Shown: positions 1 to 64,000 of the stretch, one piece after another
How the letters are laid out: each line of letters starts with the position of its first letter
How positions within the stretch are numbered: the first letter of the stretch is position 1
Origin: an uncultured Bacteroidota bacterium
Lineage (GTDB): Bacteria; Bacteroidota; Bacteroidia; Bacteroidales; B18-G4
DNA: 64,000 bases
Assembly: GCA_963793485.1 (NCBI GenBank)
Contig: CAWCAB010000001.1
Span: 270,534-334,533 of the forward strand
Direction: 5' to 3'
The notes under the pieces: generated by a model
Told to the model about the DNA's origin: nothing
Database searches by the model: none
Seen by the model: the letters and a program-made list of their open reading frames with translations, nothing else
Position numbers and translations under genes: made by a program

Positions 1-311
1 CTCACCAGGTATATGGTCTTCGTTTCAGGATTGCACAATGGGAGGATATTTTTAGATAATTCATGGGTTTTGACCACGGGGAAGGAAAGTTGCTCATTCA
101 GTTTTTTCAATTTCCTTTCACCAGGGGATGTGATGGTACGGAATTTTTTTGCCCTGCTGAGTTTTTTGTGTTCCTGCAGGGCCTTATTATATACTACGAT
201 GTTGTTCCATGAATACATCCCGAATACATCCAGCAAAATATTTCTCAGAAAGGTATTACCCGACCTGGGAAAGGATGCCAGGACGACCCTTGGCTTTTCA
301 GTATTTGCCAT
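1..311 (-). CDS. sulfotransferase-family protein, N-terminal part (gene continues past the left edge)
   Basis: Open at the window edge, so absent from the ORF track. The reverse-strand ATG at 309-311 gives MANTEKPRVVLASFPRSGNTFLRNILLDVFG...FPVVKTHE. PRSGNTF resembles the PAPS 5'-phosphosulfate-binding loop of sulfotransferases. The + ORF 13-417 is antisense to it. Confidence 0.6.
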   Translation of the reverse strand, partial: MANTEKPRVVLASFPRSGNTFLRNILLDVFGMYSWNNIVVYNKALQEHKKLSRAKKFRTITSPGERKLKKLNEQLSFPVVKTHELSKNILPLCNPETKTIYLV

Positions 312-315
312 GACC

Positions 316-1083
316 TTAGTCGGTTTCCGTACTGAGCTTATCCACTTTGATTGTCCTTTTATAAAGATCAAAGATCTCATCCGGCGTCCCAATACCACGG
401 CACTCACCCTCATGTAATAAAATAACCCTGTTCGCATATTTTCTTATCGTACTCAAATTATGGCTGACATGTATGATTGTCCGCCCGCTAACAAATGCTT
501 TTTCGAAGATTTCCTCCGACCTCGACTTAAATCGCTCATCCCCAACACCACCAAAGAACTCATCCATCAGGATGATATCAGCTTCAGCATGAACAGCAAC
601 AGCAAAAGCAAGTCTTGCCCGCATGCCCCTTGAGAAATACTTTAGCTTGGTGTTGACAAACTTTTTCAGCTCAGCAAACTCTATGATCTTGTCGAAGTTC
701 TTTTTGAGTTCACTGATTTTGACTCCCATCACAGATCCATTCAAAAAAACGTTCTCCCTGGCGGTTAGCTGCCCGTTGAAACCAAGCCCAAGGCTCAGCC
801 GGATATAACTACCAATGATGCTCGTTTTTCCGCCACGGTCGGGTTTATAAGCCCCGGTCATAATATGGATCATCGTTGACTTGCCACTACCGTTGGCACC
901 CACAATTCCGATAAATTCCCCTTTTTTGATCTCCAGGTTGATGTCTTTTAAGGCATGGATCTTACGGATGTTAGATCCTGTGAAGAATGCCCAGGATTTC
1001 TGGATCATATTTCCACGAACCTTATCCCTGATCCTGAATGTCTTGCTTACGTTCTCAAGCTTTATGACTACTTCCTCGCTCAT
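316..1083 (-). CDS. ABC transporter ATP-binding protein, polysaccharide-exporter type (Wzt/TagH-like)
   Basis: 255 aa. Walker A GANGSGKST, signature-like YFSRGMRARL, Walker B DIILMDE. Lies immediately downstream of an ABC-2 permease. Confidence 0.9.
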   Translation of the reverse strand: MSEEVVIKLENVSKTFRIRDKVRGNMIQKSWAFFTGSNIRKIHALKDINLEIKKGEFIGIVGANGSGKSTMIHIMTGAYKPDRGGKTSIIGSYIRLSLGLGFNGQLTARENVFLNGSVMGVKISELKKNFDKIIEFAELKKFVNTKLKYFSRGMRARLAFAVAVHAEADIILMDEFFGGVGDERFKSRSEEIFEKAFVSGRTIIHVSHNLSTIRKYANRVILLHEGECRGIGTPDEIFDLYKRTIKVDKLSTETD

Positions 1084-1085
1084 GA

Positions 1086-1883
1086 TCAGACTTTTTCTAT
1101 TGCTTTATGATAAAACTTTTTGAACACCAGCAGGCCAATGCCCAGCAGAGCAAAGGCATACAGGAAATTATAACCCACAAGGAACCAGTCCGGTTCCTTA
1201 TTATACATCAATACATCGCGGGAGTTAATGATAATTCCTGCCAGGGGGTTGGCATAAAGCAGGGCCGGGAACATGTTGAATATTTTCTGCTTGGCAAAAA
1301 AGATAGGGTTGATCCAGAACATCAGCAGCAGAACCAGGTCCCAAAGTTGCGTAACATCTTTCAGGTAAACGTTTACTGTTGAAAGTATCAGGCTGATACC
1401 CAGTGATAAGATCATCAGGTTAATGATGAATATGGGGTAATAAATAATCCTCCAACCAGGCGTGATGCCGAAGATGATCAAGAGGCATATCAAAACAAAA
1501 AGGTTCACGATAAAGCCTATCAGGCTGGTGAGCATGGATGCATAGTAAACATCCAGTTTGTTGAACCTGATATTCTCAAGCAGATACCTTTTGGACCTGA
1601 TCACATTAAGCCCCTTTTTTGTGGCCTCCTGGAAATACATCCAGAGGATGATCCCTGAGAAAATATAGAATCCGTAATTGGGTATCTCTTTGGAAAAGAA
1701 AAAGGAAAAGACGACATAATAAATCAGTATCCTGACAAGGGGATACACAAAAGCCCATATCATCCCCAGGGAACTGTCAACATAGCGTACCTTGAAGTCA
1801 GTTTTGGCCAGCAACCATATCCTTTCAAGTCGGACGTTTTCGGGTAAAAATCTGTGTATCTGTGCTGCTAATCCCTGAGCCAT
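1086..1883 (-). CDS. ABC-2 type transporter permease (Wzm/TagG-like)
   Basis: 265 aa, multi-helix hydrophobic protein. Paired with the ATPase at 316-1083 across a 2-nt gap. Confidence 0.85.
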   Translation of the reverse strand: MAQGLAAQIHRFLPENVRLERIWLLAKTDFKVRYVDSSLGMIWAFVYPLVRILIYYVVFSFFFSKEIPNYGFYIFSGIILWMYFQEATKKGLNVIRSKRYLLENIRFNKLDVYYASMLTSLIGFIVNLFVLICLLIIFGITPGWRIIYYPIFIINLMILSLGISLILSTVNVYLKDVTQLWDLVLLLMFWINPIFFAKQKIFNMFPALLYANPLAGIIINSRDVLMYNKEPDWFLVGYNFLYAFALLGIGLLVFKKFYHKAIEKV

Positions 1884-1971
1884 CTGCTAGTATTATCGAG
1901 TAGGGCAAAGATAATTAAATTCCTTTCGTATCCTTGTTTTTTGATATATTTGGATTCTCATTGAGAACAAC

Positions 1972-3846
1972 GTGCGGAGCAGAAAATCTCAGATTTTAAA
2001 GAAGAACTTTCTGACAGCTGGCATAGTCCCTGTCATACTGATACTTACTGTAGCAGGAATTGCTGCCTATGCAAACTCCTTTGATGCTTCTTTTCATTGG
2101 GATGACCTGGAGCAGATCGTTGGTAACGATGAAATTCATGACCTATCCACGTTTTCTGAGCCTTCAGAATGGTTTGCTGTTAAGAAGCGCCCTGTATCAA
2201 GGTTCAGCCTGGCCCTGAACTGGAGCCTGGGCGGACAAAATGTGCTCGGTTACCATATTGTTAACCTCATCTTGCATATTCTTGCTTCGCTGATGGTTTT
2301 TCTGATCACAAGATATACCATATCTTCTTTGCCGGAGGATGAACCCTACGACCGAAGAATGTTATGGACGGTTTCTGTCTTTGTTGCTTTGCTCTTTCTG
2401 CTGCACCCTTTGCAAACAATGGCGGTGACCTATATTGTTCAACGAATGACCGTTCTGGCAGCTTTGTTTTATTTGCTTGCAGTTTATTTATACGCCAGGG
2501 GCAGGATGGCCTATCTCAAGGATGGAAAAACTTTGCGGTCAGCCATTTTGATCCTTCTGGCTGTGTTTTCAGGATTGCTGGCCTTGCTGTCGAAACAAAA
2601 TGCCGTGACTTTTCCGGCAGCATTCCTGCTCTATGAGTTGTTCTTCATCAGGAAAAGGGATGGAAAGCTTTGCAGAAAATATGCCGGCACTTATTTAGTC
2701 GTTCTCACAACAGGATTTCTTGCAGTTTTATTCTCCGGATTTCTCCCGGCCGAGACAGAAATGTATTCAAGGATTGAGTATTTCAGCGCCCAGCTTGGGG
2801 TGTTTCATAAATATCTGCTTTTAATACTCTTTCCCATCAGTCAGAATGCCGATTATTATATCAATCCCGGGCATCCGCTGATCGGGCTTTACCAAATTAT
2901 TGGTATTATGCTGGTATTGGCTCTGTTATTACTGGGAGTACTGCTCTATAAGAGAAACCGACTTGTATCATTCGGGATCTTCTGGTTCTTCATCAGCATG
3001 TCGATTGAATCAGGATTGATTCCTATAAAGGACATTATGATGGAGCATCGCATTTATCTCCCAATGTTCGGGGTATGTATGATCGTAGCAGGTATTGTCC
3101 TGCGTTATGTACCATATTCTAAGATCAAATACTTTTATGCGATAGGATCTGTTATTTTGATCCTTCTGGCCCTGGGCACCTATAACAGGAACAAGGTATG
3201 GGCGTCAGAGATCAGCCTCTGGGAAGATTGCCTTGAAAAGAATCCGCAGAGTGCCAGGGCGATGAACAACCTGGGCTATGCCATAAAAAGCAAAGCAATG
3301 CAAAATCCCTATCCTGATGTCAGGCGGCAGGAATTGATAAGGTCCATTGCATATTTTAGCAGGGCTACCGGTGGAGATACCATCTTCACAGATGCCTATC
3401 TCAACAGGGGTCTGGCATATATGGAACTTCAGGAGTATGATAAAGCACTGGCAGATATTAAGCTGGTTGAGAGCGATAAGCCCAGGAAACGTTTCCTGCG
3501 ATATTATCTGGAAGGGATCATCCATGCCCGAAAAGGAGATATTGGACATGCGCGGAATCTTTTTGACGATGCTATCAGCTTGAATTCTGATTTTGCTTTA
3601 CTTTATACCTGGAGAGGTCTCGTACTGACGGAACTTAAGGAAGATCAGGCTGCAATTGATGATTTTCAACGATCATTGGAGATTGATCCCACGCAAACCA
3701 TTTTGTATATTAATATTTCACAGTTGAATTACAATCTGAAGAACTATGCCCAGGCTCTATACTGGATCACGCAGGCAAAAGATGAAGGACATAGTGTAGA
3801 TCATGAATACATGGATGCCCTTGAGGAAGCATTTCAAGATAAATAA
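1972..3846 (+). CDS. GT-C-fold membrane glycosyltransferase with C-terminal TPR repeats (TMTC/DUF1736-like)
   Basis: 624 aa with a GTG start. Many N-terminal TM helices, with an acidic first-loop motif FHWDDLEQIVGND. The C-terminal ~200 aa consist of TPR-like repeats (AYLNRGLAYMELQEYDKALADI...). Confidence 0.6.
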   Translation: MRSRKSQILKKNFLTAGIVPVILILTVAGIAAYANSFDASFHWDDLEQIVGNDEIHDLSTFSEPSEWFAVKKRPVSRFSLALNWSLGGQNVLGYHIVNLILHILASLMVFLITRYTISSLPEDEPYDRRMLWTVSVFVALLFLLHPLQTMAVTYIVQRMTVLAALFYLLAVYLYARGRMAYLKDGKTLRSAILILLAVFSGLLALLSKQNAVTFPAAFLLYELFFIRKRDGKLCRKYAGTYLVVLTTGFLAVLFSGFLPAETEMYSRIEYFSAQLGVFHKYLLLILFPISQNADYYINPGHPLIGLYQIIGIMLVLALLLLGVLLYKRNRLVSFGIFWFFISMSIESGLIPIKDIMMEHRIYLPMFGVCMIVAGIVLRYVPYSKIKYFYAIGSVILILLALGTYNRNKVWASEISLWEDCLEKNPQSARAMNNLGYAIKSKAMQNPYPDVRRQELIRSIAYFSRATGGDTIFTDAYLNRGLAYMELQEYDKALADIKLVESDKPRKRFLRYYLEGIIHARKGDIGHARNLFDDAISLNSDFALLYTWRGLVLTELKEDQAAIDDFQRSLEIDPTQTILYINISQLNYNLKNYAQALYWITQAKDEGHSVDHEYMDALEEAFQDK

Positions 3847-3854
3847 GGAATATA

Positions 3855-4577
3855 TTGAAAACACTCATCATCATACCGGTATACAATGAATCAGCCAGCA
3901 TAGGAGGGATCCTGGATGAGATTGCCGAAACTTTCCCCCAATATGATATGCTGGTGGTGAATGATGCCAGTACCGACGAGAGCGGTCGAATAGCAGCAGC
4001 CAATGGCAATGCTGTAGTCGTGAACCTGCCATTCAACCTGGGAATAGGAGGGGCGGTCCAGACCGGCTTCAAGTATGCCAGGGAAAATGACTATGAAATT
4101 GCCCTTCAGTTCGATGGAGACGGGCAGCACCAGGTAACGGAGATTAGTAAACTAATTCCTGTGATCGAAGAAGGGAAGGCGGATGTTGTGATTGGTTCAC
4201 GTTTCAATAAGAAAACCGAAGGTTTTACGACCCATTCTTTGCGTCGTGTCGGCATATGGATCTTCCAGTGGTTTAGCTATCTGATGATCGGACAGAAGAT
4301 CACAGACCATACATCCGGATTCAGGGCTTATAACCGAAGATCGTTCTGCTTCCTGGCCAATCATTATCCTACTGATTATCCGGAGCCGGAAGTGGTTATA
4401 CTGCTGGGCCGAAACCATTTTGTGATTACAGAGGTCTTTACTCAGATGCTTCGCCGCCAGGGAGGTGTGTCTTCCATACCTGTTGCGAAAGGGCCTTACT
4501 ATATGGTTAAGGTCTTGCTCGCCATGTTCATGGCTTCTATCAGATCAAGGATCATCACGGATGATGAAAAACTATAA
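3855..4577 (+). CDS. family-2 glycosyltransferase, polyprenyl-phosphate sugar synthase type (GtrB/DPM1-like)
   Basis: TTG start. GT2 motifs IIIPVYNES, VVNDASTDES, QFDGDGQH and VVIGSRF. Confidence 0.85.
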   Translation: MKTLIIIPVYNESASIGGILDEIAETFPQYDMLVVNDASTDESGRIAAANGNAVVVNLPFNLGIGGAVQTGFKYARENDYEIALQFDGDGQHQVTEISKLIPVIEEGKADVVIGSRFNKKTEGFTTHSLRRVGIWIFQWFSYLMIGQKITDHTSGFRAYNRRSFCFLANHYPTDYPEPEVVILLGRNHFVITEVFTQMLRRQGGVSSIPVAKGPYYMVKVLLAMFMASIRSRIITDDEKL

Positions 4578-4579
4578 TT

Positions 4580-4951
4580 ATGGGAGAAATCAGCCAAATA
4601 CAGATCGTTGCCGTAATAGTGAGTATCTCACTGTTTCTTTTTATCATGTATCTGATAAGAAGCCAGCGGCTGAAGGAGGAGTATTCACTTTTGTGGATAT
4701 TCTTTAGCCTGGTATTTATAGTATTCGCCTTCTGGAGAAGTGGTCTCGATTACATTTCTGATTTTCTGGGCGTAGCCTATCCGCCGGCAGCCCTGTTTAT
4801 GATCCTCCTCATGGCTATCTTCTTGATCCTGATCGAGTTCTCAATGATCATTAGTAAGCTGTCAGATAAAAACAAGTCACTTGCACAGGAAATAGGATTG
4901 CTTAAGCAAAGACTTAGGAAGATCGAAGAACGAGGATCGAGTAACGAGTAA
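4580..4951 (+). CDS. small membrane protein, DUF2304-like
   Basis: 123 aa with about 3 TM helices plus a coiled C-terminal tail. Starts 2 nt after the GT2 stop. The last codons (EERGSSNE*) are encoded by the heptamer array. Confidence 0.6.
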   Translation: MGEISQIQIVAVIVSISLFLFIMYLIRSQRLKEEYSLLWIFFSLVFIVFAFWRSGLDYISDFLGVAYPPAALFMILLMAIFLILIEFSMIISKLSDKNKSLAQEIGLLKQRLRKIEERGSSNE

Positions 4952-5028
4952 CGAACACCAGTATCCATTATCTATTATCTAGGATCTAGGATCCAGTATC
5001 CAGTATCTAGGATCCAGTATCCAGGATC
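4924..5028. repeat. heptanucleotide tandem array, 15 in-phase units
   Basis: cgaagaa cgaggat cgagtaa cgagtaa cgaacac cagtatc cattatc tattatc taggatc taggatc cagtatc cagtatc taggatc cagtatc caggatc. Spans both convergent stop codons (4949-4951 and 5007-5009). Confidence 0.95.
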
Positions 5029-6104
5029 TCATCATACAACTCAACGTATTGCTTCACAGTATCCTCAAAGTGAAACTTCCTGATCGGACTGTTTTCCCAT
5101 TTACCAGCGTAAGCTATTTCGAGGGCATCTTTTAAGCCTTTTCCGTCCTGCGTTTTCATTATGATATATTGGCCCGAGACAACCTCTTTCAGGGCACCTC
5201 GGCCGGATGAGATAAGGGGTATGCCCATGGCAATAGATTCTGCGGCAGCAAAGCAGAAACCTTCACTGTATGATGGAATCATAACACAGGAGGATGAGAG
5301 CAAAGCTTGTTGAAGCTCATCGTAGCTCAGGTTATGGAGTAGCGTAAAGCGATCTTCCGGGATGCTTTGCAATTCCTTTTTGATTGTTCTCAAAAACCCT
5401 TTTGGGCGTGTGGGGATGATCATTTTTAAGTGGGCATCGGGATGCTGCTCAAGGAAAGCAGGTGCAGCTTCCAGGATGAGGTCTAGTCCTTTTGAAATGC
5501 CCAGGCGGCCGAAGTAGGTGAATGCGAACTTCGTGGGCGGTGAATATTGGATGGTCCGAAAGTCATTATAATTCAGTCCATTATATATCCTGGTGATCTT
5601 GTCTTTCTTTATGCCTGCCTGTCTGAGGCTTTCGGCTGTATAATCCGATACAGCGATGAATCGGTGAAAGCCCAGGCGTAGGATAAACCATTCGTAGGCG
5701 TAGTAAAGACGTTTACTGATGGTTCCGGCATATGGAAGCCTGAACCAGAGTTTGCCCCAGGCTTCATGGAAGGTGATCAGAACTTTTTTACCGTATATCC
5801 ATCCGGCAAGCCTGGCCGGAAATGCGGCATTGTAAGATGTTGTGTGAATGATGTCACAGTTTTTAGCTTCACGGAGCATGCCAAAGATCCCAAAGAAGGT
5901 AAAAACAAAACGGGAAGATACATTGAGACGTTTAACTTCAACGCCGTTGATGATCTCTTTTTTTGGCAGTTCTTTACTAAAACGTGTGGTGATCACTTTT
6001 ACCGAATGGCCTTCTTCGACAAGCTTTTCAGCAAGCGATTTGAACAGCTTCTCAATACCCCCTATGTTGGGGTAATACAGCTCGAGTATGAACAGTATTT
6101 TCAT
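5007..6104 (-). CDS. glycosyltransferase family 4 (group 1)
   Basis: 365 aa. GT4-type PSYSEGFCFAAAESIAMGIPLI motif. The start overlaps the upstream GT4 stop in an ATGA overlap at 6101-6104. Confidence 0.85.
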   Translation of the reverse strand: MKILFILELYYPNIGGIEKLFKSLAEKLVEEGHSVKVITTRFSKELPKKEIINGVEVKRLNVSSRFVFTFFGIFGMLREAKNCDIIHTTSYNAAFPARLAGWIYGKKVLITFHEAWGKLWFRLPYAGTISKRLYYAYEWFILRLGFHRFIAVSDYTAESLRQAGIKKDKITRIYNGLNYNDFRTIQYSPPTKFAFTYFGRLGISKGLDLILEAAPAFLEQHPDAHLKMIIPTRPKGFLRTIKKELQSIPEDRFTLLHNLSYDELQQALLSSSCVMIPSYSEGFCFAAAESIAMGIPLISSGRGALKEVVSGQYIIMKTQDGKGLKDALEIAYAGKWENSPIRKFHFEDTVKQYVELYDEILDTGS

Positions 6105-7207
6105 TCCTTCAGAAGCTTTTTAATTTCACGGTCGAATTCCCTGGCATAATTATCCCAGCTAAATTTTGCAGCCTGTATTCCTGCTTTGTCTGACAATTGC
6201 TTCCTCAGGCCTTCCTCATGCACTATTCTATACATGGCATCCGCCATTTCATTGGGATCAGCAGGATCAAAATATATGGCCCCTTCTCCGCCTACCTCAG
6301 GCAGGCTCGAAATATTGGACAGCAGACAGGGAGTGCCACAGCTCATAGCTTCCACTACCGGCAAGCCGAAACCTTCATACAGGGAAGGAAATACAAAGGC
6401 TTCGGCCTGGCTGTAGAGTGAGGCCAGTGTATCACGCTCAATATATCCGGTTAAGACGATGTCGGCCTTGAATGGGTGGCCGGAAAGTGCTTCATAGAAA
6501 GACTTGCTTTTCCATCCTTTTCCTCCGGCAATCACCAGCTTATGATCGGAGACTGAACGCTCCTTAAAAATTGTAAAAGCCTCCAGGAGCCTGTTCAGGT
6601 TTTTTCTGGGTTCTATTGTTCCTGCATAGAGAATATAGGGATTCCCTGAAGTGTATTTTCTTACAACAGATTTATTGGCGGAAAAGCCCATGCTTTCATC
6701 CCTTCCCAGGTAGATCTGGCTCGTCTTCTGCTTTGCTTCCGGCATGTATTGTGTAAGGTCCTGGCTTGTATTGGCTGAGTTGGTAATGATCAGAGATGCC
6801 CTTCTTATTATACCTTTCAGAAATACTTTTTGCAGGAACTGGGAGTGAAACCTGTGTAGCTTTGGGAACAGGATAGGGGTGAGGTCGTGAACCACTGTTA
6901 CACGCTTCATCTTCTTTGGAAGGTTAAAAGGTCCAAAGTGCGCCGGTTCCACCACAACATCGGCTTGTAGTTTTTTCAGCGTGCGAGGGATACCCACAAA
7001 CATGCGCCAGGCAGAATAACCGGGAAAGCTGTGATTCTTAACAACGATTTGCCTTTCAGATGGGAATAGATCATCCTTTTTTCTTCTCAATATGAAGTAT
7101 TCACCATGCTCATCTATCCCAGCCAGGTGCGTAACCAGGTTCCTGGTGTAGTAATGTATGCCCGCCTGTTGGTTGTCGAGGGGGTCAGCTAGGATAATGA
7201 TGCGCAT
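6101..7207 (-). CDS. glycosyltransferase family 4 (group 1)
   Basis: 368 aa with PSLYEGFGLPVVEAMSCGTPCL (E-x7-E region). Confidence 0.85.
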   Translation of the reverse strand: MRIIILADPLDNQQAGIHYYTRNLVTHLAGIDEHGEYFILRRKKDDLFPSERQIVVKNHSFPGYSAWRMFVGIPRTLKKLQADVVVEPAHFGPFNLPKKMKRVTVVHDLTPILFPKLHRFHSQFLQKVFLKGIIRRASLIITNSANTSQDLTQYMPEAKQKTSQIYLGRDESMGFSANKSVVRKYTSGNPYILYAGTIEPRKNLNRLLEAFTIFKERSVSDHKLVIAGGKGWKSKSFYEALSGHPFKADIVLTGYIERDTLASLYSQAEAFVFPSLYEGFGLPVVEAMSCGTPCLLSNISSLPEVGGEGAIYFDPADPNEMADAMYRIVHEEGLRKQLSDKAGIQAAKFSWDNYAREFDREIKKLLKE

Positions 7208-7260
7208 ATAAGTTCAGTACTTAATTGCGAAAATACTTAAAATTAGCTTCAATTGCATTT

Positions 7261-7393
7261 ATTAGGCCTTAGGCATTGGGCTGCGGTCAATAGGCGGTTG
7301 ACAGTTGACGGTAGACACTAGGCATATTAACCATTTATCCAGCATCCTGCAACCAGCATCTAGGATCTAGGATCCAGGATCCAGGATCCAGCA
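7261..7393. repeat. heptanucleotide tandem array, 19 in-phase units
   Basis: attaggc cttaggc attgggc tgcggtc aataggc ggttgac agttgac ggtagac actaggc ... tctagga tctagga tccagga tccagga tccagca. Lies in a divergent promoter region. Confidence 0.95.
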
Positions 7394-7512
7394 ACCCGTC
7401 CGGGTGTCAAAATTTTGAATTTGAAAAATAATTCCCTATCTTTCGGGCGAACAAAGGTTTTACATAGTAAAATATGTGAGATTTTTGTAAGGGATAACCT
7501 AAATCTTGAATT

Positions 7513-8061
7513 ATGACCATACGAACTTTACTTCCCGGAGTATTGCTATCTGTACTCTTGCTATTCCTTTTCTCTTGCCAAAAGGAGAACATACAGGAAA
7601 CAGCACCTGATCTTACGAATGTTAATTTAAAGGGTGGCGGCGGAACCTATAGGTTACTTACCTGTGCTGATGAGGATATCGGCACTGTGACTGTTACACA
7701 AAATTTTGGTGTAATCATGGTGAGGTACGAAACCACAGGTGATTTTAAGTTAACATCAACCAAAATACATGCAGAATATGATTGGCTTGATATTCCGCAA
7801 ACACCGGATGGATCACCGATCATTGAAGCATTTGATTATCAGTATAGTCATGCTGAAGGGGTACAGAATTTTACAATGATGCTGGATGAAGATTTTTACG
7901 GACAATTTTATATTGCCTGTTATGCTACCTACACCGAAAGTGCGGATTGTCCTACATTAGACGCCTGGGCAAAAGGATACCCATTTCCCGGTTCTGATTG
8001 TGCCATGTACAGGTATTTTTATCCGTACAATGGAAAAAATCCTCAACCAGGAGACCCTTAG
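7513..8061 (+). CDS. hypothetical lipoprotein
   Basis: 182 aa. Signal peptide ending in the lipobox LLFLFS-C followed by QKEN. No recognisable domain. Confidence 0.6.
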   Translation: MTIRTLLPGVLLSVLLLFLFSCQKENIQETAPDLTNVNLKGGGGTYRLLTCADEDIGTVTVTQNFGVIMVRYETTGDFKLTSTKIHAEYDWLDIPQTPDGSPIIEAFDYQYSHAEGVQNFTMMLDEDFYGQFYIACYATYTESADCPTLDAWAKGYPFPGSDCAMYRYFYPYNGKNPQPGDP

Positions 8062-8301
8062 GCCTTAATGCAATGGATGATGAAAATCTCATCCAAAGTA
8101 AATCATTCAAAGTGATCATCCCGCTCCGGAAATTAGTTCCTATTTCCTTAATTGGTTGATATATATCAACTTTTAAGAAAATTTAGAAAGTATATAGAGT
8201 GAAATCATATTCTCTTTTATATTTTCGTAAAAATATTTATGTAATCTAATACCGGAATTACTTCATATATTCTTTATCTAACAATATATATTCTTAAAAA
8301 A

Positions 8302-9549
8302 ATGAAAAAACTTCTAACTGCCTTATTTTTGATCAGTTCATTATTCATTTCTAATCCATCATTCTCACAGGTTTCTGTTACCATGGGGGCTGGTTATCAG
8401 TATGATGTGTATTATAGCCTTCAAAATGGCATTATCGACCTTGTTGATCGTGCTGATTGGGACCTTGGCTTTTGTACAGATGCATCGGGTGCATCTATTC
8501 TTATTAATGGAGATAAAGGCCTTGAATTATACACCTATCCGAAGGCAGATACAAGTGCATGGATGAACATCGATACAAATGGATTGGCCATGTGGCCTGT
8601 TATGTTTGATGGTGAAGACCACTGGATGAATGGTGCTTTTAATACAAACTCGCATGGTTTCCCGGATTATGGCTGGGGGATCAAGAATATCAGTACAAAT
8701 GAAATTATTGGAGATTCATTGTATGTTCTAAAGCTTGCTGATGGAACATTTAAGCAGGTATGGGTAGTTAAAAAGGACGTGGATGGGAACAGATTTGATA
8801 TTCGCTTTGCAGATATTGATAATACTTCTGAGTTAGAGGAAACACTTGAACTAGGCAGTTTCACGGATATGAATTTCGCCTACTATAATTTTGATGATGG
8901 GTTTTTGTTCGAAAGGGAGCCGGCTATAACTGAATGGGATCTGCTTTTTACCAGGTACCAGGCCTTCCAACCGCAAGGCGTATTTTTCCCGGTAACAGGT
9001 GTATATACGAACTTGAATAATCCGGGTAACCGTTTCCCATCGGTGGGACATGATTTCAATGATTGGTTTATGCAGTCTATTGATACGGTTAAGACTGTGA
9101 TAGGCTTTAACTGGAAATATTTTGATTTCAGTACTGGATGGGTACTGGATGATTCCCTGGTGTTTTTTATAAGTGACCAGGATGGGAATATTCACAAGAT
9201 ATACTTTACATACTTTGCCGGGACAACTTCAGGCGATATCGAGTTTGAACAGAATATGGTTTCTGTAGTAGGTGTCGAAGAAGCAGACGGCAGGGATGAG
9301 AGCATCAGTCTTTCACCTAATCCTGCGGAGAACCAGATAAGTGTAAGATGGACTCATGCCTTGGGTTCTGACGCTACAATTCATATTTTTAATGCAGCGG
9401 GCAAGGAAGTATTGAAAGAAAAACTGACAGCTGATTTTCTGGAAGGCGGAGAGGTGAGCCTTGATATCAGTTCACTACAAACAGGCATGTATATCGTAAG
9501 CCTGGTATCAGCTAATCGTGTTGTGAATGAGAAACTAATGGTGAGATAA
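8302..9549 (+). CDS. T9SS C-terminal-sorting-domain protein, N-terminal domain tentatively HmuY-like
   Basis: 415 aa with a signal peptide. WDLGF...INGDKG resembles HmuY-family motifs. The C-terminus LSPNPAENQISV...GMYIVSLVSANRVVNEKLMVR is a type-A T9SS CTD. Confidence 0.7.
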   Translation: MKKLLTALFLISSLFISNPSFSQVSVTMGAGYQYDVYYSLQNGIIDLVDRADWDLGFCTDASGASILINGDKGLELYTYPKADTSAWMNIDTNGLAMWPVMFDGEDHWMNGAFNTNSHGFPDYGWGIKNISTNEIIGDSLYVLKLADGTFKQVWVVKKDVDGNRFDIRFADIDNTSELEETLELGSFTDMNFAYYNFDDGFLFEREPAITEWDLLFTRYQAFQPQGVFFPVTGVYTNLNNPGNRFPSVGHDFNDWFMQSIDTVKTVIGFNWKYFDFSTGWVLDDSLVFFISDQDGNIHKIYFTYFAGTTSGDIEFEQNMVSVVGVEEADGRDESISLSPNPAENQISVRWTHALGSDATIHIFNAAGKEVLKEKLTADFLEGGEVSLDISSLQTGMYIVSLVSANRVVNEKLMVR

Positions 9550-9575
9550 GAGTTTCTTCAATAAGCCTAACAGGA

Positions 9576-9626
9576 CGAAAAACGATATAGTGTGCTGAAC
9601 ATTTAAGCACACTATATCGTTTTTTG
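9576..9626 (+). terminator. rho-independent terminator
   Basis: Perfect 16-bp stem, aacgatatagtgtgct (9581-9596) pairing with agcacactatatcgtt (9606-9621), followed by a T-run. It is preceded by an A-run, so it could work in both directions. Confidence 0.8.
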
Positions 9627-9658
9627 TATATTAGAGCTTAATTAACACTTATCTGATT

Positions 9659-10411
9659 ATGAAAAAAACAATCATTTTTATCGTTTTGATCCTGCTGCTT
9701 ATCGCAGCCTGTGCATATTATAATTGCATGCAAAAGGAGAAATTCGAAATGGAAAAGAAAGAGGCAGTAGCTGCAGCAGTCCAGCATACACTCGATTCTA
9801 TCAATCAACACAAGGCCCTGGAAGCACCAAAACAGGTAGTTCAGGCGCACAAGTCCGAACCACCACCACCTCCTCCTGCTAAAAAGAAGGAAGTTAAGAC
9901 AAAGCCTGAAGTTGAGCCTGACGTACTACTTGATAAACGTGACGGACAGGAATATACCATCTTTGAAGACGGAAATGAAAATTGGTGGATGGCGCAGAAC
10001 CTGAATTTTGCTACACCCGGATCCTGGTGCTATGACCTGGATGATGCCAAATGTGCCGAATGGGGAAGGCTGTATACCTGGGATGAAGCCATGATGGCCT
10101 GCCCGGAAGGATGGCATTTACCAAACGACCAGGAATGGTCAGCACTGATCAATTACTATGGCGGGATACACAATGCAGGTAAAAACCTGAAGCCCGGCGG
10201 CGCATCTGAATTCAATGCCCAGTATAGTGGTTATCGTGACAAAGATGGCTTTTTCGGTAAGATCAATGAAAGTGCCTATTACTGGTCTTCTACAGATCAA
10301 AATGCCGATTATGCAAGCTTTAAAGGCCTGTATCATACCGTCGATAATGTAGGAACCTATACTTACACTAAACCAGATGGTATGTCGGTGAGGTGTGTGA
10401 AAGATAAGTAG
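9659..10411 (+). CDS. FISUMP (Fibrobacter succinogenes major paralogous domain) protein with Pro/Lys-rich linker
   Basis: 250 aa. N-terminal anchor, a PPPPPPAKKKEVKTKPE linker, then WMAQNLNF...CPEGWHLPNDQEWSALI...YWSST...VRCVKD, typical of TIGR02145-type domains. Confidence 0.8.
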   Translation: MKKTIIFIVLILLLIAACAYYNCMQKEKFEMEKKEAVAAAVQHTLDSINQHKALEAPKQVVQAHKSEPPPPPPAKKKEVKTKPEVEPDVLLDKRDGQEYTIFEDGNENWWMAQNLNFATPGSWCYDLDDAKCAEWGRLYTWDEAMMACPEGWHLPNDQEWSALINYYGGIHNAGKNLKPGGASEFNAQYSGYRDKDGFFGKINESAYYWSSTDQNADYASFKGLYHTVDNVGTYTYTKPDGMSVRCVKDK

Positions 10412-10412
10412 C

Positions 10413-10489
10413 TAAGAGGAATGAAGACCGAGGAACGAAGACCGAGGAACGAGTAACGAATAACGAATAACGAGTAACGAGTAACGATT
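10413..10489. repeat. heptanucleotide tandem array, 11 units
   Basis: taagagg aatgaag accgagg aacgaag accgagg aacgagt aacgaat aacgaat aacgagt aacgagt aacgatt. Starts 2 nt after the stop at 10409-10411. Confidence 0.95.
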
Positions 10490-10501
10490 GTATCTTGTTA
10501 T

Positions 10502-10891
10502 CTACTGTTTATGCCCTTCGAAATCGCCGCTGGTATTATCCTCCAGTTCTTCCCAGCTTCCGGAAACTTCGTAATGACCGGTGATGAGCCCGGCCAGCAG
10601 TATTTCAGGTCCCGAAAAGGCGAAGATCCCTTGCTCGTTAAGGGTAACAATACGAGAATAGGTTGAGTTGTCAGAATCAGATGTAACAAACATCTCGAAC
10701 TGGAAACTGTTCACGATAGTGAAGGTCCATGTGCCTGTGTCGTCCCCGCTATATGTTCCGGCATATATTCCCTGGTAGGGCAGGAGCCAGGTTGGGGTTA
10801 CATTTGGATCAGGCTCTTCCTCTTTACATGCAATGGTGATCATGGCCAATATCATAAACATTGCCAGCATTCTAGTGATGATCTTTTTCAT
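10502..10891 (-). CDS. hypothetical lipoprotein
   Basis: The likely start is MKKIITRML (ATG at 10889-10891) rather than the ORF-track start at 10918. Lipobox ITIA-C followed by KEEEPD. Confidence 0.55.
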   Translation of the reverse strand: MKKIITRMLAMFMILAMITIACKEEEPDPNVTPTWLLPYQGIYAGTYSGDDTGTWTFTIVNSFQFEMFVTSDSDNSTYSRIVTLNEQGIFAFSGPEILLAGLITGHYEVSGSWEELEDNTSGDFEGHKQ

Positions 10892-11022
10892 AACAATTAG
10901 GTTATTTGGTTTCCCCAATACAGGAAATTAAGAAATTCTTAAATTTTTTGTTGACAGATCCCTAAAAACTTTTCGACAGCCACCAGCCACCAGCTCCCAG
11001 CAAACAGAATTCCCGAACTCTC

Positions 11023-11757
11023 TTATTTCTTTCCGGCAATAATATAATGCAGCCCGAACATAAAGGTCACGCCTGCATTATGCGATGCTTCGTAGTTTCC
11101 GTCAATATTATTTATCTGGTATGCTGTGGCGTTGATATCTGTCAGTCCGTAAAACATACGTGCACCAACGGACAGGTATAACATATTTTTAACCAAAAAG
11201 ATATCTGCACCCAGGTCGAGAACAAGAGAGATATCTGTATTGGTAAAGCGTTCTTTGATATCTGTGGCACCTACATCAAATGTATTTCCTTCTTTATCTG
11301 TGCGCTCTTCAGAATAGTCCTCGCCATTCATTGTGTATGTCTGTTCTGCACTCTGGAGGAAGCCAAACTGAGGGCCAAATAATAATCTGAAGCGTGCCCT
11401 GCTCTCACCATAAGAATATTTGAAAAATACAGGTACATTCATATATTTCAGGTCAACGGTACGTTTAATATCAGCATTCCCCCAGGTATCTTTGTAATTC
11501 TGGCCCTGGTTTAAAACCCCGATCTCAGTAAAAAGTCCGATGCTCTCTGTAAAATTGTAACCTGCCTGGAAATTAAAGCCACCGCCCCAGGTGTATTCAT
11601 AGTCCATTTCGGTTAATCCATAGTTGTTCTGGTTAATGATCCAGGTGCTTCCATATCCACCCTGTGCACCAATTTCAAAATGCTTGTCTTTTTGTGCAAA
11701 AACACTTGTGAACAATGTAAAAACAAGTAATAAAGTTGTAATCGTTTTGAGTTTCAT
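11023..11757 (-). CDS. outer-membrane beta-barrel protein (porin-family/OmpA-like barrel)
   Basis: 244 aa. Signal peptide, alternating amphipathic beta-strand pattern, aromatic C-terminal strand (FMFGLHYIIAGKK). Confidence 0.65.
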   Translation of the reverse strand: MKLKTITTLLLVFTLFTSVFAQKDKHFEIGAQGGYGSTWIINQNNYGLTEMDYEYTWGGGFNFQAGYNFTESIGLFTEIGVLNQGQNYKDTWGNADIKRTVDLKYMNVPVFFKYSYGESRARFRLLFGPQFGFLQSAEQTYTMNGEDYSEERTDKEGNTFDVGATDIKERFTNTDISLVLDLGADIFLVKNMLYLSVGARMFYGLTDINATAYQINNIDGNYEASHNAGVTFMFGLHYIIAGKK

Positions 11758-11992
11758 CTTGTTGCTATTTAATTAAACCTTTGATTTATATCTATTTATT
11801 AGAATTGATGTGATTATTCAAGTTTTTTAATCGTGCAAATATAAAATCATATTTTGAATTGATAACAAGGAATAAGGAATCCCGAAAAACCAGAATTCTT
11901 CGAATTCATAGTTTTTCGTGGATCCTCGATAAAAGAGCAAATCAAAGATTTGCATTTTATCGGGACAAGGAACAAGGTTAAATACTAGAAAT

Positions 11993-12017
11993 AAAAAAAG
12001 CCCGGGGATACCCGGGC
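11993..12017 (-). terminator. rho-independent terminator for the 12248-12676 gene
   Basis: gcccggg (12000-12006) pairs with cccgggc (12011-12017) around a gata loop. The + strand A-run at 11993-11999 is the T-run on the minus strand. Confidence 0.7.
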
Positions 12018-12247
12018 TAAGAAATATAGTTGTTTACAATTACTGATTTGTTTAAGTCTTGCTTAGCTATTGAATATAAAGAATGATAACATCAATAGAA
12101 TAAAACTTGGATAGAGAACCATCAGACTCCAGATATGAATGTTTTTCAGAACTGACTTTATTTGATGTATTTTTTTCATAACGCATGTTTTAAAATTATG
12201 ATCAGAGGCTTGAGTGTTTTTCATGCATTTTTAGCATTGAAAAACAT

Positions 12248-12676
12248 CTAGTGTATATATTCATGGACTGGAATCACAGTAGGATGCAGTGAGAAGCGAA
12301 ATGTTGAGTGCCTGGAGCTGCAATCTATGATGTCCGGATTGGTTTGTATCTGGTTAGAGCATGGGCCTAGAACAACCCACATCTCTTCCAAATTTGCGAT
12401 TCTTTTGCCGCTAATTGGTCCGATTTCATAAAAAACATAAGTGCTGGTTCCTTCAATATAGGGAAGAGGGCTTACAACAAGATTTCCATCTTCGTCGGAG
12501 ATTGTTACGTAGTATTCACTACAGAGGCCAACAACGGATATAAGATCAACGTCGACCACATACGTAATGAGTGGAGAATTGGTAGGGGGCTTTTCGTTAG
12601 TAGTTACAGAAGAAACAGTTGTGACAAAAATGAGAATCATTACCAGACTCATCATTGATAATTTGAACTTTTTCAT
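12248..12676 (-). CDS. hypothetical secreted protein
   Basis: 142 aa with an N-terminal signal peptide (MKKFKLSMMSLVMILIFVTTVSS). No recognisable domain. Confidence 0.5.
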   Translation of the reverse strand: MKKFKLSMMSLVMILIFVTTVSSVTTNEKPPTNSPLITYVVDVDLISVVGLCSEYYVTISDEDGNLVVSPLPYIEGTSTYVFYEIGPISGKRIANLEEMWVVLGPCSNQIQTNPDIIDCSSRHSTFRFSLHPTVIPVHEYIH

Positions 12677-12779
12677 AAGGCTGTTTTTTTAGTGTAAATT
12701 ACGATTACGAATTATTCAACTAAATTATACTCTCATATGATGGAAAGCATTATATAATTCGCTTAATGTTTTACATAAT

Positions 12780-13373
12780 TTACAGATTATCAGCCTTTTT
12801 TAACAAATTTTTGTGAAGTTTCCTGAAATAGGAGGGGGTCAATCCTGTTTCTTTTTTGAATTGACCTGAAAGATGTGCCACACTGCTATAGCGTAATTTG
12901 TAAGAAATTTCATTTAAAGTGTATTCACTATGAATCAGCATTTCTTTCACCCTATCGATCCTTTGTTTGATGAGCTGTTTTTCAATAGATATACCCTTTG
13001 CTGCAGAAAAAAGATTGCTGAGGTAGGTATAGTCGTATCCTAATTTCTTGCTGATATAATCCGAGAAATTACTTTTGGGTTCCTCCTCACAATGGTATAC
13101 TATTTCAGCGATGGTATTTTTGATTTTTTCGACAATGATGCTGTTTTTGTCATCGATCACTTCCAGACCAAGTTTCTCGATTGAGCCTTTGAAAACGTCT
13201 AATTGATCTTCCGAAATATTATCCCTTATCTCAGCTTCGCCTCCATGAATGGTGAAATCAACAAATCCAAGTTCTCTAAGTTCATACTCCACCACTTTTG
13301 TGCAGCGGATGCAAGCCATATTCTGGATGAATAGTTTCATGTCGAAATCATGATTTTCAATATTGTTGAACAT
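12780..13373 (-). CDS. AraC-family transcriptional regulator with N-terminal HMA-like domain
   Basis: The C-terminal AraC HTH is LNEISYKLRYSSVAHLSGQFKKETGLTPSYFRK. The N-terminal MKLFIQNMACIRC resembles a heavy-metal-associated fold. The true start may be the internal Met at 13340. Confidence 0.75.
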   Translation of the reverse strand: MFNNIENHDFDMKLFIQNMACIRCTKVVEYELRELGFVDFTIHGGEAEIRDNISEDQLDVFKGSIEKLGLEVIDDKNSIIVEKIKNTIAEIVYHCEEEPKSNFSDYISKKLGYDYTYLSNLFSAAKGISIEKQLIKQRIDRVKEMLIHSEYTLNEISYKLRYSSVAHLSGQFKKETGLTPSYFRKLHKNLLKKADNL

Positions 13374-13444
13374 TCAATTATTTACGACCTTAACTTTAAA
13401 CTAAACAATGTAGGAGGATTTAAGTTCAATTATGGATGATGGGC

Positions 13445-13598
13445 ATTAGGCATTGGGCGTTAGGCGTTAGGCGTTAGGCAGTAGGCAGTAGGCGGTATGC
13501 GGTATGCAGTAAGCAATAAGCAGTAGGCAGTATTAACCATGTAGCCATGTAGCCGCTTTCCCTCGCCCCCCGTCCCTCGTCCCCCGTCCCGCATCCAG
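13445..13598. repeat. heptanucleotide tandem array, 22 in-phase units
   Basis: attaggc attgggc gttaggc x3 agtaggc x2 ggtatgc x2 agtaagc aataagc agtaggc agtatta accatgt agccatg tagccgc tttccct cgccccc cgtccct cgtcccc cgtcccg catccag. Confidence 0.95.
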
Positions 13599-13751
13599 GA
13601 AACTATAATCCGTATTTATCGTATTTAAGAGACAGGGGGATTTGTTAATTACCCCGGATACATCTATGACTTAAAATGGGCAGGATATTTCATATCAGGC
13701 AACCATCAGCATGTGTATTGGCATTATTTATAATGTTCATGTTCACTGGCT

Positions 13752-14288
13752 ATGCTATTTATGCACAGGATGAAGAACCTTCAGAAATCCCAGGAGGAAG
13801 TTGATGAGGAAAAGCATAGAATTTATGAGATTGAACAGAAGTTAATAGACAATTCATACATCTTCTTTTGCGACAGGATTATCGACAGTGACTCAAACCT
13901 GAAAGAGGCTGCGATCATTTTCGATGGAAATACAGCAACTGCCTATAGCCGTGTTATACATGTAGCAAACTGTGCCGGGGATATAGACCTGATCCGGAAT
14001 GTAATTCCCAACAGGGAATACCTGGATCGATTGCAGGCTCATTATGATCATTTGCCTCCTGAATACCTCAAAGTTTCTGATATCAGCAAGCGAACCAGGA
14101 AATTCGTCCTGATGCCCCGGAAGCGGGTGATATGTGAGCTGTATATATTCAGACCCATTGAGTACAGAAACGTATATTATATCTTGTATTATGTGTTGTT
14201 CGAGAAAGAACTTAAAATTTTATATGGCATCAGCCTGGATGATGACTACCAGGTGATCGACTATTGTACCAAGATTTATAAGTTGTAG
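13752..14288 (+). CDS. hypothetical protein, possibly the frameshifted body of a secreted protein
   Basis: 178-aa ORF with no recognisable domain. A 42-codon ORF at 13676-13804 in another frame encodes a signal-peptide-like sequence (see findings). Confidence 0.45.
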   Translation: MLFMHRMKNLQKSQEEVDEEKHRIYEIEQKLIDNSYIFFCDRIIDSDSNLKEAAIIFDGNTATAYSRVIHVANCAGDIDLIRNVIPNREYLDRLQAHYDHLPPEYLKVSDISKRTRKFVLMPRKRVICELYIFRPIEYRNVYYILYYVLFEKELKILYGISLDDDYQVIDYCTKIYKL

Positions 14289-14339
14289 TGCATGCTGATC
14301 CCTTGGTGCTTGTTGGTATAGCTAAATGTCTTATAATGA

Positions 14340-15992
14340 TCATCTTGTCATCAATATCTTCTGTGCAATTTTCTGCTTTCCTGCCTGTATGATGACAAAA
14401 TAGATGCCATCGGGTAAGGAGCCTCTATGATATGCCAGATCGTATTCTCCCGCTGCCTGGATCCCAGCATACAACTTCGCTACAAGTTGTCCGGAAATAT
14501 TAATTACACCGACTGAGATTTGCTGTCTTAATTTGTTCTTGTATGTAACGTGGCAGTCTTCCCTGCAGGGATTGGGGAAGCACCGGAGTCTTTCAATGGT
14601 CTGATTGGCCATTTTCTCACCTGGTAGCTCATCAAGTGAGGTGGTAATATCATAGTACCATACATAGGGCCCACCCCAGGAACCCATATCATTTCTCAAA
14701 GTCCCTTTTGAAGGCCACAATGCCATTCCCGGTAATCCCGGATCTTCCAGATCGTTATAAACCGGGTCAGGATCGCCGGTATCAATACAGGGTGATCCAA
14801 TATTCAAGAGATATAAGTAGTTGCCAAGTGTGGTAAAATTAGGTTCCTGGTCAATATTATTCTCATAGATGCCTTCATAATTCAGGTAAATCGCACCACC
14901 ATACCAGGTGCCGATGGAATCAATCCCTCCTTCAAGATCACAATAGTAGAAATCAGGATCTGAATCTTCGGAAAACAGGTGGATTTGAGGCCCATCAACA
15001 AAGGCAGTATTTCCCCACAGGATACAATTACGGAATACGGGGCTGGAATTCACTTCTACATCAATGCCACCTCCAAAAAGAGCAAAATTCTCAACTATTG
15101 TGTTGTTAATGAAAGTTGCCTGGCAGTTGCCTTCAAGGTCGGCGCCACCGCCCTCTTCATAAGCGACATTCGAATATATCAGGTTGTTTCTGACAATTGG
15201 ATTGCAATTGGTTTCAAGCTGCATAGCCCCACCATAATCAGCAAAGTTGCCTGCAAAAAGATTGGCCGTGATTTCATCATTGCATCCTGAATACATACTA
15301 ATGCCACCACCTGAATTGAATGCATGATTGTCGACAAAGAAACTTTTTGCAATACGGGATGATGAGCTGAAAGCAGCTATGGCACCACCATTTACTGCTA
15401 TATTATGAAAATAATTATTTTCTTCCAGGATAATACTTGCTTCGGCAATGGCAACAGCGCCACCTCCACTAAGTGCAGCATTTTTGTAAAAGAATGAATT
15501 GGAAATCATGAGATTGTCATACTGATATACAGCTATTGCTCCTCCGGATTGATCGAGGGATTGTTGACCGGTGGCTTTGCCAAATGCAAACATGCAATAT
15601 CTGAGCCTGGAAGAATCGATGGATGGTCCACCATATCCAAAACGGATACCGTGCCAGCCACCGTCAGGGATATTAATGTCATGCCATCCCGTAGAATCGT
15701 TGATGGTGAAAAGGATCGAATCATTTAGTGCACCTTCGGCAATCAATGAACCCTGAACCAGAAACTTATAATGTCCCTGAAACTCAACGGTAACCCCTGG
15801 ATTGATAACAAGGGATTGACCTGTTGCAATAAATATTTCACCCTGGATATAATAGGGTGACCCGCCAGGGGACCATGTGCCGCTTACAGCTCCGGCCGGG
15901 ACCGGGGTTTGGGCAGTTGATGATGTTGGGAATGCAATGACAATGGCAGAGATCAGAATAGTGATCAGCAGGTATGTTCTCCTTGTTTTCAT
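14340..15992 (-). CDS. T9SS cargo: right-handed beta-helix protein with Pmp-type (FxxN...GGAI) repeats
   Basis: The likely start is MKTRRTYLL at 15992. Repeated FYKNAALSGGGAVAI, FHNIAVNGGAIAA, FVDNHAFNSGGGISM and FAGNFADYGGAMQL. The C-terminal CFPNPCRED...DGIYFVIIQAGKQKIAQKILMTR is a T9SS CTD. Confidence 0.75.
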   Translation of the reverse strand: MKTRRTYLLITILISAIVIAFPTSSTAQTPVPAGAVSGTWSPGGSPYYIQGEIFIATGQSLVINPGVTVEFQGHYKFLVQGSLIAEGALNDSILFTINDSTGWHDINIPDGGWHGIRFGYGGPSIDSSRLRYCMFAFGKATGQQSLDQSGGAIAVYQYDNLMISNSFFYKNAALSGGGAVAIAEASIILEENNYFHNIAVNGGAIAAFSSSSRIAKSFFVDNHAFNSGGGISMYSGCNDEITANLFAGNFADYGGAMQLETNCNPIVRNNLIYSNVAYEEGGGADLEGNCQATFINNTIVENFALFGGGIDVEVNSSPVFRNCILWGNTAFVDGPQIHLFSEDSDPDFYYCDLEGGIDSIGTWYGGAIYLNYEGIYENNIDQEPNFTTLGNYLYLLNIGSPCIDTGDPDPVYNDLEDPGLPGMALWPSKGTLRNDMGSWGGPYVWYYDITTSLDELPGEKMANQTIERLRCFPNPCREDCHVTYKNKLRQQISVGVINISGQLVAKLYAGIQAAGEYDLAYHRGSLPDGIYFVIIQAGKQKIAQKILMTR

Positions 15993-16202
15993 AAGGAAAT
16001 GAATTAAGTAAACAATATGCCTGCTTTTTGCCTGAAGATAGGTCAGGCCTTTTAGGTACATGCCGAAAAGATGATTATTCCTGCATGAATTTCATGGACG
16101 AATACAGTCTCTTTTGTTTATAAGATATGGGTAATGATTTACTCAAAGATAACATAAAGTAGAAATGATTGCAAGTATAAAAGGTATATGTCACGACCTG
16201 TA

Positions 16203-16282
16203 CTTGATTATCGCTCTGTGATTTAGTATATTTACAGTACCAACGGTGAACCTTCCTTATGTTTTGCTTAATCAATAGCTGA
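16203..16282 (+). promoter_or_regulatory. conserved promoter/5'-leader cassette, copy C1 (only + strand copy)
   Basis: cttgattatcgctctgtgatttagtatatttacagtaccaacggtgaaccttccttatgttttgcttaatcaatagct. Matches the five minus-strand copies. TTG, about 20 nt, then TATATTTA resembles the Bacteroidetes -33/-7 pattern. Confidence 0.5.
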
Positions 16283-16449
16283 TATGCTATCAGCAGTATC
16301 CGATTAACGAAAAATACTTGTTAAATTGATATATAGATTACCCGAACATGTTTTTGTCTGCCCTATATGGGTGCATAAAGCAACAATAGCTTACTATATT
16401 AACAATTGCCAATGATTAGATTGAAAACGGAAATTAAACAAAAAACAAA

Positions 16450-17817
16450 ATGAAAACAAAATTACTTCTGTTACTTACATTTATGATTTATGTAAACACC
16501 CATGCTCAATTCGGCCCACAACAAATTATAACAACAAATGCAGTTGGGGCAATATCAGTTTACGCCACAGATATCGACGGAGATGGCGATATGGATGTGC
16601 TTTCTGCTTCTCAAAATGATGATAAAATAGCCTGGTATGAAAATACCGATGGCCAAGGAAGTTTTGGCTCGCAACAGATTATAACAATAAACGCAGATAA
16701 AGCAATATCGGTTTACGCCACAGATATCGACGGAGATGGCGATGTGGATGTGCTTTCTGCTTCTCAAAATGATGATAAAATAGCCTGGTATGAAAATATC
16801 GACGGAGAAGGTAATTTTGGTTCACAACAAATCATTACAACAAATGCAGATTATGCAGGATCTGTATACGCCACCGACATAGACGGAGATAAGGATATGG
16901 ATGTTCTTTCTGCTTCTCTTAATGATTCTAAAATAGCCTGGTATGAAAATATCGACGGACAAGGTAATTTTGGTTCACAACAAATTATAACAACAATTGC
17001 AGATGGGGCATTTTCAGTCTACACTGCCCATATAGATGGAGATGGCGATATGGATGTGCTTTCTGCCTCTTTTAATGATGGTAAGATAGCCTGGTACGAA
17101 AATACTGACGGACAAGGTAATTTTGGTTCACAACAAATCATTGCAACAAATGTAGCGGGAGCAAGACCCGTTTACGCTATTGATATAGACGGAGATGGCG
17201 ATATGGATGTGCTTTCTGCTTCTTATTATAATGATGAAATAGCCTGGTATGAAAACATTGACGGACAAGGTAATTTTGATTCGCAACAAATCATTACAAC
17301 AAATACAGATGGGGCCTATTGGGTTCATGCAAGCGATATAGACGGAGATGGCGATATGGATGTGCTTTCTGCTTCTGTTAATGATGATAAAATAGCCTGG
17401 TACGAAAATACCGATGGACAAGGGAGTTTTGGTTCACAACAAATCATTACAACAAATGCAGCTGAGGCAATGTCAGTTTACGCCACTGATATAGACGGAG
17501 ATGTTGATATAGATGTGCTTTCTGCTTCTTTTGATGATGATAAAATAGCCTGGTATGAAAATTTAACAACTTTGGCTATAAATCAAAACACATTAATAAG
17601 TTTTTCAATTTATCCAATACCAACAACAGGTGCTTTAATTGTTAAATCAAAAGCAAGCATTGCTCAAATAGAAATTTATAACAAGTTTGGTCAATTAATG
17701 ATGTCAAAATCAAACGAAAATAAGATTGATATATCTACCTTAAGTCAGGGTTTGTATTTCTGTAAAGTTAAAGATGAAAACGGTGTTTCTGGAATAAAAA
17801 AAATAGTGAGGGAATAG
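16450..17817 (+). CDS. T9SS cargo: seven-blade FG-GAP/VCBS beta-propeller protein
   Basis: 455 aa. Seven 51-aa repeats of the form FGSQQIITTNADxAxSVYATDIDGDGDMDVLSASxNDDKIAWYENTDGQGN. C-terminal T9SS CTD (FSIYPIPTTGALIV...GLYFCKVKDENGVSGIKKIVRE). Confidence 0.85.
   Translation: MKTKLLLLLTFMIYVNTHAQFGPQQIITTNAVGAISVYATDIDGDGDMDVLSASQNDDKIAWYENTDGQGSFGSQQIITINADKAISVYATDIDGDGDVDVLSASQNDDKIAWYENIDGEGNFGSQQIITTNADYAGSVYATDIDGDKDMDVLSASLNDSKIAWYENIDGQGNFGSQQIITTIADGAFSVYTAHIDGDGDMDVLSASFNDGKIAWYENTDGQGNFGSQQIIATNVAGARPVYAIDIDGDGDMDVLSASYYNDEIAWYENIDGQGNFDSQQIITTNTDGAYWVHASDIDGDGDMDVLSASVNDDKIAWYENTDGQGSFGSQQIITTNAAEAMSVYATDIDGDVDIDVLSASFDDDKIAWYENLTTLAINQNTLISFSIYPIPTTGALIVKSKASIAQIEIYNKFGQLMMSKSNENKIDISTLSQGLYFCKVKDENGVSGIKKIVRE
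16510..17575 (+). repeat. seven tandem 153-bp intragenic repeats (propeller blades)
   Basis: Long near-identical DNA stretches recur every 153 bp, e.g. gatatcgacggagatggcgatatggatgtgctttctgcttct...aaaatagcctggtatgaaaat. Confidence 0.9.
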
Positions 17818-18057
17818 TTGCATACGTTAGAGTTTCGCACGAGTGGGCTTATAGTATTAATCATCATCCCAGGTATTCTCATACACATGGTTTGATCGAA
17901 GAAAAGAGGAAAGGGAGGATTTTGTTTCAAGAGGTCTTAATTCTCTTGAAATCCCCGCCAACAGGATGACAGTTTTTGCTAAATGGGTTTGCTGGCCAGT
18001 AAGAATAGCAGCCAGTTTGGCATTGATTAGCCTTAATTTTAATTTTTCTCAGTTTTA

Positions 18058-18089
18058 TTTGTCCATAATAAATTGTTTATGTACTTTTG
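18058..18089 (+). promoter_or_regulatory. candidate Bacteroidetes sigma-A promoter upstream of tRNA-Ser
   Basis: TTTG at 18058-18061, 20 nt of spacing, then TACTTTTG (TAnnTTTG) at 18082-18089. About 90 nt upstream of the tRNA. Confidence 0.4.
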
Positions 18090-18132
18090 CCCCTCGCAAA
18101 ATAGAGGTCCGGGGATGGGGAAAGAGGCGTGA

Positions 18133-18174
18133 GGATTTTTTGGATTTTGATTTTTGGATTTTGGATTTTCCAAG
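18133..18174. repeat. heptanucleotide array immediately 5' of tRNA-Ser
   Basis: ggatttt ttggatt ttgattt ttggatt ttggatt ttccaag. Confidence 0.85.
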
Positions 18175-18177
18175 TTT

Positions 18178-18267
<90 letters not shown>

Positions 18268-18273
18268 GTAAAA

Positions 18274-18301
18274 GTTTTGGGTGTTGAGTTTTGGGTTTTG
18301 A
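18274..18301. repeat. heptanucleotide array immediately 3' of tRNA-Ser
   Basis: gttttgg gtgttga gttttgg gttttga. Confidence 0.85.
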
Positions 18302-18472
18302 ATTATTATCAATTAACTTATACCTTAAACTCTAAGCCGATCGTTCTTTAACAGGTACATTTAAAATTGTACATACAGAATACAGAATTGTAAATTATTC
18401 GGGGTATAGCCCTTCGGCATGCTCAGGATAAACTCCGTCCGGTTAGCGGAGTAAAATAAATAACGAATAGTA

Positions 18473-18547
18473 CGGGGTATAGCGCAGTCCGGTTAGCGCA
18501 CCTGCTTTGGGAGCAGGGGGTCGTAGGTTCGAATCCTACTACCCCGA
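18473..18547 (+). tRNA. tRNA-Pro (anticodon UGG)
   Basis: Acceptor stem CGGGGTA/TACCCCG. D arm GCGC-AGTCCGGTTA-GCGC. Anticodon stem-loop CCTGC-TTTGGGA-GCAGG. T arm GTAGG-TTCGAAT-CCTAC. Discriminator A, with no encoded CCA. Confidence 0.95.
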
Positions 18548-18558
18548 CAACAAACAAA

Positions 18559-18589
18559 AGCCTCACACGATAGTGTGGGGCTTTTTTTA
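18559..18589 (+). terminator. rho-independent terminator after tRNA-Pro
   Basis: gcctcacac / gtgtggggc hairpin (one U-G pair) followed by ttttttt. Confidence 0.75.
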
Positions 18590-18658
18590 TGCCCGGAAAC
18601 TGCAAGCTTGCTTGTAAGTTTTTGGGCATGAAAAAAGACCATAAGGAGCGAAGCGAGT

Positions 18659-19172
18659 GGGCTTTTGTTTATTGTACCCCCCCCAAGGGATCAGCGAGCG
18701 AAGCGAAGCTAATCCTACCCGAGAAGTGCCTAAAGTATTGGAGTGCCTAGAGTGCCTAAAATGAAGGAGGGCCTTTTGTTGTTGTACCCCCCCCAAGGGA
18801 TCAGCGAGCGAAGCGAAGCTAATCCTACCGAGAAGTGCCTAAAGTATTGGAGTGCGCTAGAGTGCCTAAAGTTAAGCAGTGGGCTTTTGTTGTTGTACCA
18901 CCCCCCAAGGGATCAGCGAGCGAAGCGAAGCTAATCCTACCCGGGAAGTGCCTAAAGTTTGGAGTGCGCTAGAGTACTTAGAGTTTTGCGGGCTTTTGTT
19001 GTTGTACCACCCCCCAAACGGATCAGCGAGCGAAGCGAAGCTCATCCTACCGAGAAGTGCCTAAAGTACTTGGAGTGCCTAGAGTGCCTAAAATGAAGCG
19101 AGTGGGCTTTTGTTTATTGAGCCACTTCCCAAGGGATCAATTTCACGAAGTGGAGTTAATCCTACTACCCCA
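18659..19172 (+). repeat. tandem array of a ~110-nt unit (four full units of 110/112/109/114 nt plus a divergent partial fifth)
   Basis: Units start at 18659, 18769, 18881, 18990 and 19104. Consensus: gggcttttgttgttgtaccccccccaagggatcagcgagcgaagcgaagctaatcctacccgagaagtgcctaaagtattggagtgcctagagtgcctaaaatgaag. Unit lengths are not multiples of 3. Confidence 0.95.
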
Positions 19173-19184
19173 ACTTGAATATCA

Positions 19185-19216
19185 AGGACTTACGAGCAAT
19201 CGTGAGTCCTTTTTTA
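19185..19216 (+). terminator. rho-independent terminator distal to the repeat islet
   Basis: aggacttacg (19185-19194) pairs with cgtgagtcct (19201-19210), followed by a T-run. Confidence 0.7.
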
Positions 19217-19779
19217 TTTCCGGTGTCAACATGGTGTCAGCTACCTGACAGCAAACTTCCTGTTTCCGACCACTTTTCTTTCCGATAACAGTACTGCCGT
19301 ATAAATCCCATGGGGATAACCTATACGCTATTCCATATTAACAAATTCCCCTATAACAAAGTAATACACATATTTATTCCTCACAATATATAACGAATCT
19401 GAACCTCTGTTTTTATATACTGAATCATTAATTTGAAGAAAATTGTTAAGGGAGGTGCATATTCCTGTCAAACTGAGCAGGTCATTCCTGGCCAAATTGA
19501 GTAGTCTTTTTCAATTATAGCAGATTACAGATATTGACGATAACCAGCTAAATGTCAAATAAGAAATTGCTTCATCTAAACAGGAGTTACATGCTTTGCT
19601 AAAACAGGAATCAGCTGTTTTCCTTGATAGGATTTTCCAGACAGTAAACTTATTTGATTTTTAAACCAACTTTTTGGCGTCGATTGGAAAGATTGACTGC
19701 ACAATCTTGAAATTCGCTTTAAGATTTTGTACCTTGTCAGGTTAATGGAGAAGTCATGAGCCTTCAATAGACAGTACTT

Positions 19780-20583
19780 ATGTATACTAAAAAGCCATCG
19801 GATCAAGAACTTAGAAAGATTTCCCGGGAAGTCCGGGCTGAAATTATCAGGAGCCTTGCTGAAGCTGGCTCAGGGAACACCGGAGGCTCTCTTGAATTGG
19901 CCGATATTTTCACCTGCCTGTATTTTGGTGTTATGAAACACCATTGCCAGGATCCGGGTACTAAGGAACGTGATCGCCTGATCCTCTCCATTGAACATGT
20001 TTCTTCTGTACTGTACGCTGCCATGGCCATGGCAGGATGCTTCTCTCGGGAGGAATTAAATACCCTAAGGGAACTAGGATTACCTGGCAACAAGGACTCC
20101 TCAGTATCAGCAGGACAAGGCTTATCTTTAGCTATTCAATTGGCCATCAATGCCAGAAAGGAGAACAAAGATTACCATATCTACAGCATACTCAAAGATG
20201 GGGACCTGGATGAGCGCATCGTACGGAAAGCAGCCATGAAAGCCGCTCATAACAATCTCAGCAAGCTAACGATTCTCCTCAACAGGAATAGAGCACCAAA
20301 CGATGACAAGGCGGTAGGTGTAAAGAGCATTGAACTAACTACCGAAAAATGGAAATCTTTTGGCTGGCATGTGATCCATTGTGATGGCCATGTGCATGAA
20401 GAGGTGTTTTCTGCCTATGAAGAAGCCATAAATACCAATGAAAAACCGAGTGTGATCCTGGCAGATACAATCATGGGAAAAGGTGTTTCCAGTATAGAGG
20501 GAGACCAATACTGGCAAAGCAAGGCCCCTTCGAAAGCAGAAGCGGAGGATTTCCTCAAGGAAATAGAAAAGGGTATCTCATGA
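19780..20583 (+). CDS. transketolase N-terminal-subunit homolog, catalytically degenerate, with no partner C-terminal subunit
   Basis: 267 aa, colinear with split transketolase N-subunits. SGNTGGSL replaces SGHxGGSLS, LSIEHVSS replaces LSKGH, GNK replaces GHP, KDGDLDER replaces GDGExxEG. Confidence 0.6.
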   Translation: MYTKKPSDQELRKISREVRAEIIRSLAEAGSGNTGGSLELADIFTCLYFGVMKHHCQDPGTKERDRLILSIEHVSSVLYAAMAMAGCFSREELNTLRELGLPGNKDSSVSAGQGLSLAIQLAINARKENKDYHIYSILKDGDLDERIVRKAAMKAAHNNLSKLTILLNRNRAPNDDKAVGVKSIELTTEKWKSFGWHVIHCDGHVHEEVFSAYEEAINTNEKPSVILADTIMGKGVSSIEGDQYWQSKAPSKAEAEDFLKEIEKGIS

Positions 20584-20602
20584 TACTTCAATTAAAGTGA
20601 CA

Positions 20603-20675
20603 GGAAGCGAATCTAATCCTGGACAGAAGTGCCTAAAGTACTTGGAGTGCCTGGAATGACGCTTTTATTGTTGTT
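20603..20675 (+). repeat. dispersed partial copy of the 110-nt tRNA-Pro-islet unit
   Basis: ggaagcgaatctaatcctggacagaagtgcctaaagtacttggagtgcctggaatgacgcttttattgttgt aligns with the central and 3' part of the tandem unit. Confidence 0.8.
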
Positions 20676-20702
20676 CCTCCTCCCTTTCCTCATTTTATCG
20701 CC

Positions 20703-21320
20703 TTATTCTACAGAATACAGAACGCGTAAATAATCAATACCTACCTTTTGTTTTCCGTGAATTTTAAAACCAACCATATTACCAAAAAAGCTTTGAAAAG
20801 GATTTACTGCAATAAGAGAACCATTTGAATAAAATTTTAATTCGTCCCCTTCTTTTATTATCATCAGCCTATTTGTACTTCCTACTCCTATATTGATATA
20901 TTCACTTTCTGTCCAGGGTATAATTTCTGTTTCTTTGCCATTTCTTTTTTTAAAAAATTTGAATTCGCCTCTATGGTTTATTATGAAACAATAATAATTT
21001 TTCACATCTGAGAAGCCAAAACAGATTCCGTATCCGTTTGTTTTACTTGTACTTATTTTTGTTATTGATGTTTCTATCTCAAAATTTTTACTTTCATCTA
21101 TTTCCATCTTATACGTTACCTTCACAGCTCCCCTCTTCTTTAGGACTTCAATATAATAATAGCCATCTTCTATGCTGTATGATACTGACTTACCATCCTG
21201 CGAAAAAGGTCTATTGTAATTGAATTCATCGAAATATAGCATTCGACATTTGGACTGAGCCAGTGAAGATGAATTAATTAAAATGCAAAACAGAGTTATA
21301 ATAATTGGAATATTTCTCAT
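20703..21320 (-). CDS. hypothetical secreted protein
   Basis: 205 aa with a signal peptide (MRNIPIIITLFCILINSSSLAQ). Preceded by cassette copy C2. Confidence 0.55.
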   Translation of the reverse strand: MRNIPIIITLFCILINSSSLAQSKCRMLYFDEFNYNRPFSQDGKSVSYSIEDGYYYIEVLKKRGAVKVTYKMEIDESKNFEIETSITKISTSKTNGYGICFGFSDVKNYYCFIINHRGEFKFFKKRNGKETEIIPWTESEYINIGVGSTNRLMIIKEGDELKFYSNGSLIAVNPFQSFFGNMVGFKIHGKQKVGIDYLRVLYSVE

Positions 21321-21421
21321 AGCTCCACTATTTGAGGTTAATAGCCATTGATTAAGCAGAGCATTTGGAGGGTTCTCCTTTGGAGATGTAAATATACTAA
21401 ATCACAGAGGCTTAGTCAAGG
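21321..21421 (-). promoter_or_regulatory. conserved promoter/5'-leader cassette, copy C2
   Basis: Sense strand: ccttgactaagcctctgtgatttagtatatttacatctccaaaggagaaccctccaaatgctctgcttaatcaatggctattaacctcaaatagtggagct-ATG. Confidence 0.5.
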
Positions 21422-21504
21422 TTTTGAGTGTTGGGTGTTGGATGTTGAATTATTTTCGATTTTCGATCCTCGATTTTCGATCCTCCTTGTTCCTCTGTTC
21501 TCTA
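21421..21504. repeat. heptanucleotide tandem array, 12 units
   Basis: gttttga gtgttgg gtgttgg atgttga attattt tcgattt tcgatcc tcgattt tcgatcc tccttgt tcctctg ttctcta. Confidence 0.95.
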
Positions 21505-21585
21505 TTCTACCAGGAGCTTCTGCCTGATCTTCCTGCCCTCAACCGTCACCTCCACGATGTACATAGCGGAAAGTATAACATTAAT
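21502..21585 (-). pseudogene. 27-codon relic of a T9SS C-terminal sorting domain (3' gene fragment only)
   Basis: The reverse strand reads (stop)INVILSAMYIVEVTVEGRKIRQKLLVE*. There are 8 mismatches in 63 nt against the 3' end of the 28307-29857 gene (manual alignment). An in-frame stop lies immediately upstream. Confidence 0.8.
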
Positions 21586-21717
21586 CTAAGCTATATGATA
21601 AATAGTTGTGGGCCCACCAGGAGTTGAGCGATTATCTAATCTCTTGTAACACAATTAACTAAAAATCTACAAATTAAAAATGCGGGTGAAATGTATGACA
21701 CTCAAAATTGGCCAGGT

Positions 21718-22146
21718 CTACTTTCTAACCACCAGCAGATGCGCTTTATGACTTGCCCTTGTTTTTACACAACCTATGATCTGGCCGCTAATGGTTTCCT
21801 CTTCGTTTATTGTAGCAAATACCTTATGTATATTTTCTATTTGCTCTGAATCAGAACCTAAGGTAACATCAACACCATTTGCACGGTATGCTATCCATGA
21901 GCCACACTGCATACAATCATCAACTGTCAGCACTATGGCATACTTATATTTAGCGTCAATAGTCAGTGTGTCAGTGCTAATCTCGGTGAATACGCTGATA
22001 TCGAAGTAACCTTCTTCAACGATCTCCCACATATCATCTATGAGTTCATCTTTTGCAGCATTAACTACTGTTTTCATCTCTTCCGTCTGAGCGAATAATG
22101 TGCTAACACACATTGACATTAAAACAATAATCAATAGTTTTTTCAT
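21718..22146 (-). CDS. hypothetical secreted protein
   Basis: 142 aa with a signal peptide (MKKLLIIVLMSMCVSTLFAQ). Preceded by cassette copy C3. Confidence 0.55.
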   Translation of the reverse strand: MKKLLIIVLMSMCVSTLFAQTEEMKTVVNAAKDELIDDMWEIVEEGYFDISVFTEISTDTLTIDAKYKYAIVLTVDDCMQCGSWIAYRANGVDVTLGSDSEQIENIHKVFATINEEETISGQIIGCVKTRASHKAHLLVVRK

Positions 22147-22247
22147 AGCTCTACTATTTTAGGTTAATAGCTTATGATTAAGCAGAGTATAAGGAAGGTT
22201 CTCCTATGGTCCTGTAAAGATACTAAATCGCAGGGCCAGAATCAAGG
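22147..22247 (-). promoter_or_regulatory. conserved promoter/5'-leader cassette, copy C3
   Basis: Sense strand: ccttgattctggccctgcgatttagtatctttacaggaccataggagaaccttccttatactctgcttaatcataagctattaacctaaaatagtagagct-ATG. Confidence 0.5.
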
Positions 22248-22468
22248 TGTTGGGTGTCTGGTGCTGAGATCCACACCAGCAGATTTAAATCTATAATTAC
22301 ATCCTCTGCTTTCGTCTCTTCTTTACCGGGATAATATTATAGATTCTTATTTGGATGCTTTTTCTTAGGCCGATTAATTTCGAAATCCCAATTCTCCTTG
22401 GTGCCAGAAAATCCCAGATGGATATATTTACTTTTCCCTTGCTCTTTTGATTCAGTGTTTAGAATACA

Positions 22469-24334
22469 TTAATCCTTCACGCAGCGGCACCCGAAATAGG
22501 CGGCATCATTTATAGGACCAAGTATAGCACCTAAAGAGATTCCGTAGGATGAAAACCCAGCTTCTTCGAAGCTATTCAAGCCAAAGGTTAAAATTTGAGC
22601 AGGATCGTTATTAATGAATGACGATGTCCAAAAAGCAGCGCCATTACCTATCCCGCGATAGGTTCCAAGGGCAGTGTTGAAATACCCCTGTGCCAATCCA
22701 TTGAATTCACTGGAGTTGCGCAGCGGATCCGTAAGGCTTTGAGGGTCATCATTCCACGTTAGGGCCGACTTTAACTTAATACCCACTTTTTCTGATATGC
22801 CAAGAACGCCTGACGTATCTGTATTTATCTGACTGCCACCTATTTCGCTTATCATTTTGTTCAACTCCTCCCGGGTAGGAAGGTGCCAGCCTTCCGGGCA
22901 GATACCCTGAACAGCCTGCCCACCGGGAGGAACCGGGTCGTCACCGTTCAACATTTGCAAGGGCTGATACAAGCGTCCATAACTGCTGCAATTTCCCGGA
23001 CTATCATCATAACATTTACTGCCGGGCGCGTTATATCTCAAATTTTCAACCATCCATGTTTTACCGCCAATACACTCATATTTATAGGTCTCTCCATCTC
23101 TTGGATCTGTGAAAGTGCCCGCATCGTCACACCCGCCATAGCACCATGTTGGCGATTTGAAATGTTTGAAATATAATTTTTTTCCTTCTCTTGGTTTATA
23201 TAATCCAAATTCGGAACCATCGGACTGAAGATGTGCGATACCTGTGCTGTCTTTATCATTGATCAGCGAATTGATGAGAGAGTCTTCCATTTGTTTGCTA
23301 AAGAGGTTGTCTACAGTACTGGAGCGCAAATCATTGAAAGCATAAGCATAATAGCTAATTGGATTTTTATTAATAAACGCGATACCCATAACGAGTTTCG
23401 AATACCCTGTTTTTGTAATGCCACTGTAGCACATATTGGCAAAGACCACCGTATTGGGTAAATCAGGTGATGCTTTAATATATTCTGAGGTTATCCAAAG
23501 TTCATATTCCCGGTTTTCTATTGAATGAATTGGTGAATTATACCAGTCAATATTGGAGATAAAAAAGTCACACTTTGCCGTTACACCTAATTTACATTTC
23601 CCGGTCAGTAATTTGTCATAATTGGCACTTCCGATTTTCTGAATGATGTAGGCTTTGAATTGGCTGGAATCTGGCGGCGGTGTGGAAGTAACGGAAAATT
23701 TAGTTCCCGTCAGGAACGAAATACCCGCCCCATGCGTATCCATGATCACAAGGCCATAATCCTTAAATGTTTCGAACACTTCAGGGGTGCATTGTGCATC
23801 TTTCAACAGGGTAACCTCATACTCCTGGTCCGCATTGGCAAAGAGATCCAGTATTCTTTGCATTTCTGCTTGTTTATAAAACTCACTGTATGCGGCTGCA
23901 TAGATCAGGACTTTTTTGTTCTCAATGATGTTGGAGCAACCTTCTGATGACGACTGCAAATTGGTTAATCTGCCTCCGGAAGAACCGCCTCCGCGATAAA
24001 CACTGAATCCATCCTGGTCTATTTCGTTGAAGTGAAACATCGTTTGAAGGCCTGTGGTCATTTGTATATGGATGTAGATGCTATCAACCACTTCCGTGGT
24101 AGCAACCCCGGCTTGTGTTCTTATCCAATCATCGGTAAGCATAATGGCTTCACATGGATTGCCATTTGTGGTGGCTGCAAAATCAAGAAATTGATCGTAA
24201 GTTTTGTTTAAGAGCATATACACCTCAAACATAGCACGGTCCGTTTCTTCACTGTTTGTAATATCATCTTTCTTTTTACAGTTGAATAAGAGGAGGATTG
24301 CAAGTAGAAATGTTAATGATGTTTTCCAGTTCAT
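22469..24334 (-). CDS. large lipoprotein with C-terminal FISUMP domain
   Basis: 621 aa. Lipobox LLLFN-C followed by KKKDD. C-terminal ~200 aa: WMVENLRYNA...CPEGWHLPTREELNKMI...FWTSS...CRCVKD. Confidence 0.75.
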   Translation of the reverse strand: MNWKTSLTFLLAILLLFNCKKKDDITNSEETDRAMFEVYMLLNKTYDQFLDFAATTNGNPCEAIMLTDDWIRTQAGVATTEVVDSIYIHIQMTTGLQTMFHFNEIDQDGFSVYRGGGSSGGRLTNLQSSSEGCSNIIENKKVLIYAAAYSEFYKQAEMQRILDLFANADQEYEVTLLKDAQCTPEVFETFKDYGLVIMDTHGAGISFLTGTKFSVTSTPPPDSSQFKAYIIQKIGSANYDKLLTGKCKLGVTAKCDFFISNIDWYNSPIHSIENREYELWITSEYIKASPDLPNTVVFANMCYSGITKTGYSKLVMGIAFINKNPISYYAYAFNDLRSSTVDNLFSKQMEDSLINSLINDKDSTGIAHLQSDGSEFGLYKPREGKKLYFKHFKSPTWCYGGCDDAGTFTDPRDGETYKYECIGGKTWMVENLRYNAPGSKCYDDSPGNCSSYGRLYQPLQMLNGDDPVPPGGQAVQGICPEGWHLPTREELNKMISEIGGSQINTDTSGVLGISEKVGIKLKSALTWNDDPQSLTDPLRNSSEFNGLAQGYFNTALGTYRGIGNGAAFWTSSFINNDPAQILTFGLNSFEEAGFSSYGISLGAILGPINDAAYFGCRCVKD

Positions 24335-24494
24335 GGCGATTATTTTTTTTGCGACACTAATATTTATCTAAATTGCATATGATGTTGCTTAACTTGATCA
24401 TTTGGCAACCTTTTGTTTCTTTATACACCAATACAGGGTCGTAAGCAAGAGGACTGAGCGATGTAGACGATTGAGCGAGCTAAGGATTTCCAGC

Positions 24495-25841
24495 TTACTT
24501 CATCAATACCATCTTTCCACCACCAACCTTATCTCCAGCCTGAATCCAGAAGTAATACATTCCAATAGACAGTCCTTCAGCGTTCCATTGTACCTTCTGT
24601 TCGCCCTTAGTCTGTTCCTGAACGATCTTCTCGACGAGCTGACCTTGGGGGTTGAAGATGTTTATTGTAACGGTAGAAGGCTTCGAGAGGGTATAGGAGA
24701 GCGTTGTTGAGGTGGTGAAGGGATTGGGGTATTGATAAATTGTAATACTATTCGTATTTGACAATGACAACTCCTTTAAGCCCACCCCAGAATTGTTCGT
24801 ATGCAATATCGTACCACTATCGGCTGCAATCCATCCTTCTTCCTCATTGATAAAGCATACACTGTTTAACCTTTGTTTTGTTCCTGCATCTTGTTCTATC
24901 CAGCTATCTCCGCCGTCTTGTGTATGAAGTATAAGAGACCATTCATAAGATGTCGACCACATTCCTCCTACTGCCCATCCTGTGTTATTGTTGATAAAAC
25001 AGACACTTGTCAGTGCATAATCCAGGCTATTTGTCGTATTGTAGAATGTTGAATCCCATTGGATGCCTCCATTGTTCGTTCGAAGTATGCTTGGAATTGG
25101 TTCAAAACCCCATATTCGATTAATCCCCACAGCCCATCCATTTTCAGTGTCTGTGAAACATACACTATTTAATGGGGAATAAACACCTACGGAGTTGATT
25201 TGCTCTTCCCAGGTGATACCACCACTTGTCGTTTTAAGGATGGAACAATATGGTTGTCCGCTGCTGCCGGCGACAAAACCACCAACCACCCATCCGGTAT
25301 CAGGATCAGTAAAATGTATGCTTTTTAAAGGCATAAGGTAAAATGGTTCTTGCCTGTACCAGCTTATACCACCATCATCACTGTGAAGGATTGTACCACG
25401 TATCAGCCAACCAACGCTGTATGATCCCACTGCCCATCCATGAAGTGAATCGGTAAAGTAAATGTCAGTTAACCAACACAAAGAATCAACATACACCTCC
25501 TCCCAACTTAACCCTCCATTACAAGTTCGCAAAATAATCCCAAGTTCTGGATGCTTATACATCCCACCAGCAATCCAGCCATTGAGAGAATCTATAAATC
25601 TGACACTCCGTAAATAGTTGTCTGTCCCACTTAATTGTTGAAACCAATTATCTCCACCATCTGATGTATGCAGGATAATGCCCTCAGATCCAACTGCCCA
25701 ACCATTATCATTGTCAACAAAGAATATACTCGTTAAACTATTGTTTGTTCCGCTATTTTGAGGTAGCCATTGAGCAAATGCACCATCTATGGAGAATAGT
25801 GATAAGTGAACTGCAATTACAATTGTTGCAAATATTTTCAT
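24495..25841 (-). CDS. T9SS cargo: BNR/Asp-box beta-propeller protein (Ycf48/sortilin-like)
   Basis: 448 aa. Repeated Asp-boxes SDGGDNW, CNGGLSW, DDGGISW, TSGGITW, NNGGIQW and QDGGDSW. C-terminal CTD (YQYPNPFTTSTTLSY...GMYYFWIQAGDKVGGGKMVLMK). Confidence 0.8.
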   Translation of the reverse strand: MKIFATIVIAVHLSLFSIDGAFAQWLPQNSGTNNSLTSIFFVDNDNGWAVGSEGIILHTSDGGDNWFQQLSGTDNYLRSVRFIDSLNGWIAGGMYKHPELGIILRTCNGGLSWEEVYVDSLCWLTDIYFTDSLHGWAVGSYSVGWLIRGTILHSDDGGISWYRQEPFYLMPLKSIHFTDPDTGWVVGGFVAGSSGQPYCSILKTTSGGITWEEQINSVGVYSPLNSVCFTDTENGWAVGINRIWGFEPIPSILRTNNGGIQWDSTFYNTTNSLDYALTSVCFINNNTGWAVGGMWSTSYEWSLILHTQDGGDSWIEQDAGTKQRLNSVCFINEEEGWIAADSGTILHTNNSGVGLKELSLSNTNSITIYQYPNPFTTSTTLSYTLSKPSTVTINIFNPQGQLVEKIVQEQTKGEQKVQWNAEGLSIGMYYFWIQAGDKVGGGKMVLMK

Positions 25842-25941
25842 AGCTCTACTATTTTAGGTTAATCGCTTTTGATTAAGCAGAGCGTAAGGAGGATTCCCCT
25901 TGGTGGTGTAAATATACTAAATCACAGGGCGATAAGCAAGG
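25842..25941 (-). promoter_or_regulatory. conserved promoter/5'-leader cassette, copy C4
   Basis: Sense strand: ccttgcttatcgccctgtgatttagtatatttacaccaccaaggggaatcctccttacgctctgcttaatcaaaagcgattaacctaaaatagtagagct-ATG. Confidence 0.5.
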
Positions 25942-26071
25942 TGTTAGGTCTTGGGTGCTAGGTGTTAGGTGTTGGATGCTGGATGCTGGATGCTAGATGC
26001 TGGATGCTGGATACTGGATACTTGATATTCGATACTCGTTGCTCGATACTCGATATTCCATGTCCGTTATT
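25939..26071. repeat. heptanucleotide tandem array, 19 in-phase units
   Basis: aggtgtt aggtctt gggtgct aggtgtt aggtgtt ggatgct x3 agatgct ggatgct ggatact x2 tgatatt cgatact cgttgct cgatact cgatatt ccatgtc cgttatt. Confidence 0.95.
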
Positions 26072-26073
26072 TA

Positions 26074-28176
26074 TTATTCAACAATCAGTTTCCGTCTGAG
26101 CCTGGTATTCTCGATACTGACCTCCACGATGTACATGCCTGTTTTTAGGTGTGAAATATCAATGCTGCCATTTACAGGTCCTGCTTGTAATATTTTTTGT
26201 CCCGTAATGCTATAAATTGACACCTCGTTTATTGTGCTTCCTTTAGCTGAAATATTAAGTTCCTGGTGTGCTGGATTGGGATAAATCCTAAGATCATTCA
26301 TGATATTATTGGATGGTACTGAAGATTGCCCGATATATACAGTAAATGAATCCATTCGCTCGGTAAAACCTGCTGAAGCAATAATTTGAATTTTTGATGA
26401 GCCTGTATTGGCCAATGCTTCGAGCGTTAAAATACTTCCATCAAGTGTTGCCTGAACTGTATCGGAACTTCCGTTGTGGTAAATTGAAAACGTTAGCGTG
26501 TCACCGACTATGGCCGGGACAGTATCTCCTTTCATGAAATGATAGTGTTCCCTCAGATCAATATTTGTTGAGTGGCCTGTGCCTTCTAAATCCAGGTTAG
26601 CAATGCGTGGGCTGTACTGAATGTAATTTGTTGCGTTGAAATCGATCACAAGCGCACTATCCTCGATTGCCCTGAAGAACTGGTTCGAGTGTACATCGAT
26701 ATATTCATCGACATGTCCTGATGGCCAGCGGATGAGCAGGGTGTCGATTACATCGGCATCACCAAGGCCAAAATGAACCGGGGTGTAAGCAAAAGCAACG
26801 TTCCCATCAATGAGGGCGATTTCCCGGGTTTGACAAACATATTTACCATCAATCATGGTTTTGGCATAAATACGCGTTCCATAGGGTGTAGCACAATTAA
26901 ACTTATCAACACATGATATTGAAATGGAAGAATTGTCATTACCTTCGTTAATATACAAATGGTTATGACCTAATGCATCGTATGCATTTCCAATGGTTAA
27001 AACATCCAGGTCACCATCATTATCGTGGTCAAATACTTTTGCTGTATGTCCTTCACCAAGGCTTAAAGTATGATTGAGCAAATTTGTAAACTGTCCATTG
27101 CCATCATTCAGGCACAGAATATTATATAGGGTTGGGGAATATAGTCCTTCGTAGGGACCTGAAAAAGGATAAGGCCCATCTTCAAGTGTGATAAACAGGT
27201 CCTGATCGCCATCATTATCCAAATCACACCAATACGATGAGATTGTAAAAGAACCTTTGTATGATTCGTCAAGTAAAATATGTTTTTCAAATTCCAGGTT
27301 GCCCAGGTTTTCGTAAAGTGCCGGCAGCAGGCCATTTATCGTATCCGGATCTTCGTGAATGACGCAAAGATCCATATCCCCATCATTATCATAGTCGACC
27401 CAGTTTACACTGGGAGTCATGGAAGTATCACTTAATGTAATATGATTTTCGTCAACTTGTTCCAGGGAATCCCCCGTGTTTATGAAAAATGCATTTTTTG
27501 CTACCTTTGAAAATCCACAATACACATCCATATCCCCGTCATTATCAGCATCGCCCCAGGCCATTGAATGCAACCAATCACTTGTTGGTCTGTTGATATT
27601 GGTAATGGTCTCTCTGTCAGGAAATTTACCATTTCCATCATTGTAAAAAACTCTTACAGTTAAGGAAAAATATAATAAGTCTAGATGTCCATCCTTATTA
27701 TAGTCCAATAAAACAGGATAAGATGAATTAAAACTGTTCTGGACATTAATACTGGTGTCGGATAAGAAATTACCATAACCGTCATTAACAAAGACACCTA
27801 TTTTGTCAAAATTAGAATTTGCTATGACATCAATATCCCCATCATTGTCAATATCGCCCATTGGGCTGGGATGAAATACCTCAAAGGCATTACTATATTC
27901 TGGTAAGAATATTTTTTGTTGTATATAAATACCTGTTCGTTCATTCTTGTATAGTGTGAGAGGAGATGCAGTAATACCAATAGCATTTTTGTTGGAGATT
28001 ATAGGATCAAGATCTCCATCATTATCAATATCAAAAAGGATTCCAGAGAATCGTGCAAGGGTACCTTGTGACTCGTAAATACTGCCTGTATCAATCCGGG
28101 TAAATTCGGGAAACTGGGCATTTAAAACGAGGAGGAAAGCAAACAGAAATAAATTGGTGATGAATAACTTTTTCAT
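26074..28176 (-). CDS. T9SS cargo: FG-GAP/VCBS repeat protein with ASPIC/UnbV-like region (CRTAC1-like)
   Basis: 700 aa. Repeated DxDxDGDxD calcium-type motifs (DIDNDGDLD, DIDNDGDID, DADNDGDMD, DYDNDGDMD, DLDNDGDQD, DHDNDGDLD). LIRWPSG motif. CTD: IYPNPAHQELNI...GMYIVEVSIENTRLRRKLIVE. Confidence 0.85.
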   Translation of the reverse strand: MKKLFITNLFLFAFLLVLNAQFPEFTRIDTGSIYESQGTLARFSGILFDIDNDGDLDPIISNKNAIGITASPLTLYKNERTGIYIQQKIFLPEYSNAFEVFHPSPMGDIDNDGDIDVIANSNFDKIGVFVNDGYGNFLSDTSINVQNSFNSSYPVLLDYNKDGHLDLLYFSLTVRVFYNDGNGKFPDRETITNINRPTSDWLHSMAWGDADNDGDMDVYCGFSKVAKNAFFINTGDSLEQVDENHITLSDTSMTPSVNWVDYDNDGDMDLCVIHEDPDTINGLLPALYENLGNLEFEKHILLDESYKGSFTISSYWCDLDNDGDQDLFITLEDGPYPFSGPYEGLYSPTLYNILCLNDGNGQFTNLLNHTLSLGEGHTAKVFDHDNDGDLDVLTIGNAYDALGHNHLYINEGNDNSSISISCVDKFNCATPYGTRIYAKTMIDGKYVCQTREIALIDGNVAFAYTPVHFGLGDADVIDTLLIRWPSGHVDEYIDVHSNQFFRAIEDSALVIDFNATNYIQYSPRIANLDLEGTGHSTNIDLREHYHFMKGDTVPAIVGDTLTFSIYHNGSSDTVQATLDGSILTLEALANTGSSKIQIIASAGFTERMDSFTVYIGQSSVPSNNIMNDLRIYPNPAHQELNISAKGSTINEVSIYSITGQKILQAGPVNGSIDISHLKTGMYIVEVSIENTRLRRKLIVE

Positions 28177-28217
28177 AGCGCTACTATTTTAGGTGAGGCT
28201 TTTGATTAAGCAGAGCA
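28177..28217 (-). promoter_or_regulatory. conserved leader cassette, copy C5 (3' part only; promoter part replaced)
   Basis: Sense strand: ...ctgctctgcttaatcaaaagcctcacctaaaatagtagcgct-ATG. The gtgatttagtatatttaca block is absent. Confidence 0.4.
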
Positions 28218-28239
28218 GTGGGTTTCCCGGTCCCCTTCA

Positions 28240-28309
28240 TGATTTTGGAAGATGGATGTTGGATGATAGATTATTTCATCATTCCATGTTCCCTGTTCTT
28301 TATTCGTTA
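28240..28309. repeat. heptanucleotide tandem array, 10 units
   Basis: gattttg ggaagat ggatgtt ggatgat agattat ttcatca ttccatg ttccctg ttcttta ttcgtta. The last unit contains the stop codon at 28307-28309. Confidence 0.9.
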
Positions 28310-29857
28310 TTCAACCAGCAACTTCTGCCTCACCTTCCTTCCCTCAACCATCACCTCCACGATGTACATGCCTGCCTGAAAGTGTGAGATGTCTACAGTA
28401 CCATTCTCAGGAAGGGCTTTCATTACCTGCTGACCAGTGAGGGTGTATATAATTAACTCATCTACCTCTCTGCCTTCGTCAAGTGAAATATTTAGCTCCT
28501 TATAGGCAGGGTTGGGATATAACACTAGATTGTTCTTGAGATGAATACCATCGATTACTCCTGCATGAGCTAAACAAGAATCATACACTTCTTCCTGACT
28601 ACTGCAACCATCTGCGTTACCATGAAGATTAACTTCTCCACCAGCTGCAGCAAGATAATCACAAATACTCTTTACATCACAGGTAGATAAATTTTTGTTT
28701 GCCCAAACAGTTACATCTGTTATTGAAGCTGCAGAAATATTGTCTAATCCTTCTAATGATGCCAATGTATCGTTTAAAATAATGTGAAGACCACCAACCG
28801 AAGTCAGTCCCTCCAGTCCCGTCAGGCTGGTTAATAAAGGATTACATACATATGCCCATTCCCCGATATGAAGGCTCCCACTAATGGAAGTCAGTTCGCT
28901 TAAGCCTATGAGGTTAGTAATATCATTGTCGCCGGAAATGACGATATCACCTCCAATTTCAGTACAACCAGGGTAGTTGGATTGAAAATCATCAATGTCG
29001 CTTTGACTTAAGAAGTAATAATTCCCAAAAGGCAGACAGGGTAAAGAAATGCCACAAGCATTTGCTATTTCTTTAGGACTATTACACCCCAGCGCGTTAC
29101 TATGTATTTCAACCCTGCCTTTGGGATTTTCAAGGTAACTGCATATACTTTGTGATTCGCAATTAGACAAAGAATTATTGTATCTGATAATCATGTTTCC
29201 ATCAATCAACAATCCGCTGTTCAATCCTGTAAAACTTTCTAAGCTAATATTACCTTGAATACTAACCTTCCCCCCAATATAGGTAAGCCCTCCTAAGCCC
29301 GTTAAAGAAGTTAAAGACGAATTCCCAGCTGTTCCAAATACGAAGTCCTTATCAACAGCATAACCAATGTTGAGAGTTTCACCTATTGTAGATAAGTTAT
29401 CAAGGCCAGCTAGACTGGACAGGGAATCATTACAATATATAGATAGACTTCCTCCAATCGAAGTAAGATTGCTTAATGCAGATAAATCACTCAAGTTTGG
29501 ATTGCTTTGGCATTCTACCGGTTGAAATGGCATTGCATTCATACTCCACCCCCCAATATTTAAACTTCCTCCAATATTAGTCAGGCTTTCCAAGCCCCTG
29601 AGATTTGTCAGGGCAGTATAGCCGATGCGCAGGGTTCCTCCGATTGTTCTTAGAACACTTAATCCATTCAGATTGGCTATGTCATAACCCTCTATTTCGA
29701 CACCACCTTCAATCTCCGTACAATTTGGATAGTTGATTTGAAAGCTGTCAATCTGTGCCTGTGTTTCAAATCTGATACCCTCAGGCAAACAGGATTGGGA
29801 CGATACAGTTATCTGAAAGCATACCAGGACAAGGACGATAATAGATAATTTTCTCAT
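28307..29857 (-). CDS. T9SS cargo: leucine-rich-repeat (receptor L-domain-like) protein
   Basis: 516 aa. Two lobes of LxxLxxIGGxLxIxxNxxLxSLxGL repeats separated by Cys-rich modules. CTD: LYPNPAYKELNI...GMYIVEVMVEGRKVRQKLLVE. Confidence 0.8.
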   Translation of the reverse strand: MRKLSIIVLVLVCFQITVSSQSCLPEGIRFETQAQIDSFQINYPNCTEIEGGVEIEGYDIANLNGLSVLRTIGGTLRIGYTALTNLRGLESLTNIGGSLNIGGWSMNAMPFQPVECQSNPNLSDLSALSNLTSIGGSLSIYCNDSLSSLAGLDNLSTIGETLNIGYAVDKDFVFGTAGNSSLTSLTGLGGLTYIGGKVSIQGNISLESFTGLNSGLLIDGNMIIRYNNSLSNCESQSICSYLENPKGRVEIHSNALGCNSPKEIANACGISLPCLPFGNYYFLSQSDIDDFQSNYPGCTEIGGDIVISGDNDITNLIGLSELTSISGSLHIGEWAYVCNPLLTSLTGLEGLTSVGGLHIILNDTLASLEGLDNISAASITDVTVWANKNLSTCDVKSICDYLAAAGGEVNLHGNADGCSSQEEVYDSCLAHAGVIDGIHLKNNLVLYPNPAYKELNISLDEGREVDELIIYTLTGQQVMKALPENGTVDISHFQAGMYIVEVMVEGRKVRQKLLVE

Positions 29858-29947
29858 GGCTCCACTATTAAAAGTTAACAGCTATTGATTAAGCAGAGCA
29901 TAAGGAAGGTCCTGTAAAGATACTAATTTACAAGGCCATAATCAAGT
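29858..29947 (-). promoter_or_regulatory. conserved promoter/5'-leader cassette, copy C6
   Basis: Sense strand: acttgattatggccttgtaaattagtatctttacaggaccttccttatgctctgcttaatcaatagctgttaacttttaatagtggagcc-ATG. Confidence 0.5.
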
Positions 29948-30081
29948 TGGGTTGACAGCACACCATATTCTCCAGCTGGCGCTCGTCCGTGACGAGTGCC
30001 TTATGTGAGATCCTCGCCAGCGGGGCGAAGCGCTAATTACGATAGCGCCAATTACTGATTTACTTCCGAATTCTCCTTCCC

Positions 30082-31617
30082 CTATTCCCTGCCCGCCAGG
30101 CTCATTGCGCATTTAATCCCATCTGCAGCGCTGGAAACAATGCCTCCGGCCAAACCACTTCCTTCACCAATGCAATAAAGATTATCAAAGCCTGTGCATC
30201 TTCCGTTTTTTTCTCTGTCAACTTGCAAAGGAGAAGATGTCTTACTTTCCAGCCCCATCAGGATTCCCTGCTCGAAGCCTCTGAGTTTCCTGCTGAAATC
30301 TTTAAGTCCTTCTGCTATAGCCTGACTCACTATTTCCGGAATCATATCCGAGAGCTTAGCCGGTATCAGGCCACGCGAATAACTGCCTTTCATAGCTGTC
30401 GAAGTTGGTTTTTGTTTCAGATAATCAGAAACGCGTGTGGCAGGAACTGCCAGACTGTCGGAAAAAGCATAAAACTTCTCTTCCAGCGCATCCATCCAAT
30501 CCATGATCTCCAGAGCTGTGCAATTCCCTCCTGTAAGCATGTCAGGATTGACTCCGGCTACAATCCCTGAATTGGCATACGCGCCATCGCGGGCATAGTA
30601 ACTCATTCCATTTACAACACTTTTGCTGTTAAATGCAGCTGAGGGCACAACAAAACCACCCGGGCACATGCAAAAGGAATAAACTCCTGTTCCATTTGCA
30701 GTCTTTGTTGCCAAACGATATTCAGCGGCTTTTACACCTGGCAGTTGTGTCCTGCCCCATTGTGCCAGATTGATCAATTCCTGCTTATGTTCGATACGGT
30801 GCCCAATGGCAAAATTCTTTGTATTGAATTGTACTCCTTTTCCTATAAGCATCCGGTATGTATCGTAGGCCGAGTGACCTGTTGCGATCAATACATGATC
30901 AGCAGGGATCTCACCTGAACTGCAAATGACTGACTCTACCTTCTGTCCTTTAATGACAATATCCTGCAGTAATGTTTCGAAAAGGATTTGTCCTCCAATT
31001 GATGTGAACTTCTTTCGGAGGTTGGCTACAACTATTTTTAGTTTATCAGTCCCAACGTGTGGATGTGCCATATACAATATTTCTTCAGGTGCTCCTGCAT
31101 CAACATACTCAGAAAGGAAAAACTGCCTTTCCGCAGAAATATGCTTGGAACGTGAAGTAAGCTTGCCGTCTGAAAAGGTGCCGGCCCCGCCTTCTCCGAA
31201 AGCATAGTTGTTCGCAGATGAAAATTGTCCTGCTCCTTCGAGCATATCAATAGCCTTGCTGCGCCTGTCAACTTCCGAGCCTCGTTCAATAATTGTTACA
31301 TCAAACCCACTCAGCTGCAAAATATAAGCCGCAAAAAAGCCCGCAGGGCCACTGCCCGCTACCACAACCTTCTCTTTACGCTTCTTGTATGGAATTTCCA
31401 GCTCTTTGCTTCTGGTATGTTCCTCTCCCTTAAATAGGGGGGAGGTGACCACTATATTCAGCAACCAGTGAATATTATCTTTTTTTCGTGCATCCAGGCT
31501 TTTTCTTTCGGTCACAAAGGAAAAATCCTTCACCCCAAGTTTTTTGCGGATCGCACTTTTTATATCCTCCTTAGTATAGTCGCTCGGAAGTTTTAGCTGA
31601 ATGCTTCTGTATCCCAT
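30082..31617 (-). CDS. FAD-dependent oxidoreductase (COG2509-type NAD(FAD)-utilizing dehydrogenase)
   Basis: 511 aa. Dinucleotide-binding VVVAGSGPAGFFAA. Architecture colinear with the uncharacterised FAD-dependent dehydrogenase family. Confidence 0.75.
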   Translation of the reverse strand: MGYRSIQLKLPSDYTKEDIKSAIRKKLGVKDFSFVTERKSLDARKKDNIHWLLNIVVTSPLFKGEEHTRSKELEIPYKKRKEKVVVAGSGPAGFFAAYILQLSGFDVTIIERGSEVDRRSKAIDMLEGAGQFSSANNYAFGEGGAGTFSDGKLTSRSKHISAERQFFLSEYVDAGAPEEILYMAHPHVGTDKLKIVVANLRKKFTSIGGQILFETLLQDIVIKGQKVESVICSSGEIPADHVLIATGHSAYDTYRMLIGKGVQFNTKNFAIGHRIEHKQELINLAQWGRTQLPGVKAAEYRLATKTANGTGVYSFCMCPGGFVVPSAAFNSKSVVNGMSYYARDGAYANSGIVAGVNPDMLTGGNCTALEIMDWMDALEEKFYAFSDSLAVPATRVSDYLKQKPTSTAMKGSYSRGLIPAKLSDMIPEIVSQAIAEGLKDFSRKLRGFEQGILMGLESKTSSPLQVDREKNGRCTGFDNLYCIGEGSGLAGGIVSSAADGIKCAMSLAGRE

Positions 31618-31759
31618 AGTTTTCCAATCAAATAATTGAGTTTATCCTCGAATATAAAAATAACAATTTATTTAGAGAATTCGGGCAGAAGGGGATAGGG
31701 GAAACAGGGAATAAGAGTGCCTAGAATAGAGCTTTTGTGCTTGAGCCTTCCCTTACTGA

Positions 31760-31794
31760 TTTGCAAAGCTTTTTCTACATTATATATATCTTTG
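31760..31794 (+). promoter_or_regulatory. candidate promoter for the KAS III-like gene
   Basis: TTTG at 31760-31763 and TATCTTTG (TAnnTTTG) at 31787-31794. The 23-nt spacing is longer than the usual 19-21 nt. Confidence 0.3.
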
Positions 31795-31830
31795 CGTTAG
31801 ATAAGTCTTGATAAATTTAAAAAGATTTTA

Positions 31831-32915
31831 ATGTTTCAAAATATATTGATCACAGGAACAGGTAGTTATATACCAACAGAAGTAGTTACCAATAATGATT
31901 TTGCCAAAAATGACTTTTACGATGCAGGCGGGGTGGCTTTCGATATGGACCATGTGGAAATTGCTGAGAAATTCAAAGCAATTACAGGAATTGAGCAACG
32001 AAGATATGTATCCGATGATCTGTTAGCTTCTGATATTGGAGCTATTGTTGCAAAGATGGCTATCGAGGATGCCGGGATTGATAAGGAAGAGATCGATCAG
32101 CTTATTGTGGCACATAACTTCGGTGATATTCCAAAAGGCACCAATCAAACCGACATCGTTCCAAGCCTGGCAGCTAGGATCAAGCATTCGCTTGGGATCG
32201 TCAAGCCCGGATGTGTTGCCTATGATGTAGCCTTCGGTTGTCCCGGATGGATACAGGGAATCATCCAGGCAGAGGCGTTTATTCGTTCCGGGCAGGCAAA
32301 AAAATGCCTTGTCATAGCCACTGAAACCCTTTCGCGGGTGATTGATATTCACGACCGTGATTCCATGATCTATGCAGATGGTGCCGGGGCTGCTGTGATA
32401 GAAAGCAGGGAAGGAGAAAAAAAAGAAGGGATACTTGCATCGAGTATGGAATCGCACACCTTGGATGAAGCCTATTATTTATTCCTTGGGAAAAGCAATC
32501 TCGCCAGGGAATGACGATAAATGTCAGATACATAAAAATGCACGGACGGAAAATATATGAATTTGCACTGACCCATGTTCCACAAGCCATGAAAGCTGCA
32601 CTTGATAAAGCAGGTGAAGATATCCAGGACCTTAAAAAGATCTTTATCCACCAGGCAAATGAGAAAATGGACTTTGAAATAATCAAAAGATTCTATCGAC
32701 TATATAAGATAAGGGAGATTCCTGAGAATATTATGCCCATGAGTATCCATTTACTGGGAAATAGTTCTGTAGCAACCGTCCCCACATTATTTGACAGGAT
32801 CAGGAGAGGAATTTGCGAAGACCATCATGAATTGAATAAAGGAGATCTTATCCTGCTGGCTTCTGTAGGTGCAGGAATGAACATTAATAGTATCGCCTAC
32901 AAATTCAGGTCCTAG
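31831..32915 (+). pseudogene. 3-oxoacyl-ACP synthase III (KAS III/FabH-family) gene split by a frameshift near 32470-32510
   Basis: ORFs 31831-32514 and 32511-32915 lie in different frames but together are colinear with KAS III. Catalytic Cys in AFGCPGWIQG, His in IHQANEKM, Asn in LGNSSVATVP. Confidence 0.7.
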
Positions 32916-32943
32916 ATTTTAGTAGTATAAGGCCAACTTTAAA

Positions 32944-34273
32944 CTATTTCTTAGAAGGGACTTTTGCCAGACGAAGGATGGTAATTCCAATAAAAGCAGC
33001 GATCAATGAAGCTGCCAGGATACCTACTTTGGCAATCTCCTCATATTCGCGATTTTCAAACCCAAGATCCGCGATGAACATCGACATGGTGAAGCCAATT
33101 CCTGCCAGGAAAGCCATGCCATAGATATGCTGCCAGCCCACACCCTCAGGCAATCGGGCCAGTTTTAATTTAACGAAAATCCTGCTGAACAGACTGATCC
33201 CGATGAATTTGCCAAGTACCAATCCACCCATGATGCCCAATGAGATGGGATGGAAAAGCATATAGAAAAAATTGCCTTCGATATGAACTCCGGCATTGCT
33301 CAGGGCGAAAATAGGAAGTATAAAGTACGATAGATACCGGATGCAGGGAATGCTCAAGCCTTTGTAAAGGAGTATTTGCATCATCAACATGTTGCCCGAT
33401 CTGGCTGATCACCTTCGACTGAGCTTCTGTAAGCAGGGATTTACTGTTAGCAGCAGTTTTTTTGAAGGTGTCAAGGCAGGCATAGAGTCTTTGAATGAAT
33501 GTTTTTTCATCAATTCGTGGCCTGACAGGAATGGTAAATGCAATGAGTACCCCGGCTATTGTAGCATGTACCCCGGAAAAGAGGAATGAAGTCCAGACGC
33601 CCAGCCCCCCAACAATTGCATAAAATATGGCATTACGAACACCCAATCGATTTGCTGCGACTAAAACACCCAGGAAGAAGGCTGCATTAATCAGCTCAAG
33701 GAGATTGATGGATTCTGTATAAAAAATGGCAATAACCATTATGGCGCCTAGATCATCGGCAATGGCAAGTGCGGTGAGGAAGATCTTAAGGCTGACAGGC
33801 ACCCTTTTCCCTAACATGGCCATCAGCCCGAGGGCAAAGGCAATATCCGTTGCCATCGGGATCCCCCAGCCGTTTAGATACTGTGGTGTCTGGAATTCGA
33901 TAAGAACATATATGAGTGCAGGCACCACCATTCCACCAATAGCAGCCACGATTGGTAATCCTGCTTTTTTAAAGGTAGATAACTCGCCTGCAAGTACCTC
34001 TCTTTTGATTTCAAGACCGATGATAAAGAAAAACGTGGCCATCAAGCCATCATTGATCCAGTGATGTAAGGATGTGGTGATGTTGAAGTCGCCGAAGCTG
34101 AAGCCCATTTGCAGCTCATGCCACAGGTAATGATAAGACTCATGCCATCGTGAATTAGCCCAGATAAGGGCAATGACCGTGATCCCGATAAGAATATATC
34201 CCCCGATGCCTTCTTCCTTGATAAAAGAAAAAATGTTAAACCTTGATTCAGTCTTGAGACGCTCCTTTGCCAT
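32944..34273 (-). pseudogene. nhaA: Na+/H+ antiporter NhaA gene interrupted by a 4-bp tandem duplication
   Basis: ORFs 33170-34273 and 32944-33390 overlap in different frames. The NhaA-like sequence switches frame at LEHSLHPVS / YFILPIFALSNAGV. gatagata at 33329-33336 is a GATA duplication (TATC on the sense strand). Confidence 0.75.
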
Positions 34274-34398
34274 AAGCTAATATTGGTATAGCCAAAGTAA
34301 CAAAAATTGTAAAGTAAAGTTTATCGCAAATTCAAAAATTTAATATTAAGTATATTTCAATCAATCCTCAGCCCCCAGACCCCGGTGACCTCTTGAAG

Positions 34399-35818
34399 TT
34401 AAATACTGACTATCCCAGCAATGAGTACAAAGCTTCTCCTTTGGGTAAGCCCGATGGCTTCAACCAGGTCATCCAGTTCCTGGTATTGCAATGTGCTTAC
34501 GCCAATACGCTCCCTGATCTTTTCGATCATGGCATGATAGCGGTCTGTTCCTGGTGTAGCATATTCGTCAAGATGCTTATCATCAACGCCTTCCAGGTCT
34601 TGTATAGCTTTTCTTCCGGCCAGGTCGAGGGTGGAACGGGAACGTGAAAAATTCAGAAATTCGCATGGGAAATATGAGGGTAGGGCAGGCCGGCCTGACA
34701 TGGATCTCTTTTGCACCATATTTATACAAGTATCTTCAACATTGTCTTTAAACTGGGTCCCTCTCACAATAGAATCATCGCAAAAAACGATCTTATTCCC
34801 TTCAATAAGTGATCTTCACCGGAATCAGTTTCATCTTGGCAACCAGGTCGCGAACATTCCTGGTTCTGTGGCATGAAACTCCGGGGCCAGGTGGGTGTAT
34901 ACTTTACATAGGCCCTTTTATAGGGGATCTGCTTTCTCATTTGAATAGCCAACGGCATGGGCAATTCCTGAATCAGGAATACCAGAGACGAAATCGGCTT
35001 CTACCTTATCTTTCCGTGCCAGGGCTGCACCACAACGATACCTGCAGTCTTCTACATTAATATCTTCATAATCGATGAACTCGGATAACCATAATATACC
35101 CACAGGAACGAACAAACCTGCATTTTGTCGTAGGGCTTTTTTCGTTGCTCCCAGCCTTCAGCAGTGGCAAGAATGATCTCCCCGGGACCAAGATAGTGTT
35201 CATGTTTCATATCCAAGGTTGGTGAAAGAACTTGTTTCGGAGGCAAAAGCATATGCGTCCTCTTTAATGCCCAAGGCTAATAGTGGTCCGGCCCAGCTTG
35301 TCCCTGGCTGCATAAATTCCTTCATTGACAAAGGATCAGCAATGGAACAGGAGCCTTTCACTTTATCGTAAACATTATCAATTCCTTTTTCAATGCTTTC
35401 TTCTTCACAAATAAGCATGGCCACAAGCTCAGTTGCGTTCGTTCCATCCGGCACTGACCTCAGAAAAGGTGCGCTTTTTGTCGCTGAAGCGCCCTTTGCG
35501 TTAGCTCATCAATATTCATGATCTTACTAACGGTTACGATGGCAAATTCACCCAGGTGGGATTTGATGATGATGGGCTGTGCCTCAAAATCACTGATGAT
35601 CCCAATGCCACTCTTCCCGGAGAACTCTTTCAACTCTGATTCGAATTTAGTCCTGAAATATGAATTCTCAAGGTTGTGGATGCCCTCGCTTGATCCCGCA
35701 TGTCGTTGATCACAGCCATACCCCCCTTTTTCGTGCCCAGGTGTGAATGATAGTCGGTACCGTAATACAGGTCAGTAACACAGTCGCTTTTTAGAAATTG
35801 TGCCGAAAAATCCCCCCA
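34399..35818 (-). pseudogene. class-II glutamine amidotransferase / amidophosphoribosyltransferase (PurF-like, MGGFFG type) gene with multiple frameshifts
   Basis: At least six reverse-strand ORF fragments are colinear with PurF-like proteins: MGGFFGTISKK, DCVTDLYYGTDYHSHLGTKKGGMAV, GIHNLENSYFRTKFE...GIGIISD, NATELVAMLI, CSFLWVYYGYPSS, SGIPDSGIAHAVGYS, CDDSIVRGTQ. Confidence 0.75.
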
Positions 35819-36084
35819 TGATTTACTAAGTTTTGGTTCGTGTTAAATTTTAAAGAAAATAAAACTACATCTATTTTCAGGAGGCCATAGTGGCTAGTGT
35901 TGATAAAATGTTGAATAAAGTCGACATGAGCATTAGGCGTTGGGCATAATCAGTATCTTGCTACTATCTAAATGTACACCCAAATGTTCATTGTAGCCCC
36001 ATTATGCATAGTGGTGAATTTCAACTATGGAAGGGAGATTTACTGAAGTATTTTTAATCTGAATAATAATAAAACCGGTTAAAA

Positions 36085-38265
36085 ATGAAAACTATGAACA
36101 AATTATGTGTATTTCTATTTCTTTTCTTCCTGTGTATTGCATCAGTATCAGCCCAGGATATCTATGAAGCTGTGACCAATGGTGACCTCGTCATGGTCAA
36201 AGAGATCCTGGCAGAGAATTCTGATCTCCTCAATGAAAAGAATTCAAACGATCTGACTCCCCTCAACCTGGCGTGCGAACGCGGACAGGCAGGGATAGTA
36301 GACTTTTTACTCAATCAAGGTGCCGATCCTTACCTGGGAGACAGGGAAAACTCACAGCCTATACATCTGGCTGCGATCAGTGGAAGTATTGAGTGTATGG
36401 ATCTTCTGCTTGACAAGGGGGTGGATATCAATCTTCAGGATGATTTTGGGATGACGCCATTATTATTTGCCTTGAGCCGCCGGCAAGCAGATATGGCCGG
36501 GTATATCATTGAAAGGGGAGCTGATATCGATTTGCGTGCTAATGTAGGCTGGGCACCTATCCACCTGGCTATAGTGACCAGGAGCGATGCTGTTGTCAAA
36601 CAACTACTTGAACAGGGGGCAGAGGTGAATGTATCACTGGAAACAGGCATGACCCCACTGCACAGTGCGGTTTCCTACGGGAACACTGAAATAGCCAAAC
36701 TCCTCATACAACATGGTGCTGATATTAAAGCGGAAAACAATCATGGTGAACAGCCTGTAAACATGGCATTGAACCCTAACACTTATGATGCACTTGTATA
36801 TCTGGTGGAAAAAGGTGCCGATATTAACCACTGTAATGCCAGGGGCGCACACCTTCTGCATAATATTGCCGGCAGGGGCACCGCTATTGAGAATGCCACT
36901 TTCCTGCTTGATCACGGAGCGGATGTTAATGTTCAGGATGATTTTGGCCGGACACCATTGTTCTTTACTACCTGGTCGGAGAATCCTGATTTAATGAGTA
37001 AGTTTTTGATCCTTAATGGTGCCAATGTGAATCCGGTGAATTGCAAAGATGTTCGGACAGGTGTCTGTTTTACAGATTTCAGTACGCCTTTACATGGCGC
37101 TGTCAGGCATGGTCAGCTTGAACTTGCGAAAAATCTGGTCATGAATGGCGCAAGAGTGAATGTATATAATGATGAAGGCCTGACTCCACTGCATTATGCT
37201 GTGATGAGCGGGAATCCCGAGATCGTGCAATACCTGATCGATCATGGTGCTTTTCTGAATGTACCGGAAAAAGAACTGGGAAGCACAGAATTGCATCTCT
37301 CAGTAGCCATGGGATATACTGATATTACAGATATTCTCCTGGAGCATGGTGCGGCAATGGATGTGGCCGATTATAATGGTAAGACACCTTTTGATTATGC
37401 CATGTACTATAATCATAAGGGTCTTGGATACGACCTACTGGCCAATGGTGCCGATGATTCTAAACTGGGCGAATACCTGAGTAAGCCTGATGAAGTGGCT
37501 GCGGAAGTCGCTCCCGGTGAAGCCAGGGTATGGTTCCTGGGGCATAGCGGGTGGGCTGTTAAGACTCAGAACCACTTTCTGGTCTTCGATTATTTCTGTA
37601 ACACATGGGATAGGAAACCCGACGACTCCTGCCTGGCTTCCGGTTGCATCCTTCCCGAAGAGATCAAAGACATGAATGTAACGGTCTTCAGTACCCATAG
37701 TCATGGCGATCATTATGATGCCAGGATCTTTGACTGGAAAGAGACCATTCCCGACATCGAATATGTTCTTTGCTGGAATCAGCCTACCGATGGGCATGAG
37801 TATACACTAATCCCTGTGCATGAAGAAAAAATGATTGAGGACATGAATGTTTATGTCCATCATTCAACGGACCTTGGAGGAGGTTATCTCATAGAAGTGG
37901 ATGGCCTGACCATTTTACATATGGGTGACCATGCCAACGGAGAAGACGGACTGATGGCTGAGTTCACCGATGAGATTGACATAATAAAGGAAAAGGGATA
38001 CGATATCGACATCATGTTTGCCGGTATCCGTGGCTGTAGTCTGGGGGAACCCGAACAGGTGAAAAGAGGACTTTATTATACACTTGAGAACCTTCAGCCA
38101 GAACTCTTTGTGCCCATGCATAATGGCTCACATTCATTTCAATACAAAGCTTTTGTTGAAACAGCGAAGGAGGATGGCTTTGAGATGGATATGATCTATC
38201 CGGTACACAAGGGAGATAGATTTACCTATTCGAATACAGAGAAAGAACAGATTAGCAAGCTTTGA
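36085..38265 (+). CDS. secreted ankyrin-repeat protein fused to a C-terminal metallo-beta-lactamase-fold domain
   Basis: 726 aa with a signal peptide (MKTMNKLCVFLFLFFLCIASVSAQ). About a dozen ankyrin repeats (TPLNLACERGQAGIVDFLLNQGADP...). C-terminal MBL-like FLGHSGWAV...STHSHGDHYD...LHMGDHANG...PMHNG. Confidence 0.8.
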   Translation: MKTMNKLCVFLFLFFLCIASVSAQDIYEAVTNGDLVMVKEILAENSDLLNEKNSNDLTPLNLACERGQAGIVDFLLNQGADPYLGDRENSQPIHLAAISGSIECMDLLLDKGVDINLQDDFGMTPLLFALSRRQADMAGYIIERGADIDLRANVGWAPIHLAIVTRSDAVVKQLLEQGAEVNVSLETGMTPLHSAVSYGNTEIAKLLIQHGADIKAENNHGEQPVNMALNPNTYDALVYLVEKGADINHCNARGAHLLHNIAGRGTAIENATFLLDHGADVNVQDDFGRTPLFFTTWSENPDLMSKFLILNGANVNPVNCKDVRTGVCFTDFSTPLHGAVRHGQLELAKNLVMNGARVNVYNDEGLTPLHYAVMSGNPEIVQYLIDHGAFLNVPEKELGSTELHLSVAMGYTDITDILLEHGAAMDVADYNGKTPFDYAMYYNHKGLGYDLLANGADDSKLGEYLSKPDEVAAEVAPGEARVWFLGHSGWAVKTQNHFLVFDYFCNTWDRKPDDSCLASGCILPEEIKDMNVTVFSTHSHGDHYDARIFDWKETIPDIEYVLCWNQPTDGHEYTLIPVHEEKMIEDMNVYVHHSTDLGGGYLIEVDGLTILHMGDHANGEDGLMAEFTDEIDIIKEKGYDIDIMFAGIRGCSLGEPEQVKRGLYYTLENLQPELFVPMHNGSHSFQYKAFVETAKEDGFEMDMIYPVHKGDRFTYSNTEKEQISKL

Positions 38266-38341
38266 TATGAAATATGAAATCTGAATTCTGAAATCTGATA
38301 TACCTCAAACCTCAAATATCAAATATCAGATATCAGATTTC
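38265..38341. repeat. heptanucleotide tandem array, 11 units, filling the spacer exactly from stop to stop
   Basis: atatgaa atatgaa atctgaa ttctgaa atctgat atacctc aaacctc aaatatc aaatatc agatatc agatttc. The flanking stops are at 38263-38265 (+) and 38342-38344 (-). Confidence 0.95.
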
Positions 38342-39271
38342 CTAACGTCTGTAATTAATGATGTATGTATCCAGCTCTTCTATGCTTGATTCAAAATCAA
38401 AAGCATCGTTAACGCGGAAATAATTTCCAACATCCAGTGTGGAGCCATATGCGTATTTGGCGATCTCAAGCTTATCTTCCTCAAAATCGAACTGCTCCAT
38501 GATTTGCATGACCTGGGAGCTCAGCACGCAATTCTTATCCAGGACCTGTTTAGCAAGCAATAGCTTGCTGTCGGAGAAGTCCTTGCTGGCTATAGAATGC
38601 AGTGCCATTTGAAAATCGGCATCTTCCATAGGGTAGGGGCAGCCATAGTATCCATCATAGCCTGGCAGTACATACACTACTTCTGTTGTACCACCCACGA
38701 CTGCACCTGTACTGGTCGATGTAGTGGTTGTTGTTGTAGTGCTTGTGCTCGTTGTGCTGCTTTCATTAATATTCACGTTCATGCTTACTCCGCTCATATT
38801 GGTGTTCACATTCACGTTTGTTCCTGTTCCCGGCGCTGCTACCTGGGTTGTGGTGGTGGTTGAAGTAACGCTAACTGAAGCTGCCGGTGGAGTGGTCGAA
38901 TAAACATGCACTACCTGCGTAGTCGGTGGAGGTGGAGCCTGTGCAATTGGCACTGAGTTCTGAAAACGCAATACGTACTCTCCTTTTTTATTGGCTTTTA
39001 CCATGTAAGTGTCCTGTGAGCTTCCATTCTGGTAATATATGGTCTTGTCGAGATCGGGGATCTCTCCTTCAAAGATGATCTTAAGCTTATAGCTGGGCGC
39101 TATAAGGTCTGTGATCAGAACGTTGGTTTCAGGATCTGCATTTTGCAGTACCCCATTCAGAACCACCTGAAAACGTTCACCGTTCTCAGAGAAAACGATC
39201 AGGTTTGACTTTTGTGAAAAGGCAGGAAATAGCAGTCCTGCGAGGAGTAAACTCAGTAGTACTTTTTTCAT
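38342..39271 (-). CDS. secreted DUF4476-domain protein with Thr/Ser-rich linker
   Basis: 309 aa. Signal peptide, low-complexity TSTTTTTQ...TTTTTTTSTST linker, C-terminal DFSDSKLLLAKQVL...FDFEEDKLEIAKYAY typical of DUF4476. Confidence 0.65.
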   Translation of the reverse strand: MKKVLLSLLLAGLLFPAFSQKSNLIVFSENGERFQVVLNGVLQNADPETNVLITDLIAPSYKLKIIFEGEIPDLDKTIYYQNGSSQDTYMVKANKKGEYVLRFQNSVPIAQAPPPPTTQVVHVYSTTPPAASVSVTSTTTTTQVAAPGTGTNVNVNTNMSGVSMNVNINESSTTSTSTTTTTTTSTSTGAVVGGTTEVVYVLPGYDGYYGCPYPMEDADFQMALHSIASKDFSDSKLLLAKQVLDKNCVLSSQVMQIMEQFDFEEDKLEIAKYAYGSTLDVGNYFRVNDAFDFESSIEELDTYIINYRR

Positions 39272-39385
39272 AGTTATGGATTTGGCGTTGATTTAGCTTT
39301 ACTTAAAAAAGTGTGCCAAAAATCGGAAATTCCAACAAACTATTCCTACAATTGTTTAATATGGAAAGAGTTTAAATAGATTATA

Positions 39386-39434
39386 GGTGCTGGGTGCTGG
39401 GTGCTGGGTTCTGGGCACTAGCTGTTAGTAGCAG
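39386..39434. repeat. heptanucleotide tandem array, 7 units
   Basis: ggtgctg ggtgctg ggtgctg ggttctg ggcacta gctgtta gtagcag. Confidence 0.9.
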
Positions 39435-39472
39435 GGATTAGAATGAACAAGAAAATTAAATTGTCAGAAAAC

Positions 39473-40195
39473 TTAGTCCTTTATACAACGGACAGAAAAT
39501 CCAGGATGCTTTGCACCATCGTTGGTGTATAAATAGCTGTAATTATACATTATATTGCTTAGCCATGCATCTTCAGGAAAAGATTCAGACTCAGTTGCAC
39601 TCCACCACCAGGCACGGTAACCAACATCAAGAAAATCGGCAGTTTCTGCGGAAGAGTTACGATAGCCTGCCGGAAGTGCTGTAAAACCACTTGAGTTGCT
39701 TGCACCTGTATTTGGACTTTCCCAATGTGCAAAGCCTGCTTCTTTTAGTTTTCCTCCGGCTATACTATCTCCACCTAAATAGTTGGCTAGTTGTGTCCAA
39801 TCTTCAAGGGTAGGTACATGCCAACCAGTAGGAGCCAATTTCCCGGTATTTACAGCATACCAGTTGTATAATGCCCCATAGGTGTCTTTGTATGTTATAC
39901 TATTGTTGTACCAGCAATATCCAGGAGTGGTAGCCTCATACCACTGTACCCTGTCAATGATGTTAGGAATAGGAGTGCCATCCCTGTAGGTTGTCGTTTT
40001 TAGATTTTCAGTCATCCATGTTTGAGAGCCAATGATTACTGTATTGTAGGTGTTGCCATCAATGTCGGAGAGTATCCCTGGCTCTGGTCCTGTTTCTATT
40101 TCAGGTTCATCGTCTTCCGTACAAGCAGTTGACAGCGTTGTGATAAATACAATTAAAACTAATGGGTAAATCCAAAATATTTTATGCTTTTTCAT
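39473..40195 (-). CDS. FISUMP-domain lipoprotein
   Basis: 240 aa. Lipobox LSTA-C followed by TEDDEPE. WMTENLKTT...APTGWHVPTLEDWTQLANYLGG...WWWSAT...VRCIKD. Confidence 0.8.
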   Translation of the reverse strand: MKKHKIFWIYPLVLIVFITTLSTACTEDDEPEIETGPEPGILSDIDGNTYNTVIIGSQTWMTENLKTTTYRDGTPIPNIIDRVQWYEATTPGYCWYNNSITYKDTYGALYNWYAVNTGKLAPTGWHVPTLEDWTQLANYLGGDSIAGGKLKEAGFAHWESPNTGASNSSGFTALPAGYRNSSAETADFLDVGYRAWWWSATESESFPEDAWLSNIMYNYSYLYTNDGAKHPGFSVRCIKD

Positions 40196-40378
40196 ATTAA
40201 GTAATTTAAGAGTTGGTACTCATTTTACTAAGATTTCTGTTTTGTCTGAAGGTACACAAGGGCAATGATGAGATCCGTTGTGGCTTAATTCTCTGCCTAT
40301 AAAATTAGTTAAATCCCTGACTTATTCTTGATTTATTTTTATCAAATTTAAAAAATCATGTTGTCTGCCAGATAGAAA

Positions 40379-40434
40379 CAGCCCCCAGCCCCCAGCTATC
40401 AGCCTACTGTCAACTGTCAACCGCCAACTGTCAA
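40379..40434. repeat. heptanucleotide tandem array, 8 units
   Basis: cagcccc cagcccc cagctat cagccta ctgtcaa ctgtcaa ccgccaa ctgtcaa. Confidence 0.9.
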
Positions 40435-40455
40435 CTTCTTACTATATTTGTAATA

Positions 40456-41874
40456 ATGAACATCCACCAGCATATCTCAGGTACCGAGCTTTCATGGCTC
40501 GACCTCGGGCTACTCATCATCTATACCCTTGTATGCATAGGAATCGGACTCTGGAATTCTAGGAAACAGGCTGATGCCGATTTCCTGATCGCGGGCAGGT
40601 CGCTGAATCAATGGGGTTTCGTTACCTCAGTAGTGGCAAGTTATATCGGCGGTGCCGCCATTGTTGCTTATGCGGCATATGTATACAATTTTGGTATTTC
40701 AGCCATTGCCGTATTTGTTGGAACATCGCTGGGCTTCCTTTTCTTTATTCCCTATGCCAAAAAACTCCGAAAGACTGGGGCCGATGAACGTTTTTATACT
40801 CTGTCTGACTGGTTTTACCATAAATTCGGGAAAGGCCCCGGTGCATTGTCTTCGGCCATATTGCTCTTCGTTTATTTTGGCATGCTTCTGAACCAGTTTA
40901 TTGCAGGCAGCAGCATCCTGGCAAATATCAGTGGGCTATCATATGAGCTGTCTTTATTGATCTCCAGCGGTATCATTACCATCTACCTTGTTGCAGGAGG
41001 ATTTAACAGTGTGATCAAGACCGACATCTTTCAATATATCGTTCTGTTTGTCCTCTTTATTCTCCTGGCGGTGATGGTGACAAGCCAGCAGCATGAACTG
41101 GTTTTTGATATGGTCGACCTTTCCAGCATGAATATCAGTATGACCATAGCTTTCGTAGCTTTTGGAATCTTCATAATCTTCCAGTCGGCCGAATACTGGC
41201 AAAGAGTGTATGCTGCCAAATCAGATAAGGTGGTTTCAAATGGCTTGAAAACGGCCGCATTGCTTACCCTCGTCACGGGCTTTGCCATTACCCTGATCGG
41301 CCTTTCGGCACACCATAACTCACCGGGCATTGAGGCCAGGGATGCCTTTGCTGAAGGCCTCTCACATATGATCTCAGGCAAATACCTGGGAGCAGCACTG
41401 GTACTTATGTTTGCAGCGATCATGAGCTCTGCCGATACGCAGATCTTTGTGTTGGCCTCCAGTGTGAGCGTTGACTGGATGCAGAGGTTTTCACCGAATA
41501 AACAATCGGAGGGAAAACTAAAGAGACAAACAAGGCTGAGCATTATTTTCTTTTCAATGTTGGGACTCTTATGCGCTTGGTTCATGCGCGATTTGGTAAC
41601 TGTAATCGTGTTTATTACCGGTGTTGGCTTTACCATCATCCCGGCAGCTATAGCCTCCTTCCATTTTAAATTATTTCCACGAGCTGTACTGGCAAGCTTC
41701 ATCAGCGGTGTTCTATGGGTGATTGGCCTTGCCATCTTTGCATCTCTGCAGGAACAACCCTTTGACTATTTTAAAGATAATGCCGACCTGGCGATCTTAT
41801 CCATTGCTGTGTCTTTGATCACCCTCATCATCATGCAATTAATTTTAAAAGCTGGGAAGGATGAAAAAGCTTAA
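40456..41874 (+). CDS. sodium:solute symporter (SSS) family transporter
   Basis: 472 aa with 12-13 TM helices. N-terminal FLIAGRSLNQWGF motif typical of SSS permeases. Confidence 0.8.
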   Translation: MNIHQHISGTELSWLDLGLLIIYTLVCIGIGLWNSRKQADADFLIAGRSLNQWGFVTSVVASYIGGAAIVAYAAYVYNFGISAIAVFVGTSLGFLFFIPYAKKLRKTGADERFYTLSDWFYHKFGKGPGALSSAILLFVYFGMLLNQFIAGSSILANISGLSYELSLLISSGIITIYLVAGGFNSVIKTDIFQYIVLFVLFILLAVMVTSQQHELVFDMVDLSSMNISMTIAFVAFGIFIIFQSAEYWQRVYAAKSDKVVSNGLKTAALLTLVTGFAITLIGLSAHHNSPGIEARDAFAEGLSHMISGKYLGAALVLMFAAIMSSADTQIFVLASSVSVDWMQRFSPNKQSEGKLKRQTRLSIIFFSMLGLLCAWFMRDLVTVIVFITGVGFTIIPAAIASFHFKLFPRAVLASFISGVLWVIGLAIFASLQEQPFDYFKDNADLAILSIAVSLITLIIMQLILKAGKDEKA

Positions 41875-43207
41875 ACATTGCATGTATCCTGTTCTGGCTA
41901 TCCTATTTATAGGGATGGGGATGGTGTCATATGCACAGGATACTACTGCCGTGAAGAAAGGCTGGTCTATTGTGCCTTTTCCTGTGCTGGGCTATGATGC
42001 CGACATGGGATTCCAGTTTGGAGCCCTGGGCAGTGCCTTCTACTATGGTGATGGCTCCACTTATCCAGAATACCTGCATTCCATTTATGCGGAGGCCTCC
42101 TGGTTCACGAAGGGGAGTGCAGTGTATCAACTGTTTTACGATTCCAAGCATTTGCTTCCATGGAACATCAGGATCACCGCCGACTTTGCTTACCTGACTG
42201 AAAAGGCGCTGGATTTTTATGGTTTTAACGGCTACCAGTCAGCTTACCATCCTGAACTGGAGGATGATGGATCCGATGACTATATTTCAAGGGTCTATTA
42301 CCGCCAGGAGAGGAAGCTTTTTCGTACCGTCATCGATCTGCAGGGGAATCTTGCCGGTCCAAAAATCAGGTGGATAGCAGGTTTCAGCCTCTTCGATATC
42401 CGGACAGCAACAGTGGATGTAGAGAATATCAACAAAGGCAAGAAAGAGAGTAAGATGCTGCCCGATACGACTTTATTGTATGATTATTATGTAGATTGGG
42501 GACTGATTGAGGAGGACGAGAAGAATGGGGGGAGCACCAAGATGATCAAAGTTGGACTGGTCTTCGATTCGCGCGACAATGAACCTGCACCAAACCGGGG
42601 CGTATGGTCGGAAGTATTATTCCTGACGGCGCCCGGCTTCATGGGCAACAAACCATATGCTTTCAATAAGCTGGCAATTACGCATCGTCAATACATCAGT
42701 ATTGTTAAAAACAAATTGGTTTTTGCCTATCGCCTCAGCATGCAAACTACCATTGGTAAGCAGGCTCCTTATTATATCCTTCCATATCAGTTCAGTTCTT
42801 TTACCAAAACCACTAAGCCTGATGGCCTTGGCGGTTCCAACACCATTCGTGGAGTACTGCGTGACCGTATTGTTGGAGATGGTACTGCATACGGCAATCT
42901 TGAAATCCGTTGGAAGTTCCTGAAAACCATACTGTTTAATCAGAATCTCTACCTGGCAGTATATGCTTTTTATGATGCCGGACAGGTGATCCGCGAAAGA
43001 GATTTGGACATGAGTATGGTGCCTCCTGAAGATATGACATCAGGCAACTATTTCGACCAAAAGAATGATGGCCTGCACCAGGGCCTCGGACTGGGCTTAC
43101 GCGTTGGGCTGAATGAAAACTTCGTACTGGTGGTCGATTATGGCCGCGCCCTGGATAGGAGGGATGGGGTTTCGGGGCTGTATATTGGCGTAGGAAACAT
43201 TTTTTAG
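41861..43207 (+). CDS. outer-membrane beta-barrel protein, Omp85/surface-antigen-like barrel without obvious POTRA domains
   Basis: 448 aa. Signal peptide, alternating beta-strand pattern, terminal aromatic (GLYIGVGNIF). Overlaps the symporter gene by 14 nt. Confidence 0.5.
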   Translation: MKKLKHCMYPVLAILFIGMGMVSYAQDTTAVKKGWSIVPFPVLGYDADMGFQFGALGSAFYYGDGSTYPEYLHSIYAEASWFTKGSAVYQLFYDSKHLLPWNIRITADFAYLTEKALDFYGFNGYQSAYHPELEDDGSDDYISRVYYRQERKLFRTVIDLQGNLAGPKIRWIAGFSLFDIRTATVDVENINKGKKESKMLPDTTLLYDYYVDWGLIEEDEKNGGSTKMIKVGLVFDSRDNEPAPNRGVWSEVLFLTAPGFMGNKPYAFNKLAITHRQYISIVKNKLVFAYRLSMQTTIGKQAPYYILPYQFSSFTKTTKPDGLGGSNTIRGVLRDRIVGDGTAYGNLEIRWKFLKTILFNQNLYLAVYAFYDAGQVIRERDLDMSMVPPEDMTSGNYFDQKNDGLHQGLGLGLRVGLNENFVLVVDYGRALDRRDGVSGLYIGVGNIF

Positions 43208-43208
43208 T

Positions 43209-43250
43209 CATATATCATATAGCATTGAGCATTGAACATGTAGCATTTAG
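43209..43250. repeat. heptanucleotide array (left arm flanking the four-helix-bundle gene)
   Basis: catatat catatag cattgag cattgaa catgtag catttag. Confidence 0.9.
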
Positions 43251-43630
43251 TGTTTTTTATTTTGCTCTTTTCTCCCTATCATGTTTTTACGTGTTGATTC
43301 TATTGTCCTGTACATAATGGCAATAAGCTGATCACATTCGATATAGCATAAATTATATGCTTCTTCCTTTGACTCTGGGACTACATTTGTCATTAACTTC
43401 AAACACACTTTGGTTTCTCGGAGTTCTTTTAAGACCAACGTCGTTTTATGAATGAAATCCCTTTTTGATTCTGCTGATTGAGCTTCCGCATAGTTCAAGG
43501 CAGCACTGGTTGAGGATCTCATGATCTGAGAGATCAAATGCTTTGATAAACAATTTTTAACAAGCAAATTACAAAGCGTATCAATCGATAGTGCAAGCTG
43601 GATTAATCGGGATTCTATCTCTTTTTTCAT
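43247..43630 (-). CDS. four-helix-bundle protein (23S rRNA intervening-sequence protein / Avd-like family)
   Basis: Start at the internal Met (ATG at 43628-43630): MKKEIESRLIQLALSI...MRSSTSAALNYAEAQSAESKRDFIHKTTLVLKELRETKVCLKL... This is the characteristic TIGR02436-type pattern. The 5' extension in the ORF track (to 43837) runs through a heptamer array. Confidence 0.8.
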   Translation of the reverse strand: MKKEIESRLIQLALSIDTLCNLLVKNCLSKHLISQIMRSSTSAALNYAEAQSAESKRDFIHKTTLVLKELRETKVCLKLMTNVVPESKEEAYNLCYIECDQLIAIMYRTIESTRKNMIGRKEQNKKH

Positions 43631-43713
43631 ACTAGCAGTATTGTCTACTATATTAATACCCAAAACTGCAAAATGTCCACACTCAAACAAACATAAATTG
43701 TACAAAAAGTACC

Positions 43714-43769
43714 ATATGCTAAATGATAAATGTTCAATGCTAAATGCTATATGAATAATGCTTATTTTA
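43714..43769. repeat. heptanucleotide array (right arm, inverted relative to the left arm)
   Basis: atatgct aaatgat aaatgtt caatgct aaatgct atatgaa taatgct tatttta. The reverse complement (agcattt, agcattg...) is a cyclic permutation of the left-arm units (catttag, cattgag). Confidence 0.9.
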
Positions 43770-43790
43770 GCCGCATAAAACTTATTATTT

Positions 43791-44522
43791 ATGAAACATT
43801 TCAAATACCTCTTGCTACTTCTGGCAATATCATTCATTGCCGGAGCATGTCATAAGGATCCGCCAAAGACCTATGACGATACAGACATGACCATAACTTA
43901 TTTCAACCCTGAATTTGATTATAATACATACACTACTTTCATAATGCCGGATTCAGCAGTGCTGAAAACAAATTACCTGACTGAAAGTGAGGTGGATAAT
44001 TTCTATAAGAATGATGGAACTTCAGAGAAGGTACTTGAATTGTTAAAGAATAGCTTCTTATCAATGGGATACACTGAAGTGGATACCATTACGGAAGCAG
44101 ATTTTATTGCCTTACCTACGATACTTATGACGGAATCTGATGATATCGTTTATTACGGTACTGGCTGGTGGTGGGGATATCCTGGCTATGGCTGGGGCTA
44201 TGGCTGGTATAAAAAAAGCACTAATTACTATTATGGATGGTATCCGTATTACCCCTGGTATCCAACTGCCATTCCTGTAAGCATTTCTACATATGTTGGG
44301 ACTGTTGTTTATGAAATGCTTGATGCAGCATCCTACCTGGAAGTGGTAGAATGGAATGAGAATAATCCAGACCCGGGCCCTGATGACGTCTCTCCTCAAC
44401 TGAAGATCAACTGGCAGGCTCAGATCGAAGGTTATTCTACCGATGACGGATCCTATAATCAGGAAAGAGCACAGAGAGGAACGGATGAGGCCTTGGCTCA
44501 ATCACCTTATCTTTATAAGTAA
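43791..44522 (+). CDS. lipoprotein, DUF4136-like, with aromatic/Gly-rich insert
   Basis: 243 aa. Lipobox IAGA-C followed by HKD. Unusual GTGWWWGYPGYGWGYGWYKKSTNYYYGWYPYYPWYP segment. Confidence 0.5.
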   Translation: MKHFKYLLLLLAISFIAGACHKDPPKTYDDTDMTITYFNPEFDYNTYTTFIMPDSAVLKTNYLTESEVDNFYKNDGTSEKVLELLKNSFLSMGYTEVDTITEADFIALPTILMTESDDIVYYGTGWWWGYPGYGWGYGWYKKSTNYYYGWYPYYPWYPTAIPVSISTYVGTVVYEMLDAASYLEVVEWNENNPDPGPDDVSPQLKINWQAQIEGYSTDDGSYNQERAQRGTDEALAQSPYLYK

Positions 44523-44543
44523 CAACAGTAAAAGATAATATCG

Positions 44544-45167
44544 ATGAAAAGAATAATAATACTATCACTGATCATATTAGCCACTGCCGGAACTGCTTCT
44601 TCGCAGTCAATCTTTAGTTTAGCCTATGAGCCATCTACTCCGCTGGGTGATATGAAAAACTTTATCAGCCCGACCAGCCTTCGCGGATTAAGTGCCTCTG
44701 CCGACTGGTATCTGAATAAGAGGCTTACTGTAGGAGGTACTCTGCAATGGACCGGATTCTACGAAAAAGATGAAAGGTACACCTGGATATTCGATGATGG
44801 GGCTGTTACTGCCACTGCATGGAAGGAGTTTTATCTGATTTCTATCCTGGCAAATGTCAAATACTATTTTAATGATGACGATGGGAGCTTATTTGCTCCT
44901 TATGTAGGCCTTGGAGTAGGGACAATGTATGTCGATCAAAATGCCCAGGTGGGTACTTATGAATTTGATGATAAGTCATGGAAATTTGCCATTGCACCTG
45001 AAGTCGGGACACGCCTGCCTCTGGGACTTGAAAAAACCTGGGGACTTAACTTCAAGATCAGATACCAGATGGCATTTTATGACAAAAATGATATCAACCT
45101 CCTGAACTTCCTCAACTATAGTGTAGGAGTTTACTGGAAACTATATAAGCGAGGGGAAAGATATTAG
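44544..45167 (+). CDS. outer-membrane beta-barrel protein
   Basis: 207 aa. Signal peptide and alternating hydrophobic beta-strand pattern. Confidence 0.5.
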   Translation: MKRIIILSLIILATAGTASSQSIFSLAYEPSTPLGDMKNFISPTSLRGLSASADWYLNKRLTVGGTLQWTGFYEKDERYTWIFDDGAVTATAWKEFYLISILANVKYYFNDDDGSLFAPYVGLGVGTMYVDQNAQVGTYEFDDKSWKFAIAPEVGTRLPLGLEKTWGLNFKIRYQMAFYDKNDINLLNFLNYSVGVYWKLYKRGERY

Positions 45168-45267
45168 ATTAGTGAATAGTGACTAGTACCTAGTTCCTAG
45201 TACCTAGTTCCTAGTACCTAGTTCCTAATTACTAATTACTAATTACTAATGACTAATGACTAATGCC
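45163..45267. repeat. heptanucleotide tandem array, 15 in-phase units
   Basis: attagat tagtgaa tagtgac tagtacc tagttcc tagtacc tagttcc tagtacc tagttcc taattac x3 taatgac x2 taatgcc. Contains the + stop (45165-45167) and the hydF stop plus its last codons (45253-45267). Confidence 0.95.
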
Positions 45268-46464
45268 TAAAAACGGCTCCATCGCTCTTTCATAAATACC
45301 ATTTGTATAAGCAATGGTCATACCATAATTGCTAACAGGCACACCGGCATTGATAACATCTGCCAGACGGTTGCTCAGTTGCTTTCGGGTGATCATGCAG
45401 CCTCCGCATTGTATCGCTAATGAATAGTCTTTGACAGGCCTGGGAAATTCGTCCAGTCCGGCAACAATGTCAAAATGTATGTCCTTCCCGCTAAATTCTT
45501 TCAGCCATGCCGGGATCTTATGCCTTCCGATATCATCACAGTTTACCTGGTGCGTGCATGATTCCAATATGAGTACCCTGTCACCATCGTTGAGTTTTCC
45601 CAGGGCAGGAGTACCTTCCATATAAGCATTGAAATCACCTTTTCTGCTCGCCAGAAGGATGCTGAATCCCGTCAGGGGAATATCCCTGGGAACGATCTTA
45701 TCCATCTTATGGAACATCTGGCTGTCGGTGATAGCCAGACGTGGTTTGATTCCTGTATTTTTAAGGAATTCTTCCACCTCTGTTTCCTTCAAAACAATAT
45801 TTATACAATCATTGTCGAGTACATCTCTGATGGCCTGAACCTGAGGCAGGATCATCCTTCCTTCAGGAGCTTCAAGGTCAATAGGGGTGATCAGCATAAC
45901 TATGTCGCCGGGATTAAGGATATTACCAAGCAGGGAAGTGCTGGTATATGCTGATTTGGGCATCAAGCCGGTAATTGTTTCAATCAACTTCTCATAACCC
46001 ATTTCATTAAAACAACTGAATTCAATAATTTCAGTGCTATATTCTCCTTTGATATAGTTTTTAAGAGTATAGTTCAGCGGATTTTTATCCGACTTGTTGT
46101 GTACAAATAGGAAAGGGATGTTGTAATGATTGAACTGATTTGCCAGTTCTTTCTCATATTTCCCGGTCTTATTATCCGTGATCACAATAATGGCCATGTC
46201 GATGGCTTTGATCACCTGCAAACTCTTCTTAACCCTGAGTTTGCCCAGGTCACCATGATCATCTATCCCAGCAGTGTCGATGAGGATGGCAGGCCCTATG
46301 CCGAAGATCTCCACCGATTTCTTAACAGGATCAGTTGTGGTCCCCGCCTGTTCTGAGACGATGGCAGTATCCTGTCCTGCAATAGCATTGATCAAAGAGC
46401 TTTTTCCATTGTTCCTTCTCCCAAAGATCCCAATGTGCGGCTTATTTTCCCTTCCTTTTTTCAT
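45253..46464 (-). CDS. hydF: [FeFe]-hydrogenase H-cluster maturation GTPase HydF
   Basis: 403 aa. G1 GRRNNGKSS, G3 DTAG, NKSD. C-terminal Cys cluster (CTHQVNCDDIGR...QCGGC). Confidence 0.9.
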   Translation of the reverse strand: MKKGRENKPHIGIFGRRNNGKSSLINAIAGQDTAIVSEQAGTTTDPVKKSVEIFGIGPAILIDTAGIDDHGDLGKLRVKKSLQVIKAIDMAIIVITDNKTGKYEKELANQFNHYNIPFLFVHNKSDKNPLNYTLKNYIKGEYSTEIIEFSCFNEMGYEKLIETITGLMPKSAYTSTSLLGNILNPGDIVMLITPIDLEAPEGRMILPQVQAIRDVLDNDCINIVLKETEVEEFLKNTGIKPRLAITDSQMFHKMDKIVPRDIPLTGFSILLASRKGDFNAYMEGTPALGKLNDGDRVLILESCTHQVNCDDIGRHKIPAWLKEFSGKDIHFDIVAGLDEFPRPVKDYSLAIQCGGCMITRKQLSNRLADVINAGVPVSNYGMTIAYTNGIYERAMEPFLGISH

Positions 46465-46475
46465 GGATAGTTGTT

Positions 46476-47567
46476 TTAGTTGTTGGCAATGCGTTTTTTA
46501 AAGTGCTTAGAGTCACCCCACTCATTATAGTTGATGGTAAAGCCGAACTCATCAATATTTTCTTCAAAATCTATCAGGGCATTCTCGGCCATATCTGAAT
46601 AAACAGGTTTACCTGAATATATCCTGTAATTGCAGGCTTGTTTTGCCGGTGTAAGGTTTGGCATGAACACGTTTGCACCGGAGGCGATGGCTTTTAGTCT
46701 GCCTTGCTTGTCGAGCGTTTGCAAGGCCGTAGATGCAGCTATGTTGATATCTCCCATCATGAGGCGCAAGAGCGCGATCATCTTCAGGCTGAGGTCCAGG
46801 CGCGTGGCTTCATCCTGGATCTCATCTCTATAGCGGTACATGGGTGTGTCGGGGTGAGGGATATAGGGCCCCATGCCCACCATGTCAATCCCAAATTCCT
46901 TCATAAATAACAGGTCATCAGCCAGGTGCTCGATTGTTTGATGAGGCAAGCCGATCATCACCCCGGTGCCTGTCTGATATCCTAGGCTTTGCAGGGTCTG
47001 AAGTGCTTTCATCCGTCGACCAAAGTCGTGGTCACGGTCTTTTGGATGTATTTTATAATACAGCTTTTCAGAACTGCTCTCTATGCGCAGCAGATAGCGG
47101 TGTGCACCGGCATCCTGCCATTTCCTGTAGGTATCTTCAGTCTGTTCTCCACAGCTAAGGGTAATGCCTAGTTCATTCTTGCTCAATTTCTTGATCTGCC
47201 TGACAATGTCGCTAATATGATTGGTAAAAGCCTTATCCTGACGCTCACCACTCTGGATCACAATGGATCCAAAACCTTTTCTCCAGGCGTATTCAGCTGC
47301 TTCGAGGACTGGAGTGCCGCCCAGAAAATATCTTTCCACATGCTGATTCTCTGCCCGGATTCCACAATAGAGGCAGTTTTTCTTGCACTGATTGCTGATT
47401 TCGATGATCCCCCTCAGGCTGACCTTATTTCCACAATGAATGATGGTAGCCATCCTGGCCTGGGAAAACAATCTTTGTCTCTCGGTTTCATCCCTGCTCA
47501 AAAGCAGATAGATGAGATCTTCCCTGCTGAGTTCCTGCTTCATCAATATGTTTTCTGCAATAGTCAT
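46476..47567 (-). CDS. hydE: [FeFe]-hydrogenase maturase HydE (radical SAM)
   Basis: The start is taken at MTIAENILMK (ATG at 47565-47567), because the ORF-track extension overlaps hydG. Radical-SAM motif CKKNCLYCGIR. Confidence 0.9.
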   Translation of the reverse strand: MTIAENILMKQELSREDLIYLLLSRDETERQRLFSQARMATIIHCGNKVSLRGIIEISNQCKKNCLYCGIRAENQHVERYFLGGTPVLEAAEYAWRKGFGSIVIQSGERQDKAFTNHISDIVRQIKKLSKNELGITLSCGEQTEDTYRKWQDAGAHRYLLRIESSSEKLYYKIHPKDRDHDFGRRMKALQTLQSLGYQTGTGVMIGLPHQTIEHLADDLLFMKEFGIDMVGMGPYIPHPDTPMYRYRDEIQDEATRLDLSLKMIALLRLMMGDINIAASTALQTLDKQGRLKAIASGANVFMPNLTPAKQACNYRIYSGKPVYSDMAENALIDFEENIDEFGFTINYNEWGDSKHFKKRIANN

Positions 47568-47577
47568 ATCTGCTTCT

Positions 47578-49005
47578 TTAAAAGTACAGGTCTCTTTCTC
47601 CTTGTTTAACTCTGTCCAGACGCTTGACCAATTCAGCTTTGATGCGCTCATCAATGCCATTATTTAGGTTCTTTTGTATCAGTTTCCAGCCTTTCTCTGA
47701 GCGATCATCATTTCCATAGTCTTCCAGGTATTCTGCCAGAGTGAGCATAGCATTCGGGGTGCAGAATTTTTTAATGAATCCGGGAACCGAGAATTCCATA
47801 AAGTGTTGCCCGGTTCTGCCTTTGCGGTAGCAGGCTGTACAGAAGGAGGGGAGATATTCATTCTCAAGTAGTTCGTCGATCACCTGTCCGAGGCTGCGTG
47901 TGTCATGAATCAGAAACTGTTCTTTGTCAAGGTTCTGAACCTCTTTGCTATCTTCTGCATATGCACCGATTTCCAGTTTAGTACCTGCATCAACCTGTGA
48001 GCAACCAAATTGCAGTACCTCTTTCCTGATATATTCGGGTTCCCTGGCAGTAAGTATCATTCCTGTATAAGGTACGGCCAGCCTGAGGATGGCTACCAGC
48101 TTGACAAAATCATCATCGCTCACCCCGTATTTTGTGTCAATGTCATATTCCGATGCATCCTGCAGCCTTGGAAAAGATATGGTGTGCGGCCCGACATTGT
48201 AGCAAGCCTCCATGTGGTTGGTATGGCGTACCAATCCCATAACCTCAAATTTCCAGTCGTACAATCCGAAAAGCGCGCCTATCCCAACATCATCCAGGCC
48301 TGCTTCCTGAGCCCTGTCGAGTGAAGTGAGACGAAAATTATAATTCTTTTTCATGCCGCCCTTGTGATACCAGCTATAAGCTTCGGGATGATAGGTTTCC
48401 TGGAACACCTGATATGTGCCTATGCCTGCCTCTTTTACAGTTTTGAACCCATCAATGTCAAGGGGTGCCGCATTGATGTTCACCCGGCGGATCTCTCCAT
48501 TGTCCTTTTTAACACCATATACCGTTTTCACTGAATCAGCAATGAATTCAGGTGAGTATTTAGGATGTTCACCGTAAACCAGTATCAACCTCTTCTGGCC
48601 TTCCATCTCCAGGGCTTCCACATTCCTGATCAGTTCTGCCCTGCCAAGTGTTCTTCGCTCTGCCTTCTTGTTCGATGCCTTGAAACCGCAATATTTACAG
48701 TTGTTTATGCAGTAATTACCCACATACAGAGGAGCAAAAAGTACGATCCGCTCTCCATAAACATTCTTTTTCAGCTGACGTGCACCATCTTTGATCTCTT
48801 GCAGAAGCTCAGGGTCTTCAGTGTTCAGCAGCACCGCTACCTCCTGCATGCTGAGCCTTTGCTTGGAAAGAGACCTGGCAATGATCTTTCTTACCTCAGT
48901 TGCTTCTGGAACAGCATTACTGAGCATATTATCGATCTCGGCAGGGTCGATGAAAGGCTTCATCGGCTCGTCTTTGATTGCGTATGTTTCCGGAGTGAAT
49001 TTCAT
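47578..49005 (-). CDS. hydG: [FeFe]-hydrogenase maturase HydG (radical SAM tyrosine lyase)
   Basis: 475 aa. CINNCKYCGF radical-SAM motif. C-terminal auxiliary-cluster cysteines PSFCTACYRKGRTGQHFME...KFCTPNA. Confidence 0.9.
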   Translation of the reverse strand: MKFTPETYAIKDEPMKPFIDPAEIDNMLSNAVPEATEVRKIIARSLSKQRLSMQEVAVLLNTEDPELLQEIKDGARQLKKNVYGERIVLFAPLYVGNYCINNCKYCGFKASNKKAERRTLGRAELIRNVEALEMEGQKRLILVYGEHPKYSPEFIADSVKTVYGVKKDNGEIRRVNINAAPLDIDGFKTVKEAGIGTYQVFQETYHPEAYSWYHKGGMKKNYNFRLTSLDRAQEAGLDDVGIGALFGLYDWKFEVMGLVRHTNHMEACYNVGPHTISFPRLQDASEYDIDTKYGVSDDDFVKLVAILRLAVPYTGMILTAREPEYIRKEVLQFGCSQVDAGTKLEIGAYAEDSKEVQNLDKEQFLIHDTRSLGQVIDELLENEYLPSFCTACYRKGRTGQHFMEFSVPGFIKKFCTPNAMLTLAEYLEDYGNDDRSEKGWKLIQKNLNNGIDERIKAELVKRLDRVKQGERDLYF

Positions 49006-49019
49006 CTTTTTAGTTTTTA

Positions 49020-50159
49020 TCAGTTCATCTTCTGGCTTGTTGATTGAAGTTTTACCGTGAATGTGCTGCCCTTGTCAGCTTCACTGCTTGCGGTGATCTG
49101 CCCATTGTAGGTGTTCTCAACGAGTTTCTTTACGATGGATAAACCCAGCCCGCTGCCGGTAATGTTCCTGGTCTTGTCATTTTTGATCCTGACAAATTCC
49201 TGGAACAGCCTGGAAAGCTCTTCTGTGCTCATCCCAATACCGCTATCTTCCACCCTGATCTCAATCCCTTCTTTGTCCTTGCTTATCTTTATACTTACTT
49301 CACCACCTTCTCTGTTGTATTTTACTGCATTGGATATCAGGTTATTGAATATTATTTCAAGTTCATCTGCATCAGCTTTGAACAATAGGCTTTCCGGGGC
49401 ATCCAGATAAACTTTTACATTGCGCTGAATGGCCATGGGCTCAATGGTATCCATAGCCAGGCGCGCTACATCTATTAAATCAATATCTTTCACTTCCCTG
49501 TTCTTCTTCCCCGATTCAAGCTTTGTCAGGTCGAGCAGGTCCATGATCAGGTTTCGCATCCCCTTGATCCTCTCAATTGATCTGTCTATCATGATGCTAT
49601 AATCAGCAATGTCATCTCCAACCTGTTTGTCTTTCATGATGTTGAGGTAACCTTCAACTGCATTGATCGGCGATTTAAGCTCATGGGATAGTACCGAAAG
49701 GAATTGGAACCTGACCTGCTTTCCGGCCTGGTCCATTTGCCTGGTCATCCTTTTCAGGAAAAGATGCTTGGTAATGCTTTCCATGGCTGTTCTCAGCTCA
49801 TCAGGCGTAAATGGCTTGGGAACGAAGTTGTAAGCACCGTTATTCGTGGCTTTCACAGCAAGGTCGAGCGATGCATAGGATGTGATCATCATGACTGTAA
49901 CATCGATCTGGTTTTTGTTGATGTACTCAAGAACTTCGATGCCATCCATCCCGGGCAGTTTGTTGTCGAGCAGAATGATATCTACCTTCTTTTCCTTGAG
50001 AATATCCAGGGCTTTCTCACCTGTGTCAGCCTCACTGAGCTCGAAGCTGAAATCTTCATCCATAAAGGGGTAACCAAAGGTGTAGTTCCGCAATATGCGG
50101 TTTATGCCCGATCTGATCCCGGGCTCATCATCAACAACCAGTACTTTCAAACTTACCAT
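49020..50159 (-). CDS. hybrid receiver-histidine kinase (REC-HisKA-HATPase), no sensor or output domain
   Basis: 379 aa. REC: VLVVDDEPG...DIILLDNKLPGMDG...PKPF. H-box SHELKSPINAV. HATPase: GSGLGLSIVKKLV. Confidence 0.85.
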   Translation of the reverse strand: MVSLKVLVVDDEPGIRSGINRILRNYTFGYPFMDEDFSFELSEADTGEKALDILKEKKVDIILLDNKLPGMDGIEVLEYINKNQIDVTVMMITSYASLDLAVKATNNGAYNFVPKPFTPDELRTAMESITKHLFLKRMTRQMDQAGKQVRFQFLSVLSHELKSPINAVEGYLNIMKDKQVGDDIADYSIMIDRSIERIKGMRNLIMDLLDLTKLESGKKNREVKDIDLIDVARLAMDTIEPMAIQRNVKVYLDAPESLLFKADADELEIIFNNLISNAVKYNREGGEVSIKISKDKEGIEIRVEDSGIGMSTEELSRLFQEFVRIKNDKTRNITGSGLGLSIVKKLVENTYNGQITASSEADKGSTFTVKLQSTSQKMN

Positions 50160-50170
50160 GACTAAGAGTT

Positions 50171-50566
50171 TTAGATCTTTAATAACTTATTGATCTCACG
50201 CTCGAGCTGATCCTTTCGGATTCCTTTTTCGATGAACTTATCGGCGTGAATCCATTTTTTGTCCTCTTCTGTATCCAGGCTGAAATTCAAGCCTGTTTCC
50301 GAGGTCACTGCCGAAGCAATGATGATGGGTAAAACAGGGTACTTTTTCTTCATCTTGTAACTGAGAATAAATCCACTGTCTTTGTTTTCCATCATCAGGT
50401 CGATGATCGCCAGATCGGGTTCCCCTTCTTCCAGCATGCTTTCAGCTTCTTTTTCGCTGTTGGCCATCTGGACTTCATAGCCTAAACTGTTGAGCTGTAT
50501 TTCAAGTTGGTTCAGATAATCAATGTCGTCGTCAACAATGAGGATGTTTTTCTTCTCGGTATTCAT
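50171..50566 (-). CDS. stand-alone receiver-domain response regulator
   Basis: 131 aa. ILIVDDDID...DLAIIDLMMENKDSG...; atypical tail SAVTSETGLNFSLDTEEDKKWIHADKFIEKG. Confidence 0.8.
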   Translation of the reverse strand: MNTEKKNILIVDDDIDYLNQLEIQLNSLGYEVQMANSEKEAESMLEEGEPDLAIIDLMMENKDSGFILSYKMKKKYPVLPIIIASAVTSETGLNFSLDTEEDKKWIHADKFIEKGIRKDQLEREINKLLKI

Positions 50567-50584
50567 TGCTTATTCTCCTATCTT

Positions 50585-52576
50585 TTAATTGCCTCGTGGC
50601 AAAGTGATTTTAAATGTGGTTCCTAGTGGGCCGCTGGTCGGATCGGCATTCGACTCTACTTTGATCTGGCCTTTGTGCATCTTCACAATGCCATATACCA
50701 GTGGAAGACCAAGGCCTGTGCCTTTCCCTACCTCCTTGGTGGTAAAGAAAGGGGTGAAGAGCTTGTCCATATTTTCTGTTGGGATCCCGACCCCGTTATC
50801 GCTGATTCGGACTTCGATCCCTGAATCTGTATTATTTAATTCAATTTTAAGCACACCGCCCTCAGGCATAGATTCTACTGCATTTTTTTCAAGGTTGGTG
50901 ATCACCTGCATCATCTGGTCCCTGTCAATGCTGGCCATTACATGCTCAGTATTGCATTCAAACTTAATGTCGATATTTCCATTGTGAAGGATACTGCCAA
51001 TACTTTCTTCGAGGAATTTTTTCATATCGGTTTCTTCCAGCTTCACCTGGTTCTTTCTTGCAAAATTGAGCAGTCCACCAACGATCTTCTTGCAACGTTC
51101 AGTTTGCTCTACTATAAGTTCAAGGTCTTGATAAACAGGGTTTTCTTTGCTGGTTTCATCCTTCAAAATATTACTGTACATTGTGATTACTCCGAGGGGG
51201 TTGTTCAGTTCGTGAGCAATCCCGGCTGACAGTTGCCCCATATGGGCCAGCTTTTCTGAATGCCTCAGTGCCTGCTGTGTGTTGGCCAGTTCCTCGTTGC
51301 TGGAGTTGAGTTCTTTCACTGAATTATGCAACTTCTCGATAGTATATGGCAGGCACATCTCGTCCTCTGCCAGGCCTTCTACGATGGCCCATGCATGTTC
51401 CCGGCAGGTTTCATATCCGCAAGCACCGCAGTTCAGGTGGTCTTTTTCAGATCGCTTGCCCATGGAAAGGAGGATCTCATTGATCTTTTCTTCAGATGGT
51501 TTTGAAACCCTTCTGTCAGAAGCTTCAAACTCCCTGGAAAGATCCAGATCTGAAAACCTTTCGATATCTTTTTCCCATTGACCTACATCCAGTTTTTGAA
51601 GCTTTTCACTGGCATAATTGCTGACTCTCAGCGTACGTTCAAATTTCTTTCCTTCACAGCTGATCCCTGGTCCCATAATACAGCCATCGCAGCATAGGAG
51701 CTCCAGGTGTTGGTTCTTGATCAATCCATTTTCAAATTCCTTGATCGCATCCTTGAAGTTTTCTTTCCCTTCTGCAACAAGCACATTCCCATCACAAATA
51801 TCATCATTGTGGTTTGTAGTTTGAAGAAGTCCGCGGCTGATGGGAAAAATGGCCCCTTTTCCTGAAGCCGGCTTATCGAAACCTGACTTATCTGCATTGA
51901 TTTCTGATATGTTTGCTTCTTCAAACATGCTCCTCAACTCTTTGAAGGTGAGAGCTTCATCGATCTCATTACTTTCAGCCTTCTTTGCTATGCATGGGCC
52001 AATGAATACAACTTTTACTTCATCGCCATGCATTTCACGGATCATCCGTGCCGTAGCCACCATGGGTGATACAATCGGTGCTAAAGATTCAACGAGTTCA
52101 GGGTGATAGAACTCAATGTACCGCACGATGGCCGGGCAATCGGATGATATGTAGTTTTTAATATTCTGACCATTCAGTAACTGACTGTATTCTTTTGCCA
52201 CCAGGTCGGCACCGAAGGATACTTCTATAACCTGCTCAAAGCCAAGGGCCCTGATCATACCGGCGATATCCTGGGGTTCAGTCAGTTCTTTAAATTCGGC
52301 AGGGAAACTGGGAGCCAGGATGGCAAGCACCCTTTTACTGTTATTCAACAATTCATTAACCACATTACTTGTTTCCATAAACATTTTGGCTCCCTGCTTG
52401 CATACCTTTACGCAATTCCCACAACCGATACAACGATCGCCAACTACCTCGGCCTGACCGTTGATGATCTTAATAGCTTTTGCAGGGCATTCACGAACAC
52501 ATGTAAAGCACATCCTGCACCTGTCCTTAACGGTGTAAACCAACTGCCGATGTCTGATGTCTTCTTTCATGTTCAT
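50585..52576 (-). CDS. [FeFe]-hydrogenase-like sensor fused to a histidine kinase (2x[4Fe-4S] ferredoxin - HydA-like domain - putative Fe-S (PF04060-like) motif - HisKA - HATPase)
   Basis: Ferredoxin CRMCFTCVRECP / CIGCGNCVKVC. H-domain-like motifs SSDCPAIV, IGPCIAKKAE and LELLCCDGCIMGPG. LNCGACGYETCREHAWAI. H-box AHELNNPLG. GTGLGLPLVYGIV. The start is ambiguous (52597, 52576 or 52570) because the 5' end runs into a heptamer array. Confidence 0.8.
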   Translation of the reverse strand: MNMKEDIRHRQLVYTVKDRCRMCFTCVRECPAKAIKIINGQAEVVGDRCIGCGNCVKVCKQGAKMFMETSNVVNELLNNSKRVLAILAPSFPAEFKELTEPQDIAGMIRALGFEQVIEVSFGADLVAKEYSQLLNGQNIKNYISSDCPAIVRYIEFYHPELVESLAPIVSPMVATARMIREMHGDEVKVVFIGPCIAKKAESNEIDEALTFKELRSMFEEANISEINADKSGFDKPASGKGAIFPISRGLLQTTNHNDDICDGNVLVAEGKENFKDAIKEFENGLIKNQHLELLCCDGCIMGPGISCEGKKFERTLRVSNYASEKLQKLDVGQWEKDIERFSDLDLSREFEASDRRVSKPSEEKINEILLSMGKRSEKDHLNCGACGYETCREHAWAIVEGLAEDEMCLPYTIEKLHNSVKELNSSNEELANTQQALRHSEKLAHMGQLSAGIAHELNNPLGVITMYSNILKDETSKENPVYQDLELIVEQTERCKKIVGGLLNFARKNQVKLEETDMKKFLEESIGSILHNGNIDIKFECNTEHVMASIDRDQMMQVITNLEKNAVESMPEGGVLKIELNNTDSGIEVRISDNGVGIPTENMDKLFTPFFTTKEVGKGTGLGLPLVYGIVKMHKGQIKVESNADPTSGPLGTTFKITLPRGN

Positions 52577-52628
52577 TATTCCCTGTTCGTTATTCATATT
52601 CTTGTTCCTTGTTCCTTGTTCTTGATTC
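52573..52628. repeat. heptanucleotide array inside the hydrogenase operon (between the hydA stop and the sensor-kinase start)
   Basis: tcattat tccctgt tcgttat tcatatt cttgttc cttgttc cttgttc ttgattc. Confidence 0.9.
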
Positions 52629-54352
52629 TATTTAAGCACTTCTCTCTCTTCATAAGACGTATGCAACAACTCATGGCTCTTATGCCCACAAGGGGAGCCC
52701 AGGTATCTGTCATAGATCTCAATGACATCCGGGTTCTTATGCGATACTTTGATGCTTTCATTTTCATCGATGGTGTAGAGGCTTTTCATCCTGGCGATGA
52801 TGGCTTCCTTTTCAGCACCTATCCTCTGTCCGCCTCCTGCGATACATCCGCCCGGACAAGCCATCACTTCGATAAAGTGGATGTCGTTCCTGCCATTCCT
52901 GATCTCATCAAGGAGGATCCTGGCATTTTCCAATCCACTGACTACAGCTACACCAATGTCAAGGTCGCCGATCTGCAATCTGGCTTCTTTTCTTCCCTTC
53001 AGTCCCCTGATCTCAGGTACCTGGAAGTTCACCAGCTCTTTGCCTGTGATCTTGTAGTATGCGGTACGAATAGCAGCTTCCATAACACCTCCGGATGCTC
53101 CAAACAGCTTTCCTGCTGTACTCCTGAAGCCCATTGGAGAATCAGCCATCTCCGGCTCAAGCTTATGAATATCCACCCCATGCATTTTAATGAAGTCGGC
53201 TAGCTCACGGGTGGTGAGGACAGCATCCACATCTGTGATGCCGTGCCTGGTCATCTCATTGCGCTGTGCCTCAAATTTCTTTGCGGTACAGGGCATGATG
53301 GAAACAGAATATATATCTTCAGGCTTGATTCCTTCGCTCTCTGCCCAGTAGCTTTTGATTACTGCACCCATCATTTGCTGAGGTGATTTACAGCTAGAGA
53401 GATTAGGAATAAAATCAGGAGCAAACTCTTCCGCATATTTGATCCACGCAGGGCAGCAGCTTGTGATCATCGGCATGGTGCCACCATCCTGTATTCTCTG
53501 TATAAGTTCCGCTGACTCTTCCATGATAGTGAGGTCGGCAGAGAAAGTAGTGTCGAAGACGGTCTTGAAACCGATCTTCCTCAGTGCTGCATTCAGAATC
53601 CCGTTGATATCTTTTCCCGGCTCCATACCAAAGGCTTCGGCCAGCGAGACAGAGATAGCAGGAGCATACTGTACGACCAGTGTTTTAGATGTATCGCTCA
53701 GGGCTTCGGTGATCTCTGCAAAGTGATTCTTCTCCGTCAGGGCACCGGTAGGGCACACCATGATGCACTGTCCGCAATTTACACAGCTTGAGGTATTCAG
53801 TCCCCCATTGAAGGCCGTACCGATCACGGTTTTGCTCCCACGGTTGATAAAATCAATGGCTGAAACGCCCATCACTTCTTCACATACCCTGATGCACCTT
53901 CCACAGAGGATGCATTTGTCAGGATCGCGAACGATGCTCGGACTCGACTGGTCGAGGCTGAAGTTGTTCTTTATACCATGAATCCTGCGTTCAGTCACAT
54001 TCAATTGTTTAGACAGGCCCTGGAGTTCACAATTCCCATTGCGCACGCAATAGAGGCAGTCATCGGGATGATTCGAAAGCAGTAACTCTACGATGGTCTT
54101 CCTCGATTCGATTACCTTATTGGAGTGTGTTTGCACTTTCATACCTTCTGAAACAGGGAAAGAGCAGGAAGATACCAGCTTCCCACTATCTTCCATTTCT
54201 ACAACACACATACGGCATGATCCGCTCGGGAACATGTCCTTCATATGGCAGAGCGTAGGAACATGGATGCCATTCCTGCTCAGGACATCAAGGATGGTCT
54301 CACCATTTTCAGCACTTACTTTCTTATTATTTATTTCGATGTCAAAACTCAT
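52628..54352 (-). CDS. hydA: [FeFe]-hydrogenase catalytic subunit (M3-type, HndD/HydA-like)
   Basis: The start is taken at MSFDIEINNKKV (ATG at 54350-54352). N-terminal 2Fe-2S and 4Fe-4S domains. H-cluster motifs TSCCPAW, MPCTAKKFE and EVMACPGGCIAGGGQ. Confidence 0.95.
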   Translation of the reverse strand: MSFDIEINNKKVSAENGETILDVLSRNGIHVPTLCHMKDMFPSGSCRMCVVEMEDSGKLVSSCSFPVSEGMKVQTHSNKVIESRKTIVELLLSNHPDDCLYCVRNGNCELQGLSKQLNVTERRIHGIKNNFSLDQSSPSIVRDPDKCILCGRCIRVCEEVMGVSAIDFINRGSKTVIGTAFNGGLNTSSCVNCGQCIMVCPTGALTEKNHFAEITEALSDTSKTLVVQYAPAISVSLAEAFGMEPGKDINGILNAALRKIGFKTVFDTTFSADLTIMEESAELIQRIQDGGTMPMITSCCPAWIKYAEEFAPDFIPNLSSCKSPQQMMGAVIKSYWAESEGIKPEDIYSVSIMPCTAKKFEAQRNEMTRHGITDVDAVLTTRELADFIKMHGVDIHKLEPEMADSPMGFRSTAGKLFGASGGVMEAAIRTAYYKITGKELVNFQVPEIRGLKGRKEARLQIGDLDIGVAVVSGLENARILLDEIRNGRNDIHFIEVMACPGGCIAGGGQRIGAEKEAIIARMKSLYTIDENESIKVSHKNPDVIEIYDRYLGSPCGHKSHELLHTSYEEREVLK

Positions 54353-54374
54353 TTCTCTATTCTTTAAGCGGTTC

Positions 54375-56324
54375 TTAATTGATCGACACTGCATTAAATT
54401 TGCATACTTCATCACATGTGCCGCAACCAATACATTTGCTATCGACGATGAAGTGAGGGGCTTTCTTTGATCCAATGATAGCCCCGGTAGGGCATTTTCT
54501 TGCACAAAGGGTGCAGCCGGTGCATTTATCAACATCAATGGAGAAGGTCCTCAACTCGGTGCAGACCCCGGCAGGGCATTTTCTTTCGAAAATATGTTCT
54601 TCATATTCATTTCTGAACCAGCGTAGGGTGCTGAGTACAGGGTTGGGAGCAGTCTGGCCCAGGCCACACAAAGAGGTCTCTTTGATCACTTTACCCAGCT
54701 TTTCCAGTTGCATGACCCCTTTGAAGCGCTCTAATGCATCTGTGTTTCCACCATTGGGCTTGTGGGTGATGTTTTCGAGTATTTCCAGCATGCGTTTGGT
54801 ACCTTCCCGGCAGGGGATACATTTACCACAGCTCTCACGCTGGATAAAATCCATAAAAAACTTGGCTACATCTACCATGCAGGTGTCTTCATCCATAACA
54901 ACCAGTCCGCCGCTGCCCATCATGGCTCCGGCACTGAGCAGGGATTCATAGTCGATCTGTATGTCGAGGTTCTCTTCGGTGATACATCCACCAGATGGGC
55001 CTCCGATCTGCACAGATTTGAATTTTTTCTCGTTGAGGATGCCGCCGGCAATATCGAAAATGATCTCACGTACCGTCGTACCCATGGGGATCTCGATAAG
55101 ACCTGTTAGGGCTACCTTGCCGGATAGAGCAAATACTTTAGTTCCTTTACTGGTTTCGGTTCCAATGGAAGCGAAGTGCTCAGCACCCATTTCTATGATC
55201 GATGGTATATTCGACAGTGTTTCTACATTATTAATGATCGTAGGTTTCCCGAAGAGACCTTTTACGGCAGGGAAGGGTGGACGGGGGCGTGGCATACCAC
55301 GTTTTCCTTCAATGCTATGGATGAGGGCTGTTTCTTCACCACAAACAAAGGCTCCGGCGCCCATCTTGATCACAAATTCCAGATCAAAACCACTTTCATT
55401 AATGTTTTTGCCCAGCAATCCCAGTTCATTAGCTTGCTTAAGGGCTTCCTTCAGCCTGGCAATGGCCAGTGGGTATTCAGCTCTGATATAAACATATGCT
55501 TTTGAAGCTCCGATAGCATAAGCTGCTGTGGCCATACCTTCGATCAGCCTGTGTGGGTCGCCTTCAATCACAGCACGGTCCATAAAAGCACCTGGGTCAC
55601 CCTCATCGGCATTGCAGATCAGGTATTTTTGGTCGGCTTCCTGACGGAAAGCGAAGCCCCATTTAGTACCCGTTGGGAATCCCCCGCCACCTCGGCCGCG
55701 TAATCCACTTTTCGCAATCATTTCGCATACTTCCAGGGGGCTCTTCTCTGTAATGAGTTTCAGAAAGTTTCTGTAACCATCATGGGCAATGTATTCTTCA
55801 ATTGAAGCGGGGTTGATGATTCCGCAGCTCTTCAGCACCATCCTGGTTTGAGGGGCAAAGAATGGGTGTTCATCCATAAATGGAATGCCGGAATAGCTTT
55901 CCAGACTTTCCTGCCTGAACTGCCCTATGGCCAGGTCTGTATCAGGTGTACCTTTAAAAACCTGCTCAAGCAGATCTTCAGCCTTGTCCCCGGTAATATT
56001 CTGAAAGGATATCCTCGTTTTTCCTGGCAATTGGATGTCAACGATGGGTTCAGCTGCGCAAAGTCCGATACAACCAACCTGGATAACAGAGGCTTCAATA
56101 TTTTCTTTCGCTATCCAATTGTTAATGGCTGTCATGGTCTTGTCTGCACCGGCTCCCAACCCACAGGTACCTGCACCAATATAAATGATGGGGTGCCTGG
56201 TGTCCTCATGCCTCAGCATTTTAAGTTGTTGAACTTCGGTTTCTGAGAAGCTTTCCAGTGCCCTCGGGTGCTTAAGATATTGTCTGAGTACTTCCATGTG
56301 TTGATATTTGTGCGTGTTTATCAT
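54375..56324 (-). CDS. hydB: NuoF-like flavoprotein subunit of trimeric [FeFe]-hydrogenase (HydB/HndC)
   Basis: 649 aa. N-terminal thioredoxin-like 2Fe-2S region. FMN/NADH site GRGGGGFPTGTKW, CGKCIPCREG. C-terminal 2x[4Fe-4S] CTGCTLCARKCP / CIGCGTCDEVC. ATGA overlap with hydC. Confidence 0.9.
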   Translation of the reverse strand: MINTHKYQHMEVLRQYLKHPRALESFSETEVQQLKMLRHEDTRHPIIYIGAGTCGLGAGADKTMTAINNWIAKENIEASVIQVGCIGLCAAEPIVDIQLPGKTRISFQNITGDKAEDLLEQVFKGTPDTDLAIGQFRQESLESYSGIPFMDEHPFFAPQTRMVLKSCGIINPASIEEYIAHDGYRNFLKLITEKSPLEVCEMIAKSGLRGRGGGGFPTGTKWGFAFRQEADQKYLICNADEGDPGAFMDRAVIEGDPHRLIEGMATAAYAIGASKAYVYIRAEYPLAIARLKEALKQANELGLLGKNINESGFDLEFVIKMGAGAFVCGEETALIHSIEGKRGMPRPRPPFPAVKGLFGKPTIINNVETLSNIPSIIEMGAEHFASIGTETSKGTKVFALSGKVALTGLIEIPMGTTVREIIFDIAGGILNEKKFKSVQIGGPSGGCITEENLDIQIDYESLLSAGAMMGSGGLVVMDEDTCMVDVAKFFMDFIQRESCGKCIPCREGTKRMLEILENITHKPNGGNTDALERFKGVMQLEKLGKVIKETSLCGLGQTAPNPVLSTLRWFRNEYEEHIFERKCPAGVCTELRTFSIDVDKCTGCTLCARKCPTGAIIGSKKAPHFIVDSKCIGCGTCDEVCKFNAVSIN

Positions 56325-56791
56325 GATTGGGCTTCCGATTTTCTGCAGTTTGCTATGATCTCTTCAATGCTGTTTTCATTCACTTTGGCGTGAAATTCGC
56401 CATTGATGCAAATAACGGGTGCCAGGCCACATGCACCAATACAGGCGACAACCTCGAGGCTGAACAAACCATCACGGGAAGTTTGTCCGGGTTTTATCTT
56501 CAGCAAATCCTGCATCTTTTCCAGTACTGTGGCTGATCCCAGCACGTGGCATGCCGTTCCGCGGCATACCTGGATATGATATTCTCCCTGGGGTTCGAAG
56601 CGGAATTGGTTATAGAATGTAGCTACTCCAAAAATTTTGCTGGCAGGCATATGGAGATGCCTGCCAACTTTCACCACAGAATCTTCTGACAGGTAGCCCG
56701 CCTTTTCCTGTATCGCCTGCAGGATGGGGATCAGCTGATCCTGGCCTGCTCCGGCTTTTGCTTCTAAGATGTTATCTACTACGTCATTCAT
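56321..56791 (-). CDS. hydC: NuoE-like [2Fe-2S] subunit of trimeric [FeFe]-hydrogenase (HydC/HndA)
   Basis: 156 aa. CRGTACHV...CIGACGLAP cysteine pattern of the NuoE/HndA family. Confidence 0.9.
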   Translation of the reverse strand: MNDVVDNILEAKAGAGQDQLIPILQAIQEKAGYLSEDSVVKVGRHLHMPASKIFGVATFYNQFRFEPQGEYHIQVCRGTACHVLGSATVLEKMQDLLKIKPGQTSRDGLFSLEVVACIGACGLAPVICINGEFHAKVNENSIEEIIANCRKSEAQS

Positions 56792-56827
56792 TGTTGTAGG
56801 AATTAGGGGGTTACTTGTGCGTGTTTA

Positions 56828-57346
56828 TTATGCTGATACCTTCTCTGCTTTCTTTTCGAAAAGGCCTTTTACCTCTGCTATCAGTTTGTCAGCTTCGATA
56901 GGTTTTCTGAGGAAACCGTCAACATTGAGCCAGATCGACGGGCCTTCTTCACTCCTGTAATCGATACCGGCATTGCCTGTGATCACATCTTTAATAAGCA
57001 GTACATCCAGTTCGCGGTAGCTCGGGTCATTCCTGAATTCCCTGGCCATTTCCTGCACACTGGCCTTGGTGGTGGTCAGGATGTCAATAGAAGATTGCAT
57101 CAAAACAGGCATGTTTTTGAATTCCGGATTTTCACTCAATTCCTTGGCCATCTCAAAGCCTTCAAAATGTGTGGTCATCATCACATCGAGGATAGCCAGA
57201 TCGGGTTGTTCAGCCCAGGCTTTCTTAATGCCTTCGATCTTATCGTTGGCAGAAATTACTTCATACCCTTCTTTGCTAAGGATAGCAGCAACTACGGTGA
57301 TCACATCGATGTCGTCATCTACGATCAAAATCTTTTTTGTTTCCAT
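56828..57346 (-). CDS. receiver-domain protein with a ~50-aa insertion (first gene of the hydrogenase block)
   Basis: 172 aa. ILIVDDDID...DLAILDVMM...PVLMQSS, then the insert DILTTTKASVQEMAREFRNDPSYRELDVLLIKDVITGNAGIDYRSEEGPSIWLNV before DGFLRKP. Confidence 0.75.
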   Translation of the reverse strand: METKKILIVDDDIDVITVVAAILSKEGYEVISANDKIEGIKKAWAEQPDLAILDVMMTTHFEGFEMAKELSENPEFKNMPVLMQSSIDILTTTKASVQEMAREFRNDPSYRELDVLLIKDVITGNAGIDYRSEEGPSIWLNVDGFLRKPIEADKLIAEVKGLFEKKAEKVSA

Positions 57347-57516
57347 GGTGATTTGTTTTAATAGTTTATGAAAAATTTATGATGCTAAATTAGTCCGGGA
57401 TAGGGGTATGGCACAAGGTGGGAAAGTACCGTTTTTGGGGTGTAAAGAAGTATGACAATAAACGGTAAAAACAGGAAGGGATGAAAGTGAAAACCAGTAA
57501 AAAACTGCAAATTTAA

Positions 57517-57544
57517 GGTGTTGGGTGTTGGGTGTTGGGTGCTA
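57517..57544. repeat. heptanucleotide array, 4 units
   Basis: ggtgttg ggtgttg ggtgttg ggtgcta. Confidence 0.85.
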
Positions 57545-57597
57545 GATTGGCATGTAAGGTGTAGATTTACAGTCTTATGCGTTAATACGCGCACGTA

Positions 57598-57665
57598 CTT
57601 TACCCCCTGGTCCCTTCTCCTTGAGGAGAGGGGGCAAAGGGGGACAGGGGGTTAAGGGGGTGAGG
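57598..57665 (+). other. C-rich/G-rich palindromic element with a four-run G5 tract (G-quadruplex motif at 57630-57660)
   Basis: tttaccccctggtcccttctccttgaggagaGGGGGcaaaGGGGGacaGGGGGttaaGGGGGtgaggtg. cccttctcc and ggagaggg can pair. Confidence 0.6.
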
Positions 57666-57667
57666 TG

Positions 57668-58324
57668 CTAAATTGTCACCAATTTGTTCTTTATCGCAAA
57701 AGAAAGCAGGCTAATTGTGCTTTTGCAATTAGTCTTTGAAAGAAGGTTGGATTTGTGACCTATTACAGTTCGCTCACTGATAAATAATTCTTCTGAAATC
57801 TCACGATTGCTGAGCCCGTCGCAGATCAGCTGGAGGATCTCTTTTTCTCTCCTGGTGAAATGAAGTTCTGTTTTATCATCCTTTTTCTGCTCAGCGAATT
57901 TCTTTCCGAAATATGACCATAATTCAGGTGAATAATAGGTGTTGCCGGAGGCGATGGATTGTAATGCCTGGTCGAGGAGCTCCTTGGTAATGTTCTTGAG
58001 TAGAAAGCCATGCACCCCAATATCCATCATCTTGTCGATGTATTCCTCATCATCAAACATGGTGAGGATCACGATTTTCAGATTTGGAAATTTCTTGATC
58101 GCGATCTCGCTGGCCTCTATTCCGTCCATAATTGGCATCTGAAGATCCAGCAGAACCAGGTCAGCTTGCTTTTCGTCTTGCAACTCGAGAAATTCCTTCC
58201 CGTTGGAAGCTTCCCCAAGCACACTTGCATATTTCAACCTGTTAACCACCATTTTCAACCCATTCCTGAAGAACTCGTGGTCGTCAACAATTAGGATCTT
58301 AAGATTCTTGTCTGATTGCTCCAT
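57668..58324 (-). CDS. LuxR/NarL-family DNA-binding response regulator
   Basis: 218 aa. REC: ILIVDDHEF...DLVLLDLQMPIMDG. C-terminal LuxR HTH: TRREKEILQLICDGLSNREISEELFISERTVIGHKSNLLSK. Confidence 0.9.
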   Translation of the reverse strand: MEQSDKNLKILIVDDHEFFRNGLKMVVNRLKYASVLGEASNGKEFLELQDEKQADLVLLDLQMPIMDGIEASEIAIKKFPNLKIVILTMFDDEEYIDKMMDIGVHGFLLKNITKELLDQALQSIASGNTYYSPELWSYFGKKFAEQKKDDKTELHFTRREKEILQLICDGLSNREISEELFISERTVIGHKSNLLSKTNCKSTISLLSFAIKNKLVTI

Positions 58325-58342
58325 TGTCTTGCAAATGTAATA

Positions 58343-59680
58343 CTATTTAAACGAATCGGAAGGAAGCTTTACCTCTACAATTACCAGTGTTCCGGCTTCT
58401 TTTTTAGAGTGTATCCTGTAGGTTCCATTGATGGAACGCAATCGGCTGATAATGTTCTTCAGTCCCATGCCACTCCCTTCCTGCTTAAGCACTTTGTCGA
58501 GATCAAATCCGATGCCGTCATCCATATAAGTGAGCTGCAAAATATTATCGAATTTCTCCAGATGTACTTCTATTTTAGATGCGGATGCATGTTTGATGCT
58601 GTTGTTAAGAAGTTCAGTAATCACCCTGTAGAGGACCAGCTCAATGGTTTGATCAAAACGGTCCGTGATGGAGGCTTCATAAACAATGTTGACTTTCTGA
58701 CTGAGATTTAATTTTTTGCAAAACGATTCTACCGCCTTGATCAGGCCAAAATTGATGATTACCCTGGGGGTCAGGTTGTTGGCGATTGTCCTTGTGGAAG
58801 AAATGGCTTCGTCGAGAATTTCCGTGGCTTTTAGCAGGAATTCGCTTCGCTCAGCTTTATCAAGATCTTCTGATTCCAGTTCATTTACATAAAGCTTAAT
58901 GGCCGACATCAAAGGCCCAAGATCATCGTGGATCTCGCTTGCTATTCTCTCACGCTCGCGCTCTTCTGCATCAATGACAGCCCTCAGAATTTTCCTTTCA
59001 AGGTGCTTACGCTCTGTAATATCCCTGGCAATAGAAAGGATGGCTTTGCTGCCCTGGTAATTGATTAGACGGCTCTTCATCTCCAGCGATAATATCTGGC
59101 CCTGCTTGCTCAGGTGCTCCGATTCATATGTATGTTTTCCCCTCGCCAGGATCAATTGTATGTTTTCTTTAACCTTGTCAACGTACTTTGGCGTTTTAAT
59201 ATCTGCAAAATTCATTTGTTTGATTTCTGCCTGATTGTATCCAAGGGAATCGCAGGCCACCTGGTTCACCTCCAGGAAATTTCCATTTATGTCGGCAAGG
59301 AAAATTTCATCACTGCTATTATGAAAAAGGGTGCTAAAACGTTTTTCTGATTCTTCCCTGGACTCTTCAGCCTTATTGGCTGAATATAGTATCCTGGCAA
59401 TACCTATCACTGAAAATGCCAGGATCACAGATACAAGGATACCAAGCCATTGATCTACCAGGGTATAGTCATGTACCTCCTTGATTCCCTGCAATGTAAG
59501 CAGGTCAAAGATTCTTCTTATAGCCATGAATATCAGCGCGATAGCAATGAGTATCCAGGCTATTCTGTTCTTTGCATATTTGATCAGCCAGATGGCGCTG
59601 ATAAATGCTACAAACTGCAATACAACAGATAATATTAACGCAATAAAAGTGAACATACTCTTAAGCTCTTGATCCTGCAA
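58343..59680 (-). CDS. membrane sensor histidine kinase (TM-PAS-HisKA_3-HATPase), partner of the LuxR regulator
   Basis: 445 aa. Three N-terminal TM helices, a PAS region, H-box EIHDDLGPLMSAIK, HATPase GSGMGLKNIISR. Confidence 0.85.
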   Translation of the reverse strand: MQDQELKSMFTFIALILSVVLQFVAFISAIWLIKYAKNRIAWILIAIALIFMAIRRIFDLLTLQGIKEVHDYTLVDQWLGILVSVILAFSVIGIARILYSANKAEESREESEKRFSTLFHNSSDEIFLADINGNFLEVNQVACDSLGYNQAEIKQMNFADIKTPKYVDKVKENIQLILARGKHTYESEHLSKQGQILSLEMKSRLINYQGSKAILSIARDITERKHLERKILRAVIDAEERERERIASEIHDDLGPLMSAIKLYVNELESEDLDKAERSEFLLKATEILDEAISSTRTIANNLTPRVIINFGLIKAVESFCKKLNLSQKVNIVYEASITDRFDQTIELVLYRVITELLNNSIKHASASKIEVHLEKFDNILQLTYMDDGIGFDLDKVLKQEGSGMGLKNIISRLRSINGTYRIHSKKEAGTLVIVEVKLPSDSFK

Positions 59681-60033
59681 AGGTATTGTATTGCAGGAAA
59701 ATACTTACATGTTGAATGTCATTTATAGGTATTTAATAGGAAACTATACCTGAAAATCCTTGTTTTTCAAAACATGATGTTATATATTTGCACACAGTTG
59801 GCAAAATACCACCTAGGCAAATAAACAACCAGAGCATCTTTCTAAGGTCTTTTATACCTCAAAATTAATTATTTATGAGGTCAGGAAATTGTGTTTTTTA
59901 TCTAGAGTTTTTAATTGAAAAGCCTGGAGAACAAATACACAGCTAATTTGTTAAAGAGTTTGAAAAAAATAAGCTGCCGACCATGCAGCTAGAAACCCAA
60001 TAACCCAAAAGACAAAATTTAATACAGTAAATT

Positions 60034-60822
60034 ATGAAACGTACAGTACTTCTGGTAGTACCTCTATTCCTTTTTCTGGGAATGGGGATGCAAGCCCAGG
60101 TAGCCATTAATACCGATGGCTCAGCTCCCAACGATGCGGCAATTCTGGATATTAATGCTGCTGACAAAGGCTTACTCATTCCCAGGATGGTGATCACCGA
60201 CCTTGACTCTGATCAAACTCCGGTGGAAAATCCGGTTGAAGGTTTGCTGATATTTAATACAGGAGATACCGATCTGATCCCCACGGGATTTTATTACTGG
60301 GCAGGAGGTAAGTGGCAGATGGTTCAATCCGGAAATTCTTCCTTTACCATTAACCAGCAGATGCAGATGTACGAGGCTGCAGAACTATTTGAGGATAATT
60401 CCTCTCCATACAACAATTTCTTACCTACTAGTTCAGATTATTATGGATGGAAAAGTGCAACTGAAGGCGAAACATTTGGTAATACCAGTACTGATACTGA
60501 GGACCTGACTGCTGATAAAATTATTATCGGCGAAGATGGCCTTTATAAAGTGGAAGTATGTCTCTCATTTTCAGGATCTAATAATTTCCAGGTAGAGGGT
60601 GTGATATTTCATTATTCAGTCGAGACTTTCACTTCAAGCAAAACAAAGATTCGGTTCCTCAGAAAACTTGCTGCACTTGATATTGGCTCAGCTTCTACGC
60701 ACGGTTTGTTACGTCTGCAGGAAGGGGATAAGATCGACTTAAGGTTTAAGTCCAACTCCTGGGGTGAGACTCTGTTTATTCACAATATTAACCTGATTGT
60801 GAATAAAGTAGGGGAACTCTAG
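60034..60822 (+). CDS. secreted protein with C-terminal C1q/TNF-like jelly-roll-like domain (tentative)
   Basis: 262 aa with a signal peptide. N-terminal QVAINTDGSAPNDAAILDI...KGLLIPRM...GLLIFNT...GFYYWAGGKWQ module. C-terminal GEDGLYKVEVCLSF...SASTHGLLRLQEGDKIDLRF resembles C1q-domain hallmarks. Confidence 0.5.
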   Translation: MKRTVLLVVPLFLFLGMGMQAQVAINTDGSAPNDAAILDINAADKGLLIPRMVITDLDSDQTPVENPVEGLLIFNTGDTDLIPTGFYYWAGGKWQMVQSGNSSFTINQQMQMYEAAELFEDNSSPYNNFLPTSSDYYGWKSATEGETFGNTSTDTEDLTADKIIIGEDGLYKVEVCLSFSGSNNFQVEGVIFHYSVETFTSSKTKIRFLRKLAALDIGSASTHGLLRLQEGDKIDLRFKSNSWGETLFIHNINLIVNKVGEL

Positions 60823-60912
60823 GTGAGTAAGGAGTAAACCGAATACCGAAGAACGAAGAACGAACACCGAAGATTAACTTCAGATTTCAGATATCAGGTA
60901 TCAGATATCAAA
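60822..60912. repeat. heptanucleotide tandem array, 13 units, filling the convergent spacer
   Basis: ggtgagt aaggagt aaaccga ataccga agaacga agaacga acaccga agattaa cttcaga tttcaga tatcagg tatcaga tatcaaa. Confidence 0.95.
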
Positions 60913-60916
60913 GTTC

Positions 60917-61534
60917 CTACAGGCCTTTCTTAATAATATACTGAGCCAACTCTCTGCCGGCATTGCCATAGGCCTCACCAATACGTGACGCTGTATTGTA
61001 ATCATTGCCAAACAATCCACTTCCAGGTACTTTTGTCATGGAGATAAGGGTGATCACATTGCCCGGGTCTTCAGTCTTAACGAGCAGGAATTCTAAATTG
61101 ATAGAAGCTCTTTTGCTGGATATTCCTACATTATATCCTGGTTCCAGGAAGGTAGTTTTTACGATAAGGGTGTACTCAGAGTCAGGAGAAGGTCCAACTC
61201 TCATCCCGGTTTCTGCACTCAACATGACCAGGTTAAACATCTGCTCAAACTGGACCTGATAAGTATTTTCTTTATCAGCATGCCATTCGCTTTCCCATTT
61301 ATCGCCTTTTCCGGGCTCATCATCATTATAGTCATTCTTCTTCTTTTCAATATAGGCAGCCTCCGTTTTAAATTTACCTACACCCATTTCTGAGTAGTCA
61401 TATTCAATGTTTAGCTCCGTAATGCCGATAAAACTGCTCATTTCGCCTTTTTCTACCTTAATTTTCTGTGCATTGGCTCCATTTATAAAAAGGCCAAACA
61501 GCAACAGGCTGATGATGATCTTCAGATTTTTCAT
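60917..61534 (-). CDS. hypothetical secreted protein
   Basis: 205 aa with a signal peptide (MKNLKIIISLLLFGLFINGANAQ). No recognisable domain. Confidence 0.5.
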   Translation of the reverse strand: MKNLKIIISLLLFGLFINGANAQKIKVEKGEMSSFIGITELNIEYDYSEMGVGKFKTEAAYIEKKKNDYNDDEPGKGDKWESEWHADKENTYQVQFEQMFNLVMLSAETGMRVGPSPDSEYTLIVKTTFLEPGYNVGISSKRASINLEFLLVKTEDPGNVITLISMTKVPGSGLFGNDYNTASRIGEAYGNAGRELAQYIIKKGL

Positions 61535-61736
61535 GTTTCTTAATCGTTTTGGTTATTATTTATGTAAAGTCCGTGAATTTTGTCATTGGACAATGCTGCT
61601 AAGTTATTAAATATTTAGCTTAAGATTCAATGATAACCCGGTAATTTATACTTATTCCACGGAATCACTTAGACCTATTTTTATACCTTTACTCTTCATT
61701 CAAAGATACCTGGAAAGGCCGCCGGCAAAGTAAAAT

Positions 61737-63020
61737 ATGAAGCAAAAGATCTCCTTCTGGCATAGTGTGGTTTTGATGGTTCATCCTGAAAAAGTCAGGC
61801 TTTCATCATTGGCTTTTAAGAGGACCTTTGGTCTGGGCGGGATGGCAATGCTTTTGTTTACCTTACAGGCCATCACAGGGATTTTGTTGAGGTTTGTTTA
61901 TGAGCCCACGCCCGCCGGAGCCTACGACTCCATACTATTTATCAAATCGGAAGTTGTCTTTGGTAATTTTGTCAGGAATATACACCACTTCAGTGGGATG
62001 CTGATCGTGGTGATCGTGTTTCTTCACCTATTACGGGTATTTTACACTCAGGCCTATTACCCTCCGCGCCGTTTTAATTGGATCATCGGCATATTTCTCC
62101 TGGCCCTCACCATATTATTAAACTTTACAGGCTATTTGCTGCCGTGGGACCAGCTATCATACTGGGCCGTTACGGTAAGTACAAATATGCTTGAGTATGT
62201 CCCCTTGGCCGGAGAGTGGCTTAAGGATGCTGTCAGGGGCGGTGAACAGGTGGGTGGGCCTACATTGTTGATATTCTATAACCTTCATACAGGAGTACTG
62301 CCACTAACCTTATTGGCATTGCTGGTATTCCATTTCTGGAAGATCAGGAAAGCGGGAGGGGTGATCGTTCCACAGGATAAAAATGACAATCAGAATAAGA
62401 TGGTGCCCAGTATTCCCAATCTGCTCGAGCGTGAGGTGGCCATAGGATTGGCTCTGCTGGCCTTTATCCTTTTATTGAGTGTATTTGTTCATGCCCCATT
62501 GCTGGAAAGGGCCGATCCTTCTTTCAGCCCAAACCCGGTAAAGGCGCCATGGTATTTTTCCGGTGTACAGGAACTCCTCTTGCATTTTCATCCCACGGTG
62601 GCCGTCTTTGTCATTCCCATGTTAGCCGTGATATGGTTGCTTAGTTTCCCCTATATGAAACCTGATAAACGCAGTCCGGGAACCTGGTTCTATACTCCAA
62701 AAGGTTTGAAGGTCGTGTACCTGGCGGCAGCTACATCGTTTATCCTGACCATTGCGGGGATCCTTGTGGGAGAATATCTTATCGATTTCCGTACGTGGCT
62801 ACCCAAATGGCCTGAACTGATCTCCAACGGGCTCATTCCACTGCTGATATGGGCAATGTTTTTAATGGGACTGGGCTATTTTGTAAAAAAAGGCTTTAAA
62901 GCCGGCAGAACAGAAATGCAACTCTGGATATTCACATACCTGGTAGTAGCTTACCTGGTGCTTATGTTTACGGGAATATTTTTCAGAGGTGCGGCCATGT
63001 CGCTGACCTGGGCGTTTTAA
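61737..63020 (+). CDS. cytochrome b (fused b6 + subunit-IV-like, extended C-terminus)
   Basis: 427 aa. Haem ligand pairs H-x13-H (IHHFSGMLIVVIVFLH) and H-x14-H (HTGVLPLTLLALLVFH). PWDQLSYWA. Qo-site region reads KAPWYFSG instead of PEWY. Confidence 0.85.
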   Translation: MKQKISFWHSVVLMVHPEKVRLSSLAFKRTFGLGGMAMLLFTLQAITGILLRFVYEPTPAGAYDSILFIKSEVVFGNFVRNIHHFSGMLIVVIVFLHLLRVFYTQAYYPPRRFNWIIGIFLLALTILLNFTGYLLPWDQLSYWAVTVSTNMLEYVPLAGEWLKDAVRGGEQVGGPTLLIFYNLHTGVLPLTLLALLVFHFWKIRKAGGVIVPQDKNDNQNKMVPSIPNLLEREVAIGLALLAFILLLSVFVHAPLLERADPSFSPNPVKAPWYFSGVQELLLHFHPTVAVFVIPMLAVIWLLSFPYMKPDKRSPGTWFYTPKGLKVVYLAAATSFILTIAGILVGEYLIDFRTWLPKWPELISNGLIPLLIWAMFLMGLGYFVKKGFKAGRTEMQLWIFTYLVVAYLVLMFTGIFFRGAAMSLTWAF

Positions 63021-63029
63021 AATATACGG

Positions 63030-63545
63030 ATGGAAGAGAGGCAGAATATAAATAAGGGCGAAAGCAATAAAGTTTCCAGAAGAAGCTTTATCAAGGCCTT
63101 ATGGATAGCCTTGATATCCATATCAATGCTCGAAATTGCAGGTGCAACCATAGCTTTCCTGACCTCCGGGGGGAGAAAAGCATCGACCTATAAAAAACAA
63201 GATCTTAAAGTATTAGGGAAGCTTGAAGATATACAAAATGGATCCGTTACCGCTTTCAGGAGCGACAAGCTTTACCTTGTCAGGATGAATGATGGCGGAT
63301 TGCTGGCCCTTTCTCTGCAATGTACACACCTTGGCTGTGCAATCACATGGAACAAAGACAGTGGCCTGTTTGATTGTCCATGCCATGCATCCTCTTTCAA
63401 CAGGGGAGGAGATGTGGTTAGCCCGCCGGCACCCAGGGCTCTGGATATTTATTCATTGAGCATAGAAGGAGGACAGATCAAAGCTGACCTGAGTAAAACC
63501 ATCAAAAGGAATTCATACAGTAAGTCGCAATTGACATACGCATGA
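63030..63545 (+). CDS. Rieske [2Fe-2S] protein with Tat signal
   Basis: 171 aa. Twin-arginine SRRSFIK. Cluster boxes CTHLGC and CPCHAS. Confidence 0.9.
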   Translation: MEERQNINKGESNKVSRRSFIKALWIALISISMLEIAGATIAFLTSGGRKASTYKKQDLKVLGKLEDIQNGSVTAFRSDKLYLVRMNDGGLLALSLQCTHLGCAITWNKDSGLFDCPCHASSFNRGGDVVSPPAPRALDIYSLSIEGGQIKADLSKTIKRNSYSKSQLTYA

Positions 63546-64000
63546 CAGACAGATCAAATACAGATATGAGTAATGGCTGGAACAAGCTGGCACTGGCATC
63601 AGCGGTGCTGATCGTATTTGCTTTTCCACTCTATCTGTTGATGTACCACCTTCCGTCTATGCAGGAACCGGATAACATGTATGGGCAACCTACCTTCACC
63701 GGCGGTGAATCATGCATTGAATGTCACCAGAAAGAATTCGACCTGTGGAAAGGCTCCGACCATGATCTGGCCATGGCTCATGCTACGGATGAGAATGTGC
63801 TGGGTGATTTCAACAACTCCACCTTTGAATTTGATGGTGAAACACATCGTTTCTATAAAAAAGATGAACGATTTTTTGTGTGGACCTCGGGACCGGATGG
63901 AGAAATGGGTGAGTTTGAGATCGCATACACCTTTGGATACCGCCCCTTGCAACAATATCTGGTCCCTTTTGAAGGAGGCCGATTGCAATGCCTTCCCATC
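63542..64000 (+). CDS. c-type (multihaem, cytochrome c554-family-like) cytochrome, N-terminal part; runs off the right edge
   Basis: Not in the ORF track (open-ended). The ATG at 63542 overlaps the Rieske stop (ATGA). MTDRSNTDMSNGWNKLALASAVLIVFAF...GGESCIECHQKEFDLWKGSDHDLAM... contains a TM anchor and a CxxCH haem motif. Confidence 0.75.
   Translation, partial: MTDRSNTDMSNGWNKLALASAVLIVFAFPLYLLMYHLPSMQEPDNMYGQPTFTGGESCIECHQKEFDLWKGSDHDLAMAHATDENVLGDFNNSTFEFDGETHRFYKKDERFFVWTSGPDGEMGEFEIAYTFGYRPLQQYLVPFEGGRLQCLPI

Follow-up and report, generated by a model that had tools for sequence, protein, structure and literature searches.

Heptamer repeats in intergenic DNA have been known in cyanobacteria since about 1990. 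The cyanobacterial STRRs are built from a few fixed units, CCCCAGT, TTGGTCA and CAACAGT. We know of no description of STRRs that fill convergent spacers from stop codon to stop codon. Their proposed role lies in transcript stability or translational coupling (PMC2670836). The LSSRs, as summarized from Mrazek 2007 in PMC4679880, have units of 5–11 nt, with heptamers as the most abundant class and polymerase slippage as the proposed origin. TAACTGA repeats occur in Beggiatoaceae, cyanobacteria and some Bacteroidetes (MacGregor 2015, PMC4679880), and other heptamer arrays have been noted in spacers of Gramella and Aequorivita (PMC4679880). Positional rules have been published for the GGGAATC and GGGGAYT repeats of Xanthomonas and Nostoc. 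These lie less than 50 bp from a stop codon or overlap it, with the G-rich strand as the sense strand; upstream of ORFs the G-rich strand is antisense (Rehm et al. 2015, PMC4692102). A function in transcription termination is suspected for these repeats and remains putative (PMC4692102).

The arrays considered here are intergenic heptamer repeats of the sort described in cyanobacteria and Xanthomonas, in a form that spans a lineage, and their role is likewise putative. They were analysed in a window of 64,000 nucleotides from an uncultured member of the Bacteroidales. An exact-match look-up with the ankyrin-MBL protein gave no hit, whereas HydF led to the source contig (P0001, 1.42 Mb, run ERR11523668). 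At a match threshold of 75%, the window holds 22 arrays of period 7 (1282 nt), against 0, 1, 1 and 1 arrays of periods 5, 6, 8 and 9. This excess is far beyond chance; shuffled sequence yields short false positives only. Tandem Repeats Finder (TRF) reports 0% indels in nearly every period-7 row. Arrays of at least 28 nt number 23, and the midpoint of each falls in non-coding DNA, which makes up 15.6% of the window (coding DNA, 84.4%). They cover 11.7% of the non-coding DNA and overlap ORF ends by 105 of 1274 nt. The window does not use one or a few fixed units, as do STRR1–3, GGGAATC and TAACTGA: 30 distinct units occur perfectly doubled, and only four of these are common to two arrays. In graded arrays, the unit changes progressively along the array, one base at a time. 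By tandem structure, confinement to non-coding DNA and patchy abundance among lineages, the arrays are heptanucleotide simple sequence repeats. The focal site comprises the following features.

36085–38265, plus strand: gene for a protein with ankyrin repeats and a metallo-beta-lactamase fold (ankyrin-MBL; both Pfam); its stop directly precedes the array
38266–38341, unstranded: focal array of 76 nt, 10.9 heptamers, lag-7 match 0.80; the spacer is wholly filled
38266–38300, plus strand: left arm, TGAAATA/TGAAATC/TGAATTC units, in the sense of the ankyrin-MBL gene
38301–38341, minus strand: right arm, minus-strand reading GAAATC, TGATATC, TGATATT, TGATATT, TGAGGTT, in the sense of the DUF4476 gene
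38342–39271, minus strand: DUF4476 gene (Pfam DUF4476)

The spacer is bounded by a plus-strand TGA (38263–65) and a reverse-strand TAG (38342–44). Both flanking genes are real and end at their native C-termini; the ankyrin-MBL protein ends at L726, matching the C-terminal residue of its two closest relatives. Orthologues of the DUF4476 gene in two related genomes (L010 and L002) likewise carry a TGAAATC array, 5–6 nt past the stop. Neighbouring units of the focal array are identical in at least five of seven positions, except at one junction (38294 to 38301). TGA triplets in the left arm close all three frames. The two halves belong to one unit family (TGAAATC/TGATATC) in opposite orientation, each in the sense of its own gene, and the arms are predicted to pair as a 25-bp AU-rich hairpin (z −4.3 / −3.5). 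The earlier note described this spacer as consisting entirely of in-phase heptamers. The complete filling is borne out, stop to stop; the phase is not, as the spacer holds two inverted arms instead of a single head-to-tail array. Because the halves are the same unit family in opposite orientation, 'in phase' has no meaning across the middle of the spacer. Nor does in-phase continuity between different unit types mean anything, since any rotation of a unit is equally valid; it becomes meaningful only where units morph gradually.

Six of the nine well-defined convergent spacers in the window are fully or nearly filled by arrays, with lag-7 match fractions of 0.68–0.85 against 0.21–0.34 in the remaining ones. 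Those other than the focal spacer contain these arrays.

4916–5029, unstranded: GAGTAAC-type units, then CAGTATC/TAGGATC; overlaps both ORF ends
10412–10488, plus strand: single-arm array, GAGGAAC/GAAGACC grading into GAGTAAC/GAATAAC, after the stop at 10409–11
43206–43255, unstranded: fills the 39-nt spacer 43208–43246 between an Omp85-family gene and a 23S_rRNA_IVP gene
45166–45271, unstranded: array of the OMP|HydF spacer, 15 units, AATAGTG, CCTAGTA/CCTAGTT, ACTAATT, ACTAATG
60823–60916, unstranded: GTGAGTA twice, NACCGAA/GAACGAA five times, a 7-nt linker, TTCAGAT/ATCAGAT five times (ATCTGAA in the sense of the minus-strand gene)

Two of these sites had been claimed before. The 94 nt between ORFs 60034–60822 (plus) and 60917–61534 (minus) are indeed filled stop to stop, in a layout of 2 + 5 units, a 7-nt linker, 5 units and 3 nt. 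At 10412–10501 the qualification 'nearly' is apt, as the array ends at 10488 and is separated from the stop at 10502 by about 13 nt of unique sequence. Filling is in fact wider than was claimed, with three further convergent spacers (4952–5006, 43208–43246 and 45168–45252) and one 30-nt spacer between a stop and a start. Some arrays reach into the ORFs. Array 4916–5029 encodes about 11 final codons of the DUF2304 gene together with its TAA stop, and array 45166–45271 supplies about six final codons and the stop of HydF.

Arrays are not confined to convergent spacers. They are present in about 11 of 19 tandem spacers and in 4 of 10 divergent ones, and they border one tRNA on each side.

7293–7396, unstranded: divergent-spacer array pair in mid-spacer, GTTGACA-type then CAGGATC-type, each C-rich in the sense of the gene it precedes
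10974–11003, minus strand: GCTGGTG array (sense), 19 nt past the stop at 11023
13439–13600, unstranded: divergent-spacer pair, GGCGTTA/GGCAGTA 13 times, then TCCCCCG five times
18136–18172, plus strand: TTTTGGA array ending 5 nt ahead of the tRNA at 18178–18264
18273–18304, plus strand: GTTTTGG/GGTGTTG array beginning 8 nt past the same tRNA
21420–21485, minus strand: tandem-spacer array, in sense CGAAAAT/CGAGGAT, then CAACACC touching a conserved promoter element
25936–26063, minus strand: tandem-spacer array of 18 graded units, in sense GAGTATC beside the stop (26074), CAGCATC, CAACACC
28245–28314, minus strand: two adjoining arrays, GAATAAC-type overlapping the stop at 28307 and CATCCAA-type towards the next promoter
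39376–39419, minus strand: tandem-spacer CAGCACC array (sense), 53 nt past a stop and 104 nt ahead of the DUF4476 start
40377–40438, plus strand: CAGCCCC and CAACTGT arrays, 17 nt upstream of an ORF start at 40456
43712–43754, unstranded: ATGCTAA-type array, intergenic after trimming of the 23S_rRNA_IVP gene
52598–52629, minus strand: CAAGGAA units (sense strand) in a hydrogenase cluster, filling the 30-nt stop-to-start spacer 52598–52627
57514–57545, minus strand: tandem-spacer array of four CAACACC units (sense)

The 23S_rRNA_IVP gene was cut back to match its Pfam domain and its 117-aa orthologue in L010 in length. The array at 25936–26063 stops at a conserved promoter/leader element. The spacer orthologous to 52598–52629 carries CAAGTAA units in L009. 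CAACTGT units, as at 40377–40438, also form an array in L003, where it lies upstream of the ankyrin-MBL gene. An Rfam search found two tRNAs only; the arrays matched nothing.

The position of the arrays is polarized with respect to genes. The median gap between an array edge and a stop codon is 0.5 nt (n = 32, of which 15 overlap the ORF end), and that between an array edge and a start codon is 94 nt (n = 17; Mann–Whitney p = 1.2e-4). In four spacers, the end of the array coincides with the onset of a conserved promoter/leader element of about 100 nt. Composition follows the same axis. Stop-proximal arms are purine-rich, with G exceeding C on the sense strand in 22 of 28. Start-proximal arrays show the reverse, with C exceeding G in sense in 16 of 19 (Mann–Whitney p = 6e-6 against stop-proximal arms). 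A Rho-dependent terminator would call for roughly 70 nt or more of C-rich, G-poor, unstructured RNA past the stop; in the arrays, stop-proximal halves have G > C, start-proximal and distal halves have C > G with a mean G−C of −0.19, and several arrays are unstructured. An orientation-free test agrees: GC skew is higher in the left than in the right half in 16 arrays, against 6 with the opposite order (p = 0.008). Replication-strand asymmetry was considered as the cause and rejected: the two arms of a single spacer have opposite polarity, and therefore the direction of replication cannot explain it. The earlier note tied the arrays to transcript 3′ ends. Their much tighter fit at stops than at starts and their sense polarity speak for this link; that they also occupy about 58% of tandem spacers, some 40% of divergent ones and both flanks of a tRNA shows that it is not exclusive. 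Stop-proximal arms also contain 0.56 stop triplets per 7 nt in sense against 0.25 in antisense, and three frames are closed in 13 of 28 sense arms against 4 of 28 antisense arms. This enrichment is real, yet it is confounded with purine richness. Seeding of arrays by in-register duplication of the stop codon is unsupported, as the stops at 38263 and 45165 are offset by 5 nt from the array stop triplets.

The arrays share with bidirectional intrinsic terminators their site between convergent stops, and two arrays of the window form long dyad-symmetric hairpins. They differ from them in having neither a GC-rich stem nor flanking A/U tracts and, mostly, no stable fold. Only two of the six convergent arrays, 38266–38341 and 45168–45252, are predicted to fold better than shuffles. 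Both are AU-rich (z −3.5 / −3.0 for array 45166–45271). The other four have fold z between −1.2 and +1.4 on the two strands. Of these, 60823–60916 has no significant fold on either strand; RNA of 10412–10488 is predicted to be unstructured (z +0.2 / +1.4), and the minus strand of 10402–10511, pyrimidine-rich and G-poor, reaches −8.8 kcal/mol (z +1.4). Pattern scans found no U-tract after a stem at the six convergent arrays, weak array-internal matches aside. Orthologous arrays of the HydF|OMP spacer (L009, L011 and L012) show no fold. As four of the six convergent arrays lack a significant fold and orthologues do not preserve it, a hairpin terminator is rejected as a general mechanism. Classical terminators follow at least 2–4 of the 40 gene 3′ ends in the window, and 20 of the 40 have neither an array nor a terminator; the scan was strict and misses imperfect stems (e.g. 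9590–9625), so that terminator counts are lower bounds.

Comparison with relatives separates the position of an array from its sequence. Five related genomes have heptamer arrays in the HydF|OMP spacer, and the units differ largely from one genome to the next: CTAGTAC/CTAATTA; GCATTAG; GGGTTGA with CAAAGTT; CGGCACC; and GATTCTG with CTGAAACA. In four of the five, arrays take up all or most of the spacer; in L002, they occupy only the two ends of a 408-nt spacer. HydF identity among the genomes that keep filled spacers is 74–86%. At this spacer and at the DUF4476 3′ end, position is kept and length varies (window, L009/L010, L002, L011 and L012). Arrays are identical in L009 and L010, which come from two samples. 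Array density is 0 nt per kb in L013 (GCA_032250805.1), 2 in L011 and 14–20 in the window, L002, L014 and L015. The array-poor L003 and L004 have a classical bidirectional intrinsic terminator after the ankyrin-MBL gene (fold z −6.6 and −4.9), and the window array therefore occupies the place of a terminator elsewhere. Three further sequences, L005–L007, are distant ankyrin-protein matches and are uninformative.

Among the described systems, the arrays may first be set beside the repeats of Rehm and colleagues. Both are intergenic 7-nt tandems with the same strand rules at stops and starts and frequent convergent inverted pairs, and in both position is conserved among related species and length is variable. 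The Xanthomonas and Nostoc repeats differ in having one dominant G-tract unit per genome, a preference for four units, and G-quadruplexes. The present arrays have dozens of units, mostly without G-tracts, extend to 18 units, fill whole spacers and belong to another phylum. Four or more G3 tracts, as required for a G-quadruplex unit, are not found; TGAAATC, GAGTAAC, CTAGTAC, CAACACC and others lack G3 tracts. Because the positional rules are common to these arrays and to the Rehm repeats, the rules cannot depend on G-quadruplex formation. STRRs are alike in their 7-bp tandem units, non-coding location, restricted lineage and, for some, hairpin capability. LSSRs are alike in being intergenic, phylogenetically patchy and heptamer-dominated; they are a statistical class without positional rules, and the top genomes given in the PMC4679880 summary exclude Bacteroidota. 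TAACTGA repeats are likewise intergenic heptamer direct repeats with sense-strand stops in three frames. Since they close three frames in sense, they would necessarily lie at ORF ends. Unlike the present arrays, which avoid starts and abut stops, they occur in sets of 2–6 copies of a single unit, mostly just upstream of starts.

The explanation we favour, with moderate confidence, is that the arrays are LSSR/STRR-type heptamer satellites, generated by slippage, which saturate unconstrained spacer DNA in an uncultured Bacteroidales clade. They are most likely made by 7-nt replication slippage together with local unit duplication and point mutation. A slippage origin is suggested by the exact period of 7, the lack of indels and the morphing of units one base at a time. 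Arrays would then saturate any intergenic DNA that is free of other constraint. Between convergent genes lies neither promoter nor leader, and the entire spacer is therefore free to become array, stop to stop. The earlier note read the exact fit as a sign that arrays arise or are selected at transcript 3′ ends; it is explained more simply by this absence of promoter and leader. Towards a downstream gene, the array reaches only to the onset of the promoter/leader, some 55–165 nt ahead of the ATG. At the stop codon the border would be sharp because selection protects coding DNA and because stop-proximal arms carry sense stop triplets, often in three frames; an ORF is therefore closed either by its native stop, just ahead of the array, or inside the first few units. 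Deletion may remove unique spacer DNA, a former intrinsic terminator among it, and such DNA cannot regrow, while arrays probably do. The arrays persist for long periods at the same spacers, with their units being replaced over time. Slippage lengthens an array from within and leaves the flanks as they are, so total loss of the flanks needs an extra assumed process (deletion bias). Two observations run against a neutral filler. Strand polarity is not predicted by it, and L011, with one array of at least 28 nt in 21 kb, nonetheless has an array in its HydF|OMP spacer, which hints at positional selection.

Functional accounts have to be weighed against slippage-made filler. In a generalized form of the earlier note's terminator idea, the arrays could be bidirectional terminators or insulators that replace intrinsic terminators, acting through Rho loading on unstructured periodic RNA, a DNA-bound roadblock protein or, at some sites, long AU-rich hairpins. 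The textbook terminator at the array's place in L003 and L004, the abutment of arrays on stops, the link of strand polarity to the direction of transcription, the conserved position despite unit turnover and the scarcity of classical terminators (2–4 among 40 3′ ends, as lower bounds) all fit such a role. Several arrays are less structured than shuffles, the minus strand of 10402–10511 resembles a Rho loading site, and in Xanthomonas the starts or ends of transcripts coincide with heptamer repeats more often than with controls (PMC4692102). We nevertheless consider this role unlikely, if the most serious of the functional proposals. Folding in two of six convergent arrays, the missing U-tracts and the non-conservation of the fold tell against it, as do the arrays of divergent spacers and those flanking a tRNA, sites at which there is no gene transcript to end. 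With 20 of 40 3′ ends possessing neither element, a terminator is evidently not obligatory. The C-rich half is distal to the stop, so that Rho would release RNA polymerase within the opposing gene. If the arrays have taken over any 3′-end or insulator function, this is not via a conserved hairpin. A broader and slightly more doubtful proposal is that they are position-maintained, sequence-independent punctuation, mostly unstructured, which ends or insulates transcription both ways via Rho or a periodic binder and replaces hairpin terminators. The polarity common to Xanthomonas and Nostoc would then reflect a general, transcription-coupled making or selection of 7-nt repeats at gene ends, independent of G-quadruplexes.

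Action at the RNA level is improbable. Arrays in 3′-UTRs or leaders could offer periodic sites, about 7 nt each, to a single-strand-binding protein of the cold-shock or S1 type and so affect mRNA stability or translational coupling, as proposed for STRRs (PMC2670836) and for TAACTGA repeats (PMC4679880). Sense-strand polarity is in keeping with this, as is the A/G-rich unstructured array directly before the ATG at 52597, in an operon-like cluster and conserved in L009. Many arrays, however, lie upstream of promoters and may not be transcribed, and with at least 30 doubled units in one window and unrelated units at orthologous sites, a sequence-specific binder is disfavoured. Tandem repeats are also slippage-prone, and at the few arrays that overlap ORF 3′ ends a change in unit number would alter C-terminal tails; phase variation, with repeat number switching expression of a neighbouring gene, is nevertheless very improbable. 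Reading frames proper are free of arrays, and where a conserved promoter/leader can be recognized, in four spacers, the array stops short of it on the upstream side. Housekeeping or metabolic genes adjoin arrays as often as surface-related ones do, and L009 and L010, from two samples, have identical arrays. Hardly credible at all are remnants or targets of mobile elements (MITE or REP-like) and an assembly artefact. Short-read contigs do break at arrays (L001, L008 and L010), which indicates that the arrays are multi-copy; but terminal inverted repeats, target duplications and a constant element body are lacking, units differ by site, and the same arrays recur in independent NCBI, JGI and Logan assemblies.

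The lineage offers an extreme case and a natural experiment, in which spacers stay filled while their units are replaced and sister lineages keep ordinary terminators. Xanthomonas-like rules without units capable of forming G-quadruplexes argue that the rules belong to heptamer arrays generally and not to G-quadruplex structure. There are also practical consequences. Short-read assemblies break at the arrays, precisely where genes end, and proteins can acquire short array-encoded tails, as in DUF2304 and HydF.

The 7-nt repeats at 38266-38341 lie between two convergent genes, which by Pfam encode an ankyrin plus metallo-beta-lactamase-fold protein (ankyrin-MBL) and a DUF4476 protein.

36085..38265, plus strand, ankyrin-MBL ORF, TGA stop at 38263-65
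38342..39271, minus strand, DUF4476 ORF, stop at 38342-44

The stops are separated by 76 nt, and the ORF ends and the read-out of this spacer bear out the earlier note's statement that it is heptameric throughout. The left half reads TATGAAA TATGAAA TCTGAAT TCTGAAA TCTGATA, and the right half TACCTCA AACCTCA AATATCA AATATCA GATATCA GATTTC. The eleven in-phase units described there were an over-reading: both halves are built from one unit family, TGAAATC / TGATATC, but face opposite ways, each reading in the sense direction of the gene it adjoins, and the array is an inverted pair. The ankyrin-MBL protein ends at residue L726, as it does in its two closest relatives (database contigs L001 and L002); the array therefore begins directly after the native stop. 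Two further sites named by the note also hold. The array at 60823-60916 occupies all 94 nt between stops at 60820-22 and 60917-19, and 10412-10501 is indeed nearly filled, with an array to 10488 followed by about 13 nt of unique sequence. The observation is thus confirmed, and it can be extended. Three additional convergent spacers are wholly filled (4952-5006, 43208-43246 and 45168-45252), and so is one stop-to-start spacer of 30 nt (52598-52627). At lag 7, the six filled convergent spacers have match fractions of 0.68-0.85, versus 0.21-0.34 for unfilled ones.

The signal is specific to period 7, with 22 arrays (1282 nt) in the window as against 0, 1, 1 and 1 for periods 5, 6, 8 and 9. Nearly every period-7 row from Tandem Repeats Finder (TRF) has 0% indels, and composition-matched shuffles gave only about ten 21-nt false positives with the most permissive detector. 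Arrays of at least 28 nt number 23 (1274 nt); in a window that is 84.4% coding, none of their midpoints falls in coding sequence, and they cover 11.7% of the non-coding DNA. They occur in six of nine well-defined convergent spacers, about 11 of 19 tandem spacers and four of ten divergent spacers, and flank the tRNA at 18178-18264 (5 nt before, 8 nt after). Spacer types differ in the share that is filled, but arrays are not confined to the convergent class. The proposal that arrays are generated or selected at transcript 3' ends is partly supported: they are indeed associated with 3' ends and occupy the position of a terminator, but they are not exclusive to 3' ends, and a terminating action is only putative.

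The borders of the arrays are well defined. When the window is pooled with five annotated related loci, the median gap from array edge to nearest stop codon is 0.5 nt (n=32; 15 gaps are negative, the stop lying inside the array), versus 94 nt to the nearest start codon (n=17; Mann-Whitney p=1.2e-4). Five minus-strand genes between 20.7 and 29.9 kb, at least three of which encode type IX secretion cargo (Por_Secre_tail) proteins, share a conserved element of about 100 nt directly upstream (…CTTGATTATGGCCCTGTGATTTAGTATNTTTACA…GCTCTGCTTAATCAAAAGCTATTAACCTAAAATAGTAGAGCT-ATG), which looks like a shared promoter plus leader.

21321-21418, minus strand, conserved element
22147-22239, minus strand, conserved element
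25842-25938, minus strand, conserved element
28177-28245, minus strand, conserved element
29858-29950, minus strand, conserved element

In four of these five spacers the array stops exactly at the upstream edge of the element. As the edge gaps and these borders show, arrays take up the spacer between the upstream stop and the promoter/leader region of the downstream gene, and the entire distance from stop to stop where there is no promoter. Several genes take their stop codon and a short C-terminal tail from an array. In the 123-residue DUF2304 protein the domain extends to residue 110; in HydF, of 403 residues, the domain extends to residue 397, and the tail is LGISH* in the window and LGVGH* in the related contig L009.

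The HydF protein (45253..46464) matches one encoded on a 1.42-Mb NCBI/ENA contig (run ERR11523668) with 100% identity, and its closest relatives are all from uncultured Bacteroidales. In these, units turn over at the same site, the convergent spacer between HydF and an OMP gene (45168-45252 in the window).

Units in the HydF|OMP spacer of the window and of related contigs (HydF identity in brackets)
Window: 85 nt; CCTAGTA / ACTAATT
L009, L010 (86%): 62 nt; GCATTAG / GCGTTGG / GCACTAG
L012 (75%): 83 nt; CGGCACC / CGGAACT
L011 (74%): 64 nt; GGGTTGA x3 at one stop, CAAAGTT x2.5 at the other
L002 (77%): 408 nt; GATTCTT/GATTCTG at one stop, CTGAAACA 8-mer array at the other

The spacer edges of L009 and L010 recognisably match those of the window. 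In L002, the CTGAAACA x5 array (9352-9393) adjoins the HydF stop and is the sole clear non-heptamer array seen; the enlarged spacer also holds a 38-nt repeat x2.9 (9091-9199). A TGAAATC array lies 0-6 nt past the DUF4476 stop in the window, L010 and L002. Arrays also depend on lineage. Heptamers are present in L014-L016 (HydF identity 70-72%), among which an 86-nt stop-to-start spacer consists of them entirely; L011 has one array and L013 none. L003 and L004 are array-poor or array-free, and in both a textbook bidirectional terminator (A-run, GC-rich stem, T-run; fold z-scores -6.6 and -4.9) follows the ankyrin-MBL gene. In independent assemblies, short-read contigs break off at an array or within one, immediately past a gene end.

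L001, end (3076)
L008, both ends
L010, end (10018)

The arrays are therefore real, multi-copy and assembly-breaking, and they systematically fragment short-read assemblies of the clade. L008 (positions 1-34), a Logan contig of the same run, has CAAGGAA x3 where window 52598-52631 has CAAGAA + CAAGGAA x2; the difference may reflect a variant in copy number or in the unit, or an artefact of the contig end.

Arrays are polar with respect to the adjoining gene. On the sense strand G exceeds C in 22 of 28 stop-proximal arms (p=0.004), and C exceeds G in 16 of 19 start-proximal arrays, relative to the following gene (p=0.004; Mann-Whitney between the two, p=6e-6); the arms were hand-picked and include orthologues of one another, which makes the cases less than fully independent. 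An automatic, orientation-free comparison, in which each array was halved on the top strand, agrees in tendency: 16 arrays have the higher GC skew in their left half and six in their right (Wilcoxon p=0.008), and for purine content the counts are 18 and six (p=0.013). Replication direction is ruled out as the source, because polarity inverts inside a single spacer. Stop triplets per 7 nt in stop-proximal arms are likewise more frequent in sense than in antisense (0.56 vs 0.25, p=0.0045; all three frames closed in 13/28 vs 4/28), an excess that is confounded with purine richness.

These features are best accounted for if the arrays are satellites generated by slippage. Such heptamers would build up in spacer DNA under no other constraint and with time displace it, and selection on coding sequence and on promoters would fix their borders; the exact fit in convergent spacers would then follow because these contain no promoter or leader. 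The distribution and borders of the arrays, their unit turnover and their dependence on lineage are shown directly; that slippage generates them and that unique flanking DNA was deleted is what we infer. The satellite account explains neither the polarity nor the persistence of an array in array-poor L011, and for this reason an insulator role, or one at transcript ends, akin to the terminator substitutes or collision buffers suggested earlier, stays live, although we consider it rather improbable. The need for a terminator substitute is not evident in the window, since 20 of its 40 gene 3' ends lack both an array and a recognisable terminator. Any such function, if present, is not hairpin-based. 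A fold better than that of shuffled sequence is seen only for 38266-38341 (z -4.3 / -3.5) and 45168-45252 (z -3.5 / -3.0), both long AU-rich hairpins that lack U-tracts; the remaining four convergent arrays have no significant fold (z between -1.2 and +1.4), and none is formed by the orthologues of 45168-45252 in L009, L011 and L012.

Among the long simple sequence repeats of prokaryotes heptamers form the most abundant class, and they are proposed to arise by polymerase slippage (Mrazek 2007, as summarised in PMC4679880). Cyanobacterial STRRs are intergenic 7-bp repeats of unknown function (PMC2670836). Heptamer arrays occur in some Bacteroidetes spacers, and sense-strand TAACTGA repeats necessarily lie at ORF ends (MacGregor 2015, PMC4679880). 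The closest known match is the GGGAATC-type heptamers of Xanthomonas and Nostoc (Rehm et al. 2015, PMC4692102). Within 50 bp of a stop codon, or overlapping it, these have their G-rich strand as the sense strand. They lie on the antisense strand when upstream of ORFs, frequently form convergent inverted pairs and keep their positions between species while varying in length; transcript starts and stops are somewhat commoner at them than in controls. The window arrays follow the same positional and strand rules but belong to another phylum, comprise dozens of different units, most of which cannot form G-quadruplexes, and reach 18 units, saturating whole spacers. They provide evidence that G-quadruplexes are not needed for the stop-codon and polarity rules, and are chiefly of value as a natural comparative system for the old question of what heptamer repeats do between genes.

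Other repeats were seen. A GC-rich palindromic element (…CCCCCTNTCCCC…GGGGANAGGGGG…GGGGGTGAGG), found just past stop codons in several related genomes, is a second, REP-like intergenic class separate from the heptamers.

Window, 57590-57667
L014, 1448-1490, 4711-4790 and 5933-5990
L016, 1211-1260, 1690-1750 and 10317-10380

In L016, a more distant relative, the spacers adjoining HydF (7216-7314 and 7681-8015) carry multiple copies of a GATCGNN-rich palindromic element (…CAGACGATCGGCGATGT…ACATCGC…GATCATCGTTCGG). Downstream of two tRNA genes, 18650-19139 is a 110/222-nt tandem repeat (4.4 / 2.2 copies) containing AGTGCCTAG/AGTGCCTAA 9-mers, and isolated copies of a AGTGCCTA motif occur in two other spacers (20625-20655 and ~31715-31730). 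At 32944-34273 (minus strand) the NhaA (Na+/H+ antiporter) gene is broken into two ORFs, 32944..33390 and 33170..34273, which overlap but lie in different frames; this is a frameshift, a pseudogene or an error of sequencing. A 153-nt tandem repeat x6.8 (16517-17562, inside ORF 16450..17817) corresponds to the FG-GAP-like protein repeats of a type IX secretion cargo protein, and is therefore coding and unrelated to the heptamers.

Follow-up and report, generated by a model that had tools for sequence, protein, structure and literature searches.

The question raised by this locus is what four signalling genes are doing in the midst of a [FeFe]-hydrogenase operon and, if they do form a relay, where its signal might end. 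Sensory [FeFe]-hydrogenases have been the subject of years of spectroscopy, but to our knowledge none has yet been assigned a signalling partner or an output, and a 2026 study of TamHydS calls the identification of interaction partners critical (PMC13104023). The answer that we consider probable, if by no great measure, is that the locus encodes a cytoplasmic H2-responsive His-Asp relay, co-transcribed with the HydABC hydrogenase on which it would report; the H2-to-phosphorelay function, the phosphotransfer route and the output are what we infer from the gene content, residue conservation and comparisons that follow.

All the genes concerned lie within a stretch of 64,000 nucleotides, which is referred to here in its entirety as the window (Table 1). 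The four signalling ORFs were confirmed on the minus strand where the preliminary description had placed them and with the Pfam domains it had named, and its picture of a one-strand block with short gaps also held, the intergenic gaps being 11-51 nt and two pairs overlapping (hydC/hydB, and hydG with the longest hydE ORF). The translation of HydA has canonical motifs (TSCCP, MPCxxKKxE and ExMxCxxGC) and scores 819 bits against NF040763, "NADH-dependent [FeFe] hydrogenase, group A6" (cut-off 765), and HydG, HydE and HydF are all above the cut-offs of the NCBIfam equivalogs TIGR03955, TIGR03956 and TIGR03918. Intrinsic terminators within the block were in no excess over shuffled controls, and a sigma-70-type scan gave the same result, such scans being of limited value for Bacteroidota promoters.

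Table 1 Features of the hydrogenase block and its upstream neighbours in the window.
Feature	Coordinates	Strand	Description
Whole block	45253-57346	(-)	Order REC172, HydC, HydB, HydA, HydS-HK, REC131, REC-HK, HydG, HydE, HydF
HydF	45253-46464	(-)	H-cluster maturase
HydE	46476-47567	(-)	H-cluster maturase
HydG	47578-49005	(-)	H-cluster maturase
REC-HK	49020..50159	(-)	Pfam: REC + HisKA + HATPase_c
REC131	50171..50566	(-)	Single-domain receiver; Pfam: REC only
HydS-HK	50585..52576	(-)	HydS-like sensor fused to HisKA-HATPase; alternative ATG at 52597
HydA	52628..54352	(-)	Catalytic [FeFe]-hydrogenase subunit; Pfam, NCBIfam NF040763
HydB	54375..56324	(-)	NuoF-like FMN/NADH subunit; Pfam Complex1_51K + NADH_4Fe-4S
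HydC	56321..56791	(-)	NuoE-like [2Fe-2S] subunit; Pfam 2Fe-2S_thioredx, E 2.6e-48
REC172	56828..57346	(-)	Pfam REC match ends at profile position 93/111
Putative promoter/leader block	57415..57514	(-)	Upstream of REC172; from sequence and comparison of upstream regions
LuxR/NarL-type response regulator	57668..58324	(-)	Pfam REC + GerE
Membrane PAS-HisKA_3-HATPase kinase	58343..59680	(-)	Presumed LuxR partner; Pfam, tblastn

As regards the input, Pfam finds in HydS-HK two Fer4 motifs, Fe_hyd_lg_C (E 5e-47; 161 bits against a cut-off of 22), the PF04060 FeS domain, HisKA (residues 453-516) and HATPase_c (558-668), so that the domain first noted as hydrogenase-like does indeed classify with the [FeFe]-hydrogenase families. 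It scores far below the cut-offs of the NCBIfam models for groups A and B1 (95 against 406, and 186 against 450), and so falls in neither group A nor group B. Motif alignment to HydA gives its H-domain loops as SSDCP (L1), GPCIAKKAE (L2) and ELLCCDGC (L3), TSCCP having been changed to SSDCP, MPC to GPC and MAC to LCC, and at the positions of C299, M353 and M497 of CpI there are Asp, Gly and Leu, which are group-C-type substitutions (TmHydS has A/G/S; PMC10055695). The residues expected to bind the metal centres are retained: Cys147, Cys195, Cys296 and Cys299, which align with the H-cluster motifs of HydA, are invariant in 67-69 orthologues, and in all 69 orthologues the same is true of the eight N-terminal Cys, of the four that form the C-terminal motif (C383-x2-C386-x4-C391-x16-C408; PF04060, E 1.7e-9) and of the kinase residues H455, N561, N565, D593, G595, G597, G619, G621 and G623. 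Judged by its sequence, HydS-HK is a soluble sensor of the group C HydS type in which no H-cluster or Fe-S ligand is missing; with the HydG, HydE and HydF genes in the block as well, an H-cluster can be made. The absence of a PAS domain, noted at the outset, was also borne out, in that no PAS family of Pfam matches at E<=0.01 and C408 is joined to His455 by a helical linker of about 46 residues; an AF2 model is all helical over residues 310-450 and has no PAS-like sheet there, at a pLDDT of only 63 from a 14-sequence alignment. A sequence search of the PDB returned no solved structure of HydS type. The kinase core is ZraS/AtoS-like (that of ZraS being the closest solved core), and its H-box, H-E-x-x-N, is that of a bifunctional-type kinase.

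The class to which this sensor would belong already has a name, group C1 of HydDB ("histidine kinase-linked, putative"), which is defined by sequence clustering and is regarded as a putative H2 sensor with a histidine kinase, often found beside group A3 hydrogenases; we know of no experiment that ties H2 sensing to any protein of group C1. In HydDB the role of the group is given as undetermined (PMC5037454), and its proximity to group A3 has been noted in Petrimonas mucosa (PMC7768429) and in Hydrogenedentota (PMC11406978). In HydS-HK the kinase is fused within the same polypeptide, whereas the best C1 reference in HydDB is without a fused HATPase domain (PMC11406978). The TmHydS protein of Thermotoga maritima (group C, M2f type) has in common with HydS-HK the two N-terminal [4Fe-4S] clusters, an H-domain with all ligating Cys, replacement of the proton-relay Cys and of Met353/Met497, a C-terminal Cx2Cx4Cx16C motif and a gene beside those of a HydABC-type hydrogenase. 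However, a PAS domain downstream of the C-terminal cluster, which has been stated to be a group C trait (PMC13104023), is not found by Pfam in HydS-HK, where the DHp/CA kinase core follows that cluster directly; the proton-relay position is Asp in 52 of 67 HydS-HK orthologues and Ala in TmHydS; and transfer here would be of the His-Asp kind, whereas the C3 type uses Ser/Thr phosphatase or kinase partners.

The other relay components likewise keep their key residues. REC131 has the receiver pocket D12/D13, D56, S85 and K114, and REC-HK combines an NtrC/AtoC/LuxO-like receiver (pocket D10/D11, D65, T93 and K115) with a PhoR/PnpS-like HisKA core (both by NCBIfam), in which the ATP-binding boxes are all intact and the column entropy at His159 is zero. 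REC172, which the preliminary description had included as an atypical receiver heading the block, is real and heads hydCBA in all contexts examined, but it is specific to one clade and does not belong to the universal module; from its similarity to REC131 (BLASTP E 6e-15) it is a clade-specific paralogue of that protein. Its Pfam match stops short because of an insertion of about 45 residues (two helices and three strands) between beta4 and beta5, for which no counterpart was found among PDB hits; the AF2 model (pLDDT 87) has a receiver fold according to Foldseek. That REC172 might be a degenerate pseudo-receiver was ruled out, as its pocket residues (D10/D11, D54, S86 and K148, with Pro149) are all invariant.

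Since what was originally noted is an observation of gene content, conservation rather than chance is the relevant test. At least 7,900 homologues were scored at E<=1e-10, a figure that includes domain-level kinase relatives, full architecture having been checked for the best-scoring hits; synteny was assessed in 80 independent genome loci, for which the record titles give seven phylum-level names (Bacteroidota, Planctomycetota, Myxococcota, Hydrogenedentota, Calditrichota, Neomarinimicrobiota and Eisenbacteria). The sensor adjoins hydA in 73 of the 80 loci, and the order sensor, REC, REC-kinase recurs in 72, with median gaps of 32 and 3 nt, so that linkage of the signalling genes to hydABC, which had been proposed as something to look for across Bacteroidota, extends well beyond that phylum. 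REC-HK accompanies the sensor at every locus where the contig runs beyond the sensor and is never parted from it; REC131, which lies between the two in those same 72 loci, is absent or has moved in a few lineages. In the literature we found no description of conserved REC and REC-kinase partners, or of an in-operon rex, with C1 sensors.

The sensor, REC and REC-kinase core is thus put forward as a conserved candidate H2-sensing circuit. Its conserved neighbours would be the first named candidates for phosphotransfer from a sensor of this kind and, sensor and transmitter being one polypeptide, autophosphorylation could serve as a direct readout of H2 sensing. The module is widespread, and its host operon is that of the bifurcating hydrogenase which governs H2 and redox balance in fermenters; how the relay works would matter for the passage of H2 between species in sediments, digesters and guts, and it could also provide a genetically encoded H2 biosensor made wholly of protein.

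In the mechanism that we propose, H2 bound or oxidised at the H-cluster would change the conformation of the sensor and so alter its balance of autokinase and phosphatase activities. H2 does not reduce the C-terminal cluster of TamHydS, a group D enzyme (PMC13104023), so that a simple model in which cluster reduction switches the kinase may be wrong. Phosphoryl groups from HydS-HK would pass mainly to the NtrC/AtoC-like receiver of REC-HK, gating the second kinase, and possibly to REC131 as well; REC-HK would then charge a lone receiver, REC131 being the one available everywhere and REC172 perhaps an extra, insulated branch in the clade to which the window belongs. This order is suggested by family-level resemblance, the core of the sensor being AtoS/ZraS-like and the receiver of REC-HK AtoC/NtrC/LuxO-like, and by matching of evolutionary rates, in that the DHp helix of the sensor and alpha1 of the REC-HK receiver are both nearly invariant, and the DHp of REC-HK and alpha1 of REC131 are both variable. 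Mutual information (with APC) between the DHp helices of the two kinases and alpha1 of the two conserved receivers over 69 triples gave top-10 sums of 1.9-2.6 for all four pairings, and so favoured none of them. There is a precedent for such wiring in the BphP1-AgR-ExsG-ExsF system of Agrobacterium/Rhizobium, which likewise comprises a sensor kinase, a lone receiver, a receiver-kinase hybrid and a second lone receiver with no output domain, and which was shown biochemically to be a branched cascade in which a receiver controls a second kinase, BphP1 phosphorylating AgR and the ExsG receiver, and ExsG phosphorylating ExsF (PMC3899027). The input there is however a bacteriophytochrome rather than a hydrogenase domain, the ExsG core is of the hexameric HWE type, a feature that the PhoR/PnpS-like HisKA core of REC-HK does not share, and the system lies outside any metabolic operon.

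As to the end of the pathway, the lack of any output that had initially been noted holds for the four signalling proteins themselves, and across the 80 loci none of the relay proteins that are conserved has such a domain; it does not hold for the operon in general, as rex lies within it in 51 of the 80, after the REC-kinase in 40 of these (median gap 8.5 nt), and many of the 51 have Rex-like boxes ahead of hydC or rex. We would suppose that the lone receivers act by protein contacts through a conserved alpha4-beta5 face, giving feedback on hyd expression or activity, and that in most lineages the H2 signal is combined with NADH/NAD+ sensing by the in-operon Rex repressor. In the window, no tblastn match to rex was found over the 64 kb, nor any Rex-like box at <=3 mismatches in the promoter region 56792-57667, so that Rex integration cannot apply here as such; the clade of the window likewise lacks rex at the locus and often has a LuxR regulator instead, the absence of rex coinciding exactly with the presence of REC172 and LuxR. 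In this clade DNA binding would come from the LuxR-type regulator or from an unlinked one.

The first of these would make the LuxR/NarL-type regulator the DNA-binding end of the relay, phosphorylated by HydS-HK or REC-HK alongside its own PAS-HisKA_3 kinase and binding an operator in the REC172-hydCBA promoter. Of 12 clade loci, 8 have its gene immediately upstream of REC172 and one more has it at another place in the locus, and although the preliminary description was right that in the window it is paired with a kinase of its own, three of those eight loci (L018, L021 and L050) have it without an adjacent HisKA_3 kinase, the neighbours being a glycosylase, a peptidase and a mutase; as a recurrent neighbour that is sometimes found apart from such a kinase, it cannot be dismissed as part of an independent pair. 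A palindrome, CAGGTA-N4-TACCTG (<=1 mismatch), is moreover exclusive to hyd promoters across 1.56 Mb of loci, with half-sites that we take to resemble NarL heptamers. Against this, the palindrome is absent from the window itself, the median gap of 279 nt to REC172 indicates a separate transcription unit, the identity of LuxR between loci (39-56%) is below that of the hyd and relay proteins, the LuxR-kinase pair is 7.5 kb away in L082/83, ahead of secreted fn3 proteins, and absent within 10 kb in L084/85, and NarL-type regulators are usually partnered by HisKA_3 kinases. LuxR is thus a candidate output whose membership of the system is uncertain, and as a full account this one seems to us rather doubtful. 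Strict orthology of the kinase-LuxR pair across the clade was ruled out: the kinase of the window lacks the Cache domain of its 700-aa homologues and matches them from the PAS onward only. The leader block upstream of REC172, conserved in the clade as AATTTGCAGTTTTTTACTGGTTTTCAC ... TTCCTGTTTTTACC ... AAAAACGGTACTTTCCCACC, may act as operator or promoter for the operon, and relatives have a palindrome related to it; an Rfam scan of 44800-60200 (E<=1) returned no match, so it is not a known RNA family, and by eye it shows no convincing sigma-54 -24/-12 element.

It is also conceivable, and we would put it no higher than the LuxR proposal, that the lone receivers act as sinks or buffers for phosphate, with REC-HK as a feedback element, the true output being an ordinary DNA-binding response regulator whose gene lies away from this locus. 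The lack of an output domain just described is in keeping with this, as is the inhibition of ExsG kinase by phosphorylation of its receiver (PMC3899027), and the number of receivers varies by locus (a further small REC upstream of REC172 in L082-85, L001 and L045; another after hydF in L056 and L063), which fits modulators better than a fixed output. However, conserved surfaces outside the pocket, namely the W105-x-x-A108-D109 motif just before beta5 of REC131 and about 25 invariant residues in the REC172 insertion, suggest a specific partner, and it would be unusual for a partner regulator to show no linkage at all to an operon this conserved. A relay without any transcription-factor end, in which the phosphorylated lone receivers (REC131 in general, with REC172 in this clade) dock on the electron-bifurcating HydABC enzyme or on Rex, is distinctly unlikely in our view, and would amount to direct post-translational H2 feedback or to a physical merging of H2 and NADH/NAD+ signals, and to the first defined signalling route of any sensory [FeFe]-hydrogenase. 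Less likely still, the HydS-like domain could report redox state or ferredoxin/NADH electron flux rather than H2, through its Fe-S clusters or by docking on HydABC. There are five Fe-S sites in the one polypeptide, HydABC is constantly adjacent and Rex often near, the C-terminal cluster of TamHydS does not respond to H2 (PMC13104023), and in the C1 proteins of Hydrogenedentota one study could not recognise the standard H-cluster motifs (PMC11406978); but the modified signatures (SSDCP, GPC and LCCxGC) explain that failure, the L2 Lys and Glu are as invariant as the four H-cluster Cys, loci of other phyla included, and TmHydS, which is similarly substituted, binds an H-cluster and turns over H2 (PMC10055695).

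The favoured H2-responsive relay shares its logic with the [NiFe] regulatory hydrogenases (HoxBC-HoxJ-HoxA and HupUV-HupT-HupR; HydDB group 2b), where a catalytically poor hydrogenase senses H2 and acts through a histidine kinase on hydrogenase genes, but those systems have an unrelated metal centre and fold, divide sensor and kinase between different proteins, and end in an NtrC-type DNA-binding regulator that is absent here. The HydS-phosphatase-Rex operons of Firmicutes, and the pairing of C3-type HydS with SpoIIE/PP2C, similarly group a sensor-like protein, phospho-signalling genes and often Rex with hydABC; they differ in using Ser/Thr rather than His-Asp phosphorylation, and the window has neither a C3-type sensor nor rex. 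In 30 Bacteroidales loci a C3-like HydS pair is encoded divergently upstream of the same hydC.

From REC172 (a lone receiver with an insertion), transcribed first, to HydF, transcribed last, the ORF listing and Pfam scans give a single co-directional block on the minus strand, in which genes either overlap or lie 11-62 nt apart (see the table). They agree with the coordinates and domain calls of the preliminary description, the sole ambiguity being the start codon of HydS-HK (the sensor, a hydrogenase-like HydS domain fused to a HisKA-HATPase kinase), at 52576 or 52597. HydA has the canonical motifs TSCCP, MPCTAKKFE and EVMACPGGC, and scores above the cut-off of the NCBIfam model "NADH-dependent [FeFe] hydrogenase, group A6". 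A cytochrome b/b6-family protein 2 kb upstream of the signalling genes and a 23S rRNA intervening-sequence protein homologue downstream of hydF look unconnected.

Features of the window and of related loci in other genomes or contigs (L numbers)
Feature	Locus	Position	Strand	Domains or remarks
23S rRNA intervening-sequence protein homologue	window	43247-43837	-	
HydF	window	45253-46464	-	maturation GTPase; above equivalog cut-off
HydE	window	46476-47567	-	radical SAM maturase; above equivalog cut-off
HydG	window	47578-49005	-	radical SAM maturase; above equivalog cut-off
REC-kinase	window	49020-50159	-	REC, HisKA, HATPase_c
REC131	window	50171-50566	-	REC only
HydS-HK	window	50585-52576	-	two Fer4 motifs, Fe_hyd_lg_C, FeS, HisKA, HATPase_c
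HydA	window	52628-54352	-	catalytic [FeFe]-hydrogenase
HydB	window	54375-56324	-	Complex1_51K, NADH_4Fe-4S
HydC	window	56321-56791	-	2Fe-2S_thioredx
REC172	window	56828-57346	-	REC with insertion
Conserved promoter or leader block	window	57415-57514	-	
	L018	~5040-5110		
	L021	~5010-5080		
	L016, L017, L003			
Clade block, window version	window	within 57487-57514		AATTTGCAGTTTTTTACTGGTTTTCAC
Tandem CACCCAA-type repeat and inverted repeat	window	57523-57545, 57600-57665	-	tandem repeat acccaacacccaacacccaac; inverted repeat ccctctcctcaaggagaaggg
LuxR-type regulator	window	57668-58324	-	upstream of block
PAS-HisKA_3 kinase	window	58343-59680	-	upstream of block
Cytochrome b/b6-family protein	window	61737-63020	+	
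Palindrome CAGGTA-N4-TACCTG	L082/L083	9502-9517		perfect or near-perfect
	L084/L085	9495-9510		perfect or near-perfect
	L002	5091-5106		perfect or near-perfect
Extra lone receiver (119-129 aa)	L082/L083	9605-9985		
	L084/L085	9587-9973		
	L001	4842-5201		
	L045			
Extra lone receiver (119-129 aa)	L056, L063			after hydF
Long HydB	L063	4475-7741		
	L079	4616-7768		
HisKA_3 homologue with Cache_3-Cache_2	L001	859-2967		

At least 7,903 homologues of the sensor are present at E <= 1e-10 in a large protein collection, a figure that includes domain-level kinase relatives; the best 120 of these show the full architecture. For gene order, a one-genome-per-species scan yielded 80 loci with 10-kb flanks, in which ORFs were called and each matched to the window proteins by BLASTP. 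The sensor gene is immediately adjoined by hydA in 73 of the 80 and is followed in 72 by REC131 (a lone receiver) and then the REC-kinase (a REC-HisKA-HATPase hybrid); two loci have the order REC131, sensor, REC-kinase, and in at least five the REC-kinase comes directly after the sensor. The whole series hydC-hydB-hydA-sensor-REC-REC-kinase is colinear in 58, most of the others stopping at contig edges, and median gaps are 18, 32 and 3 nt, the last two being those on either side of REC131. Record titles label the MAGs concerned as Bacteroidota, Planctomycetota, Myxococcota, Hydrogenedentota, Calditrichota, Neomarinimicrobiota and Eisenbacteria. Because the arrangement recurs across these loci, the proviso of the preliminary description, that the signalling genes might not be syntenic with hydABC in other genomes, clearly does not hold. 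Two minor variations may be mentioned: HydB, elsewhere of about 650 aa, has about 1050-1090 aa in L063 and L079 (Planctomycetota and Myxococcota), which suggests an extra fused domain, and in 10 loci (L019, L024, L027, L029, L035, L038-L041, L069) hydG is followed by a 174-aa TM1266-like protein ("iron-only hydrogenase system regulator, putative", PF21699).

In the sensor itself, SSDCP, GPCIAKKAE and ELLCCDGC align opposite the three H-cluster motifs of the window's own HydA. Across 69 orthologues from genome loci there is no variation at the ligating cysteines C147, C195, C296 and C299, at Lys198 and Glu201, at the four C-terminal cysteines of the Cx2Cx4Cx16C motif (PF04060), or at His455 and the N and G boxes of the kinase; nor do the eight ferredoxin cysteines at the N-terminus vary in any complete ORF. 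The alignment shows the H-cluster ligands to be in place, within altered signatures, contrary to the difficulty reported for Hydrogenedentota C1 proteins, whose H-cluster motifs were described as hardly findable (PMC11406978). The characterised sensor TmHydS differs from catalytic enzymes by three second-sphere changes, C299 to A, M353 to G and M497 to S (PMC10055695); at these positions, where TmHydS has A/G/S, the window sensor has Asp/Gly/Leu, and the first is Asp in 52 orthologues, Ser in 8, Thr in 6 and Ala in 1 (n=67). That the sensor has no PAS domain, as had been noted earlier, is borne out: Pfam finds none, just 46 residues lie between the final cysteine of the cluster and the His that accepts phosphate, and residues 310-450 are helical throughout in a low-confidence AF2 model.

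On the route of phosphotransfer there are three weak indications, all favouring transfer from HydS-HK to the REC-kinase receiver as the probable core step. One is co-occurrence, in that the REC-kinase is never found apart from the sensor, REC131 being now and then missing or moved. Another is the match of types: among PDB entries the kinase core of the sensor most resembles ZraS (E 1.7e-33), its closest NCBIfam models are those of AtoS/ZraS, and the REC-kinase receiver scores best with the receivers of NosR, LuxO, AtoC, NtrX and NtrC, which REC131 and REC172 do not. Lastly, the sensor DHp helix and the alpha1 of the REC-kinase receiver are both almost invariant, whereas the REC-kinase DHp and the REC131 alpha1 are both variable. 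A mutual-information test of kinase DHp helices against receiver alpha1 did not discriminate between pairings.

The closest worked example is BphP1-AgR-ExsG-ExsF, where the sensor kinase has two phosphorylation targets, a lone receiver and the receiver of a hybrid kinase; the hybrid in turn phosphorylates a second lone receiver and is inhibited by phosphorylation of its own receiver (PMC3899027). The window encodes exactly the same parts list, but with a hydrogenase domain as input. Sensors of HydDB group C1 adjoining bifurcating hydrogenases have been remarked on in Petrimonas mucosa (PMC7768429) and Hydrogenedentota (PMC11406978). In the literature searched, none of the following was found described: the PAS-less fusion as such, the conserved REC and REC-kinase pair, the in-operon rex (see below) and REC172. 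The sensor class is known and large; what has apparently not been described is the conserved multikinase relay that goes with it, which recasts an open question as defined assays.

REC172 is a paralogue of REC131 (29% identity, E 6e-15), with which it shares the tail W-x-x-x-D-x-F-x-x-K. Its family comprises 930 proteins at E <= 1e-8, all of 164-185 aa and with a Pfam match to the receiver domain only, in which the pocket residues D10, D11, D54, S86 and K148 are invariant, as are some 25 residues of the insertion. An AF2 model (pLDDT 87) has a receiver fold in which the insertion, made up of two helices and three strands, lies between beta4 and beta5; Foldseek matched this model in the PDB only to ordinary receivers of 115-130 residues, covering the core and not the insertion. 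REC172 heads hydCBA in all contexts examined (four metagenome contigs with 64-65% identity and 12 genome loci, the latter together forming the window's clade), in some of which another small receiver lies upstream of it. Kinase specificity is usually set by five positions in alpha1 (Spo0F convention), and since REC131 and REC172 differ at four of these (D/Y/Q/I/Q as against D/V/V/A/I), different phosphodonors are suggested. With the extra small receivers of some lineages there are four or five receivers per locus.

The preliminary description had also held that the relay lacks an output domain. This stands for the relay proteins at all loci, but for them only, since in most relatives the operon also has a DNA-binding regulator, though of another type: Rex (200 aa, with the domains Put_DNA-bind_N and CoA_binding) is encoded in 51 of the 80 loci. 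The gene directly follows the REC-kinase in 40 (median gap 8.5 nt, mostly Bacteroidota) and directly precedes hydC in 9 (median gap -1, other phyla); many rex loci have Rex-like boxes, TTGTTAAnnnnnTAACAA or TGTGAAnnnnTTCACA, upstream of the operon's first gene (hydC or rex), and in 30 loci FAD synthetase (RibF) comes after rex. In 30 Bacteroidales loci (L007, L010-L013, L019, L023-L041 and others) a second, kinase-less, C3-like HydS protein of about 625 aa, with a SpoIIE/PP2C phosphatase (C3 type), is encoded divergently from hydC, on the opposite strand upstream, such that in many Bacteroidales two HydS-type sensors flank one hydCBA, the fused HydS-kinase lying downstream of hydA. The window's clade has neither rex nor the C3-type pair, and REC172 precedes hydC instead; in the window no rex was found, nor a Rex box in the promoter. 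The LuxR regulator lies directly upstream of REC172 in 8 of the 12 clade loci, and is without an adjacent kinase in L018, L021 and L050. The window's HisKA_3 kinase (445 aa) has no Cache domain, and its first 100 or so residues form a hydrophobic, probably membrane-spanning segment; homologues beside hyd in other clade members have about 700 aa and include a Cache_3-Cache_2 domain, the short form (433 aa) being found in L082/83.

Taken as a circuit, H2 at the H-cluster would shift the kinase/phosphatase balance of the sensor, and the signal would go via the REC-kinase to the lone receivers, which may work through protein contact, the outcome being feedback on the hyd operon or on the hydrogenase enzyme. 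Candidate targets of the lone receivers are Rex, HydABC, the promoter complex of the LuxR regulator, or an unlinked regulator. A redox switch at the sensor's C-terminal cluster should not be assumed, given that the corresponding cluster of TamHydS (group D) is not reduced by H2 (PMC13104023).

Upstream of REC172 the clade has a block, TTTGCGTAAAAGTACTGGTTTT, and some members also a Rex-box-like TTGTGAAAnCAGTAACAA; no Rfam match was found for the conserved promoter or leader block. Among 1.56 Mb of loci the palindrome CAGGTA-N4-TACCTG (at most one mismatch) is confined to hyd promoters, those of L002 and L082-85, some 90-100 nt upstream of the operon's first receiver gene, and is absent from the window. 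Both the clade block and the palindrome are to be regarded as leads to a putative operator, nothing more. Just past the LuxR stop codon lies an inverted repeat rich in G/C, ccctctcctcaaggagaaggg, with runs of C and of G on its flanks, which is possibly a terminator or REP-like element.
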